A stretch of DNA of 63,869 bases, counting the filler, from Licmophora abbreviata (lineage: Eukaryota): NCBI GenBank assembly GCA_900291995.1. It is 10 parts of 10 records of this genome, joined end to end, with 100 filler letters (N's around TTAATTAATTAA, not from the genome) between each part and the next. Parts side by side here need not be neighbours in the genome. Positions count along the whole stretch, not along the records: positions 11,523 to 19,009 come from OLMU01001967.1; 9 more parts are not named here. The stretch is one strand, 5' to 3'. The notes under the pieces were generated by a model. The model did not search any database and was not told where the DNA came from. It saw only the letters and a list, made by a program, of their open reading frames with translations. This document shows, piece by piece, positions 1-63,869 of this stretch. Positions within the stretch are counted from its first letter, which is position 1, and each line of letters begins with the position of its first letter. Position numbers and translations under genes: made by a program.

Positions 1-294
1 AACGCCCTTGAATTGCCTCTGTCAAGCTCGCGCGCACGGTACGGAATCAATCGCCTGTACCAGGTGCGACGTACTACCAGGGCAACTGGTACGCTTTACT
101 TTACCTTAGATTGTTAGTGACGGTGGTTTCCTGTGGCACGCTATATTCCAACGCAACTTTCATTTTCATAGTCAAACCTTCGAGAAAGATCCGGTGCTTG
201 CATTTGAGAGGAGCTCATGAAAGAAAACTTTCTAAAAAGCTTTTGTTTTACTAGAGTATCATCTTTGAACCTCGAGGGTCCTCAGCACGCATTC

Positions 295-1307
295 TTACTT
301 CATCTTCTGAATTCCTTCCACTACACTGACCTTGTGCGTGGGACTGACGGCATCGTCTCCATAGTAAACATCACACATGGCACGGCAAAAGGGCGCCGAG
401 TTGATGGCGCCTACACCGCCCGTCGCACTTTTGTAGAGTAGCGTGTCGCCACGAATAGTCATTTCGATTTCAGCGCCTTCCACAAGGTCCACGGGAGGGT
501 TTAGCTTTTTGAATTCGTCAAGTCTACATTGTGCGTGCGTGATTTGTGGTGTCAGAGGAATGACGATACCAGTAACAGGAACGAGCCAGACGGTGAGAAA
601 TCTCAAACTTCACTACCCTTTGCGCGCACTCAAACAATTCGTACTCACTTTTCCAAGTCTTCTCCATTCATACGAGGTTCCAGAGCTTCTACAATGGCAC
701 CCGTATACTTCTCAATGCTCAGACCACGGGCCATGACGATGCGAATAGTACGCGGGTACATGGGGTCCAACAGCGCCTTTTCAATGACCTCCTTGCTCTG
801 GCTCTTGATACCCGCCATTGCAGTCGCGTCAACGTACGTTCCGACAGCGTAGACCTAGAGGGAATAAAATTGCGTGAGGAGTAGGATATATCGCGATTCC
901 AGCGTGGCTCTGCTATCTTTGTCTGCCGGAGATACGGCACTCCATATACACGTCAAGGATCTTGTTTGTGTCCGTACCTTGATGAGACCCCACTTGACTC
1001 TGACTCCTGTTCCAACCAGAGACAAACCGTTGCAAAGCTGCGGGAACAGGATTCCGGTCGCCTTTTCCGTCGTTGGTCCAAGCATGAGGACATCCCCACT
1101 GGTCGGTAGCTTCTCGAGCTGAACTGGCGCAGGCATGGCAACAACAGCTGCACTCAAAGCGACTGCTCCTGCAATTGCATAGACTGCTGCATTTTGACTG
1201 CTGCAACTGCCACTTCGTGCAATACCTGGGATAAAGCCACGTTTCGCAAAGCCAGGACGGACAGAACCCGCGGCAGCACGACGAACTAGAACCGACGATA
1301 TCATCAT
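295..1307 (-). CDS. Chalcone isomerase-like (CHI-fold, FAP/Aim18-like) protein, 3 exons, probable mitochondrial presequence
   Basis: Spliced product reads LVGTGVRVKWGLIK|VYAVGTYVD...RTIRIVMARGL...|LDEFKKL...FCRAMCDVYYGDDAVSP, typical CHI-fold motifs. Arg/Ser-rich N-terminus followed by a hydrophobic segment. GT-AG introns near 980-857 and 650-525. Confidence 0.85.
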
Positions 1308-1596
1308 GGTGTACCGAACGCAAAAAAGATCCAAAAGTGATTGATGATTGATGGCGAGAGATGAGAGATGGCTTCGTTTGCTTGTGTTGCCGGGTGACGC
1401 AATGTTTCTGCGACTAATTTAATCGCATAGTTCAACGCATGACCGGCAAAATTTCAAACACAAATTCGGCCCCGAACTAAGTTCTGCAGGTTCATTCATC
1501 TTAGCGCTCGTGCTTTCCTTGCTCTCGTGGTGAGGGATGGATGAAGCGAAAACACCACTGCGGCTGTGATGCTCAAGCACAAGTTTTAAAGGCAGC

Positions 1597-2256
1597 ATGA
1601 TTCTGCCGATGCCTCGACGATGGCTCCTTGGAGGCATAGCTTCCGCGGCATTATCAATGGAACAAACGCCACAGCCTTCGTTCCGTACTCTCGATGATGT
1701 GGCTGAGTTTGTGTGCAACAATACACCAAGAGCGTTTCGTGATTCTGTACAGTCTAGTGGGGGCAGGTTCTTGTACAGAGGAGAAGAAGGCTCTTCGACA
1801 CAAATGGCACGACTCTGCAGTCCAGAGCCCGACTTGTTGCTTTCTGGAACGTACCCCGAGACCGATGCGCTCGCGTATTTCACTTGTCTAGAGCGACAGC
1901 TAGGTCTGAGCAATACCGTCGCTAAGCCGTCCACTGGACACGTCGGCACTTCTGTTTACGAGGATGCTGCCGTATGGGGAAGCGTAGTCTCGGTGTGGCC
2001 TCTTGGGACAGATCTCTCCTACGTCTGGCCTCGAGACTCGAGCACCTTCTATCCAGACAGTCGTTGCCCCGACAGTACGCTCGTAGTCGATTCAACACTA
2101 GATGAAGCTCTTCTGGAGGGGCGTGAGGTCCTGTTTGCGTCCTGGGGCTCGTCGCCTGAGTATACGTCGAGTGCGCCCTCCTCGTTTCTTGCTCTACCGA
2201 GCAAGTGGGACATGACCTTGCAACAGGTCTTGGGCAGTCTAAAATATGGCTTATAA
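1597..2256 (+). CDS. Hypothetical protein, 219 aa, possible ADP-ribosyltransferase-like fold
   Basis: Intact ORF. Motifs FLYRG, PSTGHVGTS and GREVLF. Confidence 0.65.
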   Translation: MILPMPRRWLLGGIASAALSMEQTPQPSFRTLDDVAEFVCNNTPRAFRDSVQSSGGRFLYRGEEGSSTQMARLCSPEPDLLLSGTYPETDALAYFTCLERQLGLSNTVAKPSTGHVGTSVYEDAAVWGSVVSVWPLGTDLSYVWPRDSSTFYPDSRCPDSTLVVDSTLDEALLEGREVLFASWGSSPEYTSSAPSSFLALPSKWDMTLQQVLGSLKYGL

Positions 2257-2408
2257 CTCTTCTAGTGCATATAATTCGACAAAACTGGCCAACCATAGCG
2301 TGGAACAGTAGAATCTAGATATTGAAATTTCGACTTAGATGGCTTACTTCCCCTTGTATCCTTACACAACATGAACATCGCTCTACATTTGCTGGCAACC
2401 GACTGTAG

Positions 2409-3122
2409 CTACCACCCCTTCTGCTGTATGTTTCGATATGGAAGATAGATTCCTGCATCCATTAGGTAGTAAGCAGCGGCTGTGAACACGTCCACATCAG
2501 TGCTGCCTTCTGCGTACACTGGTGTCAAAAGGATGCTTCCCGAGGCTTCCACGAATGATTCTGTGCCACCAGTCACGCTGAGCGTGTTGTTGAAGACATC
2601 ATACATTTCACCTGCACTTTCGATCGTTCCTGCAAAGGTACCATCATCAATCGAATATGTGAAGCTGCAGTGCCCTCCTCCAACAACTGTGGCGGTGCCA
2701 GCCTCTGATGTTTGCAGTGCTTGGGTTCGGGTGCAAACTCCGCTCACGAAGCCAACGACACTGGTAGTCGACAACGTAGTGTCGGCGAAAATGTCGGAGT
2801 TATAAATGAATTCAGTACCAAGACCCTGAAGTGTACCGTCAGTGGCAATTGAAATAGGCTGGACTGCAGCCAGTGTGACCAAGATGCGTTTTGGTGGTCG
2901 GGGACGACGCCGCGGACCGTTACCCCCTCCTTTGCCCTTCTTTCCTTTTGACCCGGATAACTTGCGTCTTTGAAAGCTAGAGCTTCCCTTTTGACTAGTC
3001 TCACTGAGATCTGCTCTGGCTCTTTTCTCTGGACCTCTGAGTTTCTGGACGGGATCAGCAGCTTCGGCTAGCAAGAGTGGCACGAGGAGTGCACCAACAA
3101 ACAAGACTCGTCGCAAATTCAT
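2409..3122 (-). CDS. Secreted dirigent/allene-oxide-cyclase-like beta-barrel protein
   Basis: Signal peptide, then RRKL and a K/G-rich tract, then GFVSGVCTRTQ...GGGHCSFTY...LSVTGGTESFVEASG (the ITGGTGxFxGAxG-like motif of dirigent/AOC barrels). Confidence 0.7.
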   Translation of the reverse strand: MNLRRVLFVGALLVPLLLAEAADPVQKLRGPEKRARADLSETSQKGSSSFQRRKLSGSKGKKGKGGGNGPRRRPRPPKRILVTLAAVQPISIATDGTLQGLGTEFIYNSDIFADTTLSTTSVVGFVSGVCTRTQALQTSEAGTATVVGGGHCSFTYSIDDGTFAGTIESAGEMYDVFNNTLSVTGGTESFVEASGSILLTPVYAEGSTDVDVFTAAAYYLMDAGIYLPYRNIQQKGW

Positions 3123-3790
3123 GGCTCAAGATTACGAATTCCGAGAGATCACTGCGAAGATACGGTTCACGGGCAGCACAGTGACATGCGTGAGTGGGGA
3201 CCCTCTGACAACGGTGAAAACACCTTTCCCTCTGTTGCAACATCGACACTTACACTCTCGACGAAGTTGTTGTTTTTGTTGTTCTTGTCTTGTGACAAGT
3301 GTTGCGCAAAATTGTGAGCTGAAAAAAGTGGTGCGCCGACCGTTAGATGCGTTGAGTTTATCGTAGAATCCTACGATTGTCAGTACTCATATTGGGAGTA
3401 CCTTCAACAAATTTCAAATATGTCATGACATTCTACTCTCATAAGGATTGACCAACTCAATACTAGACTACGGAGCCGAGGATTAAATTTATTTTTCACC
3501 AAAATGGACTCAATTTTTGCATTCGTTCATTTTCACCGACATAATTTCGATTTTTGCTGAAATATTTTAAACGTATATTCGAGTCTGAAGATCATATAAA
3601 TTTTGAATTTGAGCGAGAGCGGCGGAAACATTTTGTCGACCTCCTCATCGACAGTCGACTGATGACAGTATAATATCATAAGATTGATTCGCTCTTCTCG
3701 CCTCTTCTCAGGTTTCTTTTTCCTTACTGTTGACTCTATCGCGTGTCAAAATAGAATCATTGAGCGCCAAGAAAGAGTTTCGTTCAAAAA

Positions 3791-6700
3791 ATGCCAAGCA
3801 AGAGTAGCAGCACCGCGGCACAACCGACACCTCATCGGTCTCGTCGGCGGCGGCGTGAACCCAAGAAGCCCGCTACTGACGCTTCCGACAAGGAAAATTC
3901 GGTGCCAGCAACGTCCAAGGTCGAATCATCCTTCGATGTCGAAAAGAACGGTGTAGGTCACTCGGATGGGGACACGCCGTCTCACATCCAGAACATCCTG
4001 CGAAGCTTCCGAGCGGCCAGCCAATCGACGTCGTCCAGGTCGTTTTGGAAAAAGCACTCCTCCCTGGCAGAGTGCATTGTAAACTCGTCAGTCCTTTTTT
4101 CTGATGGAGAAAGTATACAAGAGAGTGCCCTGCTTCTGGAAGGCCGTGCTGCTGACGTATTTCAGATTTGTCGAACGGCAGTCAAGGCGGCGACCGAAGG
4201 TGACAATATCGACGACAATCTGCTTGTGGCGATTCATGGGATACGAGGGATTTTATCTCAGCTGATCGATTCAAAGGAGCTCGAAGCGGCCATCAAAGTT
4301 CTCTATTATGCGGTTAAGACAGCAACAGATCGGTGTCTGACTAGCAAGGAAAAGACGTCCTGCCTTGAATCAGCGGCCCTTTGCCTCGGTGCACTACAGG
4401 CAATGGGGAGAGTGTTCACTCTGTACTCGATACCGTTAACGAAAGGGAAAGGGTGCGTAAGATTTTCTTGTACACAGCACACTGTCTTGTCGTTCCCTGT
4501 TCCAGTAATCCAGCAGAGTCAGGGAGCGATTGGTTCCATTCCTATCAAGCAACTCTTCAAGATTGGGATTCAATCCATCACGGACGCTGCAAGCTGTGTA
4601 TCGCGTTTGACGTCCATCAGATTCGAAGAGGCGTCGGATTCGTCACGAGATTTTGGTCAAGGTGTCAGCGATATCCTCACTTCGGCCATTGTTCAGGACA
4701 ACCAATTGTTTGAAACATGCTTGTCAGTGATCCGCGACAACGCTCAGCCTTGGATGAGCGTTCTCGCATCCCGCGATGTGGCAACGGACGAGACTCTGGT
4801 CGACGTCCTGGCTTATGCTAAGCGAGTACATGGTATACTATTGGACGCTGCTGTCTATGTTGACAAGCGTCTGAAGAAGGTCTCGTGCGAAAAGAAGAAG
4901 TCTGAGTGGACTGCGCGCTCCCTGCTACTTCGGGAACAAGCGATTGTGTCTCTTGTTTTGTCGAATGACAGTGACATGCCACCATCCAGGACTCTTCAGG
5001 AGGCTCTGCAAAAGGGCACGTTTGACACAGCGTGCGCCTGTGCGTGGAGAGCAAGTGCGTTATACGTCCAGCAGAGGGCATCTGATGAACTGGGCGATCA
5101 CTTGTGGGCTTTTCACGCCCGTGTGGGGCGAGCGCTAGACGCGATTGCTGTGGATAGTTGTACGAGCTACGCTGAGTACTGTGTCTATCGAGCACTTCAT
5201 TGCAAAAGGCATGGACGCTTTTCGTGCTCTTGCGAGTCAACGAACTGCATTTTTCCGTACCTGCCGTTTCAGTACGTTCATCGTCAATGCTTGCCTGTGA
5301 GCAGCCACCGGCCAAAGAGTATGCAAAGCAAAGAACAAGGCGCAGAAGTGCTGGCGTTGACGTTTGTCTTGCTGAGCCTACGAGAAGAGTTGGATCGCAT
5401 AATTGGGCACTCGAGTCAGCAGAACGCCATCGAAGGGGGGCGACTGGGGGAAGTCTTGAAAGCCTGCCAAATTTGTCTACGCGGGTTTCGACGCGTGTCT
5501 CTGCAGGAGTCGTCTCACGCGCTGCCGCTTGACTTGATGGCAAGATACCAGAAGCTGGTCGAACTGTCATCGATCGACCGAAAAATTTTCGAGTTTTTGT
5601 CACAGAAAGAAGACTTGACTCTGACAGATTCAGATGTCGCACTGCTGGAGGCCGCGGGAGCCATTCTTGTGGACTGCACTGGCCCGTTCGTTGCTTCGAT
5701 CTACCGAAAATCGACAACACGTAAACCTCAGTATTGTGCAATGGCAATGGAGTCTTTCATTCGTGGTATGCAGCTCTTCGATTTTCTTCACATCCATTCA
5801 CGTTCGCGCCACAGTACTGGGGGAGTCGATGCCGACACCCGTTTGTTGGGAATGGCCGACCAGTCGATGCGGAGATTGTCGGAGTTCGTATCAAAAGGAC
5901 GCGCCTCTCGGGCGGATACGGAACGAGCGGCAAAGGTAACATGGTTGTGACGCTGATATATTGTACCAAGATACAGGTGAAGCTCCCTGATTTCACGTGC
6001 ATCGTTTCATCTCTATGCGTTTCGCAGGCGATCTCGGCAATCGGCAGGAAAAGGTTCGATCGCATGGTGAGTTGTAGTGACGCTGTGGCGGCCACCGTTT
6101 CACTGGGCGGCACGTAACTCATTCCGATATGCCCTTTGACATAGAATCACGTTCAAAGCCTTCTTCCCACCTTTCTTTCGACAAGGCTGTTCTCGGGGCT
6201 CTCTGAGGAGGTTGAGTCAAGTCAAAACTACCAGGTTCCAATGCGATGCGCACATTTGGCTTCGATTTTCCAAAGATTAGGTATGCATGGGGAAGCAAGT
6301 CTTGCGTTCGTTCTCGCCACTGAACACGAGACTCGGGATGCTGCAAAGGTGAACCAGGTCGCCGAATCTGAAGTACTGCTTGATCTCCTGAAGCGCATCG
6401 GTGGATTATCGAACGGTTTGGTGTGCATTGGGACGAAGGGGGGTCCTCCTAGATCAAGGCAGCCAGCAGTTTCGAAGAGGCTCGTTCGCGCGTATTGGGA
6501 GAATCGAAACGCGTCGGGAATTGCAATGTCCGTCATTCAGTTTGTAAACAGCGCGACGTTTGATCTCTGGGATGGGATGGAAGAATCCATCACAAGCATA
6601 CTAGGAGGCGTCACCGACGAGAAGAATTCTGACGATGAAGGGAAAGTGGTCAATCTCGGGGAACTTTTAAGGGCTGCATTCAAGCTGCAAACGAGGCCAT

Positions 6701-9700
6701 ATGGGGATAGACGAAGGAACAAATATCTGTTGGCTGAGCAAGTCTGTGTCACTTGTCAGATTATATCTTCCATCAGTGCACTCGAAAGCTTTCAACCTGA
6801 GGGAGCTCAAGAAATAATCGAACTCTTCCGGCTTCTCACGCAAACGAGCAACAGGCTCATTGATTCTTCAGATGGTGCGTCAAGGGATCTGATTGTGGCA
6901 ACGGCTCATTTGGCCGCCGCAGTGTCGCTAGCGGCTCCCAGATCTCAGGAAAGGGGCTGTGGCCAACACCCAGGGTATGAGCAACTGCATGCTCGAGCAC
7001 TTTGTTTGAATGAGAAGGCGCAGCAACTCTTAAAAGGAATGGATGACGACAAGATAAAACCGCTGGCTATGGCTGTTCTAGTCTCGGCGAAGATACAGTC
7101 CTATCAGATCAAGCAGGTCTCACGAGAATCCGACCTGGCATCGATTTTCTCATCTTGTCATGTTGCTGTCAAGGCTCTGAACGAACTTAACGATTTTGTA
7201 GGTACTTCCGTCAACGCATCAACAGCTGCATGTTTAGTGGGTGCGTTGACGATCCTGCGAAATCAATTGAGCTCCTCTGGTGATGCTCTGCACTCCGCCC
7301 AAGCAGCCCTGATAATGCTTCAGGTTGTACAAACGAGAGGAAGTCGCAGCGACAATCGTTACCGATCTATGGCAGCGAGTGATCTATGGAGTGGCAGACT
7401 TCAGCTCTTGGCGAAAGAAGTCGTGGGCGACACGTTGGACACTCGACCTGTCATCCGGAAGGCTGCTCTTCAGAAAAGCATCAATGAGCTCCTCTTACTT
7501 GAGCTGCGGGCTACACAGCTCCTTCTCGACATGCAAGTTTGCACCGGTAGCAGTGTCAGACAGAGCATGTTGGAAGTAAGGAACATTGAGCAATGTTGCG
7601 TTGAGTCTTCTTGCGGGGATATCACCGATCTGCTCCTACAATGGGTGAGAGCAACGTGTGCGTTGGCTCTTGCGCAGGGATCCAAACGAGTCGAATCGCT
7701 ATTTTCCGCTCAAAATTACGTTCGACAGTGTCTTTGTATATGTCGTGATGCGATAGCGGAGCTACAACCAAGGAGGGGCCCAACCCTCGGGGACTGTGAT
7801 GAGGGTTTTACCACCGCGCTGGCTTCGACGCTCGAGGAGCAATTTTCTGCCAGGGTTCTGGAATGCCTCAGAGCACGATCGCTTCTCTTTGCGGCCATGG
7901 GGAGGCACCGCAATGCAGATGCGCACGCTCTGGCTATGCTGGAAGGGCAGATGGGCACAGAACGACTCTGTTCAAGATGGGGCTCGAAGAAATCTCGTCG
8001 GCTCTCAATAGCATTGACTTTCTGGACCCGAAACAAGCCGCCTCGTTCCGAATGATCTTGTCGCTCAAAACAATGGCTTCTTCGATGGAAACGGTGAGCG
8101 TGGCTCTCTCACCAGATCAATCTCTCTTCCGGTTCCTCACTGATACAAATCGCGATGAGAAGGCTCTTACAGGGAAAATGGAGTCAATTTGGAATCTACT
8201 GATAGGTAAGAAAATTTCAAAACGTTTTTGTGGGGAGCCTACCTGAAAGATTGTCAGGCTTGTTCTAACGTGTATGCACTTTGAATACATAGTTTGCGAT
8301 AGCCTCTATCAGCCATTTGCTCGAAGCAACCTGATGTCGGCTGATATCTGCAAGAAACTAATTTGCAGGGTCGCAACCGTGCTGTCGTCGCCAAGAGCAA
8401 GCGACTACCTTGCTTCTGTTTCGGCCGGGCTCGAACGAAGGGTAGAGGGCTTTCTCGACTTCGAAAATCACGCAACGCTCCGAGAGCTGAAACTTCTTGT
8501 CGCCCAGTTTATGCCTGAATATGCTGACACCCTTACTAGTCGATGCACATCGGTCGTCGAGTCACAGCGAGCGCCCATCCAGTGTCGGGCATGGGCCTAT
8601 TTCTATCTTGCACTCCTCGAAATATCTTCAGCAAGAAACACGGGTTCACTCCAACGTCTATGGGCGAGTTGTTCGAGTATCTATGAGCAACCGGACGTTG
8701 ACCAGAAAGAATCAGCAAGTTCCGCCTCTCGAGACGAGCGCTCTGATCCACTAGGGGCGGCCAAATTCTATCTACGCGAGGCCCTTATCTTGGCAGGACC
8801 AGCCTCGTGCATGCTCTCGCGAGATATTCTGAGATGCCTTGCACTGGTTTCTGGGCCCATCCACGAACGCCAAGCCATTGGTGTCTCAACTGCGGCATTG
8901 ATGCACACGTCAATCGGATCTACGGCACGGCAAGTTAAATGCCACAATCATGCAGTCGGTGATCACAAGAGCTCGTTCCAGGAACGCTCCTGGATATTCG
9001 ATGCCTTGGATACTACGTTCGACGCCATGGACAAACGAAACAAGTCGGTCCAGAGACTATTTTCAGAGACGAATCTGCGTATTCCGCTTGACTGGCGTTT
9101 AATCTCGATGACCCTTTGCCCAACTGGTGATATCCTCATAAATTCTCTTGAGAGAAGTGACAAGGTCGACTCTGTTTCGTCGATTGAGTCAAGAACCGTC
9201 TGCATATTTGCTGGAGATAGGTCTGACGGTCTACTGCAGTCGGGATTGTATGACAACATCTTGAATCCACTAGACAAAATCATACAAAGAAACGAATCAC
9301 ATCTCAGTGGACTCGACAAGGACACGATTGCAGGTCAGTTCAATGATTCATCGTCGAAGCGAGACTGGTGGGACGAGAGACACCGGATAGACAGAGCGCT
9401 GCAGAGCCATGTACAACTCGTCGAAGGGGAATTTTTCAAAGCGCAAAGTGTCAAGCAGCTTTTCGCATGCGGCGATTCGCAGTGTGAACATGAAGAATCC
9501 TGGCTCAAGGTATCGCGTGGCAATCTGGCGTCAAAGTTCGAAGAAGTCTACTCGGCGAATGATTCTCCAGCGAAAGACACTGAGAGCACGTCTGATCGAT
9601 TGTTTGACGCTAACGACGCCCGAAGACTCACGGTAGACGAGATTAGAAAAGAGCTGATCGGCTTGGGTATCGATCAAAAACGTTCCTTTAAGATGAAAAA

Positions 9701-10701
9701 GAAGGATCTGATCGAGCTGCTTGTTGATGAGAGCAGGAAGCGTCACGTGGCTTCGACGGGTGGGTCTCCAACAGCTGAGTCAGGTCGACCTGGCGCAGGT
9801 GCATCCCCAATCACAATCCTCATTCTCGACGAGCATCTCAACCGTTTTCCTTGGGAGGGCATGGAGATCTTCAAGGGCAGAGCTGTCTGCAGAGTTCCGT
9901 CGCTACCTTTCGCCTTCGGCCCCCCTTCTCGACAACGATGCTGGCTCTCCACCGTATGTAGACCCAAGAAGCGCGAGATACGTGGTGGATCCGGAAGGAA
10001 ATTTAGGGAAGACGAAGGATCGTCTTGTTCCCGTTGCAGAGGACATTTCCACGGGGAATCAATGGGACTGGGAAGGCGTTGTTGGAGCAATGCCTTCTCC
10101 CGATTTCATGGAAGGAGCCCTGAAGAAGGAAAACGGCTTACTTTTATACTGTGGACACGGGGGCGGACAATCGTGCTTCTCTCGCTCCAAGGTAGAGACG
10201 CTAATGCGGGGCGAGCAAGGCTGTCGAGCCAGTCTCATTCTGATGGGATGTAGCTCGGGAAAACTCGAATCCGTGAACCGAAAAGATTCTAATTTTATTG
10301 GAAGGACTCCCATCTACTACGAGCCAGAGGGTATCGCACTCTCGTATCTATGCGCCGGGTCGCCCTGCGTAGTCGGAAATCTCTGGGATGTGACAGATCG
10401 TGACATCGACAGGTACGTCGACGGAACAGACGTCATCACTTACCCGGCGCCATCATCGGTCACTAACGTTTCCTGGTCGACTTCGCGTGCCCTCTGCTTA
10501 CCTGGCAGGTACTGTGTGACGCTTCTGGAGACATTCCTTGGCGATGACGTTGGCAACAGATCTCTTGCCCAGTGCGTTGCTGATGCTCGCTCATCTTGCG
10601 TAATGAGTCATATTGTCGGTCTGGCGCCCGTTTGCTATGGTGTGCCGGTGCACTTGCTGCCATCTAGCAAAGATCGAGTCAAAGCTAGCACTGCTACATA
10701 G
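3791..10701 (+). CDS. ESP1: Separase (peptidase C50), multi-exon, with two apparent frameshifts (~7950, ~9920)
   Basis: C-terminal motifs WWDERHRID, LILDEHLNRFPWEG, RVPSL, YVVDPEGNL, LLYCGHGGG (catalytic His), LMGCSSG (catalytic Cys), VVGNLWDVTDRDID. Long helical N-terminus. Introns near 5936-6027, 6067-6144, 8206-8291, 10413-10508. Confidence 0.93.
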
Positions 10702-10729
10702 CGTCCAATAACATCATTGCAAAAAATGC

Positions 10730-11422
10730 TTATTTCAAGGGCAGAGAAGCAGCCGCTCGCACTCGCACTCCTTCTGGCAGTCCAGGAAGACTGTTTACCA
10801 TCTTGGCAACCCCTCTCGCCTGCAGAGTTTGTTCCTCCTCCCTACAAGGAATGGATGCTCCTTCGGGACATACTACCGCCTGCACCAGTAAGCTATCTGC
10901 ATTGCGCAACAATGGAATATTCTTTGGGTCGGCCACATTCTGGGAAAACAATCGAAGGTTGGTTGGAAGTCTGGCTCGCGAAACGGGAAGTCGAGCTCCA
11001 GCCAAGGCAACTTCTGGGCGATTGGCGTCTCGTACTGTAAGGACAATAGTGTCCAGAGGACCGGGACGCAAGTTGGGATCCGAGAGATAGAGTAGAGCTG
11101 AACATGAATAATAAAGAGAAGAGGCATATTATGAGCTCGTATTGCTGATAGGCTGTCTCTCTCGAGAGAGAGGTTCGTAGGTTTATAAGGTGTCCGCAGT
11201 GTCTTACCTTCAACGATTGGGGCGTTGGCATCGTCCACCGCCTTGATAGTTTCCATGTTCGAAGGAAGCCGAATCTGAGGTCTCTCATCTGATGGAGGCT
11301 TGAGACTGTCCAAGAGGTTTCCTTCTGCAGGCTGCTTTTGCGATAGTACCACAGTCGGCAGGATCTGGGCTGGAGCCGGCGGGAAGGACGTGTGAACCGA
11401 CAAGGTACTACTGACAATGGTC
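10730..11422 (-). CDS. Hypothetical protein, 3' part (5' end lost in gap), at least 2 exons
   Basis: ORFs 10873..11403 and 10730..11071 joined by a GT-AG intron near 11187-11090. C-terminal AGARLP...QARGVAK...VRAAASLPL. Confidence 0.6.
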
Positions 11423-11522
11423 NNNNNNNNNNNNNNNNNNNNNNNNNNNNNNNNNNNNNNNNNNNNTTAATTAATTAANNNNNNNNNNNNNNNNNNNNNN
11501 NNNNNNNNNNNNNNNNNNNNNN
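11423..11522. other. Artificial contig linker N44-TTAATTAATTAA-N44; identical linkers at 19010-19109, 21999-22098, 38019-38118, 45571-45670, 50059-50158, 58178-58277, 60273-60372, 62415-62514
   Basis: Exactly 100 nt each with a six-frame stop cassette in the centre. Confidence 0.98.
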
Positions 11523-11888
11523 AATATATAAGATTAATGTCTATATGTACCTATTTCATTTTGTCAATATACGTATGCGATGAATACATTGCAAGGTACA
11601 TTGAACATGTTCAAATGTGCCCCAAGCTCGCTGGAGTTGTTTTTCATCTTATCGTGACGTTTCTTTGACAGTTCGTAGAAGGATGGAGTTAGGAATCTTT
11701 GGAGGCGTCGTCTCAGATCTCATGACGACATCGTTCTTTCTCAGCCGTCCAAATTGGAACTCCGGACACACCATGACGATACCGTACCTTGATCGGCGCT
11801 GCTCATTTTATCATATCGATCTTGCAGTGCGGATTTGACTATTCAGTTGTTGGCGTGTATCAAAATTTAATCAATCCACACAATTGTC

Positions 11889-12352
11889 ATGAAGCTGGTC
11901 AAGTTCTTGCAGAAGCTGAATAGAGAGCAAGTGGCGATAGAGCTGAAAAATGGAACCGTTGTACAGGGGACAGTTGTCGGCGTTGACGCTACAATGAATT
12001 GCCATCTCAAGAAAGCCAAAGTGACAGTGTAAGTAATTGAAATATGCTGGTGGGGATGGGTGACTGATACTCTGTGTATCTCTGCTGCTACGGTGCTGGT
12101 TGTGATCTGTCTCGTGCGGTATCTCAACTCTGGTTGTCGTTTCGCTTTTTTTTTGTCAGTCGAGGGAAGAATCCAGTTTCCTATGCCACATTGAGCGTCC
12201 GTGGGTCAACGATGCGGGCCTGGATATTGCCGGAATCACTCAACTTGGATGCACTATTGGTAGATGATACTCCTAAGCAGACAGTAGTGAAACCCGTCCA
12301 GCCGGCTGGGGGTCGCGGAAGAGGGCGCGGGAGAGGCAGGGGTAGAAGATGA
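11889..12352 (+). CDS. SMD1: Small nuclear ribonucleoprotein Sm D1, 2 exons (intron 12029-12159)
   Basis: [41 protein letters not shown]|...[26 protein letters not shown], ending in a GR-repeat tail. Confidence 0.95.
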
Positions 12353-12598
12353 GCGCAAAGTTCGGAAGGATTCGTTCCATTGTGGCGACCGTAGTAATTG
12401 CTTTTTTGTTCGGATTCAGACAGATGCTGAAAACCTGTCAGTGCTCGCGACGCACTGCAGCTACGCTACGATTTATTCACGTCGTATGGACATTTGAACT
12501 AGCTATGAGCGGCTCTATTTTATGTGAACACGTCGTGTCTGGTAGGGCAATTCCGTAGTATTCATGTCTAAGAAGTCATTCGTTCTCGGAAACCACTT

Positions 12599-15500
12599 TC
12601 AAGAAGAGTGCAAATGATTCTTTGGTTCTGATTCTTCCTTACTTCCACGTTGTCTGGTCAAAACCGCGGTAAAGGAACGGTTCGTGAGGCGGGCTGCGGC
12701 AACCACCACAAAGACTAAGGTTGTCGCGATCCAACTTAAGTACCACTGACTCTCTGTAATCAGCACAATCACACTCAAAATCCACAGAACAATCTGCATG
12801 GGTGTACCTATGATGAGGAAATCTTTGTACTGTTAAAACATGAAAGGGGGCTGTGAGATCAACGGGACTCCAAAATTCCGTGCAGTTTATTGTTCCCCCT
12901 TCTTACCTTGTATCCTCCTGGACCGTAGATCATCAAGTTGGTCGTGTACCCAAAGGGTGACATAAAACTTGCTGACGCACCAAGCATGACGCAGTAGCTC
13001 ATCAAGGTCACGTCTGTCCCCGTCTTCTCGGCAGCATCAATGGCGATGGGGAATATCAGCGCCGCAGCAGCGTTGTTCGTGACGACGTTGCTGATGAGAA
13101 AAGTAGCCAAATAGACAGCACCGAACAGCCCAGCGTCTATGTTGAATCCAAGAGAAGGTGATAGTGTGGGTCAGAGTTTCCATGCTGGACACGGGATTTC
13201 TCCGCACGTCCATGGACTTACCTCCGATTCCCAGAGCTTCCCCGACATCCGTAAGGAATTGCGCAATGGCATCTGCGATTCCAGAGTTGGTTAGCGCCGT
13301 ACCAATTCCAAAAGCGCACGCAATGGTGACGAAGATTTCCCAGTTCACCGCTTGACGAGCCTCCTGTTCTGACATGACTCCAAGTACTACCATGAGGATT
13401 GCTGCGACGAGACCGCAAACCAGAAGAGAAGCAACTCCGGCCGTAAATGCAATCAACATTGCCGCCGCAATGATCAGAGCAGGAATGAGGTACCGGAGCC
13501 GGGGAGGGGCAGAGTCTTCAACTTCAGCAAGTAGAGCAAAGGAGCGATCGTGATCTCCAGTTCTTTGGATGAACGTAGGGCCAGCTTCGAGAAGGAGAAC
13601 GTCACCACCTTGGAGCTTGATTCGTCCAGGATGATCGTGAATCCGCTGACCTTCTCGATGTACCGCGATGACGGCGGCGCCATAGCGCGTTCGGAAATGA
13701 GCTTCTTTTACAGTCTTGCCCGCAAGAGGCCCTTTTCTGGCAACCACAGCCTGGACGAGCCGTCGATCGTATACTTTATCTTCAATCTTATCAACTTCTT
13801 CACTCTGATAGGACTTCAATCCCGGAATCTTACGCAGGTCTCCAACAGCTGAAGCAGAACCAGCAAACCAAAGCACGTCACCGTCTTTCAGGGGGTCTTC
13901 AGGATCGATGGCTACGAAGGTCGGTTCTGTCGTCTGTAGAGTCCCATCGACGCTGCCGGCAGCACTCGCTGATATATCGGACGGAGAGAGAATCTGCACC
14001 CTGGTCTTACGTTCGCCGTCCGGGCGTTCCACCGGTCTCTCAATGCTCACGAGGAATACCCCTGGAAGCTTCCTTATTCCCGCCTGTCCCGCAGTTTTGT
14101 TTGCGAACTGAGAGTTGGGCGCAACTTCCATGGCAGTAAGAAACTCTCTCGCCCCCACATCTCTAGATGCTGACTGCGTCTCGTCTGGAAAAGCTACTCT
14201 GAGGTCTTTCCACACTGCTTCCATGGCTTCCACGTCGACGAGGGCTGTATCATCCTATGATTCAAAGACGGGAGTATATGAGATAAGAACTAAACCATAG
14301 AGCTTGCATTTGCAACGATTACGTACCACATGGTCAAGTGCCTCGTCGCTTTCGAGAGACCGGGCCTCGACATCATCGTCGTTTTCGTCGTCCGATCCCC
14401 CAATGAAGAATCCATTTTCCATATCATCCTCAGTGCTTCGGGAAGTTCGGGGCACTTCTTCTGATTCTGTGTAGTCATCGAGTTTAGTGTCTGAGACTGA
14501 AAAGCGTTTGGTCACCATCTTCACGAGAGATGAAACTGAGCTAGTTCGAGAGGGTATTTCCGATGCGGCGGACTCCGCTTGTTTGCGATAAAAGTCTTCT
14601 GGTGGACGCGTGAGTAAGGGCGAACCTTCCCCCGCTTGTAGAACAAGGACATCGCCTGCCTCAAAGCGAACTTGAGACAGGGCAGTCACTGTGTTGTTTC
14701 CTCCCCTCTGGACTGCAACGATTGCTGCTTTGTATGTTTCGCGGAAATCCACTTCACCTGCAGTGCTACCAATCAGACGTGACGATTTCGTGACAACAGC
14801 CCGAATGACTTTAAGTCCTCTCGTCTTCACGGCCTGAATTCCACTGTCGTTCTCGAACAGAGCATTCAGAACAGACCAAACCTCCTCCTCATCTAGCAGG
14901 TCGCCATCCAAGCACTCGCAGCGCCAGATTGAAACCGACCTTTCATCGACCACCGCAGCCTCAGTGTGCCGCAACTGGAGATTAAGACGGAGCAAGCCTT
15001 TCGATATATCCAGCAAGAGACCAGGGCGATCGCGGGTATTGACACCCACGAGGACCAGGTGCTGCTTGTTAAGGTGCTCAGTGGTGACTACAATTTTGGG
15101 TGGGTCAGATCCATGTAGCCCCATAGACTGCTGTCGATCCGTCGTTGTGTCGCCTGTAGTATCACGGATCACGTCTTCAAGGAGTTCAAGCGGAAAGCCT
15201 GTCAGTCTGGTACACGAGAACGAAACGAGGGTGTACCTTTCGACTCACCTGTCAATCGATTTATGATTCGCAAACGCTCCGCCTGATCTGCCTGCACCAG
15301 AGATTCCTTGGTGATTCCGACTTCGCATGGTACGTCATTGACGTCTTCGCACTCGTTCTCCGCCACGCTCGCCAGTGGTCCCGTACTCGCTACAAGTTGC
15401 GGTACAGAAGGAGTATCTGCCGTGTCATCCGCGAATTGAACTGTCCTATCTGTCGTACCCTCCTCCGCCTCGTCACTGTGATCTTCCTCATTTTCCGGGA

Positions 15501-16646
15501 CCGTGGGAGGCGTGCCACTTATCGTATCTTCTACTTCATTCGTCACAACTTCTAAACCATGTTCTTCGCAAAACTCGCCAAAGCCCTCCACCAGCCCGGT
15601 GAAGTATAAAACGTCGCCAACATTCAAGACAAAGTCTTGTCCAACAGCCCGATGGACGTTTCCCGTTGCAGCACGATGGACGCTCACTAAAAAGAGACCT
15701 CCTGTGTCTCGAAGTCCACTTCGTTTGACGGATCGTCCAGCCGCGGGCGACCATTGCGTGAGCCTTGCTCCAAGCAGAAGCTCGTCCCCATCCAGGGGAA
15801 TGACACCATCCTTGTCAGAGGAGCGTCGCTTGCCTCCTGGCAACAAGAATGGAGATGCCACAAGAATATATGCGACTCCCGCAATAGCAATAGGCACTCC
15901 AAACTTTCCCAGATCGAATAACCCAATACTGACAGCATCATCGTCTGGAAAGCGGTCGTCCAAGAGACCGACTACGACCAGATTGGTGGACGTGCCAATC
16001 AAGGTACAAGTGCCACCGAGAATACTGGCAAAACTGAGCGGGATCAAGAGTTGCTGTGCATTCTTGCGAGTGCTCCGAGCCCATTTTTGGACAATCGGGA
16101 TCATGACAGCGACGACTGGGGTGTTGTTCAGGAAAGCCGAAACAGCGGCAATGGGGACCATGAGCCGAAGTTGCGCGCCTGCTGTAGTCGCAGGCGATCC
16201 CAAGAGCTTGCCCATGTACCAATCGAGTGCTCCAGTAACAGAGATACCTTCCGCGACAACAAACAGAATCTATGCAAGCAGACCAAGTATGAGGGAAAAC
16301 ATGAGAAAACTTCGAACAGTACACTCATTCGAAACAGATCGTGCACATGACATACCATGACCGTCAGAAGACCTTCATTACTAAATCCTTCGAGTCCTTC
16401 AGACACACTGATGATTCCCGAAGCCATACAAAGCGTCAGAGCTGTTAGCATGACAGCATCCGCACCGACACGATCCGATAGCAGTGCGATGAACATGTAG
16501 AGAAGGACAAAGCACATGTAGACGACCTCCCATGTCTCGGTTTTTTCTGTGTCCTCCAAGCGACGAGGCATCTGGACGGGACACGGGCACATGAGGTCCT
16601 CTTCATTGTGAAAGGGACGATGCCATACAGATTCCTCGCCTCTCAT
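12599..16646 (-). CDS. SLC13-family anion transporter with TrkA-C (RCK_C) domains, SLT/SAC1-like Na+/sulfate symporter, about 6 exons
   Basis: GFSNEGLLTV, SAFLNNTPVVA, PLSFASILGGTCTLIGTSTNLVV, repeated TrkA-C units (LFLVSVHR, AAIVAVQR, GAAVIAVHR), VVTNNAAAALIFPIA, ASASFMSPFGYTTNLMIYGPGGY. Confidence 0.92.
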
Positions 16647-17006
16647 GGTTTAGTAAAGATAAGACAGCGTAGACAGCTGAAAACCGTTCAAACTTCAAGA
16701 CCTCTCTCGACTTCGCCTGAATTCTCCGTTTTTCGCCGTCAAGAAGCCCTTTTTCTCTCTTTCTTTCGCTTTTCTGATTAACTTGCCTATTTACTGTGGC
16801 ACTTGACGACGTGCTTTAGCTTCTCAAGTGCTTTGAGTAGTCAGGAGAGGGCTCTGTTCGTTGCTGCGTTGAGGTGATGTCGAGAAAATGCAAAATGCTG
16901 TCCGTTCAAAATGCGCGCTCATCATCACAAAAAAGGAAACGCAACGTTCGTTCAATGAAGCGCGCAGGAAGGCACGCAAAGACCGCGCGACAAGCGGGAA
17001 TGGATG

Positions 17007-17090
17007 GAGTCACGAGTCTCCAGTGACTTGGGGTCACGACTCAGTCAGTTGAGTCACGAGTCACCACCAAGTCAAGTTTGGTCCGAGTCG
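17007..17090. promoter_or_regulatory. Cluster of GAGTC/TGAGTCA motifs in the divergent promoter of the SLC13 transporter and menin genes
   Basis: Six GAGTC/GACTC in 84 bp, including TGAGTCA at 17050. Confidence 0.35.
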
Positions 17091-17264
17091 AGCTTGAAAG
17101 ATGCAAAGATTCGGATGGTCCTTGTTGACCCGTTGGTTCTATTCAGAGCCTTCAATCGCTACCACTCCGGCAGTTGCGTCCACTAGACTTTCTCTACTGG
17201 TACGTAGCTTGGGTGCCGAGAAAAGCCGGGAATCACTGCGACATCAGTCGAGAGTCACTTCATA

Positions 17265-18983
17265 ATGGCGCGCACGACATGCGTCTATGACGACCCGTCG
17301 TTGGCGTCGACCGAGTCGAAGCACTGGCGCTCCCTCGATCATCAGCCAGGAGACGAGGTCATCCGTAGTCTCGAGGAATTGGTAGAACAGTTCCGTACGC
17401 TTGTTCTGAAATACCATCAGCAAGAAGCTGGCGACAACCAGGCCAACGGACGCACTGTCGCCCTTTGGAGCTGTATCTTCGGTTTCTGTGAATCTTTGGC
17501 GACATCCAAGAAGCCTGAAAGACGTTTCAGAATCTTCCCCATTCCCATTGGTGCCCTTCTGAGGCTTGTCCAAGATGAGTTCTGTTCTTGCCTCGACAGT
17601 CTCGCGGTGGAACGTGGAGACACGCCCCATCGACAGGCCGTGCGATCCGTGTCGAATTGGGTTTGGGCGAATGTGGCATCAAAGTCCAATGTCAAAGATG
17701 AGCTTCATGCCAACAGTCTATATGTTTGTCTTCGCGGTAAACAAGTTGATCAAAAAAGCCTGGATTGTTTTGGAGCTGCTCTGTGTACGGTGATTGGAAT
17801 GCAATGCTTGGGCTATGGATCGATGCTTGCTCTCAGTGAAGACCATGCTTATGAGCTGCACATGTCTGATCACGGAGATGATTACGCAACATGCGAAGTG
17901 GCTGTTCCTGGAAACACCCAATTGACAAAGAGCAAGCGTGGACGTGAAATACATGAGACCTTCCGGGACAAGCCAAAACTATCCGCTGCCACGAGTTGGT
18001 TGTACATGTGGCACTCTCAAGTGCAGTGTCAGTCTGTTCATGAGCTTCTTGCCGCTGCACTCGCCAACATGAACTGTGTCGTTGAAGCAACGAAGAAAGT
18101 ACAACTTTACAGTGGACCTCTGTTCGATTTAAAGCGCAGCCTTCTGTGGATTATGTATCAGGAACACGGTATAACTGATTTTCCATATGCTTTGATGGAG
18201 CTAGGCGACTGCGAAGAGCACCGTCCGTCCGAACAAGGGCAAACCTGGGTTCAGCCAGCCGAGCTTGGAGGGACACCGTGCCTCAAAATGGAAGCGCTTT
18301 ACCACGAAGCTGTCGATATTTCACGAGAGCGCTTTAAGGATGGACAGGTGTACCCATACTGCTACATGGGAAACTATCACAAGGATGCTGGTCAGGAAGA
18401 GGAGTACAGACTTGTTGAAGCACTTCGGTGCTACGCACAGGCTAGTCGCGTGGCTAGCGGCTACTTATATGACTGGAGTGACTCGTTACAGCTTACAAAA
18501 GTCATGGTGAAACTTTCCGAGGTGATTCGAGGGGAAATTTTGACAGATGAGAATGCCGGGAAGCAATGGAAAGACGAAGCGTGTCAAATCGCAGCGGGCA
18601 CGTGGCTCGTTGCTTTCTTTGACTCCTTACTACTATGGGAAGAGCGTACAGAAATTTCGTTCCTTCCTATTCTTACTCCTACCCACAGAACAGGTATTAG
18701 CAAGCTTGTTGAGCTCCTCCCTCACTCTGTGCGTCTAAGTATCGTGGCCAGAATGGCCGCTTCAAGTGACGAGAACGACGCTTCGATCATTCGCGGTAAA
18801 CCCATCACGAGCGCCGCTGACTTGTGCTTTTTCACGAGGCCCCGAAGTCGTCGATTGTTTCGAGCTGGATTATTAGTAGGCGCTATGAAGCGAAGTAAGT
18901 GTTCTATTGGGGACATGGAGCTCGCCATGGTAGTGGAGTCTGATGATGGCTGTGGTCGAACCAAGCGAAGTCGGAGGCGTTAA
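17265..18983 (+). CDS. MEN1: Menin homolog, 572 aa, intronless
   Basis: Colinear menin blocks: VSNWVW, KDELHANSLY, LDCFGAA, LALSEDHAY, SWLYM, LLWIMY, FPYALMELGDCEE, LYHEAV, VYPYCYMGNYH, EALRCYAQA...YLY, FFDSLLLWEE...PIL, and a basic C-terminal NLS-like tail. Confidence 0.88.
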   Translation: MARTTCVYDDPSLASTESKHWRSLDHQPGDEVIRSLEELVEQFRTLVLKYHQQEAGDNQANGRTVALWSCIFGFCESLATSKKPERRFRIFPIPIGALLRLVQDEFCSCLDSLAVERGDTPHRQAVRSVSNWVWANVASKSNVKDELHANSLYVCLRGKQVDQKSLDCFGAALCTVIGMQCLGYGSMLALSEDHAYELHMSDHGDDYATCEVAVPGNTQLTKSKRGREIHETFRDKPKLSAATSWLYMWHSQVQCQSVHELLAAALANMNCVVEATKKVQLYSGPLFDLKRSLLWIMYQEHGITDFPYALMELGDCEEHRPSEQGQTWVQPAELGGTPCLKMEALYHEAVDISRERFKDGQVYPYCYMGNYHKDAGQEEEYRLVEALRCYAQASRVASGYLYDWSDSLQLTKVMVKLSEVIRGEILTDENAGKQWKDEACQIAAGTWLVAFFDSLLLWEERTEISFLPILTPTHRTGISKLVELLPHSVRLSIVARMAASSDENDASIIRGKPITSAADLCFFTRPRSRRLFRAGLLVGAMKRSKCSIGDMELAMVVESDDGCGRTKRSRRR

Positions 18984-19443
18984 CACGCATTGCAGTAGTA
19001 ACGAGTCTTNNNNNNNNNNNNNNNNNNNNNNNNNNNNNNNNNNNNNNNNNNNNTTAATTAATTAANNNNNNNNNNNNNNNNNNNNNNNNNNNNNNNNNNN
19101 NNNNNNNNNGTACACTGCCTGGTACCAGGTACACTAGCTAGGTACCACCAGCACAAGGCCTACACAAAGAGACCTCTTTCTGTTTGACGAGTACTTTTAG
19201 ACGACCAGGTGCCGGTAAATCGGTAATGCCTTTCTAGGAACCCTGTCGGCATCATGCTTGCTAGTCTACCGGTGGCAGAGGTATTGACTCTGAGAATGTT
19301 CCACGTACTGGTAGACTACGAGTAGCTCTATTGTAATGATTGTTTAACAGTTAAGATCGGGTGTGTCAGTCATCGTGTCGACACTTCGAGCTCTGGGAGC
19401 GGGAAAACGTGTACAGGCAAAACTCAAAATTCAAAATTCGAAA

Positions 19444-21378
19444 ATGCCGCGATCGGTCATTCTCGTCAGACCCACACACAGCCATTGTAAACTGCGGGGA
19501 ATGATGAGGCGGCATTATGGCATGTTATCGTCGCGAGCTGCGGCGCAGCGCCGTGTAGCACCCGTTCGGAGGTCTATGATCGGCACTCCCCGGGCTCAGC
19601 GTCGTTACTCGCTGTCTTGTATGGCATTTTTCGGATCGATCATTTTTCTCTCGGCTCTGCTACTGATGACGCTGCATTGGGTCGCTCAAAGTATCGCTTC
19701 TGGGAATACTACCAGAGCTAGTAGCAGTGACCCCTTGCCATTGTTAAAGGAGTCAGTATCAATGGAACACTCTACTGGATTGAAGTCCATCGACGCTTTG
19801 CGAAACGAGTTTTACCATCGCTACGGTGGTAAGGAACAAGCAGAGACATTTCTTGACAAGTCGATTCAGCTCTACGGTGACTTGGACGTGACTGCAGGCC
19901 GACTGCTACGAGCCAAGGTACACCACAATGCGACGTTTACAGTGGCCTTTGGAGGATACTCGGTCACGGTTGGGCGCGGGAACCACTTCCACCAGTCCTT
20001 TCCGTTCGTCACAGAGCGCTTGTTGCGAGGGCCACTCAAAGATACCTTGGGTATCGACTTGGTAGTTCGGAATGCCGCCATTGGAGGTATTCCTAGCTTC
20101 CCGTATGGATTCTGCATGCCACATTTCCTTGGAGTCGACGCCGATGTCATTAGCTGGGATTATGGTATGAACGAAGGCGGGGGAGCAAGTATTCTAGAGA
20201 GTTATGTCAGACATGGCCTTTCGCAGCTTCCGAAGCGTCCCATGCTCATCATGATGGACACAAACGCCGCTCGATCAAAACTTCTTCAGGACTACCACGA
20301 CCAGAATCTGTTACCCGATGTCATTCGCGTCGCCAAAGGAAAGGAAGTTATTGACAAGTCAATGCTAGACATGTCTGACGAGAAAAAGCCGGAAGGACTG
20401 AGAGAGTGGGATGAATTTGGGGCTCCCAAATCATGTCCGGGACGAAGTAGCTGGCATCCGAAGAAGCAAGAACATGAGTTCATCGGCTGGATGCTGGCAA
20501 TGCACCTGCTCAAAGCTGTCGAACGTGCTCATGAAATTATCCAAGAAGACGAGTCGTGGGAGGCGCATCACGCTATGGAGCTTCCTCTCCTGCCGTTTCC
20601 CCCTCTGCTTAGCAAAGACCCTCCATCTAATCCCAAGGAAGCTATGGAGCTACTATACGGTCATGAGGATGGACGAATGGGGGATATTTCGTGTCGCACA
20701 TCTTTCTTACCAGCTGTAGATCACGACAAGGCGCTTCCGTCTGTCGTCGTTTCGGGGATGGCAGAGGCAGCCAAGTCGTTGGATATAATGGAAGAGCGAA
20801 GCGATGAACTATATCAACAAGGCTGGGTCTCGGATGTCAGCAAGGTCGAGCGTGATACCAAGAAGAAGGTAGAACGGTGCGGTGGGCTGGGCTATATTGA
20901 CATGAAGGTCGCTCTGTACGGAATTCCTGAGAGCGGGGAGTTGCAGCTATGGCTCCCATTCGAGGGCACAGCACCTCCGGATACTGGGATAGACGATGCG
21001 CGGCAATGGTTTGATGATTTGATAGTGTGCGAAGCCAATGAGAAGCGAAAAGACGAAGCTTGTCAGCTGGACTCAGATGTCACATACGTGGTCGGAGGCA
21101 TAGAAGTGCCATCCACGAGAATCACGCACATTGATGGCGCTGGTGTCTATTTGAATCGTAAGACATGCGTACACGTCGGTGTCCCCGAGGGTGCAAAGAT
21201 TTCAAGATTGGGTGAGTTGCCGGGAGATCCATTCACTCTGGAAGAAAAACGGCAGCTAGCCGGTTGGAACGCAAGCGATCAGGACGTGGGTCTTCTGGTC
21301 TATTTCACCGCACAATCACGTGTGTCTCGAGCAAATGGAGCATGCTGCATCTCTCACATAATATGGGAACAGCCGTAA
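19444..21378 (+). CDS. Type II membrane SGNH-hydrolase-fold protein (paralog 1)
   Basis: N-terminal TM; FGGYSVTVGRGN (block I), NAAIGG (II), WDYGMNE (III), SSWHP (V). Start may instead be 19501. Confidence 0.75.
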   Translation: MPRSVILVRPTHSHCKLRGMMRRHYGMLSSRAAAQRRVAPVRRSMIGTPRAQRRYSLSCMAFFGSIIFLSALLLMTLHWVAQSIASGNTTRASSSDPLPLLKESVSMEHSTGLKSIDALRNEFYHRYGGKEQAETFLDKSIQLYGDLDVTAGRLLRAKVHHNATFTVAFGGYSVTVGRGNHFHQSFPFVTERLLRGPLKDTLGIDLVVRNAAIGGIPSFPYGFCMPHFLGVDADVISWDYGMNEGGGASILESYVRHGLSQLPKRPMLIMMDTNAARSKLLQDYHDQNLLPDVIRVAKGKEVIDKSMLDMSDEKKPEGLREWDEFGAPKSCPGRSSWHPKKQEHEFIGWMLAMHLLKAVERAHEIIQEDESWEAHHAMELPLLPFPPLLSKDPPSNPKEAMELLYGHEDGRMGDISCRTSFLPAVDHDKALPSVVVSGMAEAAKSLDIMEERSDELYQQGWVSDVSKVERDTKKKVERCGGLGYIDMKVALYGIPESGELQLWLPFEGTAPPDTGIDDARQWFDDLIVCEANEKRKDEACQLDSDVTYVVGGIEVPSTRITHIDGAGVYLNRKTCVHVGVPEGAKISRLGELPGDPFTLEEKRQLAGWNASDQDVGLLVYFTAQSRVSRANGACCISHIIWEQP

Positions 21379-21937
21379 ACGACTTTTGATATTATGAGCA
21401 AACACGCAACTTGTTCCGCTTTTTGTGTTCGCTGCGAGCATGTAGTCAGTCAGTCGTATAGTGTCTTTTTTAGAATGCTTCGCGAGGCCACCTTGCTCAT
21501 ACCAGGAACGAGTAGATATAGAGCTGGTGCTAAGTACGGTATCAGGTATCTGATATGAGTGGTGCAATACCACGTAAAAGGCAACCGGCTGCACTGGTAC
21601 TCCAGGTACGTGCGTCGAAGTTTGTTTTTTCTCAGTGTCAGACTCCCACTCGACTGTGAGATGTGGAACATGCTCCTCCCAAGTTAGTGGTAATGAGAGT
21701 TGAAGAACGAGTTCGCCAAAATGGTGGTGGGCCCCCTGGGGCGCCCAAGGTTTGGTTTCTCCACCCGTAACACGCCTCTTCATAGGGCCCTTCTTACTCT
21801 CGTGATCTTTCTCACACTAGAAGCGGAGTCGCAGGGATTCCTTCCCTCTGCACCCCGGGAAGCGGCAACACATATCAGTGTGCCAGGCTCTTCCATCACA
21901 TCCAGGCATCTTACTGTTTACTTCAGTCGGGGGACCC

Positions 21938-21989
21938 TCGAACCACTAACCTTGACGTCATGTCCAAGATGCGCCTCACACCACTTGCT
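21938..21989 (-). repeat. tRNA-like repeat, copy 1 (possible SINE head)
   Basis: 35 of 39 aligned columns identical to 22914-22952. Minus strand reads AAGTGGT...AGGCGC...AAGGTTAGTGGTTCGA. Confidence 0.5.
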
Positions 21990-22639
21990 TGTAATAAGNN
22001 NNNNNNNNNNNNNNNNNNNNNNNNNNNNNNNNNNNNNNNNNNTTAATTAATTAANNNNNNNNNNNNNNNNNNNNNNNNNNNNNNNNNNNNNNNNNNNNAT
22101 ATGCTATCTTATATACTCAGTACGAGTAAAGGAGCGAAAGATCTTTTACTTGAGGCTGAGTGTGTGTACCGTAATAGAGGCTGTGTGCCGAGCATGTGGG
22201 TGAAACTCAGCAGGACGCGTCTGCGTTCGAACATAAAGAGGTGTGTGATCACGCAGGACCCGATTCGATTCATTCCTCTCTTGGCGAAATACCCCCTACC
22301 ACGGTATTCAAGCTCCAGTACTGGCACAGTACCATGGAGCCGGATTAGACCTATTGAATTTGCATGTCGTCCTTCGTGCCTGATAGCGTCTTTGCTTGTA
22401 TTGTCTAGCTAGGCTTGCACCGTTTCCGCTTTCTTCTCGAATCTCTGGCTGGTAGCCGAGGCTGACATCTTCTCGCCTCCGGTATATTTTATGAGGTTCC
22501 ATGCAACCGAGTGCCCACCATTGCAACGCAACCAGCTTTTGGGCTTTGTTGTTTACCTGGTTGACTTCTCGCTCGTGGACTTTTGGGATACATTGTTGTT
22601 TAACTGGTTGGCCCCTCGTGGTCTTGGCATACGGTACAA

Positions 22640-22695
22640 CAACAAAAGGTGGTGGCGCCTCCTGGGGCAACAAAAGGTGGTGGCGCCTCCTGGGG
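22640..22695. repeat. Perfect 28-bp tandem duplication CAACAAAAGGTGGTGGCGCCTCCTGGGG x2
   Basis: Directly visible, no spacer between copies. Confidence 0.9.
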
Positions 22696-22904
22696 CGATG
22701 CACAAGGTGCTCGACGTGGTTTTCGTGTTGTCGAATGAAGAGTGTTCTGAGCTCCTCAAGTAGGAATCGTCTGTGCGATTGCTATGTGTCTGGACTACGG
22801 TACGGGCACTAGTACGTCGTAGATATGTGTTTACTGCCTGGTTTACGCACGTGTTGCGGATGCAGGGATATTGTCAATGACTGACTGAGAAAGTATCGCC
22901 GATT

Positions 22905-22963
22905 GCGATGGATTCGAACCACGGACCTTGATCGTCTTGTCCAAGATGCGCCGCTCACCTTGC
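22905..22963 (-). repeat. tRNA-like repeat, copy 2, with intact B-box/T-arm GGTTCGAATCC
   Basis: Minus strand reads GGCGCATCTTGGACAAGACGATCAAGGTCCGTGGTTCGAATCCAT. No complete acceptor stem found. Confidence 0.5.
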
Positions 22964-23191
22964 CCCCTTGGGTCTTGTCTGTATAAAAAGCAAGTCCAAT
23001 CCGTTGAGTGTGAGTACAAGAGGCTGTACGGGTGAAAGTTTCAAGTTGCCAAGTAACTAGTGTCTGTGTTCGGTCGATACTAGCTCGACGACTAATCCAT
23101 TGTCGATGTGAATGTCTTCTCGCTGCTCGCATACGAAAGTCTAGTCTACTCTACTCTACTCTGCCACAGCCGGTTTCTAGTCTACCCCACC

Positions 23192-25949
23192 ATGAACCCC
23201 CTAAATGGAAATACTCGCCGTCATCAAGAAAATATAAACATGGACGGTACAGAAAGTAGTCCGGATAGTGGCAGCAGCGATGATTTTTTCTTCCCCCACA
23301 AGGCTCTCCGCGGGGATGGCTACGGCGGGGGAGGATACCGTTCGCTCCATGCCAAAAAGACCGAACAGATTCAATCGCACAACTACGAACCCGACGAATC
23401 TGAAGTCTGGCGTGCCTATGTAGCACAGCTGCATTTTTCCAATCGCGGGCAGTGGTGGACCACGTCCAAGAAGCGTGCTCTCAAACGTTGGATTTTGACA
23501 TTTTCCATTGGAGTCATTCAGGCCCTTGTGGCATTGGCGTGTAATTTCTCCTCCAAGGCGTTGAGTCGACACAAGTTTGACACGATGTATGCACTCTTGG
23601 AAGCGAATCACGAGAGTAGCAGCGCGAGCGAAGCACAGGACACAACGGGCGATGATTTGTACTTGACCGGAAATGAAGCAGATGGCTCGGAAGAGGTGGG
23701 AGTGTCTCAGTCGTCTCTCTTTGGCGGGTCTGCCTTCTTGGCCTATATATTCTATCAGACATTATTTGCCGTGATAGCTGCCATATTTGTTTGGTTCGAG
23801 CCGGTCGCAGGAGGGTCCGGTATTCCAGAAATCAAGTGCTTTCTCAACGGAATTGATTTGCCGCGAGTGGTCCGTGTCAAGACTCTCTTATGCAAAGTTA
23901 TCGGTGTCACGTTCAGTGTGGCAGCCGGTCTACCTGTTGGAAAAGAAGGCCCTATGGTACACTCTGGTGCCGTCGTGGCGGCGGGGATCTCTCAGGGCAA
24001 AACCAAATTCTGGGGAGTCGATACTTCCTTTAGCAAGTTTTCGGACTTTCGGAATGATCGCGAGAAGCGAGACTTCGTCGCGTGCGGAGCGGCAGCTGGT
24101 GTCACGTCCGCATTCGGCGCTCCCATTGGAGGCGTCTTGTTTTCTCTGGAGGAGGGAGCCTCTTATTGGAGCACCAAGCTCACGTGGCGTGCGTTTTTCT
24201 GTGCCATGGTGACGCTTGGAACACTCTTCACTCTACGAAATTTGGACACGTGGTGGGGACAAGCGAACATTGACAAGCTCTTTTCCTTTGGCGAGTTCAA
24301 CAGTTTGACGTAAGTACACGATCTCCTCCCTTTTCTTTCCAGCGTATGGCGGGAAGCCTCGTGTCCTTCTGACGCTTCCTTGTCGTCATCTCTTTGTTGC
24401 GCAGTGGAGACGCCTCAAATTTCTCGATTTGGGAGCTCACCATCTTCATGCTCATTGGGTGCATTGGAGGACTGATTGGTGCTGTTTTCAATGCAGCAAA
24501 CGAGCACATTACTCTGTGGCGGATGAGGCGTGTCAACATTTCGAAGTCCCGACGCTTCATGGAAGTTATTGTCGTGAGTCTCGGCGTGTCTCTTGTTTCA
24601 TTTCTGATGCCACTTTTGTGGAACCGTTGTACGGAGTTGCCGACGAACATGCAGGATTGGTCAAACCAGCAAAAGAATCTGGTGGAAGCGCTCGTGCCTT
24701 TTCAGTGTGCCCCAGGCAAGGAGTACAACGAAGTGGCAAGTTTGATTCTCACAGATGCTGATACGGCCATCAAACAACTCTTCCACTTTCGAGAGGCCGG
24801 CGCTGACGACAACAGCACCTTTTCATCGGCTGCGCTCTTTCTCTTTTTCCTACCCTATATTGCCATGGCAACCATCGTGTACGGTATAGCTGTCCCGAGT
24901 GGACTTTTTGTTCCCTCTCTTTTGTCGGGGGCTGCATTCGGTCGTCTTTGTGGACATCTCTTGCACAAGCTGGATCACACGAGTGGAACCTTTGCTGATA
25001 GCGGTACATATGCATTGATGGGTGCTGCGGCCGTCTTGGGGGGCATGGCTCGTATGACGATCTCATTGACAGTTATCTTGCTGGAGGCGACTGGCGACAT
25101 GCAGTACGTGCTGCCGCTGATGTTGACACTCATGGCGGCTCGCTTCACCGGAAACATTTTCAACGAGGGGCTGTATGATATTCATATTCAGCTCAAGAAC
25201 ATCCCCTTCATGGAGGCTGATGTCCCGAGTATCGCTGAACGACACGAGATTGTCGCTGGTCAAGTTATGAGTACGGAAGTGAAGTGTCTGCGGCCAGTGG
25301 AACGAGCGGGCGTGGTGTACGATTTGCTTCGAAGCAGCTCTCATGGGACATTCCCGATCGTTGATACTGCCAGCGGCGGTACCCTCTACGGGACAGCAAG
25401 CCGCTCGATGCTCTGTACTTTGCTGCAGAGAAGAGCGTTTGGGCCGGCTGATGCGCTAGAAGACTACGATGGTCCAAACGGAGTAGGCTGTGAGGGACTT
25501 GGGCCACGACGGCTGAGCCCTCTCGTTCAGTGGGATACTATCGAGAGAGCATACCCACGCTATCCAACGATCGATGACGTGGAGATGAGAAACGTCGACC
25601 GGAATTGTTGGTTAGACCTGCGCCCGTATGCGAACACGGCGCCCTATACGGTGAACGAAACGGCTTCAATTCAGGTGAGCATGAATTTATGTTGCCTGCA
25701 TCTTTGGATTCTCAGCTTCGGTATGCCTAATCATTTCTGTTGTCCCTTCTCTAGCGCACTTATCGACTGTTCCGCACTCTCGGCCTTCGTTTTCTTTGTG
25801 TGGTTAACCACAACAACCAGGTCGTCGGTATCATCACAAGAAAGGACTTGCTTCCCGAAGCTCTTTCCGATTCAATCCTTCGGGGTCGAAATGCTCACTT
25901 GAACCCCATGGGTCCGGAGAATGGGTCCAATGTCGGCACGTTTACTTGA
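23192..25949 (+). CDS. CLC-family Cl-/H+ antiporter (CLC-6/7-like) with CBS domains, 3 exons
   Basis: [14 protein letters not shown] (gating Glu), [15 protein letters not shown] (proton Glu), [24 protein letters not shown]; last exon [18 protein letters not shown]...GIITRKDL. Confidence 0.95.
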
Positions 25950-25977
25950 AAGTAATTCAAAGTAAAGTCTTTCGTAT

Positions 25978-28103
25978 TCATGACACATTAGCCGTTTTGT
26001 CTTGCTGTTGCCATACGACATGCGAGACAGAGCATGCCATGTCTTTCTTCATTATGTGCATGTCGGACACGGCGATATTTAGAGATAGACCGACTTGCAT
26101 CTCCGTGTCCTTGAGCTTCCTCGAACTTATTCGAGCAGCATCGGGCACTTGAATATATACACATAACTTCTTCCCGTAGTAAATAGTTCCCGTCGAGTCG
26201 ATCGTCTTGATGTCTGTGCCGTTGATGCCGTCAACTACATACGAGACATCTTTTTCGGCATTACATACTCTGCCTTCCCGTTTCTCGTTGACTTCACAAA
26301 TGACGATCGATGGGATCCATTCTCTCGCAACATCGCCGACCACGGGTGTCGAACTGATGATTTTCTCGCGGGGTTCATACGGGAGAAAGAGGCCAAGAGT
26401 CCCAGAGGAGTAAATACCATAGTACGCAGTCTTGACATCCAGAAACCCCAAACCTCCGAAGCGATCGAGCTTTCGTTTTGCCAAGACTTCGGAGTGACTG
26501 AGATCGAACACCCATCCACGCGTGTAATACATATTTCCTTTCGGCATTGTTAGGTCCAGCTTCTCCCCCACGGTACCCGACACCACGATAGAGTCCATTT
26601 TTCCGTCTTTAACAGGCTCAAACGTAGTGCGACATCTCACTCGGTCCAGCGTCCAGCGTTCAGGGTCATTGGCGCCATCAACTTTTGAGCCGACCAGCAG
26701 AGGCGTCCAGCTCATTGTTGCATTCGAAAGCTTGGATGAGAAGGGCGGAGGCAGACTGTCGTCCTGTTTGTACAAATCCTCACATTTCAAAATATCAGTA
26801 GCCTCATCTGCGGCAACAAATTCCAACGCACTCAGAAAATGCATTGCAATGAGCCAACCAATGAACTCGTGCTCTGCAATCGCGGGATGGTGGAGCGCTT
26901 GTCCTGGCGCACCTGGAGGTGCACCAAACTTCCGCCAACACTGAAAACCCTCGGGCCGGTACTCTTCTTGCATGTTGAAAAACGGTGCCGCAGCTGGATC
27001 GGTGTGCACCACTACAGAGTCCTTCGCGAAGCCAGTCTCGGCATAGCTGAGCAGGACAACAAAGGTAAGAATGTCGAATCAATTGAACGTAGGCAACGAG
27101 GCATAGAAGTGTGCTTCAAAGCGAATTCTACTCACTGTGCCAGAACCGTTCTCCTTGCTTCTGCCATGTGAGTATCCTTCACTATCATTTTCGGGCGACG
27201 CTTGAGCGTCAAGGAATGTCGCAGATACGCCTCAAGGCCCTCGGACACTCCTCCGGCTTCGTTCATGCTGTAGTCCCACGAAACCACATCTGGGTCAAGA
27301 CCCCAGAAGTTCTCCATGCACCATCCATAAGGAAAGCTTGGGACGCCTCCAATAGCTGCGTTAAGGACGGTCAACTCAATCCCAAGAATCTGAAAGGGTC
27401 TTTGCAGGATCCTCTCCATTACAAAGGGAAATCCTTGGCTGAAGAAATTCCCTCTGCCAGCAGTGACGGAATATCCTCCAAAGGCAAACGAAAAGGGTCG
27501 GCTGTCCTGCTTAGCCTCTCTGATACGACATGCAGTGTGTTCAATGTCGCTGGACCCTGTTCCGAATGTCGACAGACCTCGTTCGAGGATTCCTCGAGCA
27601 GCATTTTCACCTCCGTATCGTTTGACGAATTCGGCTCGAATCGAGGTTGCCACTTTCCAGAAGTAAGACTCATCGTCGCCGTACGTCTCGGCCAGTGAAA
27701 AGGCGTCGTATTTTGACCTTTCGCCCAGTTCCCATATAGGGAAAGGCGGGACGGTCTCCTCGTCGGGTGGTTCCTTGATGACCTCGACCTCCTCTTCGGT
27801 TTCCTCGTCTCCGAATCCAAAATAGTACTCTCCATCTCCTTCGTTGCCTCCAGGCCACATCCATTTGAAAGCGGTAAAAGCCACTACACAAATCACAAGT
27901 AGGGTAGCTCCTACTTTCAAGACGATCCCGTAGAATGGAGTTCCAGGCGACGATCCTCGTCGCCGCCGATGTCTTCTTCGTCGCCGCCTTCTCTCCAGTG
28001 TGGTCCCCGTATCCATAGAGATCTCTAGATCTAGTCTAGGTCTGGCTTTCTCTCGACGTCGCCTCGTGCTTGCTCCATCTGTCGGTGCGACGGGTGTGCC
28101 CAT
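25978..28103 (-). CDS. Type II membrane SGNH-hydrolase-fold protein (paralog 2), 2 exons
   Basis: Arg-rich tail and TM; FGGYSVTAGRGN, NAAIGG, WDYSMNE, ALHHP. Colinear with paralog 1 through to CSVSHVVW. Confidence 0.75.
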
Positions 28104-28294
28104 GTCGCGGCACTCAAGGCGTTCGAACAATGACAACGAGCGGTCGGTTTCCTCATTGTGCTCATTGCGGGATTTGATTCATTCATTCTTGACTCACGAG
28201 CTCCATCTTCGAGCTCCTCTTTCTTTTCACTTTTCACGCTTCCGAGTCTGGATCTGCTGGAAACATCAAAGTGTGTTGAATTGTGTGTTCGACC

Positions 28295-30420
28295 ATGGCG
28301 TCTTCCGGTGCTCCTGTACTCCGACGCAAGCGTCCCCTGCACCATCATCCTCGAGATCCAATACAATCGCCCCTACTTCACTCTGAGTTTCGTCAGTCTC
28401 GCGGAGACGAACCGTTCTGCGTGACAGTCTTCAAGGTCGGGTTGACCCTCTTGGTGCTGTGTGCGATATGCTATTCGATGTTTTCTGTTCAAATTGTGTC
28501 TGTTCGAGGACAATTCGATGCAGAATATGAAAGAGGTATCATTCGAGAGCAAAGGCTCAAGACTGTTCCGCCTATGCGATCCAAAGAAGAGGAAGAAGCG
28601 GGAAAACTGGACAGCTTGCCGTCACTGCCAGAGCTCCGCACGGAATTGGCCCGAAAGGACGCGTACGGCATTGCCGAAGCCTTTCTGTCGAAACGGGGGG
28701 ATGAAACGCCGAACCTTGGAGCCATGGATGACTTTCTGATAGCAGCCATGAAGCTGAGGGACGAGTTCAGCGCCAGGTATGGTGGGGAACATTCGGCACG
28801 GGCGCTTTTGGAACGAACCTTGAGGGTTTTGACACCTTCCAATCACACATCGACCGGCAACGACATGGAAGGAGTTATTCAACTCGCGGCAAAGATTAAG
28901 ACACTACGTGGTCAAGGGAAGACTGAGTTTACAATGGCGTTTGCTGGGCAGTCAGCTACTGCGGGATACGGCAACTTCCACAATCAGTCCTTTCCTTTTG
29001 TTGTGGCGCGCCTCCTGACCAAGCCCTTTGAGCTCATGGGGCTCACCCTGAGTGTAAACAACGGGGCCATGCAAGATATATCAGCATTTCCGTACATGTG
29101 GTGTCAGACGAATCATCTTGGTTCGGATCTAGACTTCTTGTCATGGGACTTTGGACCGACTCGATCGGAAAGTGTTGAGGCTTTCATTCGGCATGTCTTG
29201 GCCGAGCATCCTTCACCAGTCTTGATGTTCCGTGACTCTTTACAAGCAGAACAAAGACTAGCACTCATTCAAAGGTGACGAGATCAGTTGCATCGTGCTT
29301 GGCGTCTCCGTTCTTTCGCACCTCACCTTGAAGACTCTTTTTTCCATGAAGCTATGTGGACGCAGGCGTGCTGGCAGAGCCGTTTATCGTTGACACCCAG
29401 GGAGCAATGATTCCATTCTCAAATGTGAAAAGGAAAGTGTTGCCGCCGGGATTTCAAAACTGGAGAGAGTTCGGTGGCCCCCCGGGAACTCCTGGAAAGG
29501 TTCGACAGAATTTGAGTGTGCAGCAACACGAACTGATAGGGTACATTATATCGATGCACGTTCTAAGCGCGATGGAACTTGTAGCGGCCGATTCGTTTGC
29601 CCCTGTTGTGTGGCCCGACCTGAATAGGAATCGCCGATCAATCCCTGCACCCTTTTCGGACTCAATCGCCGAAAGTGTAGAAAAGAATGCTTGGAATTCG
29701 ATCTTATACCGCTACGGAGAAGAAGAAACGAGTAGACTCGGGTGTCGAACATCATTTGACCTAGCTCTTTCTGGTAAGCTTTCTAACGTCGTCGTTTCGG
29801 GTGGTGTTGGGGATGCTAAGGATTTGCTACATCCTAAAGGGGCCTTATTCTATCACCAGGGCTGGCCGATTGACCTGGACACGGCGGATCGGCGCGAAAA
29901 GCAGCTATTGAGGCAGTGGGATAACCTTGGCTTTCGTGACTACAAGAAAGCATACCACGGGATCAAGCCATCTGGCCCGTTGAGAATATTTCTGCCCTCC
30001 CGAAAGGAGCAGACTTCAGCACGACCAAGAGATGAATTTCGTTTCCTTATCGTGTGCGAGTCCCACTCAACCGCCGGTAAGAGTGAATGCAACTTCCAGC
30101 AGGATGTGAGCTTCTCTGTTGGAGGAGTAAGGGCTTCGAAAGTGGACTGGATTGACTCAGAAGCGGTGGCGTACAATGGACATCCTACATGCGTGTACAT
30201 GGATGTTCCAGAAGATGCGCAACTCTCGAGCCGAAGCGACATGGCAGGCCATGAGCAGGAAGAAGCGAACACACGGTGGCTGAGGAAAACGGCCGTACAT
30301 ACGGGGCATGAACGCCATGGCCCGAAAGTTGGACTGTTGGTGGAGATAGAGGTCGTTCGAGGGACTCTGGTGTGGAATAAGGGTCCCTGTTCTGTAGCAC
30401 ATATTATCTGGGGGGATTAG
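28295..30420 (+). CDS. Type II membrane SGNH-fold protein (paralog 3, catalytic motifs degenerate), 2 exons
   Basis: FAGQSATAGYGN, NGAMQD, WDFGPT, VRQNLS; shares the C-terminal domain ending CSVAHIIW. Confidence 0.72.
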
Positions 30421-30585
30421 GCTCCCTCTACAGGTGAGCTTGCACGATAATGCGCGATAGACAGAAGGAACACTTAATTGCTTTAAACTTGCGTGATATT
30501 TCATGGTGCACGAAGAATCTTGGGGTGCTTTTCAGTAACGTTGCTTACTTGATGCTTCATGTTGGATTTCATCGGTGGGTACCTC

Positions 30586-31271
30586 TCAGGCAATTCCCCA
30601 TTTCTTGCCAACCTCGTCAATCTTCCCTTTGGCTTTGTCAGATAACTCCTGCAGTGTACGTCGTATATTGTGAAGACCGGCTGTTCGTGAGATCCAATTG
30701 GATACGATAGAGTGAGATTGAAAGTTCCAAAGACGTACCTTAGCTTTTGCCTTAGCCTCCTTCTCGGCTTCCTTCGCTTTTGCCTTTGCCTCTTTTTCCG
30801 CTTTTGCTTTTAGCTTGTCGGCTTCCTTGCGCGCCTTTTCCTCTGCGCATCCAGAAACGTAATGATTAGTTAACCTGTTTCATGCATTCAGATTGACCAC
30901 TTCTCGGACTTACCGGCCTTCTTCGCCTCCACATCCGCCTTCTTCTTTAGCTTGTCTGCCTCAGCCTTGGCCTTCTTTTTCGCGTCGTCGACCGCTCCTT
31001 TGGCTTGCGATTGGGCGTCCTTCAGTCCAGCCTTCGCTTCCTTCTTGGCATCTTGGAGTTGATCCCTCCATCCACCACCCTTGAGATCCAGCACCACTCC
31101 GAACTTTACGATGCAGAAGAAAGGTAAGAGTGCGTCAGAAAGTGGTGCGAAGCCTTACAATGTCGACAAATCCACGCGTTTCGAGTTAGAACTTACTGTA
31201 CGAGGGGAGGGAACTTTTGCTTCGGCTGCCAAGGCCAAAAGCGCCAAAGAGACAAGGGAGAGACGAGCCAT
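30586..31271 (-). CDS. Small secreted or organelle-targeted K/A/E-rich helical protein (LEA-like), about 4 exons
   Basis: Signal peptide MARLSLVSLALLALAAEA; exons encode DAKKEAKAGLKDAQ..., KEADKLKAKAEKEAKAKAK, and ELSDKAKGKIDEVGKKWGIA*. Confidence 0.7.
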
Positions 31272-31757
31272 GGCTAGCGTAGGAAAAATGACTTGAACTG
31301 TGAGCCTTTGCAGGGGTTCTACAAGAAAAGAAACGGGATTGTATCCTGACACCGTATCTTTCTCGTTGTGTGTTTGGGTTTTGGTGTCAACCAAAAGCAC
31401 CACGAAACGGGAACACGACAGGAGCAAGGCGCGCCAAATTTTGGATCACGGCCCGCGCGGCAGCGCGGCGGCGAGCACTTGAGTCGATTGAGTCGAGTCA
31501 TCAGTCTCCTTAACATTATACTGACGGATTGACGGACTCAGGACAGACTGGCGCGCGCTAAGACAACCTGGATAATCTATCATAAAGGGCAGTCACGAGT
31601 CGCCCACATCACGCCAAAATAGTGCAAATCTGTGGATGAAATGTGTGCAGACCCCACGATTGCAATACGGGAGAGGCATAACTGACCTCATGATCTTGTC
31701 CGGGAGACAAGAGACTCCACAATGGTGCATCATGGGACACCCATGTTGAAGTGATCT

Positions 31758-34700
31758 ATGAGAGAATCAACGATGATACAGTGGACGTTGTGGTTTGCTC
31801 TGTCGCTAATAGTCGACGTTTCCGGTGAGTCCAGTTTGGCGGGATTAAGGAGTGCTTGGCGCACGTGGCGTCTGGCTAACGAATTCGGCCTGTCTCTGGG
31901 TCTTCACTCGCAGTTCTGGCTGTCAGGCGGCTGGGCATCCCCGCTCACGACACTTGTCGGAGTGCAATCGTGCTCGAAGCGAATGGGACGATAGCGACTG
32001 GATCAACAACCGACGCTTCTTTCAATTCGTTAGCTTGCGGGCCAGAGCGGGCTTCGGGGAAAGGAACGTTCTATTCAGTAATTGGGACGGGAAAGAGACT
32101 AAGAGTTTCTACCTGTACGGATCAGACAGATTTTGATGCCTACCCAGCTGTTTTCTATCATCCAACCGGAGGACCATGTGGGGATTCCATGGCCTGTCCT
32201 TTACCCATCGAAGATGACATGCCCTGTGATAAGGCGTATGGAAAGATGTATTCTTGGGATGCCGTTGCTGACCAGACTTATTACATATTTGTGAATCACC
32301 CTGACGTGCAAGGGAGCTACGGGGTCCATCTTGAAGAGTTCACTCCACCGTCAAATGACATTTGTGCGGCTGCAATCCCCATAGATCCACATGGGCAAGT
32401 TGCTCGTGTAGTTGGATCGACGATCAACGCTACAATGGAGACAGCATGGTGTACTAGCGATGGTTTTGGGATAACCCAGGGAGTCTGGTATACTCTTACG
32501 GGAACTGGAAACCCGCTGAGGGCGACAATATGTTCGGACACAACCGATTTTGATGGAGAAGTGTTCGTGTCATATGGCGATGCGCAAACGTGCAGGAGTC
32601 AGAATTGTCCACAGCAGATCATTCACGGCAACGACCTTTGTGAACGTCACAAAACTTTCATATGGGATGGCCGAGAGGGCGTGAGCTATTTTCTGAACGT
32701 CCATGGGGTGGACACAGGGACTTTTGAGCTAACTGTCGACGAGTTCGATGTTCCATTGATGCACGCTGAGATACCCGAAAACGATAAGTGTGACGATCCG
32801 CTCTTGCTTCCAGCAGATGGCATGGTTGTCTTAGGCTCGACTGTGAACGCCACCGTGGACGAAGTTTCTTGTCCGGGAGGTGTGGATTCTCCACAAGGCG
32901 TCTGGTATAGAGTGCTTGCCATCGGCAACCGGCTTACGGTGTCGACTTGCCATGAAGAGACGACCACATCCGTCGACATATCCATATACGATGCTCGATG
33001 TGATGGTGTTGCAGTGACTGCATGCCTGGAGGTTGAAAGCGATGGTCTGGCATGTGGAAGCACGCCTGAAGCAGTTACCGCGCCCACATACTCATTCGAT
33101 ACAAACCTCTTTCAAGCATATCTCATTCATGTCTACGCCCCGACGGGTGCAGCCTTTGGGATTTCTGCCAGCCAAGACGGCTTGCCTCTAGTGAGTGAGT
33201 CACCGACTGGTGTGCCTGGTTCAGGATCCCCTCCGGCGGCTTCTCCGGTTGGCTCCCCAGTCGCGTCGCCTGTTGCAGGGCCTTCTTCGCCTGTTGCGGA
33301 GCCGACTGTATCCTCTCCAGCATCAGAGTTGCCTTCGTCTACCCCGTTGTCCAATACGCCAAGTGTGGGCGAAGGGACGGGAGCGCCTTCGCTGCTCCCA
33401 TCTACTGGTGCCCTTTCGTCGTTCCCGTCAACGGGAGCAACCACAGTCACTCCAACAACTGAATCCTCTACCCCACGTTCAGCTGTGCCCACCATTGCTA
33501 CAGTCTCTGACTTGCCCACGACAGTTCCAGCGTCGGAATCTCCCACGCTCCTCAGTGTAACGTCAAATTTACCATCAGCCCAAACAGCAAGTCAACTTCC
33601 AACACGCCTTCCAACATCGGAACAGCCCACATCTTCGGAAAAGCCTAGGAGCTCTCCAGATGTATTGAGTTCGAGATCACCCTCGCAGATTATTGACCCC
33701 TTATCTCTTTGCATGGATGCGATGGTAGTCTCAGACACGGACGAGGATTCTTTGATCAACCAGAATGAGTATACGATATTTGTGAACCAGCTATCGAACA
33801 ATGAATACGCTGGTACAACACTTGCGGAGATGCCGGCCTCAATTCGTCAAAACTATTTTCAATTGAGGGATGCCACAACCTCGCGAATCGATGTTTTCGG
33901 TGCCAGGGCTCGAGAGATGCCAGACGAGGAGCAGGGCGAGTATCTTGAAGACGTTTGTATTCTGACGAGAGCAGCAATAGACCAGGCAGAGTTCGACGGG
34001 ACGGAATCACCGTCGCAGGAACCCTCCAGGGCGCCTTCCCGGCCACCTACCCCAGTTCCAACGGCATCGCCGTCCACCTTTCCCACGACGAGTTTGGCGC
34101 CAACAATTACTCCACAGCCATCGCCAAGTCCGAGTTTATCGGCTGCTCCAACGCTGACATTTTTTCCCACAGGGAGCAGTTCTCCTTCCTTCTTGCCCAC
34201 AAGAAGTCTTAGTCCAACCACGAGTAGCATGCCATCGCCGAGTCCATCGATAAGCTCGGGACCTTCGACCTCCCCGTCCATCCCCCCATCGCTAATTCCA
34301 TCTTCTTTCCCATCCTTGTCACCGTCTGAGTCGTTGCCACCGTCTAGCACGCCGTCGCGCAGTCAAAGACCATCAACAAGTGGAATGCCGTCCTCGAGAC
34401 CAAGCGAATCTGCTGCTCCGACCGTGACTGCCAGACCAACAGCAACGGTCCCTCCAACATTACAGCCCTCTTCCAGTGCTATGCCATCTTCGAGTGCAAG
34501 GCCGTCGGCTAGTCCCTCGACGAGCTTTGCACCAACGGTGGCGCCCGTAGCGTCTGCAGCACCCGTAGCTGCTGAGCCACGGGGCACTCCTGTGGAGGCA
34601 GGGGACTTTACTGGCGAGATCGAGATCAGTTCCAGCTTTATAATTGCAAACAGCGTTGGAGCTACTGCGAGTGATCTAGAATCTGGACAGGGACGTCGGC

Positions 34701-35494
34701 TCTTGGAAAATGCCTACACGCAAACCGTAGAAGATGTCATCGACAAGCTCGTGACTGACAGTGGCTCATCTCAACTTTTTGAGTTGGATGTTCCAGCGAC
34801 AAAACCAGAAGGCAACGGCGTGCGGAGGCTTGGAACAGCGGCGCTGGTGGATGGATCCGCCTCGATCGACAGCATTGAAGATATTCCATGCCCTGCAGGT
34901 CTCCCTGACGACGCCTTGTGTCAGTTAGTTGGTGCTTCGTTTACCCTGGACGCAGAAGACGCAAATGCTTCCGCTGTGGAGAACGATGTCCAAGAAAGAC
35001 TGAATGTCGCCATCAAGGACGGCGACTTGCAGGACGTGCTCCCCTCAGGCTCCGGCTTTGAAGTGGTCGGAAACGCAGTACCGTCACAGGCTCCGACGAG
35101 CGCCCCCTCTGCCACTATTTTAGAGCTCAAGAGTGACAGTGGGCTCAGTGGAGGTGCTGTGGCGGGTATCGTCATTGCGGTATTGTTGGTGGTCGCATGC
35201 TGTATGTTTGGTTTCTGCTTCTGGAGGCGAAGACAGAGTGATCCGACTCGGCCACTCAATGCACCTTCAGACGAAGGCCCGTTCATGGCGGACGACTGGC
35301 GGGATGAAAGGCCTTTCATCGAGGATCCTAATGGACCAATCAACTCTGAAGTTCACGTGCACGAAGATTCAGGATGGACAGCCCAGCAAAGTGCCTTCCT
35401 GGTGGAGGAGCCTGACGAGTCTCAGGTGACGGAGGACCGGTGGGACGATGACAGCGCATTCGACACCTCTTCAGACGAGGAATCAGAGGACTGA
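31758..35494 (+). CDS. Large type I membrane surface protein: three Cys-containing beta repeats, mucin-like P/S/T tracts, C-terminal TM; 2 exons
   Basis: Signal exon, intron ~31825-31913, RRL motif; repeats (HDTC/NDIC/NDKC...GST.NA...GVWY...L.VSTC); xxPS/xxPT tetrads; GLSGGAVAGIVIAVLLVVACC-RRR stop-transfer. Confidence 0.85.
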
Positions 35495-35591
35495 CTGAGG
35501 TGTCCAAAGCTTTCTAACAATTTATAGAACGCATATCTGGGTTTCTGCCATTCGTAGATTCGTAGTAGAGCGTTCACCATGATGCGGCGCT

Positions 35592-36001
35592 TTAGAGTTC
35601 CTCTTGCATGGCTTTTCGTGCCTTAATCTTCTCCTTGAGCGCGGCCGCTAGTCGGCTCTTCGGGAGTTGTTGAAACTTTAAAAGCTGCTCCTGCAGCTTG
35701 GCGCCGTCGGCAAGGTTCTCGAAGTTTTTGAGTCGGTCAAAGGCACCTCTGGCTTTCTCGCTGAAGCGCTGGACGAGAATTCAGAAAGAACGTGGAGATA
35801 CAGTGCTCAGCGGGTGGGGTGATCGGTTGTCGTTGAAAGCGTCTGCTGAACACGTACCTGTTGTTCACGATCTGCTGCGGGGGGAGCGTCCGGCTCTAGG
35901 TTGGCGTCCTGAGCCTCCGTGATGATGGCAGTGGAGAGCATCAGCGCAGTAAGGAGAAAAAGGATGCCCACATTTCTCAAGCTTTCTAGTGGCGCTGCCA
36001 T
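35592..36001 (-). CDS. Small secretory-pathway protein with ER-retention-like C-terminus (QEEL), 2 exons
   Basis: Signal peptide; spliced second exon RFSEKARGAF...KARKAMQEEL*. Confidence 0.6.
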
Positions 36002-36410
36002 GGCAGAATATATGCAGCGAGAAGCAAGACAAAGTCAAGTGTCGAGAGTCGAGTCGCAAACTTCCTCTCACCTTCGTGAGCTTGCAAGACAATGACAATG
36101 CGAGCTCGATTGGCATCCAAACATCCAAACAGCATGCGAGCTCTGATGATGATTGGGCTCGCGGTGCGCGCAGAGCAGACTACGCCGTTGTGTGAGGTGC
36201 CGTTCTCTACCCACAACTTCAACTCTTTCTAAAGTCTACAAGTAGGACCGGTACAAGTACCTCTAGTCTATCGGTGCTAGGATCGGTACCCTAGCTATCA
36301 TGGGCTCGATCGATTCATTCATTCTGTTGTCCTTCCAGTGATACAGAATGCGATTGATACAGACAAATCAGCGTCACAGAATCACTTTTCCCCAATCTAT
36401 GATGTGTCGG

Positions 36411-36911
36411 CTACCCGAACAGAATCTCCGAAGACAGCAGCACAATCTGGACCATATGATGCACCGAGATGGCAACTACAGCTGCGGAGAGCATTGTGAA
36501 CCACCCTCTGAGTTTGTTGTCAAGCGAAAGGTACATGGACAAGAGAAAAGCTACCATGTAGGTGAATAGGCTAACGACCAACGCTTGAAAGGCCAGCTTC
36601 CGGTGATCTAAAGTAGCATCCATGTAGATGAGGAACTGAGAATCCTTTCCCATACCGAGTGCAGTCTTTGTGTAAACCTCGAGTAGCATGAAGACAATCG
36701 CAGTGTGCGTCCCAAACAGTATGGTGACACCCGAGCTCAGAAGAAAGGCGATCTTGACCAAATTTTCACTTCTGTTGTCGTCCAATTTGATGGGTGTGCT
36801 CGATAGCATGTTGAAGGTAAAGTTCAAGAGTAGGGCAGCCACAACGCCATAGAGGGACAGCCCCTCTAGACGCATAGTGGCACGCGATAAGTCCACGGTG
36901 GTATCGTCCAT
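36411..36911 (-). CDS. Hypothetical 4-TM membrane protein, 166 aa
   Basis: Intact ORF with four hydrophobic segments; RLEGLSLYGVVAALL, YTKTALGMGKD. Confidence 0.7.
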   Translation of the reverse strand: MDDTTVDLSRATMRLEGLSLYGVVAALLLNFTFNMLSSTPIKLDDNRSENLVKIAFLLSSGVTILFGTHTAIVFMLLEVYTKTALGMGKDSQFLIYMDATLDHRKLAFQALVVSLFTYMVAFLLSMYLSLDNKLRGWFTMLSAAVVAISVHHMVQIVLLSSEILFG

Positions 36912-37499
36912 TCTTCCACTCGTCGCGTGCGCGCCAAGATTGTGAGTAGAAGGAGTTCGTCCCTTCGTGTCCTGCTTTGTATGCTTCCACGCGGTGGATC
37001 GTTCGATTCCCCAGTTATTACTCCTTTCTCGGATTTCTCTCTGGAGGCGGCCTCAGTAGAGACAGTCGATAGAGCAACAAGGCAGGAGGCAGGCGGGCGG
37101 TGGGCAAATGGAAATTGGAAATGCTCATCGTGTAAACTTCGCGGTACAGAGCTCAGTTTGAACGTATATGTCACAACTTACTGTCAATAAAAGAACGCTA
37201 GAGATTTCCAGGGCACATGCATCCGACGAGGCCGTGTCTTGTGCTGTGGCCTTGTTCTGTTGCCGATGCATCACAGTAGTGAAGCAAGCCGTGATGCCGT
37301 TCCTGTCCAACATATAATCGTCCAAGGATCGCATCTGCATACCGTAAAATTGAAAATCTGCGTTTTGAGGAAGGAGAGTCAGTCTGTGGATCTCTAGCTA
37401 GCATCTTTTCTTGCTTCGTCTTTGTTCGTCGTTGACGTCCCACATTGAAACTCCAGCAGCCGCTCGACTGTGTGGTACAGATTTTAGCAGACGAGCACC

Positions 37500-38575
37500 A
37501 TGGAGTGTCTCGCGGCAACACAGTTCGGAAAGCACTCGCAAGTCTTGGATTTCGATTCCGTCGATGAGCTCCCTAAGTGTGGGAAGAATGATGTAAGTCT
37601 AGTAAGACTCTACCTGGTAGTTCCTGATGATTGTTTCAAAGTGTTCATCTTCATGTCGCGATCGCGCACTAGTCCTCACGAAACCCGAGCCCTGTACCTG
37701 TGCGTGTCCCCTACGTCCCACGAATTGCAGCTTCTGATCAAGGTTGCGTATGCAGAGCTGAATCCAGTGGACCTTCAGAAGCTTCAAGGTGGTCCTCGGG
37801 AGGGACAGGCGACAGGAGGGCCACTTGTTGTCGGCTACGGAGGATCAGGTGTCGTAGAAGACATGGGCGTCGGTGTCGCGAACGATTGGAAGGGGAAGCG
37901 GGTTTCATTTCTCTGTGACCCATCGCGGCCGGGGGCGTACGCGACTCATGTTGTGGTAGGATTCAAGAGCAGTTGCTCCAGTTCCCTTTCTGGTATCGCT
38001 CAAGCAGGCTGCTGCGGTNNNNNNNNNNNNNNNNNNNNNNNNNNNNNNNNNNNNNNNNNNNNTTAATTAATTAANNNNNNNNNNNNNNNNNNNNNNNNNN
38101 NNNNNNNNNNNNNNNNNNGATTCCTCATAATGAAATCGCATTACAACTTCAGGGTGGTCGAAATGGAAGTGTCGATTACATACTGTGCCTTGCGGAACCT
38201 ACGAAAGAGCTCTTTGGGGCGTTGACTGAGGTCATTAGGCCGTATGGGTCTTTGTGCTTGGCCGTTGCCGGCGATTCCATCAAGAGTTTGGATATGGGGT
38301 TTGCGTTTTTCAAGAGTGTCACAGTCACTACAGAGACAGTCTTCAGCAGTATCCGAACGAACTACGGGGTTATTCGGCCCGCGTCAGAGATTGAAGACCT
38401 GCTGGAGCACATTGTGAGCGAAGCTTCCATCAGTGCACCGCTCTCTCCCCAGCTTTCGAGCTTGGCAGGGGCCGAAGACTGGAGGCAAGCTCTGAAAGAG
38501 GGTGGACTCCTAGACCAGCTTGCGAGTGGTCATACAAGAGGGAAACTGGTAATGAGGATAGGGGTGGACGACTAG
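37500..38575 (+). CDS. MDR-family (quinone oxidoreductase / Zn-ADH-like) oxidoreductase, middle lost in gap
   Basis: GroES-like N-part LLIKVAYAELNPVD...GYGGSGVVE...GAYATHVVV before the linker; VDYILCL...IRPYGSLC...GHTRGKLVM after it. Confidence 0.85.
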
Positions 38576-38635
38576 GATTATGCCTTTCAAACTCTGATGG
38601 TACAGGCATTCGTTACATGTCTCGTAAGGAGGCCT

Positions 38636-40048
38636 TCAGGTCAAGCGTCTCTCTCGTTCCAAGTCCTGTAGTAGCCTATCGGAGCCGATGCCGTCGGGTT
38701 TCCCTACTAGCTTCTTTATGTTGTCCGCGTAGAGAGACCCGCTCGTTCGGCGTCCCTCGGCCGCCTCCAGCTGGTCTGCTCGCAGAACATTTATCGTAGC
38801 ATGCGGAGTTCGTCGCTGAAAGGCGCCACCGGCGGCGACCTCTTTCAAGGATAGGTCTTGCGATGGATCGTTTTCTTTCAACCACTTCTGCAATCGCGGC
38901 ACCGAGTGCATGTGTCCAAACCCAGGCCACGAAGTGCCATCTGGGGTCGCATACTGCGGATGGAAGCATACAACACCCACATTCTTTTCAGCTCCCGCAG
39001 CTACGACCCCAGCTTCGAGCATAGCAAAGACCGGACCCGCCCAAAACGCAAAGTCATCGTCGAAAGCAGGAGCAGCTAAGAGGATGCTACTGATTCCGTC
39101 CTTTCCTGACGGCCCCGCGAGGATCATTTGTTCCACCGCCTCCCAAAAGTCTATGAATGCATTTATGGAGGTGATGAGTATGATTCAGGAGTTCACAACA
39201 AAGCTCTTGCTGTTCTCACCTGACATAAGAAGACAAAGATTGTTCGGTGACGCTTTCGAGGCGTGGTAGGCGATCTTTCCAACGGGAATACCGAGGTCGG
39301 AAAGACCCTGTCCACTCTTTTCTTCCGACTTGGTAAAGGGGCATATAGTTTCTTCCACCAGGATTCTTCTCACCCAGGCTTTGGTGCGCTTTTCTATAAT
39401 TGAAGTATCAAGATGGGCCGAGTCGGCCCTTTCCGTCTCTGTTGGGGACCCTATCCTCACTAGGCGTACAGCTGGAACTGGTGACACCTCATCCAGAACC
39501 TCTATTTCGACGCTCTGCATCCCTTCCACATTTTGACGAGCCCATTCGATGATATCTATCCATTGTTGTACGACTCTGCTCTCGCAATCTGGAAGCCCTA
39601 TGAGCATTGTGTCACTCGAAGCAGGTACCTCTTTAGAGATCAATTTCGACACTTGCCTCCAGAGCACGGCAAGCGCAGATACTCCATCTACCCCTTCGAC
39701 CCAAAGGTACTGTTCTTGTCGGAACGATCTCTCAAATGAGGCCTTCGCCATTGCTGCTTGCAGTCTATCAATCATAGGGAGGGACCATACCCGTCTGTCC
39801 GGTGACTTCACAGACCGCAAGTCGATTCGAAAGCGCGGGAAGCTCATCGCGAAGGGACACCCTCGGTCTTCTAGCCGATGTTGGCAGTTTGATCCGTCTA
39901 CATCGACTTCGCTTTCCTTCGGTGTACTGGTACCTCTGTATGGAGAACATTGCGATCCTAAAAATAGAGTTTTTCGCACTAGAAAACAATCTCTAAGCGA
40001 AGGAAAAGCTAAAAGTACCGCTAGCTGGGCAAGCCGTCGTATCATCAT
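38636..40048 (-). CDS. DUF1415-like protein with signal/plastid-type leader, 2 exons
   Basis: TKAWVRRILVEETICPFT, VGVVCFHPQY, RRTPHATINVLRADQL. Confidence 0.7.
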
Positions 40049-40264
40049 GGTCGTTGCAGAAGATCTTTTCGTCGATGATCGATTTTTGAGACAAAAATTG
40101 AAAAAAATGTCAGAGGCCAGAAGGACACTTCTTTGGAGCTCGGACCTCTCACATCTTTGTTCGATTGACTGACTCGTTCGAACCAGAGATATTGCTACAA
40201 AAAGAGGATGATAGCTACGACAAGTCTAGGTAGATTGGAGTCTAAGCTTTCAATTCGACACTCT

Positions 40265-41941
40265 CTAACGGTTACTCTGGAAATGATCACTATCCTCACA
40301 GGCATCCAACCATTTGCCCAACCATTCAATGATGCGATTGACAGGGTTTTCTACCGGTACGCCTGTCGAAGAGAGATCATCGATTGCGAAATGAACAGCG
40401 CGTTTGCCTGAAGACTGTTTGCATTGTGCGGCGGACCACTCGGAAGACGGCTTTGAAAGATCATCACTGACTCTCAACACCTCTGTTTGAAGTGCAACAC
40501 TGTCTGAAAAAGTCCATTGTTGTCTGAGTGCAATTGCCTCCGTCCAGGGTTCTTTCTCGCTGTACGTTCGTGCGTGTCTTGCCAGAAGTCGGGCTACTTT
40601 GAGAAATTCTGGTGCACTTCCCGAAAGCAAACATGGAGATCTGTCGTCATAGAGCGTCAAACGCCCTTCATTTGGCAAATACGTTCCTTGTTGAACAAAC
40701 GAATGCATGGGAAACGTGTCCCCATGCGCCACGAATCCTCCTCCAACCACTGACATCGATACATACTTCCAGACATGTCTTTGTTGCCGGTCGCTCAACC
40801 CAGACTTCTCGAGGTCCTCTCGTATGTCTGCATAATCATCGACAAACGTATAATCGAGGACTCCCAGTTTCATGGGTTTCCATCCAGCGTTTTCCCATGT
40901 TAAAGTCCATGCGTAGCGCATGCGTCGTAAATGTTCCTCTGTCGCATCCACGTCTGGGTCAAAACGGTACATGAGTGGCCTTGTTGTAGCGCTCAACTCC
41001 TTTGTCTGCGACAGATTCTGGATCAAAGAGGAGCTATCGTCGTCGCATGTCTCAATCCACTCGGCCAACCACTTCAGTGCCATGTCGCTGCCGTTCGGCA
41101 GGTCGTGATTCAGTTCGTTTCCTCCAAGCTCAAAATGCACAGCTTGTCTGTTCTGACTCTCAGAGCATTCATTGTTGTCCCATCGGAAGCTATTACGCTC
41201 CTTACCTACATGATGCATTTCCTTGCGCACGTCAAGGCTATCGGGGGAATAGAGATCTTGCAATGCGATCTTCTCGGACCACGCGTCTGTGCCCCGATAC
41301 GCCAGAGCATGTTTGGCGAGGAGCCGCGCCATCCACAGCCATTCACTTCCTCGACCTGACATGAGACTTGACATCATGTCGTCGTAGATCGTAAGCCGAC
41401 CGTCGTTGGGAAGGTCAGATCCTTTCTGCATGAAGATCTTCAATGGGAAAACATCAGTATGCGCTAGAAAGCCACCACCCACGGAAGAAAGTGCGACGTA
41501 CTTCCAGATCTGGTCAGCTTGAAATTGATTCAGGTGGGCTCGACTTAGGTCTCCCTGAAGCTCTCCGTAGTGATCCATGTCGATACTCTCGACACTCAAG
41601 GTCAACGGAGTCCATCCCGCGGCCGCCCACACGCTTTCCCAGATCGAGAAGACTTTCTTCTCTTCAGTGGTCTCTTCATGGCTCGTCTTGTATCGATAGA
41701 TGCACGGTCGCTCCGATGCATCGCCTTGCTGCTTTGCTTCAAGATATGATGAACTCTCGCTCTTCTGAGCTGGACGCGTGTTGCCGACCAGGCACAACAC
41801 GAAGAAGATCGAGAGTGTCGCGATGATAACCGGTATGTTTCGGGTGAGTCTCTTTGGACCTTGCATAATCGTTGGATATGGTATCGCAGAGTGAGCACCG
41901 ATGATGTCTGTATGGTTCGAAAGGACCCATGCCCAGCTCAT
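40265..41941 (-). CDS. Type II membrane protein with two tandem GT-A-like (DxD-class) domains, both with degenerate DxD
   Basis: Internal duplication RPxxYR...WxxAGWxP...WKYVxxSxVGGGFxAHxDxFP...LPNxGRLTxYD...AVHF. Paralog of the adjacent gene. Start may be 41866. Confidence 0.7.
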   Translation of the reverse strand: MSWAWVLSNHTDIIGAHSAIPYPTIMQGPKRLTRNIPVIIATLSIFFVLCLVGNTRPAQKSESSSYLEAKQQGDASERPCIYRYKTSHEETTEEKKVFSIWESVWAAAGWTPLTLSVESIDMDHYGELQGDLSRAHLNQFQADQIWKYVALSSVGGGFLAHTDVFPLKIFMQKGSDLPNDGRLTIYDDMMSSLMSGRGSEWLWMARLLAKHALAYRGTDAWSEKIALQDLYSPDSLDVRKEMHHVGKERNSFRWDNNECSESQNRQAVHFELGGNELNHDLPNGSDMALKWLAEWIETCDDDSSSLIQNLSQTKELSATTRPLMYRFDPDVDATEEHLRRMRYAWTLTWENAGWKPMKLGVLDYTFVDDYADIREDLEKSGLSDRQQRHVWKYVSMSVVGGGFVAHGDTFPMHSFVQQGTYLPNEGRLTLYDDRSPCLLSGSAPEFLKVARLLARHARTYSEKEPWTEAIALRQQWTFSDSVALQTEVLRVSDDLSKPSSEWSAAQCKQSSGKRAVHFAIDDLSSTGVPVENPVNRIIEWLGKWLDACEDSDHFQSNR

Positions 41942-42189
41942 AGGCAGGCGTGCGTCGAGTCGAGAAACGAAAATGACCCTCTATACGTACATTTTCAATT
42001 TGAAGGCGACCCGAAAAGCACGAGCTCGCCAGGCTTTCCGGTCATTATGACTACGAGTATTCATGTGATGACCGGCGCCCATGGGGCCCCCAGGTATGAA
42101 ATGTAGCACGCCAACCCAGTTAGCTAGTTGGTCCAAGGTGGTTTAGAAGTCCACGTTAAGCTTTTAAGAACTGGTATCTGGTATGCTCA

Positions 42190-43141
42190 TCATTCGGTTT
42201 CAGGGCTGTCGTTAGGTTCCTCGATCGACTTTTCCGCTCCACCGGAGTTGGCTTCTGGCTCCGGGGGGGGGGTTAGAAGCTCTGGTGTGGTTGAATCAGA
42301 CCCGCAACTTGTTTTCCACATATCCAACCACTCACTGGCAATCGCTGGTCTATCTTTCGCGTGCGCATCAATCACAGTGATTCCTTTGTCCATCGAGTGA
42401 TGGGAGAAATGCACTGCACGCTGGCCTGCGGAGTCGACACACTGTTCTTCCTTCCACACTCGAATGCCATTCAGCGCCATAATCCCACCAAGCACTTCAC
42501 GCCTTACTTCAAATGCTGTCCCGCCGGAGGTTTTGTGTAAATCTCCAAGAGCCTTCATGTCCGACCAATGCGTTTCGTTCTTGTGGCGGTTTGCGTTGTC
42601 AGCCATAAGCAAAGCTAGTCGCAAGTACTCAAGGCCACTAGCTGAAACGAGACTTGGGACGTTGTTCTCGTACGTCGTGAACCGACCATCGTTTGGTAGA
42701 CTAGAGGCGTCCTTTGTGAAGTCTTCCAGTGGAAAAGTGTCATAATCGCTCATCCAGCCACCGCCAACATGTGCCATAGCAAGCCATCTCAAAAAGCACA
42801 GGCGATCATAATATCCAAACGGCAGACCATCTAAGGCATGCACGAATTCAATATAGTTCGGATGAGCCTTTGCATCGTCCAATTTTCAAAACACGTGGAT
42901 CCCATCCTGCCTGTGTCCAGTAAAGTTTCCACTTGTCTAACAGCTCTTCATCCTCCTCCTCTGTCATGCCGGTTCGCTTGGGCAAGCCTTCAGGAAACTC
43001 AGTCTCGAGAAAAGTGTACATAATTGGTCTAGCCTCCAGCGACCGTCTCATCGTGGTATTCATAGGGGCATGTTCGACGACGGAGAGCGCCACTACGAAC
43101 ACAACGAGTGCCAAGCACTGAACCGCAGGCCGCGACTTCAT
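42190..43141 (-). CDS. Single-domain GT-A-like (GT32/DxD-class) protein; apparent frameshift near 42885
   Basis: RPIMYTF...WTQAGWDPRVL(K)LDDAKAHP...CFLRWLAMAHVGGGWMSDYDTFPL. Removing one A from an A4 run restores the frame. Confidence 0.7.
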
Positions 43142-43484
43142 GGTCGCTCTGCTATGCTATCGCCTATCGCCTGCGCTCGAAAAAAAGTGAGCCGACTGGG
43201 TCATCGACGGCGAATCGATTTTTATCGAAGTCATCTGTCATTTTCATTTGGAATATTGCCCGTGATGACTCGGTGCCATTGACTAGTTCGACTAGAATTG
43301 TTTGTTCCAAAATCTACAGGCGCGGTTTTCATGTTTCAAATTCGGTCTGCTCCCCATACTAGCACCACAGACCACACCATCAAAGACGAGCCATCCTGAA
43401 CCCGGGCATGATCAGTCAAAGCAGAGCGCTGGGGAGCAGGTGTGCATTGCTGACGGAAATGCGATAGCGCGTTTGGGTCTAAGG

Positions 43485-45562
43485 ATGTTCCGTCAAACCG
43501 GTAGCGCTGCCGTGGTGATGGCTCTGCCGCGTCTCGGGAATCTTACTCGAGGTTCGGTGCACCGAGTGGCGTCGCTCTCTCCAACCGGTATCTTGCAATC
43601 TCCTGCTCAGCAGGACTCTTTCCTTGGCGTGACTCGCCCCTTTTCGGCTCTGTCGGCCTATTCGGTAGATACTGGAGGTCTTCGTCGCCTCTTGAGTGAC
43701 GAGGAAGCCGCTATTTTGGAGGAACAGCGGGATCTGACTGAGAAGGCGCGAAAGTTGGCCTCTCAGGTCGAAACTGTCAACGTCCGAAGCTACTCCCAGA
43801 AATTTCTGGCCGACATTCTTCCCGACACCGAGGACTATTCAACGTTTTCCATTGTAGTAGCGGGAGAATTCAATTCTGGAAAGTCCTCTTTGATCAATGC
43901 TTTGCTTGGTCAGAAGCTTCTCGAAACAGGAGCGCTCCCCACCACGGATAGTATCACCGTAATTACGCATGGCTGCGCAGATGATACGGAACACAATGTT
44001 GGCGGTCATGGAGGAGTCATCTTGCACCAAGTCTCGAGGGTTCCTCTCCTTCAGGATTTAACTCTTGTGGACACGCCTGGAACAAATGCAACTATCCTGG
44101 ATCATACACACCGGACATTGAAACTCCTCCCGGCGGCTGACCTCATTCTGTTCGTAACTAGTGCTGATCGGCCGTTCCCGGAAAGCGAGCGGAATCTCTT
44201 GCAGTCCATCCAAGCGTATAGAAAGAATATTGTGGTGGTTATCAACAAGATGGACGTACTCGAAGCAACTGGAGGAAACTATGGAGAAGAAGAGAAAGGT
44301 AAAGTCATCAACTTCGTCACTGAGAATGCAAGCGAACTGCTGGGGGCACGACCGATTGTGATTCCTATCTCAGCTAGAGATGCCATGTCGGCAAAGAATG
44401 CGTACAAAGATCAAATGGATCAGTCGGGGATGTGGCAGCGCAGCAACTTTTCCGCGTTGGAGTCCTTTCTCAAGGACACGTTGACAACCGAGACAAAGAT
44501 CAAGTCGAAGCTGACAAATCCCATTGGAGTTACAGAGGGAATGGTGACAGAATGTTTGAGTGTACTCAACAATCAGAATGAAGATCTTGAGGCAGATATT
44601 GCAACTTTGAATCTACTACGGAGTCAGTATGCTGGGTGGACCAAGACGGTAGATGCCGAGATCAACGATCTTCGAACAGAAATGAGCGACTTATTCTCTA
44701 GCGAGCGAGAGAGGGGCAGTACTCTTCTTGATTCAATGAGTTTTGTTGACCGACATCTTTGGCCGATGGAAAACGGAAGATTGGAAAAGGAATGGCGACA
44801 GACAGGTGCGATGGGGAAGCATGATTTGGAATCAGAGATTCTCCATGTTGCTAGGGAGATAGCGTGAGTTGCTTGTATGTGAAGCATTCGCTGGCCGATG
44901 TTGTGACATCTAATCTGTTGACTATGTGTTCGCCGCGAAGTGATTTGGTTGCCACCCGGGCTCGGGCACAGGGTCAGGCTGTTATTGAATACCTGGGCAA
45001 GCGCCCTTCTATGAAGAGTCATAGCCTGGTTGGTAGTGTGACTGCAGCGTCTCGTTTCGAGGGTATCCAAGCCGGGTTGGAAGAAAAACTGTCAACCTCG
45101 GCACAGCAGGCCGTTCAAAGCGATAGTTTGAGCAGGGCGACTAAGATATATCTGACGTCGATTAGGCAGGTTGCCTATTTGTCGTTAACAATCCACTTTG
45201 CTGCTCTGGGAGCCGCATCTGCGGCAGCCTTTCAGGTAGTGAACCCGCTCGTAGGGCTCGTGGGCTCTGTCGCGCTCGTGGGAGCGAGCTCGGTGGTCAT
45301 CTCGCAGGGAGATAGGCGTGCCTTATCACAATACTCCTCTGCTTGGGAAGCCGAGCTCACAAAGCTAGAAAAAGAGGTAGAAATCACTTCTTCAAGAGAG
45401 CTTCAGAAGGTTCACAGGCGTATTCTTGATGGAGTTGCTCCATACACTCGGTTTGTCGAGACAGAACAGTCAAGAATTAATTCCTTTTTGGAGGACTGCG
45501 AAGGCATGCTGGCAGCGGCTCATACTCTGCGTAGCCGGATTAAGAAGTTGCGACACCAATAG
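43485..45562 (+). CDS. FZL / bacterial dynamin-like GTPase, 2 exons
   Basis: G1 VAGEFNSGKSSLINALLG, G2 LPTT, G3 LVDTPGTN, ADLILFVTSADRPFPESE, G4 INKMD; hydrophobic hairpin followed by PYTRFVETE. Confidence 0.88.
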
Positions 45563-45670
45563 AACGTTCANNNNNNNNNNNNNNNNNNNNNNNNNNNNNN
45601 NNNNNNNNNNNNNNTTAATTAATTAANNNNNNNNNNNNNNNNNNNNNNNNNNNNNNNNNNNNNNNNNNNN

Positions 45671-47370
45671 GCTGGCTGGCATTCGTCTCCGCCCGGGATT
45701 GTCAATCCACTGGCTGGGCTTTCGCTTTCTAAATCAGTAGCTGGGTTTCCAGGCTTCATCGGCGATAGATTGGTCGACATTATAGACTGAGCTTCTGCTT
45801 TCAAGTGCGCCAAAGTTGCTTGGCATCGCATGGTTCTCCTCGAAGCTACTGCCCCATGATCGACCCCCTCGGTCACCAAGGAGTCTTGTTGGGCCAATGC
45901 CCCGTCCCAAGATCGCACTACAGACCCCAGTATCAGGGCTTTGTGGCTGCTATCGTTCTCACACCACCGGACGTGCGACATGGCTTTGGATCGGACTTTC
46001 ATTCTAGATCTCAACCTGATCGGGAGGTTTTGCTCGTCTATGAGCTGCCGTGAAATCATAGCCATTTCGCAAGTCTCCACAATAAGAGGATAGGTGAATG
46101 TCTTCCAAATACGAATGAACTCTGTCCCCCCTTTCGAACATGCGCATTCAAACTCCTGAACAGCGCGAGCACGAGTCTCCATCCATACCTGGCGAACTGC
46201 GGTAGTTTTCGCAACCCAAGTGTCGGCAAACTCGTCGATCCTGGAAAATTCTCTCCATTGCGCGAGCGAGGAAAAAGGAAATTGAAAATATTCCCAGTGG
46301 AGAATTAGGAGACCAAGCAATGCGAGTTGTACGATCCGACGAAACCAACAGAACTTGTTTGTTTCGGCTTTCTTGCGATCGAGCAGTCCGCGCTCCAAAG
46401 AGGAAATAGACGAAGTGGTTGACTCTGTCCCATCTGTCGCTCTCACACCATCATGAGATCGCGAGTGTCCAAGAATCAGCCCTAGCTGTAGTAGGTACCC
46501 GTGGGTGGAATTGTCGCTGCTAGCAATCGGGGTGTTCAATGGGGGCGAGTACGTCAGCACAGGAGAAGACGGTTTGGGTGTCGTCCGCCTTCTGCTAGGT
46601 GTCTCATCAGTCCGATGGGGGGTCCCAAAGAGCAGTCTTGAGAGGAAAGTGACCGTGGGAGCCTGTGAGGATGTCTCCAAGGCATCGGCGGCGCTTGAAT
46701 GGTGCGAGGCGAGGCTTGGACACGATATTCCATTGGTTGAGGAGACCTCCTCGAGGTAGCAAACTCCTTTTTCGTCAGAAATGTCTGAAGTAGGAGAGGA
46801 TAGCTGCGACTTATGAGCATTTGAGTCACTCGGTTCAGTGGAAACAGAAGTCCCGACATTTCTTGTTTTAGCGTGACGGTCAGAAACGAGATAGGGCTTG
46901 TTGTTGGTCTCCAATAGAATCGGTGACCTCGACTCGCGAGAAAGTCGGCGTCCAAGGTCCGCAAGAGCATCTAAAGTCGATCGGTCAGCTGTCGTAAAGA
47001 CTGGCAGTCGTGTTGGCGACGGTGGAAAAGGACTCCCCTGGGTCCGGCTTTCCATGCCGGTTTCTTCAGTCAAGTTTCTCTCGCGAAACTGAGATAATGT
47101 GTCTTCGTTGGCAGCCTGTTGAGGTTGTTCCTCGTCAACCAGTCGTTCATGAACCAGTGTCTGGATCGTTCTCAATTGATCAAGCGAGACTCGTGGTGGA
47201 GAGGGCCTGGGAGAACGAAGCCTGGTAGCCTCAAGATCGGCGTCAGGACGCACGTTCCATCGAGAGGAGCGCGTGGATTCGACCTCGAACGACAAGGCCT
47301 GCCTTGAAAGAGTCAATTTTTCCAGCCTTTTCCGGTCGAAGTGTCCCTGCTTACGCCTTGGGGACTCCAT
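45671..47370 (-). CDS. Hypothetical S/P/T-rich single-pass membrane protein, 3' end lost in gap
   Basis: ORF of more than 560 codons; low-complexity N-half and one TM (IVQLALLGLLILHW). Confidence 0.65.
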
Positions 47371-47777
47371 TGTTGTCCGGGGTACTAGGTAAAAGATGGA
47401 AGCGATGATATGATCAGGATATTGAATACGAGTATGATGGCAACAAGCGTCGTTCCGTCTTTTTTGGCGGGTTCATGTCTGTCATCAACGGCGACAAGGT
47501 TCAAATTCAAAATGGTCTCATCCGGGTTATAAATGTGGATGTCCAATGTGCTCGCCGCGCGCGGCCGGCGTTTCACGTTGGGTTTTGAAGAGCGTTGGAG
47601 CTCGCAATGACGAGCAAATTGAAAATAGAAAATAGAGCCGACGCCGCGCGGTCATTGCTGTTGCGGGTTGCTGCCTTCTCTGCTTTCACTTCATGGAAAG
47701 AGCACTTCCTTGCTCCCTGTGTTCGTGTGATCTTCTGCGTAGCCTTACTGCTCTTGCGTTTGTACGGTACCAGGTAG

Positions 47778-49298
47778 ATGGTCCGCGTGAAAGCAACCAC
47801 TCGTCGCGGCCGTGGGCGGGGCAAGGCGGACTTGAGTCTCATGTGCTTCCTTGTCGTGAGCTTTGCCGGCACGTCCATCGTGCTGAGCATTGCATGGCTC
47901 ATCTGGGAGCCGCAGGAATCACGGGATCTCAGCCTGGACACCATATCCTCTGGTACTAGTGGACACGAGAGTCCTAAGGTTGACTCCGCGATAAGCCAGC
48001 CACAAGCAGACATGTCCAACACGATCGCCTATGCCATTACAATCACGGGCTGTGGCGCCGAGCCCATCACGGACGGAGCTGCCGTTCTCAAACATTCCAT
48101 TCACCTGGCCTCCTCTCGGGGCCCCAACGGGGGAAAATACGATTATAAGATGTACGCCATTGTTCATCCCAACGGCATGCAGTGCGCAAATGTTCTCAAA
48201 GATGTAGGCTATACTATTCTCGAGAGAGACACGCCCGTTCAAGTCAAAGATATCAAGGGAGATTTTCTGCGAGAACGAATCGAACGCAACGGATGTTGTG
48301 GCGAAAAGGAACTCGTCAAGCTCGAAGCTTACACACTCGTACAACACCCTGTCGTCGTTCACCTTGATCTCGATACTCTGGTTCTCAAACCTCTTGATAG
48401 TCTCTTTGATTCCATTATTCAAGCCCCCGGGCCCAACCTGCACTCGGAGATCCATACATATTGGAAGGATACACCTATTCCCGATCGTATCGAGGCATAT
48501 TTTACAAGGGATTACAACATGGTTAGACCACAGCGAAAGAATAAACCTGTGCAAGGGGGGTTTCTCGTCATTCGACCGAGCATGGACACCTATCGTGAAT
48601 TCGTCGACATTGTTACCGAGGGCAATTTCAAACAAGGTACGTCTGCCGTATCTTTTTCGTTTCGTCTCTTATCTAGATTATTGACCGATGTTCTGCTTCT
48701 GTTCTACAGGCGGTGGGTGGGGAGGAGTCACCTCACAGTTCTACGGAGCCATGACCTTCCAAGGTCTCATTCCCTACTTTTACGATCACTTGCATCCCGG
48801 AACGGCAGTAGAGCTCAACCGGTGTGTGTATAACCAAATGGCAGACAACCCGAGGGATAAGAAAACTGTCAATGAGGTTGTACAGGGAAATTGCCGAGAC
48901 GGAAGAGATGAATGCGAAGACTGCAGAGAGAGGCCACTTGAGGACATCTTTACTCTTCACTACACGCTATGTTTCAAGCCCTGGCACTGTCTGCCTCATG
49001 ACAATGGTGCGATCCAGCACCGGCTTTGTCGTCAAGTTCATCGGGAGTGGTACCGCATAAGGTCTGACCTTGAAAAAACATGGGGGAGAAGCGGCCGTGG
49101 TAGAGGCTCTTTTCAGGTGGAGCAGTTTTTCGGGTCGTGTACTACGAAAGGTAAGTGAATGAATGCTCGGTGGGTCTTTTGATTGTTCGTGGAATATCGT
49201 GCTCATGAGTGCCGATCAAACGCAAATATTCCTCAGGATTCAAGGGATATCTGACAATAGAACAGCCCTATGGACCCGCCACATCGCCAAGACTCTGA
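47778..49298 (+). CDS. GT8-like glycosyltransferase, type II membrane, 3 exons
   Basis: DGAAVLKHSI, ELVKLEAYTL, VVHLDLDTLVLKPLD, QGGFLVIRPS, TFQGLIPYFY, LHYTLCFKPW. Confidence 0.85.
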
Positions 49299-49432
49299 AA
49301 ACTAGCTAGAAGAAAACTAAATCGACAGTTGCCTAACGGCGTCATGCCGCTGTCACTATGAGCAGTGTTAGAACGGTGACGCCTGCTTGTAGCCGGAGGA
49401 TCTGCACCTTGTAGCCACGAGCCAAAGTCCCT

Positions 49433-50024
49433 CTAGGAGTAAGAAAGAACTTCGATTTCGAAAACGAGGTCAGAGTTTGGCATGATCCCCCAAGCTGGGA
49501 AGCCCTTCTGGCCATACGCATAGTCTGGGGAGCAATGTATCTTCGCAACTTCGCCGATCGACATGGCAATGACGCTCTCATCCCAGCCCTGCGTTTCGAG
49601 TTCGGAATCATGCAGCAGCAGTAGGTGAGTAGGAGTACCAGTAGTTGACAAGAGTCGCACGGCCCTCACGATGGACCCAGACAACCATCCAGTCACCTGT
49701 CAAGTCAATAGGAGCACCCGTGGTACTGTGGAAGATCTAGCTCACCTTGATTACTTCGCTCATACCAACCCGGAAGGTAAATGGCTCTTGCCCGGGATCC
49801 TTTGGAGAAAGCGACGATACAGATCAAAGGAACACCCGTGAGCAAGAGACGCGCGCACCAACCAAGCGTTTGCAATACCCCTCACTGTACTGTACCTTGG
49901 TCGACCAAAACTTCTGAGCAAGATCGCGATTCTTGCCGTATCCGGTACAATGAACAGTCACATTCTGCCCTTTCCTTGGCAGAGCGCCATTTCCCGCGCG
50001 AAGAATTGTCTTTGTGAAACCCAT
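49433..50024 (-). CDS. FKBP12: FKBP12-type peptidyl-prolyl isomerase, 3 exons
   Basis: GQNVTVHCTGYG...KFWSTK|DPGQEPFTFRVGMSEVIK|GWDESV...CSPDYAYGQKGFPAWGIMPNSDLVFEIEVL. Confidence 0.95.
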
Positions 50025-52613
50025 AGCGATACTGGTATAAACTAGTGCGAGGATATCANNNNNNNNNNNNNNNNNNNNNNNNNNNNNNNNNNNNNNNNNN
50101 NNTTAATTAATTAANNNNNNNNNNNNNNNNNNNNNNNNNNNNNNNNNNNNNNNNNNNNGTCCGTTTTGATCTTAAGCAGACTGGCATCAGCGGACAGACC
50201 AATGGAGGACAGGAGAAGTTCCCATTTTAGTAAGTGGCAATGGGAATGTGCGGACAGGAGGTCCGAAACGGGAACGCAACCAACTCGAGAAAATTTGATC
50301 TTTGCGAAGGTCTCTCATTCTTTTGAAATAATCACATCATAAGACAGTTTGATTGACTCTTCTCTCGGATCAGCTCAAGTTCACATCACTGTAGACGTGA
50401 AGCGTGTATCGAATTGAAGGTTCGACAGTTAGAACTTGCGACTGCTGTAAAATCGTTAGAAGCTTATGTTCTTTTTTACAAAGATTTTCAAGTCATTTTT
50501 TGATATTGTTCACGTCTTGTAGTGGCTTGGTGGAACGAATGTCTGGTGAATAATCGTCTCGTCAAGATGTTTGTTCTTTGTTAAAATGATACAAAGAGCA
50601 GTCGTCGTTGTTCTTGTCGTCCTCATTATCTTCTTTGTCGTCAAGTAAGTGTTTGTGATTGTATTGCGGTGATTCTCGAACTGCTTTTGTAATAGCAGCA
50701 ATATTTCTGCCTACAAAGTTTTTTCGGAGCGAGGAGCTCCAAGTTGCCTCATCGTCCTTGAGATTTCAGTTGTGCAAATGCCAGAGTGCGCCAGTCAGTT
50801 ATGTGAAACTTCTTCGACCGCACCTGTATCGACGATTAATATTTCTATCGCATGAGCATATCAGATTCCTCGCTCTACACACGACGCACTGTGTCACAAG
50901 TTGCTTCTCTACTTAAAACAATTTTATCCCTGAGATGGGAAAAATCGAGATGAGCTAACGTACGGTACTGCGGCAGCATTTTCGATAGCGAGCAATCTTC
51001 GCGAAACTGAACACAATAAAAGTGAACCTCTTACGGGTTGGAAGATTGATGATTAATTTCTGTTGCGAACAGCCGGAGATGGATATAAGTAATAAATATG
51101 AAATCCAGTGACATTTAGACCAAGGGAACTGCACTCATTCCTGAAAAACATTAATTGCAGACTCGACCTCTACTAGCTGTCGGCACATATTGAGAAGGCA
51201 CAGAATAGTTGATTCACAGAAGAGGGTTTTGAAGCATAGCTGTTGCATACATGGGTGAATTTAGTATCCAGAAGGACAAGGTGCTCTGTATGCGTACTGC
51301 GCGCAGACTCATCTCTTTAAGAAGTCGCACTGTTCAAATCACTCTGCTTGCAGAGCTTATATATGTCGGCGTTCTCGAATTTACTGCAAATAGCGAATAG
51401 ACTAGCGGGTCCTTTCCTCTGAACCGCTGTGCTCATTATCCGCTAGGCCCATGGAAGGAGACTTTGCTTATTGAGCGTCATACTAATTTCCACAAACATC
51501 TACTTGGTATCTCTGTGACAGATGGTAAAACTGTCATTTGTTGTGGCATACGGTAGTACCAGACACTTCTTTGGAAGATCTGACCACATTTTTGTGGGAA
51601 TCCCAAGTCGGAGTAGTGATCTGTTTCGCTGAAACTTTGCAATCAACAGTATGGCCACCTTGCTGTGGTGCGGCAGCTCAATAGTGTTGCAGCAGAATGG
51701 ACTGACGGGACTTATAGCATCGGTCTCCACTTTTGGGAATGTAGAAGAATGCGACATACGCTCGACATATGACTACATGTCCAGTGTCAACATTGGGAAC
51801 TCACTCAGCTGAGCTCCCGCGCCCTGTAGTGTCCGAGCAGCGTAAGAACTGACGAAAATTTGGTGGAGGAGTATGAGAGCAGCGGAAACATCGATCCTCG
51901 ATGACAGGAAGTAGACAGGGGCGGCTTTGGCTCGAGCATCCACCGGATCAGTCAAGAAGATCCCATCACGAGTGAACCATTGGCGGAAGAACCGCAAAAC
52001 GCGGAATGAGTCGGTCCGGAGCTCTGACATCGGCAAATGCCTGGTCCCACTGTACAAGTACAGACTGTACAAGTACAGGCGAAAGGCGTGGCGAAATATG
52101 AAAGTCTACTTGATTGCCTTCGCAAAATCCCTTGTTGGCAGCTAGGTGCAGTCGCGGCATACACAACTCACATCTACTCCTTTCTCCTGCAGAAGATTTA
52201 CGACACTTTCAAGTATCTTGGCCTTGTCCAAATAGCAGATGCAAAATGTTTTCAAGTGCAAGATATCTTCACCTGGCACTGTGGCGATTATTTGCTTCGG
52301 GCTCTTGGTGTTGCTAGCGTCGTTGTTGATCCAAGCCGTCTCATACTACTACCACATGATTGTGGGTGATGCCAACTGAGATTTTGCCAACTTCCAATGA
52401 TTTTTTCGGTGCCCCTGACTGACTCCAGGAGCTCGACTTCCTATCAAAATTCGTACCAGCAGTCCCTTTCTATTTTAGCAAGTAGATTGATTTGTCTTCT
52501 ACGAGCAGGTGCGCGATCCACACACCAGAAACCAGAAGTGAGCCACAATTAGCAGTGAAAACCGAAGCTGACTCGCCCCGTACAATCCCCAAATTTGCGT
52601 ATAACAGCAACGA

Positions 52614-53627
52614 CTACAAGAGATGAGCCATGGACGGCGATGCAATATCAGAAGACAGACGTTCTTCAGCGGGTATGTATCTGTACTGAATCTCTTCATC
52701 CTCCTCATCGTCCTCTTCTTCTGCAGCGAGCACAATGGAACACGTCTGACTTCGCTTCCAGACAGAAATAGTATCTTGCACGTGAAGCCAGCAAGTGAGT
52801 TGTGCCTTCAACAAGCAGTGGTACTCTGTAGCAAGGCGTTGCTGGAAGTCGGCGCCAGAAGAGCGCCCCCATGGTGCCTGATCCATGGATGGGGTGTCAC
52901 CATATAGTTCGCCTAAGAGTAAAATAACATTGAATCGAGACCATTTGGCTGTGAGCTCATCATGGACGTACGTACTAGGATGTGTCGACGACGACAGCCT
53001 CTTACCTACGTGAAGTATATGCTCGCCTCGAAAGTGGTCGAGGCAGGATGCGCCCAGACTCTGGGGTCCTATTTCAGAATCACAAGTTTCAGTGTGTTCG
53101 TCTGGATAGCAAAGAAACAAGGTGCGACCCGAGCAAAGAGCATTTGAAGACAAGACCTCTGGACCTCCTTGCCGTACAATGGAATTCTCCCCATCTGCTG
53201 CTCGTTCCCCAGTGAGCCTCCCGCCATGCGACGGGTTCGAGTCGAAGCCAATACAGTCGATTCCTGCCTCGATCATAATCCGACACCAGTACGCGTTCGC
53301 ACCGCATCCACATTCCACAATAGGGGCAAAATACCTCAGGATTCGAATGGCACGATCATCCGGTGTTGCCCACGAGAATGTGTCAATAAGTTCCTCTCCA
53401 ATGTCCGCCTGCCGCATCCATATCTCAGCACGACGTTCAGGACTAATGGATGTGGAAAAGAAGTCTTGCCTCTCTTCTTTCGTGAGCGACTGGAGCAGCG
53501 CACGCTGCCTGGCAAGGAGGGGATTTGGAACGGGTGTCGATGCTGCTGTGTCAACCTCCTGGTGCTTCCTCTCGGGCTGTCCTCTCGTTTCTTCTGATAC
53601 TTTCTGCTTTTTGTTTTGTTCTCCCAT
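52614..53627 (-). CDS. Class I SAM-dependent methyltransferase-like protein (one in-frame intron)
   Basis: FSWATP, IVECGCGANAYW (motif I-like), IGFD, TLFLCYPD, LHVG|ELYG. Confidence 0.7.
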   Translation of the reverse strand: MGEQNKKQKVSEETRGQPERKHQEVDTAASTPVPNPLLARQRALLQSLTKEERQDFFSTSISPERRAEIWMRQADIGEELIDTFSWATPDDRAIRILRYFAPIVECGCGANAYWCRIMIEAGIDCIGFDSNPSHGGRLTGERAADGENSIVRQGGPEVLSSNALCSGRTLFLCYPDEHTETCDSEIGPQSLGASCLDHFRGEHILHVGKRLSSSTHPSTYVHDELTAKWSRFNVILLLGELYGDTPSMDQAPWGRSSGADFQQRLATEYHCLLKAQLTCWLHVQDTISVWKRSQTCSIVLAAEEEDDEEDEEIQYRYIPAEERLSSDIASPSMAHLL

Positions 53628-54295
53628 CGTAAGACACCGACGAGAGAATGGACGCTTCCTCTAAAGTCAAAGAGTAGCAATCAAGAGCATCAAAAACTCT
53701 GCCTGGTACAAATGCATACATCCTGGATCACAAGACTGATGAAGAAACTGGAAGTTTGTGTCTGCTGTTGTTGAATGATCACCTAACTTCTGTATACTGT
53801 AAAAAATCACGTATCCGTTGTCTCCTGCATCATAAACATATTCAAGACATCACGATATTAATGACTTAATACGGGTTGAGGAGCTGACTATTTTTATTGT
53901 AGACTCTTATTGGAAACTATATTGACTCATGAACATGCTAAATAGAATAGAAATCTTCGGCAATGAAGACAAATATTCGAACTTGCCAAAGCAATCTTGC
54001 GATTTTGCACCACAGTCGTTTCACACAAACTAGCAACACAAACGACGAGAATGGCCTCTCCATATTTCATATGATATTGAAATAATACCGCATACTTGGC
54101 ACTGAATTCCTTCTTGCTACTCTGTATCGTTCAACCGACAATGGTGAAACCAATCTCTACAATGAATTTTGAGCTGGGTCATGGCAGGAAGCTGTCCACG
54201 ACGTCGCCGTCGGTATTCAAGTAGGCGCCGGTCATGGAGCGCACCATGCAAAGGAGTTCGTAGTGGACTATTTTGTTAATCCCATCTTGAGCTCA

Positions 54296-55321
54296 ATGGG
54301 CGTTTCGCTTGAAGAAGACAGGCCTGAGCCAAGCGATGGACTCAAGGTCATCGGTGTGGGCTATGGTCGGACAGGGACGGTACGTATTCTTGTATTCTTT
54401 CTCAGTTTCTCCTCGCTATAACCCTAACCCCAACTGGCTTGGTTACTCTGATATCACGCTCACCACTTTCATCGCATTGTGTATTTACCCCAGTACTCTT
54501 TGACGCTCGCCCTGGAAGAGCTTGGAATCCCGACGCTTCACACGCAGCATCTCTACGAGCACCAGGATGTGTTCCAAATGTGGGCCCGAGAGGTCTTTGA
54601 ACCTTCCTTTGAAGAAAATGATGCCAAGCTCCGCTCACCAGACTTTGATATCATCACCGAGGCTGGCTTTGAGGCAACCTGTGATCTGCCGATGGCCCTG
54701 TACTTTGAACAGATCTACGAAAAGTACCCTGATTGCAAATTCATCTTGACGACCAGAGACAACTCACAGGTTTGGTTCAGATCCTGGGACACACTCACCA
54801 AGTCTATTACCCAGCCAGTGCACTACTTTGCCTTTATTCCGAATGTCAAACAGCTGAACCAATATTTTCGGTGGCTCTTCTCTTATGTCAATAAAGACAA
54901 TATGTACCTCACTGTTCCCACGCCCCTCCCGAACCAGAACCGGGAGGCATCGATCAACTCGTACGAGGAGCACAATCGGCGGGTCCGGGAGTTTATTCCG
55001 TTGAATCAGTTGTTGGAATACAATGTCAAGCAGGGCTGGGAGCCGCTTTGCCAGTTTCTTGAGATTGAGAACTGTCCGACGACACCTTTCCCCAGAAGCA
55101 ACAACTCGCGATCCCTTAAAGTCCAGACTGTGTCAGGCATGGTGGTGCCTTTGGTAGTGGTACTTTTTGTCATCTTTGGACTTTTCTCCTACGTTTTCCA
55201 GCGAGCGACAGGCAAGACTGTTTTACATTGGGTCAACTGGAAGTTCGCCTGTGCCATGCGGTATCTGAGGGAGGTGGCGACGAGCGAAGAGTCAGCCATG
55301 AAGACGAAGAAAAGCATGTAA
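54296..55321 (+). CDS. Sulfotransferase-family protein (Sulfotransfer_4-like) with C-terminal TM, 2 exons; true start uncertain
   Basis: LKVIGVGYGRTGT|YSLTLALEELG, ATCDLP, YPDCKFILTTRD...W, YEEHNRRV, GWEPLCQFL, PFPRSN. Confidence 0.85.
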
Positions 55322-55532
55322 TATTGTGCTGATTTTTTTATCGAGAGGAAGCAGGAATGAATGCTGCGCTGAGGGGCGCTTTAGATGTTATATAATGTTC
55401 AGAGAGACTCATTGCGCTTGTATGGCTCCTTGCAAAGTTGCGAAGACATCATATGAATGCCGACGGGCAGATCTACACTACAAAACATACATGCTACGAT
55501 TGCGGTAACCAAATCTATAAATTGCTCCGTCT

Positions 55533-56318
55533 TTACGCCTTCTTCACAACACCAACTTCGGCAGGCCTTATGACGCGACTGTTAAGCATGAATCCAGGCT
55601 TCATTACTTGTCCGATAGTGCCAGCCTCTTTTTCCGGATCAGGGTATTCAAACAGAGCATCGTGTTTGTTGGGGTCGAACTTGTCTCCCTTTTCTCCGTA
55701 CTTGATCAATCCATTTTTGTCAAAGGCTTTGATGAGTCCAGTTTCTGTCATCTGAATGCCTTCATAGAGCGTAGCCAGTACAGGATGGCCTTCCTTGTCA
55801 GCCGTCATGTCTTCCGGTACAGCTCCCAAAGCGCGTTCGAGGTTGTCCGCAGTGTCCAATAGACTTTTCGCAAACGACGTGACTGCAAAGTCACGTGCAG
55901 CCTGGATATCACGCTTCGCAATCGCTCGAATATTCTCTTGCTCGGCCAAGCTTCGCACCCACTGATCCTTCATTTTCTGTACTTGCTTCTTGAGGTCCTC
56001 GACCTCATCGTCAAGCGTGTTGTCCTCGAGAGTCAGGTCTTCCTCCTCTTCGGCAGTCAGGTCTTCCTCCTCTTCTACTTCTCCTACTTTCTCATCATCG
56101 GGAGGAGCAGGAGCTTCAGTCTTCTTGGCTTCTTCACTAAAAAATCGAGGGAATGTGTACTCCAACGACATGGACGGTACCAGCACAGTCGGCGCAGACG
56201 AGCGGAGAGCTGCAGGAGGTCCAGAGCGATGAGCGTTCGAGAGTCCTTTCGTCCGCACCAGCGCGTGTAAGCGTCGTGAAGTGGCTCTACTAGAGACGAA
56301 TCGAGTCGACAGAGACAT
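55533..56318 (-). CDS. grpE: Mitochondrial GrpE nucleotide exchange factor
   Basis: Arg/Ser-rich presequence; RSLAEQENIR, FAKSLLDTADNLERAL, FDPNKHDAL, GFMLNSRVIRPAEVGV. Confidence 0.95.
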   Translation of the reverse strand: MSLSTRFVSSRATSRRLHALVRTKGLSNAHRSGPPAALRSSAPTVLVPSMSLEYTFPRFFSEEAKKTEAPAPPDDEKVGEVEEEEDLTAEEEEDLTLEDNTLDDEVEDLKKQVQKMKDQWVRSLAEQENIRAIAKRDIQAARDFAVTSFAKSLLDTADNLERALGAVPEDMTADKEGHPVLATLYEGIQMTETGLIKAFDKNGLIKYGEKGDKFDPNKHDALFEYPDPEKEAGTIGQVMKPGFMLNSRVIRPAEVGVVKKA

Positions 56319-56691
56319 GGTAGCAAAGGAAAGTAAACAAAAAGCAACAAGGACGACGGAGACACGATGCATGAATGACAACGACAACGCGTTCATCCAC
56401 ACAGCGATGACGAAAGAGAGACGAAGAAAGCGATGCGTGGTCGTCAGCATCCGGTGGAGAGACAGACAGGCTATTGTAGTCGAGCGGGTCGATCACAACA
56501 TCGGTTCCTCCTGCGCGCGCGGTGTCTTTCAAAAGACACATCACACTTTGAACATGGGACGTTCGGCCATGGGCTGAATATCATCGCACAGAGACTACAG
56601 CATGTCGAATGTGGGGCTTGACGATGGGATGGCTTCATTCTAGAGATACGTATAAGCAATGAGACGGAAAAGAGAGGAATCGGAAGAGAAA

Positions 56692-58088
56692 ATGGGATTT
56701 AAGAGAGACGTCTGCTTCCTCAGTCTGGCCGTTGTGTTTGCGTCATTGCTCGTACGGCACTGGCTCGCGACGCCATCAGATCCTCAGGAAGCTTTCATTC
56801 ATTGGTTTAACGAGAATGGTGGCTACATTTCACCCAAAGTGACTCTGACTCACTTTGGACAAGATGGAAACGGTCTCGTGTCTGTATCCGGCTCAGTCTC
56901 CAAGAACGAAGAGATTCTCGTCATTCCCGCAAACTGCAGATTCTTGCCACCAGCATTTCCTCCCATATCCCCCAGACACAACTGAACGCGCTCGTTCGTG
57001 GCGTCAACAGCGTGATCCCCTCGCCTCTGGAACAGCAGGACGTATTGATTGCCTTGAAACTCATGCTGGAATGCTCGCTTGGACCATCATCCTTCCATTA
57101 TCCGTACATGGAACTGCTTCCCGATGCCGTACCTCGCCTCGATACATTCCAGGCGGACGAGTTACACATACTACAAGATTCTCAGCTACATCGACTAGCC
57201 CGCTTTTCCCTGTCTCAGCTCGAGAAAGTATTTACAGAGCCGGTTCAAACAGTCGTGCTCACTGCAACCTCTTCCATGGGAGTGTCGCCGGACTTAGTCC
57301 AGTCCTGTTGCAGCTTTTCCTCATTTCATAGATTCGTGGCTCTGGCAAGTTCTCGCTCTATGATCCTGGACGGCGTAAAACATCTCACACCAATGGCCGA
57401 CATGATCAATCATGCGCCCCGGGAGGAAACCGTGGGTGATACGTTTCTGTCGTACCACAGGCTTGACGATTCTGGTGCGATTCATGTTGCTGCCGATCGC
57501 TCGGTTCCAAGCGTCAGTCAAATACACGAAGAGTACGGGACGCTTGACAACAGCCTCTATCTCTTGGCGTTTGGATTTGTCCCAGTCGACAACCCACACC
57601 ATTGTGCGACGATCCCGGCAGACTACTTGCCTGAGATTGACGATGCAAGCGTGCAACGCGCGGCAGAAGTGCTTGGCACCCACAGGGAGCCAATATGTGT
57701 CAACAGCGAAGGGTCGCTTCTCGAAGAGTCCGACTATCTACTGCTTTTTAGCCTCCAACACTATCCTGACCGACTGGAGAAATGTACGATTGCAGTGAAA
57801 AGTGGCGACAATCAACAAGTGAAGAACGTCTGCCTATCGAAATCAAACGACGATCGAATGAGATTTCAAACAATCCTAATTGAGGCGGCGAATGCTGTCT
57901 TGAGGGCTTCTAGTACAACTTTGAAAGAAGACAGAGTATTGCTTTTAAATATTCAAGAAGGAGAGGATGCAAGGATCCAGAAGCAACTCGCATTGCGTTA
58001 TCGAATCGAGGAGAAGAAAGTGCTCCACGAACTTGTGAACAGAATGCCTCGGCGTTCATACAGTAATCTGATTCATGAGCTAGTCTAA
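56692..58088 (+). CDS. SET-domain (Rubisco-LSMT/SETD3-like) lysine methyltransferase with N-terminal signal or anchor; apparent frameshift near 56931
   Basis: FIHWFNENGG, GNGLVS, ILVIP, PYMELLP, LTPMADMINH, EEYG...NSLYLLAFGFV..DNPH, TTLKED, ALRYRIEEKKVL. Confidence 0.85.
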
Positions 58089-58277
58089 TCGACATCGTCA
58101 TAATCTACATTGGTTCCGATCTCGTTGGCCGTCGAAGCAGCAGGGAGAGCCAGCAATTTGCCTCTCACTGAGTCCTCNNNNNNNNNNNNNNNNNNNNNNN
58201 NNNNNNNNNNNNNNNNNNNNNTTAATTAATTAANNNNNNNNNNNNNNNNNNNNNNNNNNNNNNNNNNNNNNNNNNNN

Positions 58278-58930
58278 TCGTCTTGATTGTCCTGAATATA
58301 CTGAATAGATAAGAAACGTGCCAACAACAGTTCCAAGGTGGGCCTAGACGGCTGAGAATCGTCACCATCGGGTACAACCTCTGCAGAAGAAACCGCCTCC
58401 TCGGGCAGCGTGCGGCCGACCAGTTCAACAGCCCCGCGTTCTTGCCTCGTGAAATTCGCCAATAGCGCCATGGAATAGTTCACTCGCTTCCTCCACGACT
58501 CCTCGCTTTCACCTTCTCGTCTGGACAAAACAATTTCCGTCATTCGACTCAGGGCCCTGGCATCCAAGCAATCTTCGACGCACTGCGTGGCACTGGGCCC
58601 ACGTGACGACAACTGTAACAAGGCTAAGAGAGCAGTGACTCCGATTGGTCCCGGGCGCGAACAGTTTCTAGCGAGGGGACTCACGACCCCATGCTTGATC
58701 ACCTTTTCCATTTCATCACTATGAGAAAAGAAAGCGAGACAACAACGGTGAGGGACTGTGTATGATTTGAGGATTGCGTTCGAGAGAGGCCTGGAAAGTC
58801 GAGTCTCCACTACGTACCGATCTTTCATGCCGGCGACCGCGTTCACTGCTGCAAGTCGCAGATCATCTCTGTCGGACTTCAGGAATCCAACAAGATCATC
58901 GTATACCTTGGCTTCGTCTTGGCCTGACAT
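58278..58930 (-). CDS. HGH1: HGH1-like (eEF2 chaperone) N-terminal part, 3' end lost in gap
   Basis: DDLVGFLKSDRDDLRLAAV, ALLALLQLS, MALLANFTR...GA, LLLARFL. Confidence 0.7.
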
Positions 58931-59207
58931 GGTATTTTTACGTCTCTTGTCGATCCAAGAAGCACCGCAAAACTGTGTCACCCGTCGGAAGTCGGCATGA
59001 ATGAGAATGAGTGGCGATGTGTTACGTGACAAGAAGTTCGAAACTCGAGGATCATCATGTACGTGTCACGGCCAGACCGTTCCCGCCAAAACGACGGGCT
59101 GGCGCGCGCCGATTCGAAACATACTGCGCCGCCGTAGAAGCAACGCAAATGGATTCTACGACGATTTGTTTCTCACTTTTTCTTTGTTGTCATCATTGCA
59201 TCCGACC

Positions 59208-60209
59208 ATGAGCTCGAGAAACGCCGTCACTCCTCACTCCGTAGGATCCGTCCACATCTCATCCATGGAGAACATGGCAGCCTCTATCTTGGACGCCCTC
59301 AAGTCGAGTCCCGTCGATGTAGACATGCGTGACGACGACAGCGTGTCGGACTACGAAGACGAGGTGGAACTACGCGATATGGCCCCCGTGGACGCCGCCT
59401 ACTGCAAGGATGAGCCGCCCACGCTTCATCAGCAGAAGCACGTTCTCCAGGAAGCGACTCTCGATGATTGCGTTGTCTCCAAGAGACCCATGCTTGTAGG
59501 AAGAAAGGGTGGCTTCTCCAAACTGGCCTCCATCAAGGGCATGAAGACGAAAGAGATCCACCGTGACGCCCTTGTCATCTTCTGTTCCTCGATTGGAATC
59601 TACTTTCCGACTAGCAAGTACATCTCGAAGGCAGCAGTGTGTGAGACCATTCTCGCTCGCATCTCCGTCGAGAAAGCCGCTCGAAAGCGCTCCGTTGTGA
59701 CCAGCGAGCACCGGCGTACCAAGAAGCAGAAGAGCCGCGTCGATCGCTTCGACTCGGTCGAGCTTGTGCCCAGAGATTATCTCCCGATGGAGGAAGACAA
59801 CTCGGACGACCTTACTCCTAGAACGTTGAACTTCAGCGAGCTCATTGGAGCTGTGAACAACGTCATTCAGATCGCCCAGCCCCATGGACTCACCGATGCC
59901 ATTGCACCGGAGGCCTCTTCCACCCGTGGCGTTTCCACGTCCTCAACCCGCCGCATGATTCTTAGCACCGTTGCTTCGCTCGCTGAAAATGCCAAGGTCG
60001 TTCTCCAAAGTTCCAAGACCCAAGAGGAGATCCTCAAGGCCAGGCTCTCTCAGAGCACACTCCAGCTCTACACTGAGACTGGCGACCGCATTCTCGCCCT
60101 CGAGTCAAAGATTGCAGGACAAGGGAACGTCGCGACCGCCAATCAGAAGGAAGATCTCCAAGTCTTGAAGGCCCACAAGCAGCGTGTCAAGGCTACGCTT
60201 CTCCCCTGA
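59208..60209 (+). CDS. Hypothetical protein, 333 aa, with basic NLS-like segment and C-terminal coiled coil
   Basis: Intact ORF with C-ending codon bias; HRRTKKQK. Confidence 0.7.
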   Translation: MSSRNAVTPHSVGSVHISSMENMAASILDALKSSPVDVDMRDDDSVSDYEDEVELRDMAPVDAAYCKDEPPTLHQQKHVLQEATLDDCVVSKRPMLVGRKGGFSKLASIKGMKTKEIHRDALVIFCSSIGIYFPTSKYISKAAVCETILARISVEKAARKRSVVTSEHRRTKKQKSRVDRFDSVELVPRDYLPMEEDNSDDLTPRTLNFSELIGAVNNVIQIAQPHGLTDAIAPEASSTRGVSTSSTRRMILSTVASLAENAKVVLQSSKTQEEILKARLSQSTLQLYTETGDRILALESKIAGQGNVATANQKEDLQVLKAHKQRVKATLLP

Positions 60210-60866
60210 CCCGCGCGCGTTTAGAACCTGTCTTTTTCGACAAACCAAGGGACATATCAAGATCAACGTTTANNNNNNNNNNNNNNNNNNNNNNNNNNNN
60301 NNNNNNNNNNNNNNNNTTAATTAATTAANNNNNNNNNNNNNNNNNNNNNNNNNNNNNNNNNNNNNNNNNNNNTTCTATTCCATGAACCTCTGCTTCCACA
60401 GGGAGCTTGCGAAAGGCTGTGGGGTTTGCAGGATTTGTGAGCCTGGCGGCGTGCAAGAGCGGCACCGATTTTGGGGAAGTTGCCTCTGCTGTCAGCTTTC
60501 CTCCACTGCATGACTTGGCCACAGCCTCGGATAGCTAATGGAAAATAATTTTTATCTTGGAGCGAAATTCGAAAATGGCAACGGCGGCGAAAATGAATGA
60601 ATCGAATCGAATCAATCCGCACGCGCGCCGCGCTTGGTGCCTCTCAGAGAGGAAAAGCACAGACATACAGAATGGATTCTTTCGAACGAGAACCAAAATC
60701 AATATAAATATGACAAACTGATCGCAGATACGTTCGAAACGTCAGTGTCGTGCAAATAAGGCAATCGAATCGAATCAATCTATCGTGGCGCCCGCGGTCT
60801 GCGCTGTCGTTGGCGTCATGGTGATCGCGGGCGGTGAGCGGCTCGGTTCCAGGAAGCAGGGATAGG

Positions 60867-61619
60867 ATGTTCACCATGACTTGTTCTAGCCTCATTATCC
60901 TTCTCTTGACGGCATACCTGGCACTTGGTGCCAAGGCGTTCGTGGTTCAAACGGCTTCGCGCGCTTGCAAGGACTACCGTGATGTGTCCTGTCATTCGTT
61001 CTCCACCTCTGGCATGTGGAACGCTGGCTTGAATTTCGGAAAAGGACCTTTTAAGTTCTATGAGAGCTTCGAGGACTGGATGAGTCCTTTCCCAGAAGAG
61101 GATCAGTCGGAGTTTCCTGAGATATTCAATCTTCCAAAGGGTGTCTATGAGGTGCGCCTCACCAAGCCTTTGGGCATTGTGTTTGAAGAAATCGAGATGG
61201 GGAAAGGCGTATATGTCATGGATTTGGTGGAAGGAGGGAACGCTGAACGTCACGGTACTATCAAGAAAGGAGATATACTCGTTGGTAAGTTAAAAGTTTG
61301 TCGAAGGCGGAAAGGCCGTGTTTGGCTACCAAGAAGTTCGCTGCAGCAAACGACGCCTGATAATAACCTACAATTTGCACACACAGGTATTAGCGCTGTG
61401 AAGATTGTTGGCGCAAAATGGGAGCGTCGAATGATCCCAGCAAGATTCTTTGACTTTGACACTGTAGTTGGTGCAATCACAAGCAACGAGGCCAAATGGG
61501 GCTGTTACGATGTCGTTTTGATGGTTGAGCGACCTGACGAAGCAGACCCAGCCACGACAGACAAATTCTTGGAGTTTTTCGAGCCACCATTTGACAACCC
61601 CTGGAAGCAGCGCCAATGA
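60867..61619 (+). CDS. Plastid-targeted PDZ-domain protein, 2 exons (intron 61285-61386)
   Basis: Bipartite leader ...LGAKA-FVVQ; YEVRLTKPLGIVFEE...VYVMDLVEGGNAE...IKKGDILVG. Confidence 0.85.
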   Translation: MFTMTCSSLIILLLTAYLALGAKAFVVQTASRACKDYRDVSCHSFSTSGMWNAGLNFGKGPFKFYESFEDWMSPFPEEDQSEFPEIFNLPKGVYEVRLTKPLGIVFEEIEMGKGVYVMDLVEGGNAERHGTIKKGDILVGKLKVCRRRKGRVWLPRSSLQQTTPDNNLQFAHTGISAVKIVGAKWERRMIPARFFDFDTVVGAITSNEAKWGCYDVVLMVERPDEADPATTDKFLEFFEPPFDNPWKQRQ

Positions 61620-62514
61620 TGAGATACCTGCCAGTGTACTTCGTACACATGGAATCGCAAGACTCGTAATCTCACTAGAACTAGCCAGCTGCAAGAAGTG
61701 CCACCATAGTGTCCTCGTACCGTTGTGTGTGTGTGTAGCTTTGATAAGTTCCTGGCTTTACAGCGAATGCCGGCCTTTCGATTGAGCATGAGCCATTTCA
61801 ACTTTTAAACAACAAACTGCACCTGGTGTACCACCGTTCGTCGTACCAAGCAACACACAAAGATGACAAGATAACAGAGATAGTCAAATTGCAATGATGA
61901 GAACAGAAAGTAGATCTCCTGATGTCCTCCTGGTACCGCGTACAGACTGTTGTATAAAACCAATTTTCGATTTTCAACTCTTTCTACTAAAATGCTCGAA
62001 AGTGGTCCACCTTATTTTTCTGTAGACATACGTACCTACCTTATTGATTGTCTACGAGAAAGGGGTCCAAAATATGAAAAAGTCAATGACATCATTCCGG
62101 CGTGGATGACATCATTGATTGGAGTTCGATGGAACCCTCCACGTCGGCTTGAACAGTCTGGAACAGTGAGTCATCAGTTGACATGGGATGATGCACGTTG
62201 CTCAGGTTCCCGCATATCTATTGTCAAAGCATTCAGCAAACTTGCACAGGTCAGAGTAAACTTTTGTAACGATCGCGTCCATCGCCTCCCGGAACTAGAA
62301 ACGCGACCATGCCATCCTGTTGCAGCCATACGGACAGCTGCACTGAAAAGTTCGGCGATGCGGTCGAAGGAACCATCGGCGGCGCCTACGGTCGTCTCGG
62401 AAACTTTGTTGGTGNNNNNNNNNNNNNNNNNNNNNNNNNNNNNNNNNNNNNNNNNNNNTTAATTAATTAANNNNNNNNNNNNNNNNNNNNNNNNNNNNNN
62501 NNNNNNNNNNNNNN

Positions 62515-63869
62515 ATTTCAAGTGTCGTCATCCCAGACGGAGCAGCGCTCTGGCTTGGACTGACACTTGGACAGTCATCATCGACAGAAGACGGAGGTGG
62601 GGTCGGTGCAGGTGTAGGATCGGGGATCGGGGTGGGAGCAGGAGTAGGCTCTGGAGTGGGAGTTGGTGCAGGCGTAGGCGGAACAGGCGTCGGCGCTGGG
62701 GTTGGACCAGGCGTCGGCTCGTCACAAACACCCGGACAAAAGCAGACGCGAGTGACCGCTGCTCTGTCAGAAAGGCTAACCCGAGCGCTGCTAACAGAGT
62801 CCGCCGAGGAGAACTTCTCTTCTTGAACTGCATTGGCACCCTTACCGTCAACAAGAACAATAGCTGTTGAGCCACTAGTTGACGACACAAACACATATGC
62901 TGTTTCGTCTTCTTCAATGTCGAAAAGTCCTATTTCCGTCAATTTTGCCACCGGACAGCCGAAACGGAAAGTAAGAGTTCCACCTTCCTCCTCTAAAGCG
63001 GGATCTTCGACGAGAAGGACATTCTCTAGACTGTTGCAGTTGGCCCCTGGATTCTCCGGCCAGCCACCTTCACCGATTCCAGGACCAGGCAACGGGCACC
63101 GTTCGTTAGGACTACCAAGACTTGCAGTCGAATTGCTCACCAGGGAAGAGTCTAGAACGTAAGCTGTTCCGTCCTCCGAGGAAGCAGTGATAGTCAAAGT
63201 GTATTTATCGAACCAGTCTGTCTGCACTGTATCCCCATCCTGAAGATCGCTTCCATCGCCTCTTGTGTCGAACTCAATGCAGACTTCCGGTTCGAAGGGA
63301 CAAGTGACTGGTGTGGGTGAAGGGGTGGGAGCAGCTGGCGTGGGTGCTGTCGTGAAGAGAGACGGGGCTGGTGTGTCGTCCATTGGTGGTGTGGGGGCCA
63401 GAGTTGGAGGATCTGTAGGCGGCTCCGTCGGGATGTTGGTGGGAGCCTCGGTCGGGGGTTCCGTTGGCGGTTTTGATGGTGTCTCGACAGGAGGATTCGT
63501 CGGCATTTTCGTTGGTGGCTCCGTGGGTGTCTCGACAGGAGGATTCGTTGGCGGCTTTGATGGCGTCTCCACCGGAGGACTGGTGGGCGGTTCCATGGGC
63601 GGCTCTGTGGGCGATTCCGTCGGTGGCATGGTGGGCGGCTCCGTGGGTGCACCGGTGGGAGGATCAACGGGCGGGTCAGTCGGCGATTCAGTCGGTGGCG
63701 CGGTGGGTGCCTTAGTTGGAGGTTCGGTTGGCGCATTAGTGGGAGGTCCCGTCGGAGGCACGGTTGGCGCCTTGGTAGGAGGTTCAGTTGGTCCCTCAAT
63801 AGGAGGTCCCGTCGGCGAGTCCGTCGGCGGCATGGTGGGCGGCTCCGTGGGTGCACCGGTGGGAGGATC
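62515..63869 (-). CDS. Pro/Thr-rich mucin-like extracellular protein fragment with an embedded Cys-containing globular domain (both ends missing)
   Basis: PT(E/N/K)(P/A/S) tetrad repeats; domain CIEFD...LGSPNERC...GPGIGEGG...NC...NVLLVE...GGTLTF...IGLFDIE. Confidence 0.85.

Follow-up and report, generated by a model that had tools for sequence, protein, structure and literature searches.

Positions 17265..18983 (plus strand) of DNA from the diatom Licmophora abbreviata encode a genuine full-length homologue of menin that adopts the menin fold along its whole length. Menin is a tumour suppressor and a major drug target. The window, which is the whole stretch of DNA that was analysed, is 63,869 nucleotides long and consists of ten contigs joined by 100-base linkers of N's and stop codons. 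The protein represents a menin branch that is found across diatoms and is distinct from the animal clade. We propose, with a probability of about 0.6, that diatom menin is a nuclear adaptor in which a transglutaminase-like (TGL) domain and a helical-repeat domain form a deep pocket that holds a short peptide of a partner protein.

Gene structure and fold

The gene is a single uninterrupted open reading frame of 572 amino acids, from an ATG start to a basic tail, and it is intronless, as originally predicted. Upstream, the stop-to-stop frame extends by only 19 codons, to position 17208, and the start methionine aligns in register with the starts of at least 90% of 52 homologues. The annotated parts are as follows.

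17005..17064, plus strand: three direct copies of a 14-nt motif, a candidate promoter element (repeat search)
17265..18983, plus strand: menin-family coding sequence, 572 codons and stop, no intron (open reading frame, Pfam Menin, model, structural alignment)
17265..17615, plus strand: N-terminal helical domain, residues 1-117 (beyond the Pfam alignment; confidently modelled, clade-conserved)
17616..18029, plus strand: transglutaminase-like ("thumb") domain, residues 118-255 (secondary structure; Pfam Menin profile positions 109-226; weak TGL fold matches)
17766..17768, plus strand: TGT codon of Cys168, at the catalytic-cysteine position of the papain/TGL fold, first residue of helix 168-181 (conservation, helix start)
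17835..17846, plus strand: codons of Ser191-Glu192-Asp193-His194, the pocket-floor motif, with His194 as candidate triad histidine (conservation; human S178-H181 through the opossum ruler)
17895..17897, plus strand: GAA codon of Glu211, candidate acidic triad residue, immediately after strand 207-210 (conservation; triad role suggested by model topology)
18030..18554, plus strand: helical-repeat ("palm") region, residues 256-430, second half of the central pocket (TPR-protein fold matches over about 256-430; pocket mapping)
18555..18935, plus strand: C-terminal helical region, residues 431-557, equivalent of the "fingers" (within structural alignments to menin)
18954..18980, plus strand: basic C-terminal tail, last nine residues with six K/R, likely a nuclear-localization signal by analogy

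The protein scores 130.5 bits with the Pfam Menin profile (PF05053; cutoff 23.6, E 8.9e-38), and its two halves match separately with 57.6 and 62.4 bits. All 23 sequence matches in the PDB are menins; phmmer gives E 6.3e-29 to 3re2_A and approximately 1e-22 to human menin chains. The 3RE2 structure is Nematostella menin, and 3U84 and 4GPQ are structures of human menin. The AF2 model has a pLDDT of 91.9 and a pTM of 0.92. Among the Foldseek matches listed (ranks 1-48), every one is a menin entry, with E about 1e-17, TM scores by target of 0.70-0.82 and 537-574 aligned columns. VIA-align superposes model residues 30-557 on 3re2_A with Z 32.8 and an rmsd of 2.8 Å (423 of 435 residues aligned), and the next-best chain scores Z 8.8. 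Thus, the profile search and the structural superposition bear out the prediction of a full-length menin. The end-to-end colinearity that it described is likewise correct, and is established by the structural comparisons (Foldseek and VIA-align), not by the Pfam alignment, which spans residues 118-469 only.

The N-terminal domain contains helices 36-52, 58-79 and 95-112, with block pLDDT values mostly above 87, and the phmmer alignment to 3re2_A begins within it, at residue 49. In the model of the TGL domain, helix 168-181 is followed by strands 187-190, 195-200 and 207-210. Residues 431-557 have pLDDT values of 85-97, except for block 501-510 (63). This fingers region is compact in comparison with animal menins, and lacks the long disordered loop that is implied by the longer animal proteins.

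The upstream motif has the consensus T-G/T-G-R-GTCACGA-S-TC, with spacings of 24 and 20 nt between its copies, which are located 200-260 nt 5' of the menin ATG. The GTCACGA 7-mer is not enriched over the whole window (11 found, 10.7 expected). Only the local clustering is notable, and the motif is possibly a promoter element.

Genomic setting

The physical piece that carries menin spans 11523..19009, approximately 7.5 kb, and one linker starts 27 nt 3' of the menin stop codon. The same piece carries an SmD1 gene with a 131-nt GT..AG intron and a multi-exon SLT-type transporter gene (CitMHS/TrkA_C). An Atlas search with the transporter exon recovered this family without an informative taxon. 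The original prediction placed all three genes on one contig, which is accurate for this piece, whereas the window itself is a chain of ten. It also considered contamination improbable, and the intron-bearing neighbours, together with organism-named close relatives that are all diatoms, support that judgement. It is far-fetched that this gene is a decaying relic, or that animal or other foreign DNA was wrongly assembled into a diatom scaffold here: the artificial linkers and the short menin piece would permit it, but the two neighbouring genes, the uniform GC content along the window, the diatom-clade identity of the closest relatives, a frame that is open throughout and the presence of all 46 clade-invariant residues in the window protein (itself among the 38 rows that define them) argue against it.

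Relationship to other menins and origin

Even the best match overall shares no more than 54-56% identity with Licmophora menin, whose lineage is therefore sparsely sampled. All 14 organism-named close matches are from diatoms, and the 16 distant representatives that carry an organism name are from animals without exception; the window protein is only 22-26% identical to animal menins. Three of the orthologues (P0014, P0055 and P0115) come from transcriptome assemblies, in which they are labelled complete transcripts. A tree of 62 rows places 26 diatom-type rows in one clade (SH-aLRT 100) and 30 animal rows in another (SH-aLRT 99), with a long stem of 1.19 substitutions per site. The two groups share 58 positions that are conserved and identical in both, and they are distinguished by 12 clade-specific fixed differences.

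About six long-branch sequences fall between the two clades (P0156, P0210, P0200, P0216, P0183 and P0230). A profile built from these intermediates retrieves five proteins, and P0156 alone retrieves six, none of them organism-named. P0156 and P0210 have most of the diatom-type pocket residues, yet are placed outside the diatom clade.

The separate clades exclude a recent transfer from an animal, and nesting within animals at high identity, part of what the original prediction said would refute it, is not seen. That menin is either older than animals or was transferred stands as the right pair of alternatives, with only the recent form of transfer excluded. Because the tree is unrooted, the direction of descent or transfer is not readable from it.

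An ancient horizontal transfer between the diatom (or wider algal) stem and a holozoan or animal relative is a possible source of diatom menin, although we tend to doubt it; it would replace inheritance from an early eukaryote accompanied by many losses. The patchy distribution among named organisms, 14 diatom and 16 animal rows with only some six long-branch sequences between the groups, is what such an event could leave. The menin family has also been described as "solely eukaryotic" (PMC10318531), and an hhalign comparison of the 52-row menin alignment with a single E. coli YchA sequence (probability 0.2%) gave no sign, at sequence level, of a link with bacterial TGL-TPR proteins. However, the deep, well-supported split of the clades weighs against transfer, and the low identity and 12 fixed differences mean that any transfer must have been very old. 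The intermediates, moreover, show that more lineages have menin, including two whose pockets resemble those of diatoms, and the unrooted tree contributes no direction in favour of transfer.

The central pocket

The list of human menin pocket residues is a presumed one, not derived from coordinates. Human numbering was transferred by using the opossum sequence P0202 as a ruler to about residue 285 and, beyond it, the fish sequence P0184 at an offset of -3; with the fish ruler, seven of ten expected letters match, and the three misses are fish substitutions.

The pocket floor is nearly invariant, with S191, D193 and H194 present in 52 of 52 rows and E192 in 51. Two pocket tyrosines are kept in the diatom clade (Y363 in 36 and Y367 in 32 of 37 rows), and the palm contributes F306, Y308, E312, Y363, Y367, Y390, Q409, V413 and K416. 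Across 38 diatom-clade rows, the 24 mapped pocket positions have a mean conservation of 0.829, compared with 0.556 for the whole protein, a value not attained by any of 10,000 random sets of positions. Among the diatom sequences, the pocket is thus under strong purifying selection. However, residues in the core of a fold are generally conserved, whatever the fold, so the statistic does not specifically prove that a ligand is bound.

The rim differs. At the position of human Y276 (F306 in the window protein), 35 of 37 diatom rows have F, whereas all 10 animals have Y; at that of W341 (Y390), diatoms have Y (29 rows) or F (8 rows), and 8 of 10 animals have W. The three acidic positions diverge similarly: E359 corresponds to Q409 (Q in 35 of 37 diatom rows, E in 9 of 10 animals), E363 to V413 (20 diatom rows have H and 11 have V; 8 of 10 animals have E) and E366 to K416 (diatom rows have K, T or A; 9 of 10 animals have D or E). 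Diatoms also have N at the human A242 position (37 of 37 rows) and E at the N282 position (36 of 37). Thus, the presumed animal-type rim (acidic residues at human 359, 363 and 366, Tyr 276 and Trp 341) is absent from the window protein, which has Q409, V413, K416, F306 and Y390 instead. As judged from the aligned residues, the core of the pocket is conserved, and the acidic rim of animal menins is swapped for other clade-conserved residues. Without this acidic rim, the best-understood interaction of animal menin may not exist in the diatom protein.

Proposed role

In the adaptor model that we favour, the TGL and helical-repeat domains would jointly form the deep central pocket, which would hold a short stretch of peptide from a partner protein. 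The protein would be nuclear, as its basic tail suggests. Just as animal menin tethers KMT2A/B and JunD, it might tether a transcription factor or an enzyme that acts on chromatin. The recognized peptide would probably differ from the animal one, because the acidic rim and two hydrogen-bonding aromatics are replaced by clade-conserved residues.

The basic tail of animal menin has a role in nuclear localization, and by analogy the diatom tail is likely a nuclear-localization signal. The tail emphasized in the original prediction (GRTKRSRRR) is present but is not special to this protein: at least five of the last 12 residues are K or R in 38 of 38 diatom-clade rows and 7 of 10 animal rows, and the window protein has six. 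In P0183, one of the intermediates, the menin body is joined to a PHD finger (34.3 bits, cutoff 24). This fusion links a divergent menin to chromatin, and may be uninformative for diatoms. The premise of the original prediction that menin must act here without canonical MLL partners is an assumption and not a finding. Candidate MLL-type H3K4 methyltransferases are listed for Phaeodactylum and Thalassiosira by Maumus et al. 2011 (PMC3145265).

A candidate catalytic trio

Menin has been placed in the transglutaminase-like/papain-like superfamily (PMC10318531, PMC3495828), and human menin has Ser at the position equivalent to Cys168 (PMC3495828, PMC10318531). In the diatom clade, this position is Cys in 37 of 37 rows, as it is in 4 of 4 intermediates, whereas the 10 animals have C (5), S (4) or P (1). 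Cys168 is among only 46 of 572 positions that are invariant in 38 diatom-clade rows. Glu211 is E in 36 of 37 diatom-clade rows and 10 of 10 animals, and D or E in 4 of 4 intermediates; all 52 rows but one, from the diatom clade, have an acid here. In the model, helix 168-181 starts with C168, H194 immediately precedes strand 195-200, and E211 comes directly after strand 207-210. A pure scaffold would not need an invariant Cys168, which is lost in half of the sampled animals, and this leaves room for catalysis.

Diatom menin is unlikely, on present evidence, to be a thiol enzyme (a peptidase, deamidase or transglutaminase-type enzyme) in which Cys168, His194 and Glu211 act on a peptide held in the pocket, with the vertebrate scaffold as a derived and catalytically dead state. 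Such an enzyme would explain a Cys that is kept throughout the diatom clade and the intermediates but in only half of the animals, an invariant His194 and a nearly always acidic Glu211. The predicted placement of the trio agrees with the triad positions of the papain/TGL fold, although it reflects the secondary-structure topology of the model and not side-chain geometry. The replacement of the Cys by Ser in human menin, already noted (PMC3495828), speaks for this reading. Fold matches to TGL cysteine proteases are weak (TglA Z 7.7, LapG Z 6.6), and Z below 8 is in the range of unrelated matches. In the TGL segment (residues 120-260), hmmscan with E up to 10 found Menin only and no transglutaminase family. 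Animals with Ser or Pro for the Cys have retained the gene, so the conserved role of the menin family does not need the Cys. We know of no menin with demonstrated enzymatic activity.

The enzymatic module raised in the original prediction thus gains some backing from the intact trio, but full catalytic triads in some menin family members had already been remarked in 2023 (PMC10318531), where enzyme activity is treated as speculative. An even less probable extension is that diatom menin preserves an ancestral, catalytically competent state, in which Cys168-His194-Glu211 would cleave or modify a peptide in the pocket, possibly a histone tail or the terminus of a chromatin enzyme. If so, menin would originally have been an enzyme directed at chromatin, and only the lineages that replaced the Cys would have turned it into a pure scaffold.

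Significance

Several diatom orthologues are already labelled Menin automatically in databases. A literature search found no paper on diatom or other non-animal menin; where "Menin" appears beside diatom terms, it is apparently an author surname. Menin is not known from the standard unicellular model organisms, which explains why its ancestral function has stayed obscure. The conserved, compact, intronless diatom gene offers a simple system for asking what menin did before the animal MLL/JunD network, whether its pocket was once an active site and how pocket specificity evolves. Because several diatoms are genetically tractable, these questions are approachable. The gene is also an unstudied candidate component of diatom chromatin regulation.

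Comparison with known systems

Bacterial YchA/SirB1-type proteins have the same two-domain layout, transglutaminase-like plus TPR. In an Atlas feature search, bacterial Transglut_core2/TPR clusters (scores 0.84-0.88) rank next below those of menin, and scores below 0.9 are leads only. TGL/papain-like enzymes (LapG, TglA and PNGase-type) resemble diatom menin in the helix-then-sheet core and in the canonical placement of a Cys, a His and an acidic residue. In contrast to these enzymes, diatom menin has no transglutaminase Pfam match, and its fold matches to them are weak (Z 6.6-7.7).

Diatom "Menin" database entries belong to the same clade, share 38-45% identity across 96-99% of the length and all match PF05053. 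The names are automatic; examples are Seminavis robusta "multiple endocrine neoplasia I" and Nitzschia inconspicua "Menin domain family protein", and UniRef entries named Menin occur for Cylindrotheca closterium and Stephanodiscus triporus.

Animal menin (the MEN1 product) shares with the diatom protein its Pfam family, the whole-length fold, the S-E-D-H pocket floor, two pocket tyrosines and the basic tail. Unlike animal menin, the diatom form lies in a separate clade at 22-26% identity, has its acidic rim replaced and has F and Y/F at the positions of human Y276 and W341. Its pocket-floor motif ends in Tyr, not Trp, in 37 of 37 diatom rows but in none of 10 animals, and the Cys at the catalytic position, variable among animals, is always kept in the diatom clade.

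A complete menin gene in a diatom

17265-18983, plus strand: unbroken menin-family ORF of 572 codons, with an ATG start and a terminal run of basic residues

The protein encoded by this ORF matches the Pfam Menin model (PF05053) over residues 118-469 (hmmscan; E = 8.9e-38), scoring 130.5 bits where the gathering score is 23.6 bits. In a phmmer search of all PDB sequences, every one of the 23 distinct matches is a menin, led by the Nematostella protein 3re2_A (E = 6.3e-29, residues 49-463), after which human menin chains rank at E-values of about 1e-22. The AlphaFold2 model rests on an alignment of 52 sequences and reaches a mean pLDDT of 91.9 and a pTM of 0.92; its confidence is low solely near residues 501-510 and in the final ~17 residues. 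Among the Foldseek matches listed, all are menin entries, with E-values near 1e-17, TM scores by target of 0.70-0.82 and alignments of 537-574 columns. A structure search independent of Foldseek superposes model residues 30-557 on 3re2_A (Z 32.8, rmsd 2.8 A, 423 of 435 residues aligned), and the runner-up chain has a Z of 8.8.

By sequence and predicted structure, the protein is a bona fide menin family member. The original prediction had described a full-length homolog with menin motifs from end to end, and had proposed a Menin profile search and an AlphaFold superposition. Its main observation is confirmed, and its interpretation is borne out in part. The end-to-end likeness is real because the structural match includes N- and C-terminal parts that lie beyond the Pfam alignment. 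The stop-to-stop frame extends 19 codons upstream of the ATG and no further, and the start methionine pairs with residue 1 in at least 90% of the aligned homologues (n = 52). Because the start aligns with those of its homologues, the predicted gene model is complete and intronless.

Genomic setting

The window comprises ten pieces. Each of the nine joins between them is the same 100 bases, in which a 12-base all-frame stop word is flanked by 44 N on either side.

Joins 1-5: 11423-11522, 19010-19109, 21999-22098, 38019-38118, 45571-45670
Joins 6-9: 50059-50158, 58178-58277, 60273-60372, 62415-62514

Because the joins string separate contigs together, adjacency across them is untrustworthy; one begins 27 nucleotides past the menin stop codon. 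The original prediction argued against contamination on the grounds that SmD1 and transporter genes are on the same contig. The window is not a single contig, but these genes share one physical piece with menin (11523-19009), so the argument stands.

11890-12028 and 12160-12352, plus strand: two exons of SmD1 (Sm core protein), with a C-terminal RG-repeat tail
13037-16646, minus strand: SLT/SLC13-type sodium/sulfate or citrate transporter, with CitMHS and several TrkA_C domains
17005-17064, plus strand: three direct copies of a 14-nucleotide GTCACGA-containing motif, with 24- and 20-nucleotide spacing

The SmD1 intron is 131 nucleotides long (GT..AG) and has a pyrimidine tract. The transporter is considered a multi-exon gene because its domains are spread over four ORF pieces in differing frames. 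It is divergent to the menin gene and about 620 nucleotides from the menin start. The motif copies occupy the intergenic region shared by these two genes, 200-260 nucleotides upstream of the menin ATG, and one of the three has a TGAGTCA core; possibly they are a cluster of transcription-factor sites.

GC content is uniform along the window, and ordinary eukaryotic genes are found on other pieces (separase, CLC channel, GrpE, dynamin-like GTPase and sulfotransferase). Two of these loci, each on another contig piece than menin, are as follows.

8274-10253, plus strand: separase-like Peptidase_C50 ORF
23108-25902, plus strand: CLC chloride channel in two adjoining ORFs, probably split by an intron or frame change

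Large ORFs at 31970-35494 (plus strand, 1174 aa) and 19363-21378 (plus strand, 671 aa) have no Pfam match at E-values up to 0.001.

Distribution and phylogeny

A word-indexed search retrieves 217 proteins at E-values up to 0.001, and PF05053 is present in 120 of the 120 listed. Among the matches listed, all organism-named rows are diatoms, both centric and pennate (Thalassiosira profunda, Thalassiosira sp., Stephanodiscus triporus, Skeletonema menzelii, Discostella pseudostelligera, Cyclotella meneghiniana, Cylindrotheca fusiformis, C. closterium, Seminavis robusta, Nitzschia inconspicua, Amphora coffeaeformis and Epithemia clementina). One more match is labelled just by the gene-model prefix CCRYP, and three matches come from transcriptome assemblies, where they bear complete-transcript labels. 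The closest match is 54-56% identical, which implies that the lineage of the Licmophora protein is poorly sampled. Our literature search found no studies of non-animal menin; the orthologues are auto-labelled in databases, several of those from diatoms as "Menin" or "multiple endocrine neoplasia I".

When 1.84 billion cluster representatives are searched exhaustively, 150 proteins match at E-values up to 0.001; tightening the limit to 1e-10 leaves 94, and to 1e-30 leaves 46. Names were looked up for 30 of the 150, and all 16 that are organism-named are animals (flies, crustaceans, a mite, a pseudoscorpion, a nemertean, an acoel, flatworms, an ascidian, fishes, a bird and a marsupial).

The unrooted tree (536 kept columns, IQ-TREE quick setting, site-heterogeneous model) includes the Licmophora protein and the 61 of these 150 representatives with at least 400 residues; 89 shorter ones were left out. 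The 26 diatom-type rows group together as a clade (SH-aLRT 100) on a stem of 1.19 substitutions per site, and within it the homologue P0012 is sister to the Licmophora protein (SH-aLRT 95). The 30 animal rows form a separate clade (SH-aLRT 99), and therefore the diatom gene is not nested in animals. The phylogeny proposed in the original prediction thus places the gene outside the animal clade and, together with an identity of 22-26% to animal menins, excludes both recent transfer from animals and contamination.

Six long-branch homologues (P0210, P0156, P0200, P0216, P0183 and P0230) fall between the clades, at placements flagged as unsafe. P0156 is an orphan whose next-best match is no better than E = 8e-24; this protein and P0210, P0200, P0216 and P0230 suggest that more eukaryotic lineages have menin. 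PMC10318531 terms the family "solely eukaryotic". An Atlas feature search ranks bacterial Transglut_core2/TPR clusters (0.84-0.88) directly below three menin clusters (0.96-0.91), and comparison of the menin profile with a single E. coli YchA sequence gives a probability of 0.2%, a value that lends no support to homology. The unrooted tree fits both ancient vertical descent with many losses and ancient transfer, the latter being less likely than not.

A re-lined central pocket

Human menin residues that we take to line the peptide and drug pocket were mapped by using opossum menin (P0202) as a numbering ruler to about residue 285, and fish menin (P0184, offset -3) beyond. The S-E-D-H pocket floor is kept (S191-H194), with S, D and H invariant in 52 of 52 rows, and both pocket tyrosines are retained (Y363 and Y367). 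Eight mapped positions differ from animals, yet are conserved among diatom-clade rows.

Pocket positions (human menin numbering) in 37 diatom-clade rows, the Licmophora protein excluded, and in 10 animal rows
Y276: diatom clade F 35/37; animals Y 10/10
M278: diatom clade F 35/37 (Y308 in the Licmophora protein); animals M 8/10
A242: diatom clade N 37/37; animals A 5, S 4, G 1
N282: diatom clade E 36/37; animals N 4, T 3, S 2
W341: diatom clade Y 29, F 8; animals W 8/10
E359: diatom clade Q 35/37; animals E 9/10
E363: diatom clade H 20, V 11; animals E 8/10
E366: diatom clade K, T or A; animals D or E 9/10

Conservation within the diatom clade is 0.829 over the 24 mapped pocket positions versus 0.556 over the whole protein, and a mean as high as that of the pocket is not reached by any of 10,000 random sets of positions. 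The intermediates P0156 and P0210 carry most of the diatom-type residues. We interpret the pocket as functional and under selection, but adapted to a ligand that differs from the MLL/JunD motif of animals.

Possible nuclear and chromatin links

The basic C-terminal tail remarked on in the original prediction is present but not special, as at least five of the last 12 residues are K or R in 38 of 38 diatom-clade and 7 of 10 animal rows. As in animal menin, the tail of the Licmophora protein is likely a nuclear-localisation signal. The divergent menin P0183 has a C-terminal PHD finger (PF00628, residues 667-712; 34.3 bits, cutoff 24), and this fusion is independent evidence that menin outside the main animal clade may act on chromatin. 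P0183 also has low-complexity inserts rich in Q, N and S.

A conserved Cys-His-Glu trio

The column of Cys168 is Cys in 37 of 37 diatom-clade rows, 4 of 4 intermediates and 5 of 10 animals, the other animals having Ser (4) or Pro (1); vertebrate menin has Ser. His194 is invariant across the 52 aligned rows, and the Glu211 column is acidic in 51 of 52, the exception being one diatom-clade row. In the model, Cys168 opens helix 168-181, His194 lies directly before strand 195-200, and Glu211 comes after strand 207-210.

Zhang and Aravind 2012 (PMC3495828) remark that Ser replaces the catalytic Cys of the menin transglutaminase-like (TGL) domain, and PMC10318531 mentions a full catalytic triad in some family members. 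Because these remarks are already in print, catalysis in menin is not novel as an idea; what is new here is that the trio is fixed throughout the diatom clade. The gene represents a form of menin shared across diatoms, in which the pocket lining has changed and the Cys-His-Glu trio is intact. We favor a nuclear peptide-binding adaptor, at a probability of roughly 60%.

Comparison with known systems

The main functional rival to an adaptor is an active thiol enzyme. In the model, the placement of Cys168, His194 and Glu211 matches the triad layout of papain- and transglutaminase-like enzymes; fold matches to the TGL proteases TglA (Z 7.7) and LapG (Z 6.6) are within the chance range. We regard such an activity as unlikely. 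As for the adaptor reading, the absence of canonical MLL partners was an assumption of the original prediction, and candidate MLL-type H3K4 methyltransferases of Phaeodactylum and Thalassiosira are inventoried in PMC3145265. In contrast to animal menin, the diatom protein lacks the animal-type contact rim, so an MLL-type partner, if bound, would be bound differently.

Follow-up and report, generated by a model that had tools for sequence, protein, structure and literature searches.

The window, by which we mean the whole 63,869-nucleotide stretch of Licmophora abbreviata DNA that was analysed, encodes a protein that is best explained as the diatom orthologue of menin in its ancestral, Cys-bearing state, and we put at about 0.6 the probability that this diatom menin works in the nucleus as a thiol hydrolase or acyltransferase, with a peptide bound in its central cavity as the substrate. 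Human menin, a tumour suppressor and leukaemia drug target, is treated as a non-enzyme scaffold, and the central cavity is the site that it uses for MLL and JunD.

An overview of the gene and its features is given in Table 1. The reading frame contains no internal stop, and the gene is intronless and single-copy, with a single menin match across the 29 Mb of its own genome. The protein matches the Pfam Menin family (PF05053) with an E value of 9.8e-38 and 130.4 bits (the curated cut-off is 23.6), the Nematostella menin of PDB 3RE2 with 6.6e-29, and human menin, by sequence, with about 1e-22. An AlphaFold2 model of the whole protein, built from 108 diatom-type sequences, has a pLDDT of 93.8 and superimposes on 3RE2 with Z 32 over 423 residues (rmsd 2.9 A, 27% identity), with the N-terminal domain, thumb, TPR palm, and fingers together in one fold (model residues 30–555 on 3RE2 residues 7–475); Foldseek also pairs the model with human menin (E 3e-17), and TPR matches are found at model residues 257–375. 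The named relatives among the best 120 of 217 matches are all diatoms, including Thalassiosira, Skeletonema, Seminavis, Nitzschia and Amphora among others, and three homologs carry transcriptome (MMETSP) names. The basic C-terminal end is common to the consensus, with K567 in 90% or more, and is suggestive of a nuclear location; human menin has a nuclear localisation signal at its C-terminus (PMC13256885, accessible sections).

Table 1. Coordinates of the menin gene and of its predicted domains and key residues (positions are those of the window).
Feature	Coordinates	Strand	Remarks
Menin gene (P0001)	17265..18983	+	One open frame, ATG at 17265 to stop at 18983, 572 aa
Transglutaminase-like 'thumb' domain	17616..18089	+	Residues 118–275 as cut for folding
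His148	17706..17708	+	Human His139; upstream of the nucleophile, conserved across the family
Cys168	TGT 17766..17768	+	Predicted nucleophile, at the start of helix 168–181; Ser154 in human menin
His194	CAT 17844..17846	+	Predicted general base; human His181; directly before strand 195–200
Glu211	GAA 17895..17897	+	Predicted third triad residue; human Glu195; directly after strand 207–210
TPR-like 'palm' helices	18036..18650	+	Residues 258–462, form the central cavity; helices in the model
C-terminal basic patch	18957..18980	+	Probable nuclear localisation signal, from sequence

To the left of the menin gene, and transcribed away from it, is a divergent, multi-exon gene for a CitMHS/SLC13-like transporter with TrkA_C domains (13037–16650, leftwards). 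To the right there is an N stretch (19010–19109, with a short AT-only word mid-way) that begins 27 bases past the menin stop, followed by a rightwards frame of 676 codons (19348–21378) with no Pfam match at E values up to 1; by eye, its motifs resemble those of an SGNH-type esterase with an N-terminal anchor. Neither the transporter nor the 676-codon frame gives a clue to menin function.

The first-pass annotation proposed that Cys168, His194 and Glu211 sit at the catalytic positions of a transglutaminase-like fold. The codons at 17766, 17844 and 17895 lie in the sequence contexts that it quoted, and the secondary structure of the model, the fold of the domain and its structural neighbours agree in placing the predicted triad there. 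Transglutaminase-like triads are defined by a Cys on a helix with a His and an acid on successive strands (PMC3495828, accessible part), and the three residues occupy these canonical positions in the model. Folded alone, the thumb has a pLDDT of 86.5, with its core helix at residues 51–64 of the domain model. Compared with 48,161 chains, it finds menin first (Z 10.4), followed by LapG (6.5), a Salmonella NAT (5.7), TglA (5.6) and GdmF (5.5), and further down by factor XIII (4.7), PNGase (4.2), protein glutaminase and vasohibin. To judge by their titles, transglutaminase- or papain-fold proteins make up most of the 49 rows that follow menin, among them NAT3 of B. cereus (PDB 4DMO), whose title states a Cys-His-Glu triad. 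Individually these scores are modest, as Z values of 4–6.5 fall in the range that the search tool calls common, and the weight rests on the agreement among the rows.

The Cys-His and His-acid spacings, 26 and 17 residues in menin, are close to the 27 and 17 of a PNGase-like protein of the same genome. Sequence profiles give no significant link to transglutaminase-like enzymes. The Pfam transglutaminase families do not match the window menin at E values up to 1, and HHalign gives the menin alignment and this PNGase-like protein a probability of 0.6%. The trimmed menin core matches three single transglutaminase-like proteins with E values of 0.14, 0.032 and 0.019 (probabilities under 3%), and the HMMER scores against three such proteins are equalled by 131, 37 and 2 of 300 shuffles. 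A forced alignment to the PNGase-like protein puts Cys over Cys and Asp-His over Asp-His; being non-significant, it is excluded from the support.

Menin thus shares its core fold and its Cys, His and acid order with LapG, the NATs (including 4DMO), PNGase, protein glutaminase and vasohibin, but differs from them in having only 8–15% structural identity, Z scores of 4–6.5 and no significant sequence match, and in menin the site is roofed by an additional TPR palm, which encloses a peptide cavity. A 2023 survey places menin and the transglutaminase-like enzymes in the same cluster III (PMC10318531). Other eukaryotic families of this fold, CCDC135/DRC7, CEP76 and CC2D2A, mix Cys, Ser and dead members (PMC3495828, accessible part); these are ciliary, have other domain partners, and are not menin by Pfam or structure. 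The L. abbreviata assembly also contains a transglutaminase-core gene (L002; G000:C1080:2815-3111, leftwards) that reads as bacterial, on a contig that is possibly a contaminant.

In an alignment of 121 diatom-type sequences (the query and the best 120 of 217 matches, 33–55% identical), Cys168, His194 and Glu211 are each present in 120/120 non-gap rows. However, 37 of the 517 well-filled columns are invariant, one of them a further Cys (C255, human C230) that is as invariant as Cys168 and is retained in most Ser-type menins, so invariance alone has no power to single out the triad. The His-x-Trp template invoked in the first-pass annotation does not hold for diatoms, in which the motif is His-x-Tyr (Y196 in 120/120). 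In a mixed alignment the third triad residue is Glu, except that two flatworms and one deep sequence have Asp, and His148 is found in every non-gap row of this alignment as well as in 119/119 non-gap diatom-type rows. Conserved residues close to Cys168 also include Asp167, Asp193, His199 (117/120) and Cys210 (115/120), the last two being diatom-specific.

The distribution of the Cys across the family supports its being ancestral in menins, with the vertebrate Ser derived. The alignment column holds Cys in all 128 diatom-type sequences, most of which were recruited by likeness to a Cys-bearing query. A search without a word index over 1.84 billion representatives gave 322 proteins; among the 150 matches listed, 80 cover the site, with 54 Cys, 22 Ser, two Ala, one Pro and one Thr (two rows being scored by eye), and the remaining 70 do not span it. 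Among the matches listed, each of the 26 rows without Cys falls in a group with named animals, and every deep-branching sequence that covers the site has Cys, including P0163, P0187, P0203, P0217, P0231 and P0376. Named Cys-type menins are those of Nematostella, the tunicate Phallusia, the leech Helobdella, the mite Leptotrombidium, a pseudoscorpion and Drosophila ananassae. A group of 120 matches listed has Cys in 49/49 named arthropods; Ser is present in 55/55 named fish among the matches listed, and in opossum, and the 16 other rows of the 120 comprise nine Ser and seven Cys. Ser-type menins also occur in Schistosoma, Spirometra, Tubulanus, Symsagittifera and krill, with Thr in Macrostomum, Ala in Halotydeus and Pro in Artemia.

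Nematostella menin shares with the window protein the whole fold, the Cys, the Asp-His and the Glu, and differs in its His-x-Trp and in an animal-type loop after the Glu; its Cys bears out the statement in the first-pass annotation that some invertebrate menins carry this residue. The conservation of Cys in menins outside animals, proposed there as a check, is seen in all scorable diatom-type and deep-branching sequences. Its further suggestion that human menin is the derived form stands in that the vertebrate Ser appears derived, and fails in so far as the loss is not peculiar to humans, having occurred some 7–9 times in animals; a loss in humans alone is rejected on this count. We likewise reject the Cys as a peculiarity of the Licmophora genome, given its presence in 128/128 diatom-type sequences and in many animals.

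Named members of the family are confined, among the matches listed, to diatoms and animals, with a few deep branches between. Pattern scans, which reach fairly close relatives only, gave 87 matches in 185,579 prokaryotic genomes and eight in viral contigs, none confirmed as menin; a search with nine deep sequences returned two proteins, and the ESM Atlas yielded only menin clusters, at 0.86, with bacterial leads under 0.85. The distribution would fit a transfer of the gene into diatoms as well as an old inheritance followed by many losses. One deep-branching Cys-type menin, P0187 (713 aa), has a C-terminal PHD finger (residues 667–712, Pfam E 2.4e-8); this fusion could tie the Cys form to chromatin reading, although as a single record it could also be a misassembly.

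Several patterns emerge from comparing how the site has changed in the two groups. First, a 32-row tree, which is a quick one with long branches and two trait columns left out, needs at least seven changes at the Cys site, places Phallusia (Cys) as sister to the vertebrates (Ser) with support of 97, and rejects a single non-Cys clade (p-AU 0.006). Secondly, on larger FastTree trees the 128 diatom-type sequences show no losses over a tree length of 32.8, in contrast to nine among 154 animal-side sequences over a Cys-state length of 17.6 (binomial P 7.7e-5, or 0.005 if only five losses are counted); this test presumes the same structural context of the site in diatoms and animals, and packing may differ. 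Thirdly, the diatom core has eight columns with a Cys majority; six of them change 4–17 times, and C168 and C255 never do. Because animals have replaced Cys with Ser, Ala, Pro or Thr about 7–9 times, the fold evidently tolerates other residues, and that diatoms keep the Cys all the same argues more strongly than anything else for a working thiol.

The same losses also count for an alternative that we consider less likely, in which diatom menin is a non-catalytic scaffold with a relic triad that binds a chromatin partner as animal menin does; the His and Glu would be structural or pocket-lining and the Cys fixed by packing at the start of its helix. The animal losses have come without loss of the His or acid, both being retained even where Ala, Pro or Thr has taken the place of the nucleophile, and so their conservation needs no catalysis and is not independent evidence for it. 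Moreover, C255 and 24 other columns of the diatom core are as unchanged as C168 (25/303 columns). What this alternative explains poorly is the absence of both Ser, a single base change away, and Ala from all 128 diatom-type sequences, when animals accept either residue at the site.

Further evidence on both sides comes from the peptide pocket. Phe9 of MLL is held by Leu177 and Ala182 of human menin, in a pocket where the inhibitor MI-2 touches Ser155, Ser178, His181, Phe238 and Cys241; of the other MLL residues, Arg12 is bound by Glu359 and Glu363, and Pro13 is clamped by Tyr319 and Tyr323 (PMC8022399, accessible sections). Since the triad His and the residue after the nucleophile line this pocket, the peptide site adjoins the triad. 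The pocket was mapped on an alignment of 89 rows (30 diatom-type, 24 arthropod, 14 vertebrate and 21 other), with human positions above about 310 mapped on a fish sequence. Diatoms keep the Leu, Ser, His, Ala and both Tyr residues (Tyr363 and Tyr367 corresponding to human Tyr319 and Tyr323), and the retained Pro13 clamp favours a scaffold. However, the two Glu residues of the Arg12 pocket are absent, Glu359 being replaced by Gln409 (111/121) and Glu363 by His, Val or Thr at diatom position 413; this lowers the likelihood that diatom menin binds MLL as human menin does, and does not affect its membership of the family. A diatom-specific Glu312 (human Asn282) is present in 121/121 sequences; Gln409 is likewise specific to diatoms.

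A scaffold role also finds some encouragement in the MLL/Trx-like gene of the same genome (L007:1153-6722, G000:C446), which encodes PWWP, PHD, bromo, extended PHD, FYRN, FYRC and SET domains, and in the PHD finger of P0187; the gene is only suggestive of MLL/Trx binding by menin. Its N-terminal coding frames lack an Arg/Lys-Phe-Pro word, the menin-binding motif of MLL, and this counts against such binding. There is a second FYRN gene on C967. Diatom MLL-like genes are listed without mention of menin in the accessible part of PMC3145265. Fly Mnn1 is treated as a Trx complex subunit (PMC11554255, accessible part), and as a Drosophila menin (D. ananassae) has the Cys, the residue and a scaffold role can coexist.

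Human menin (PDB 3U84 and 4GPQ) shares with the diatom protein His181, Glu195, the Leu-Ser-Glu-Asp-His motif, Tyr319, Tyr323 and the basic C-terminus, but has Ser154 for Cys168, Ser155 for Phe169 and Phe238 for Ala264, in addition to the Arg12-pocket residues noted above. The LDSSG that the first-pass annotation gave for the human site is matched by two Ser and a Gly after Asp in the human alignment row. Ser155 and Phe238 are present in 14/14 vertebrates and in none of the 30 diatom-type or 24 arthropod rows, which have Phe at human position 155 and mostly Ala at 238, and from the alignment the vertebrate pair looks like a compensating swap. Five human positions, 154, 155, 228, 238 and 241, changed together in vertebrates (Cys to Ser, Phe to Ser, Val to Met, Ala to Phe, and Ser/Ala/Gly to Cys), and krill has an independent Ser-Ser at 154–155.

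A non-turnover thiol, with Cys168 acting as a redox or electrophile switch, forming a stable covalent adduct or binding metal with the nearby His and acids, seems improbable: the conservation is specific to a thiol, His148, His199, Cys210, Asp167 and Asp193 are close by, and fly menin mutants are stress-sensitive (PMC2987805, accessible part), but a Cys at the exact catalytic position of the fold with both partners is more simply read as a nucleophile, and two of the neighbours, His199 and Cys210, are confined to diatoms and fall short of full invariance even there.

In the enzymatic reading that we favour, a peptide segment of a nuclear protein would bind in the central cavity, whose wall includes the catalytic His, probably not in the manner in which animal menin holds MLL. 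Cys168, activated by His194 and Glu211, would attack an amide or thioester to give an acyl-enzyme, which water or an amine would then resolve. We rank a site-specific peptidase or deamidase above an acyltransferase, the cavity being a peptide pocket. In animals the binding role may have become essential and the Cys been lost repeatedly, vertebrate menin being one such loss. More tentatively, and at clearly less than even odds, menin may be ancestrally an active nuclear cysteine peptidase or deamidase whose activity persists in diatoms, cnidarians, tunicates and most arthropods, Drosophila among them; the MLL, JunD and inhibitor pocket would then be a repurposed substrate site, and vertebrate inactivation would have come with the Phe/Ser and Ala/Phe remodelling of the pocket floor.

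Parts of this idea have precedents. The accessible sections of PMC3495828 remark on the Ser in menin, and there and in those of PMC10318531 human menin, with its His and Glu, is proposed as a possible Ser enzyme; the Ser adjoins the two remaining triad residues in 3U84 (PMC10318531). One sentence of this 2023 survey states that some menins "retain full catalytic triad", and the novelty of triad retention is limited accordingly. Menin is covered as structure only in the accessible parts of PMC13256885, PMC8911756 and PMC3328827. Within the literature covered, which takes in few subscription papers, neither diatom menin nor the repeated loss of the Cys is the subject of any paper that we found, and no activity is reported there for any menin, Cys-type included.

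What seems to be new here is a non-animal, triad-retaining menin together with the pattern of Cys loss. Being single-copy and intronless, with the strongest measured constraint on the Cys and part of the MLL pocket missing, the diatom protein lends itself to a clean test. Should Cys-type menins prove to be enzymes, theirs would be the first biochemical activity for the menin family, the human drug pocket would be explained as an old substrate site, and an active site would set the fly and cnidarian menin models apart from human menin. The contrast between diatoms and animals at the Cys opens a long-standing question about a major drug target to direct testing.
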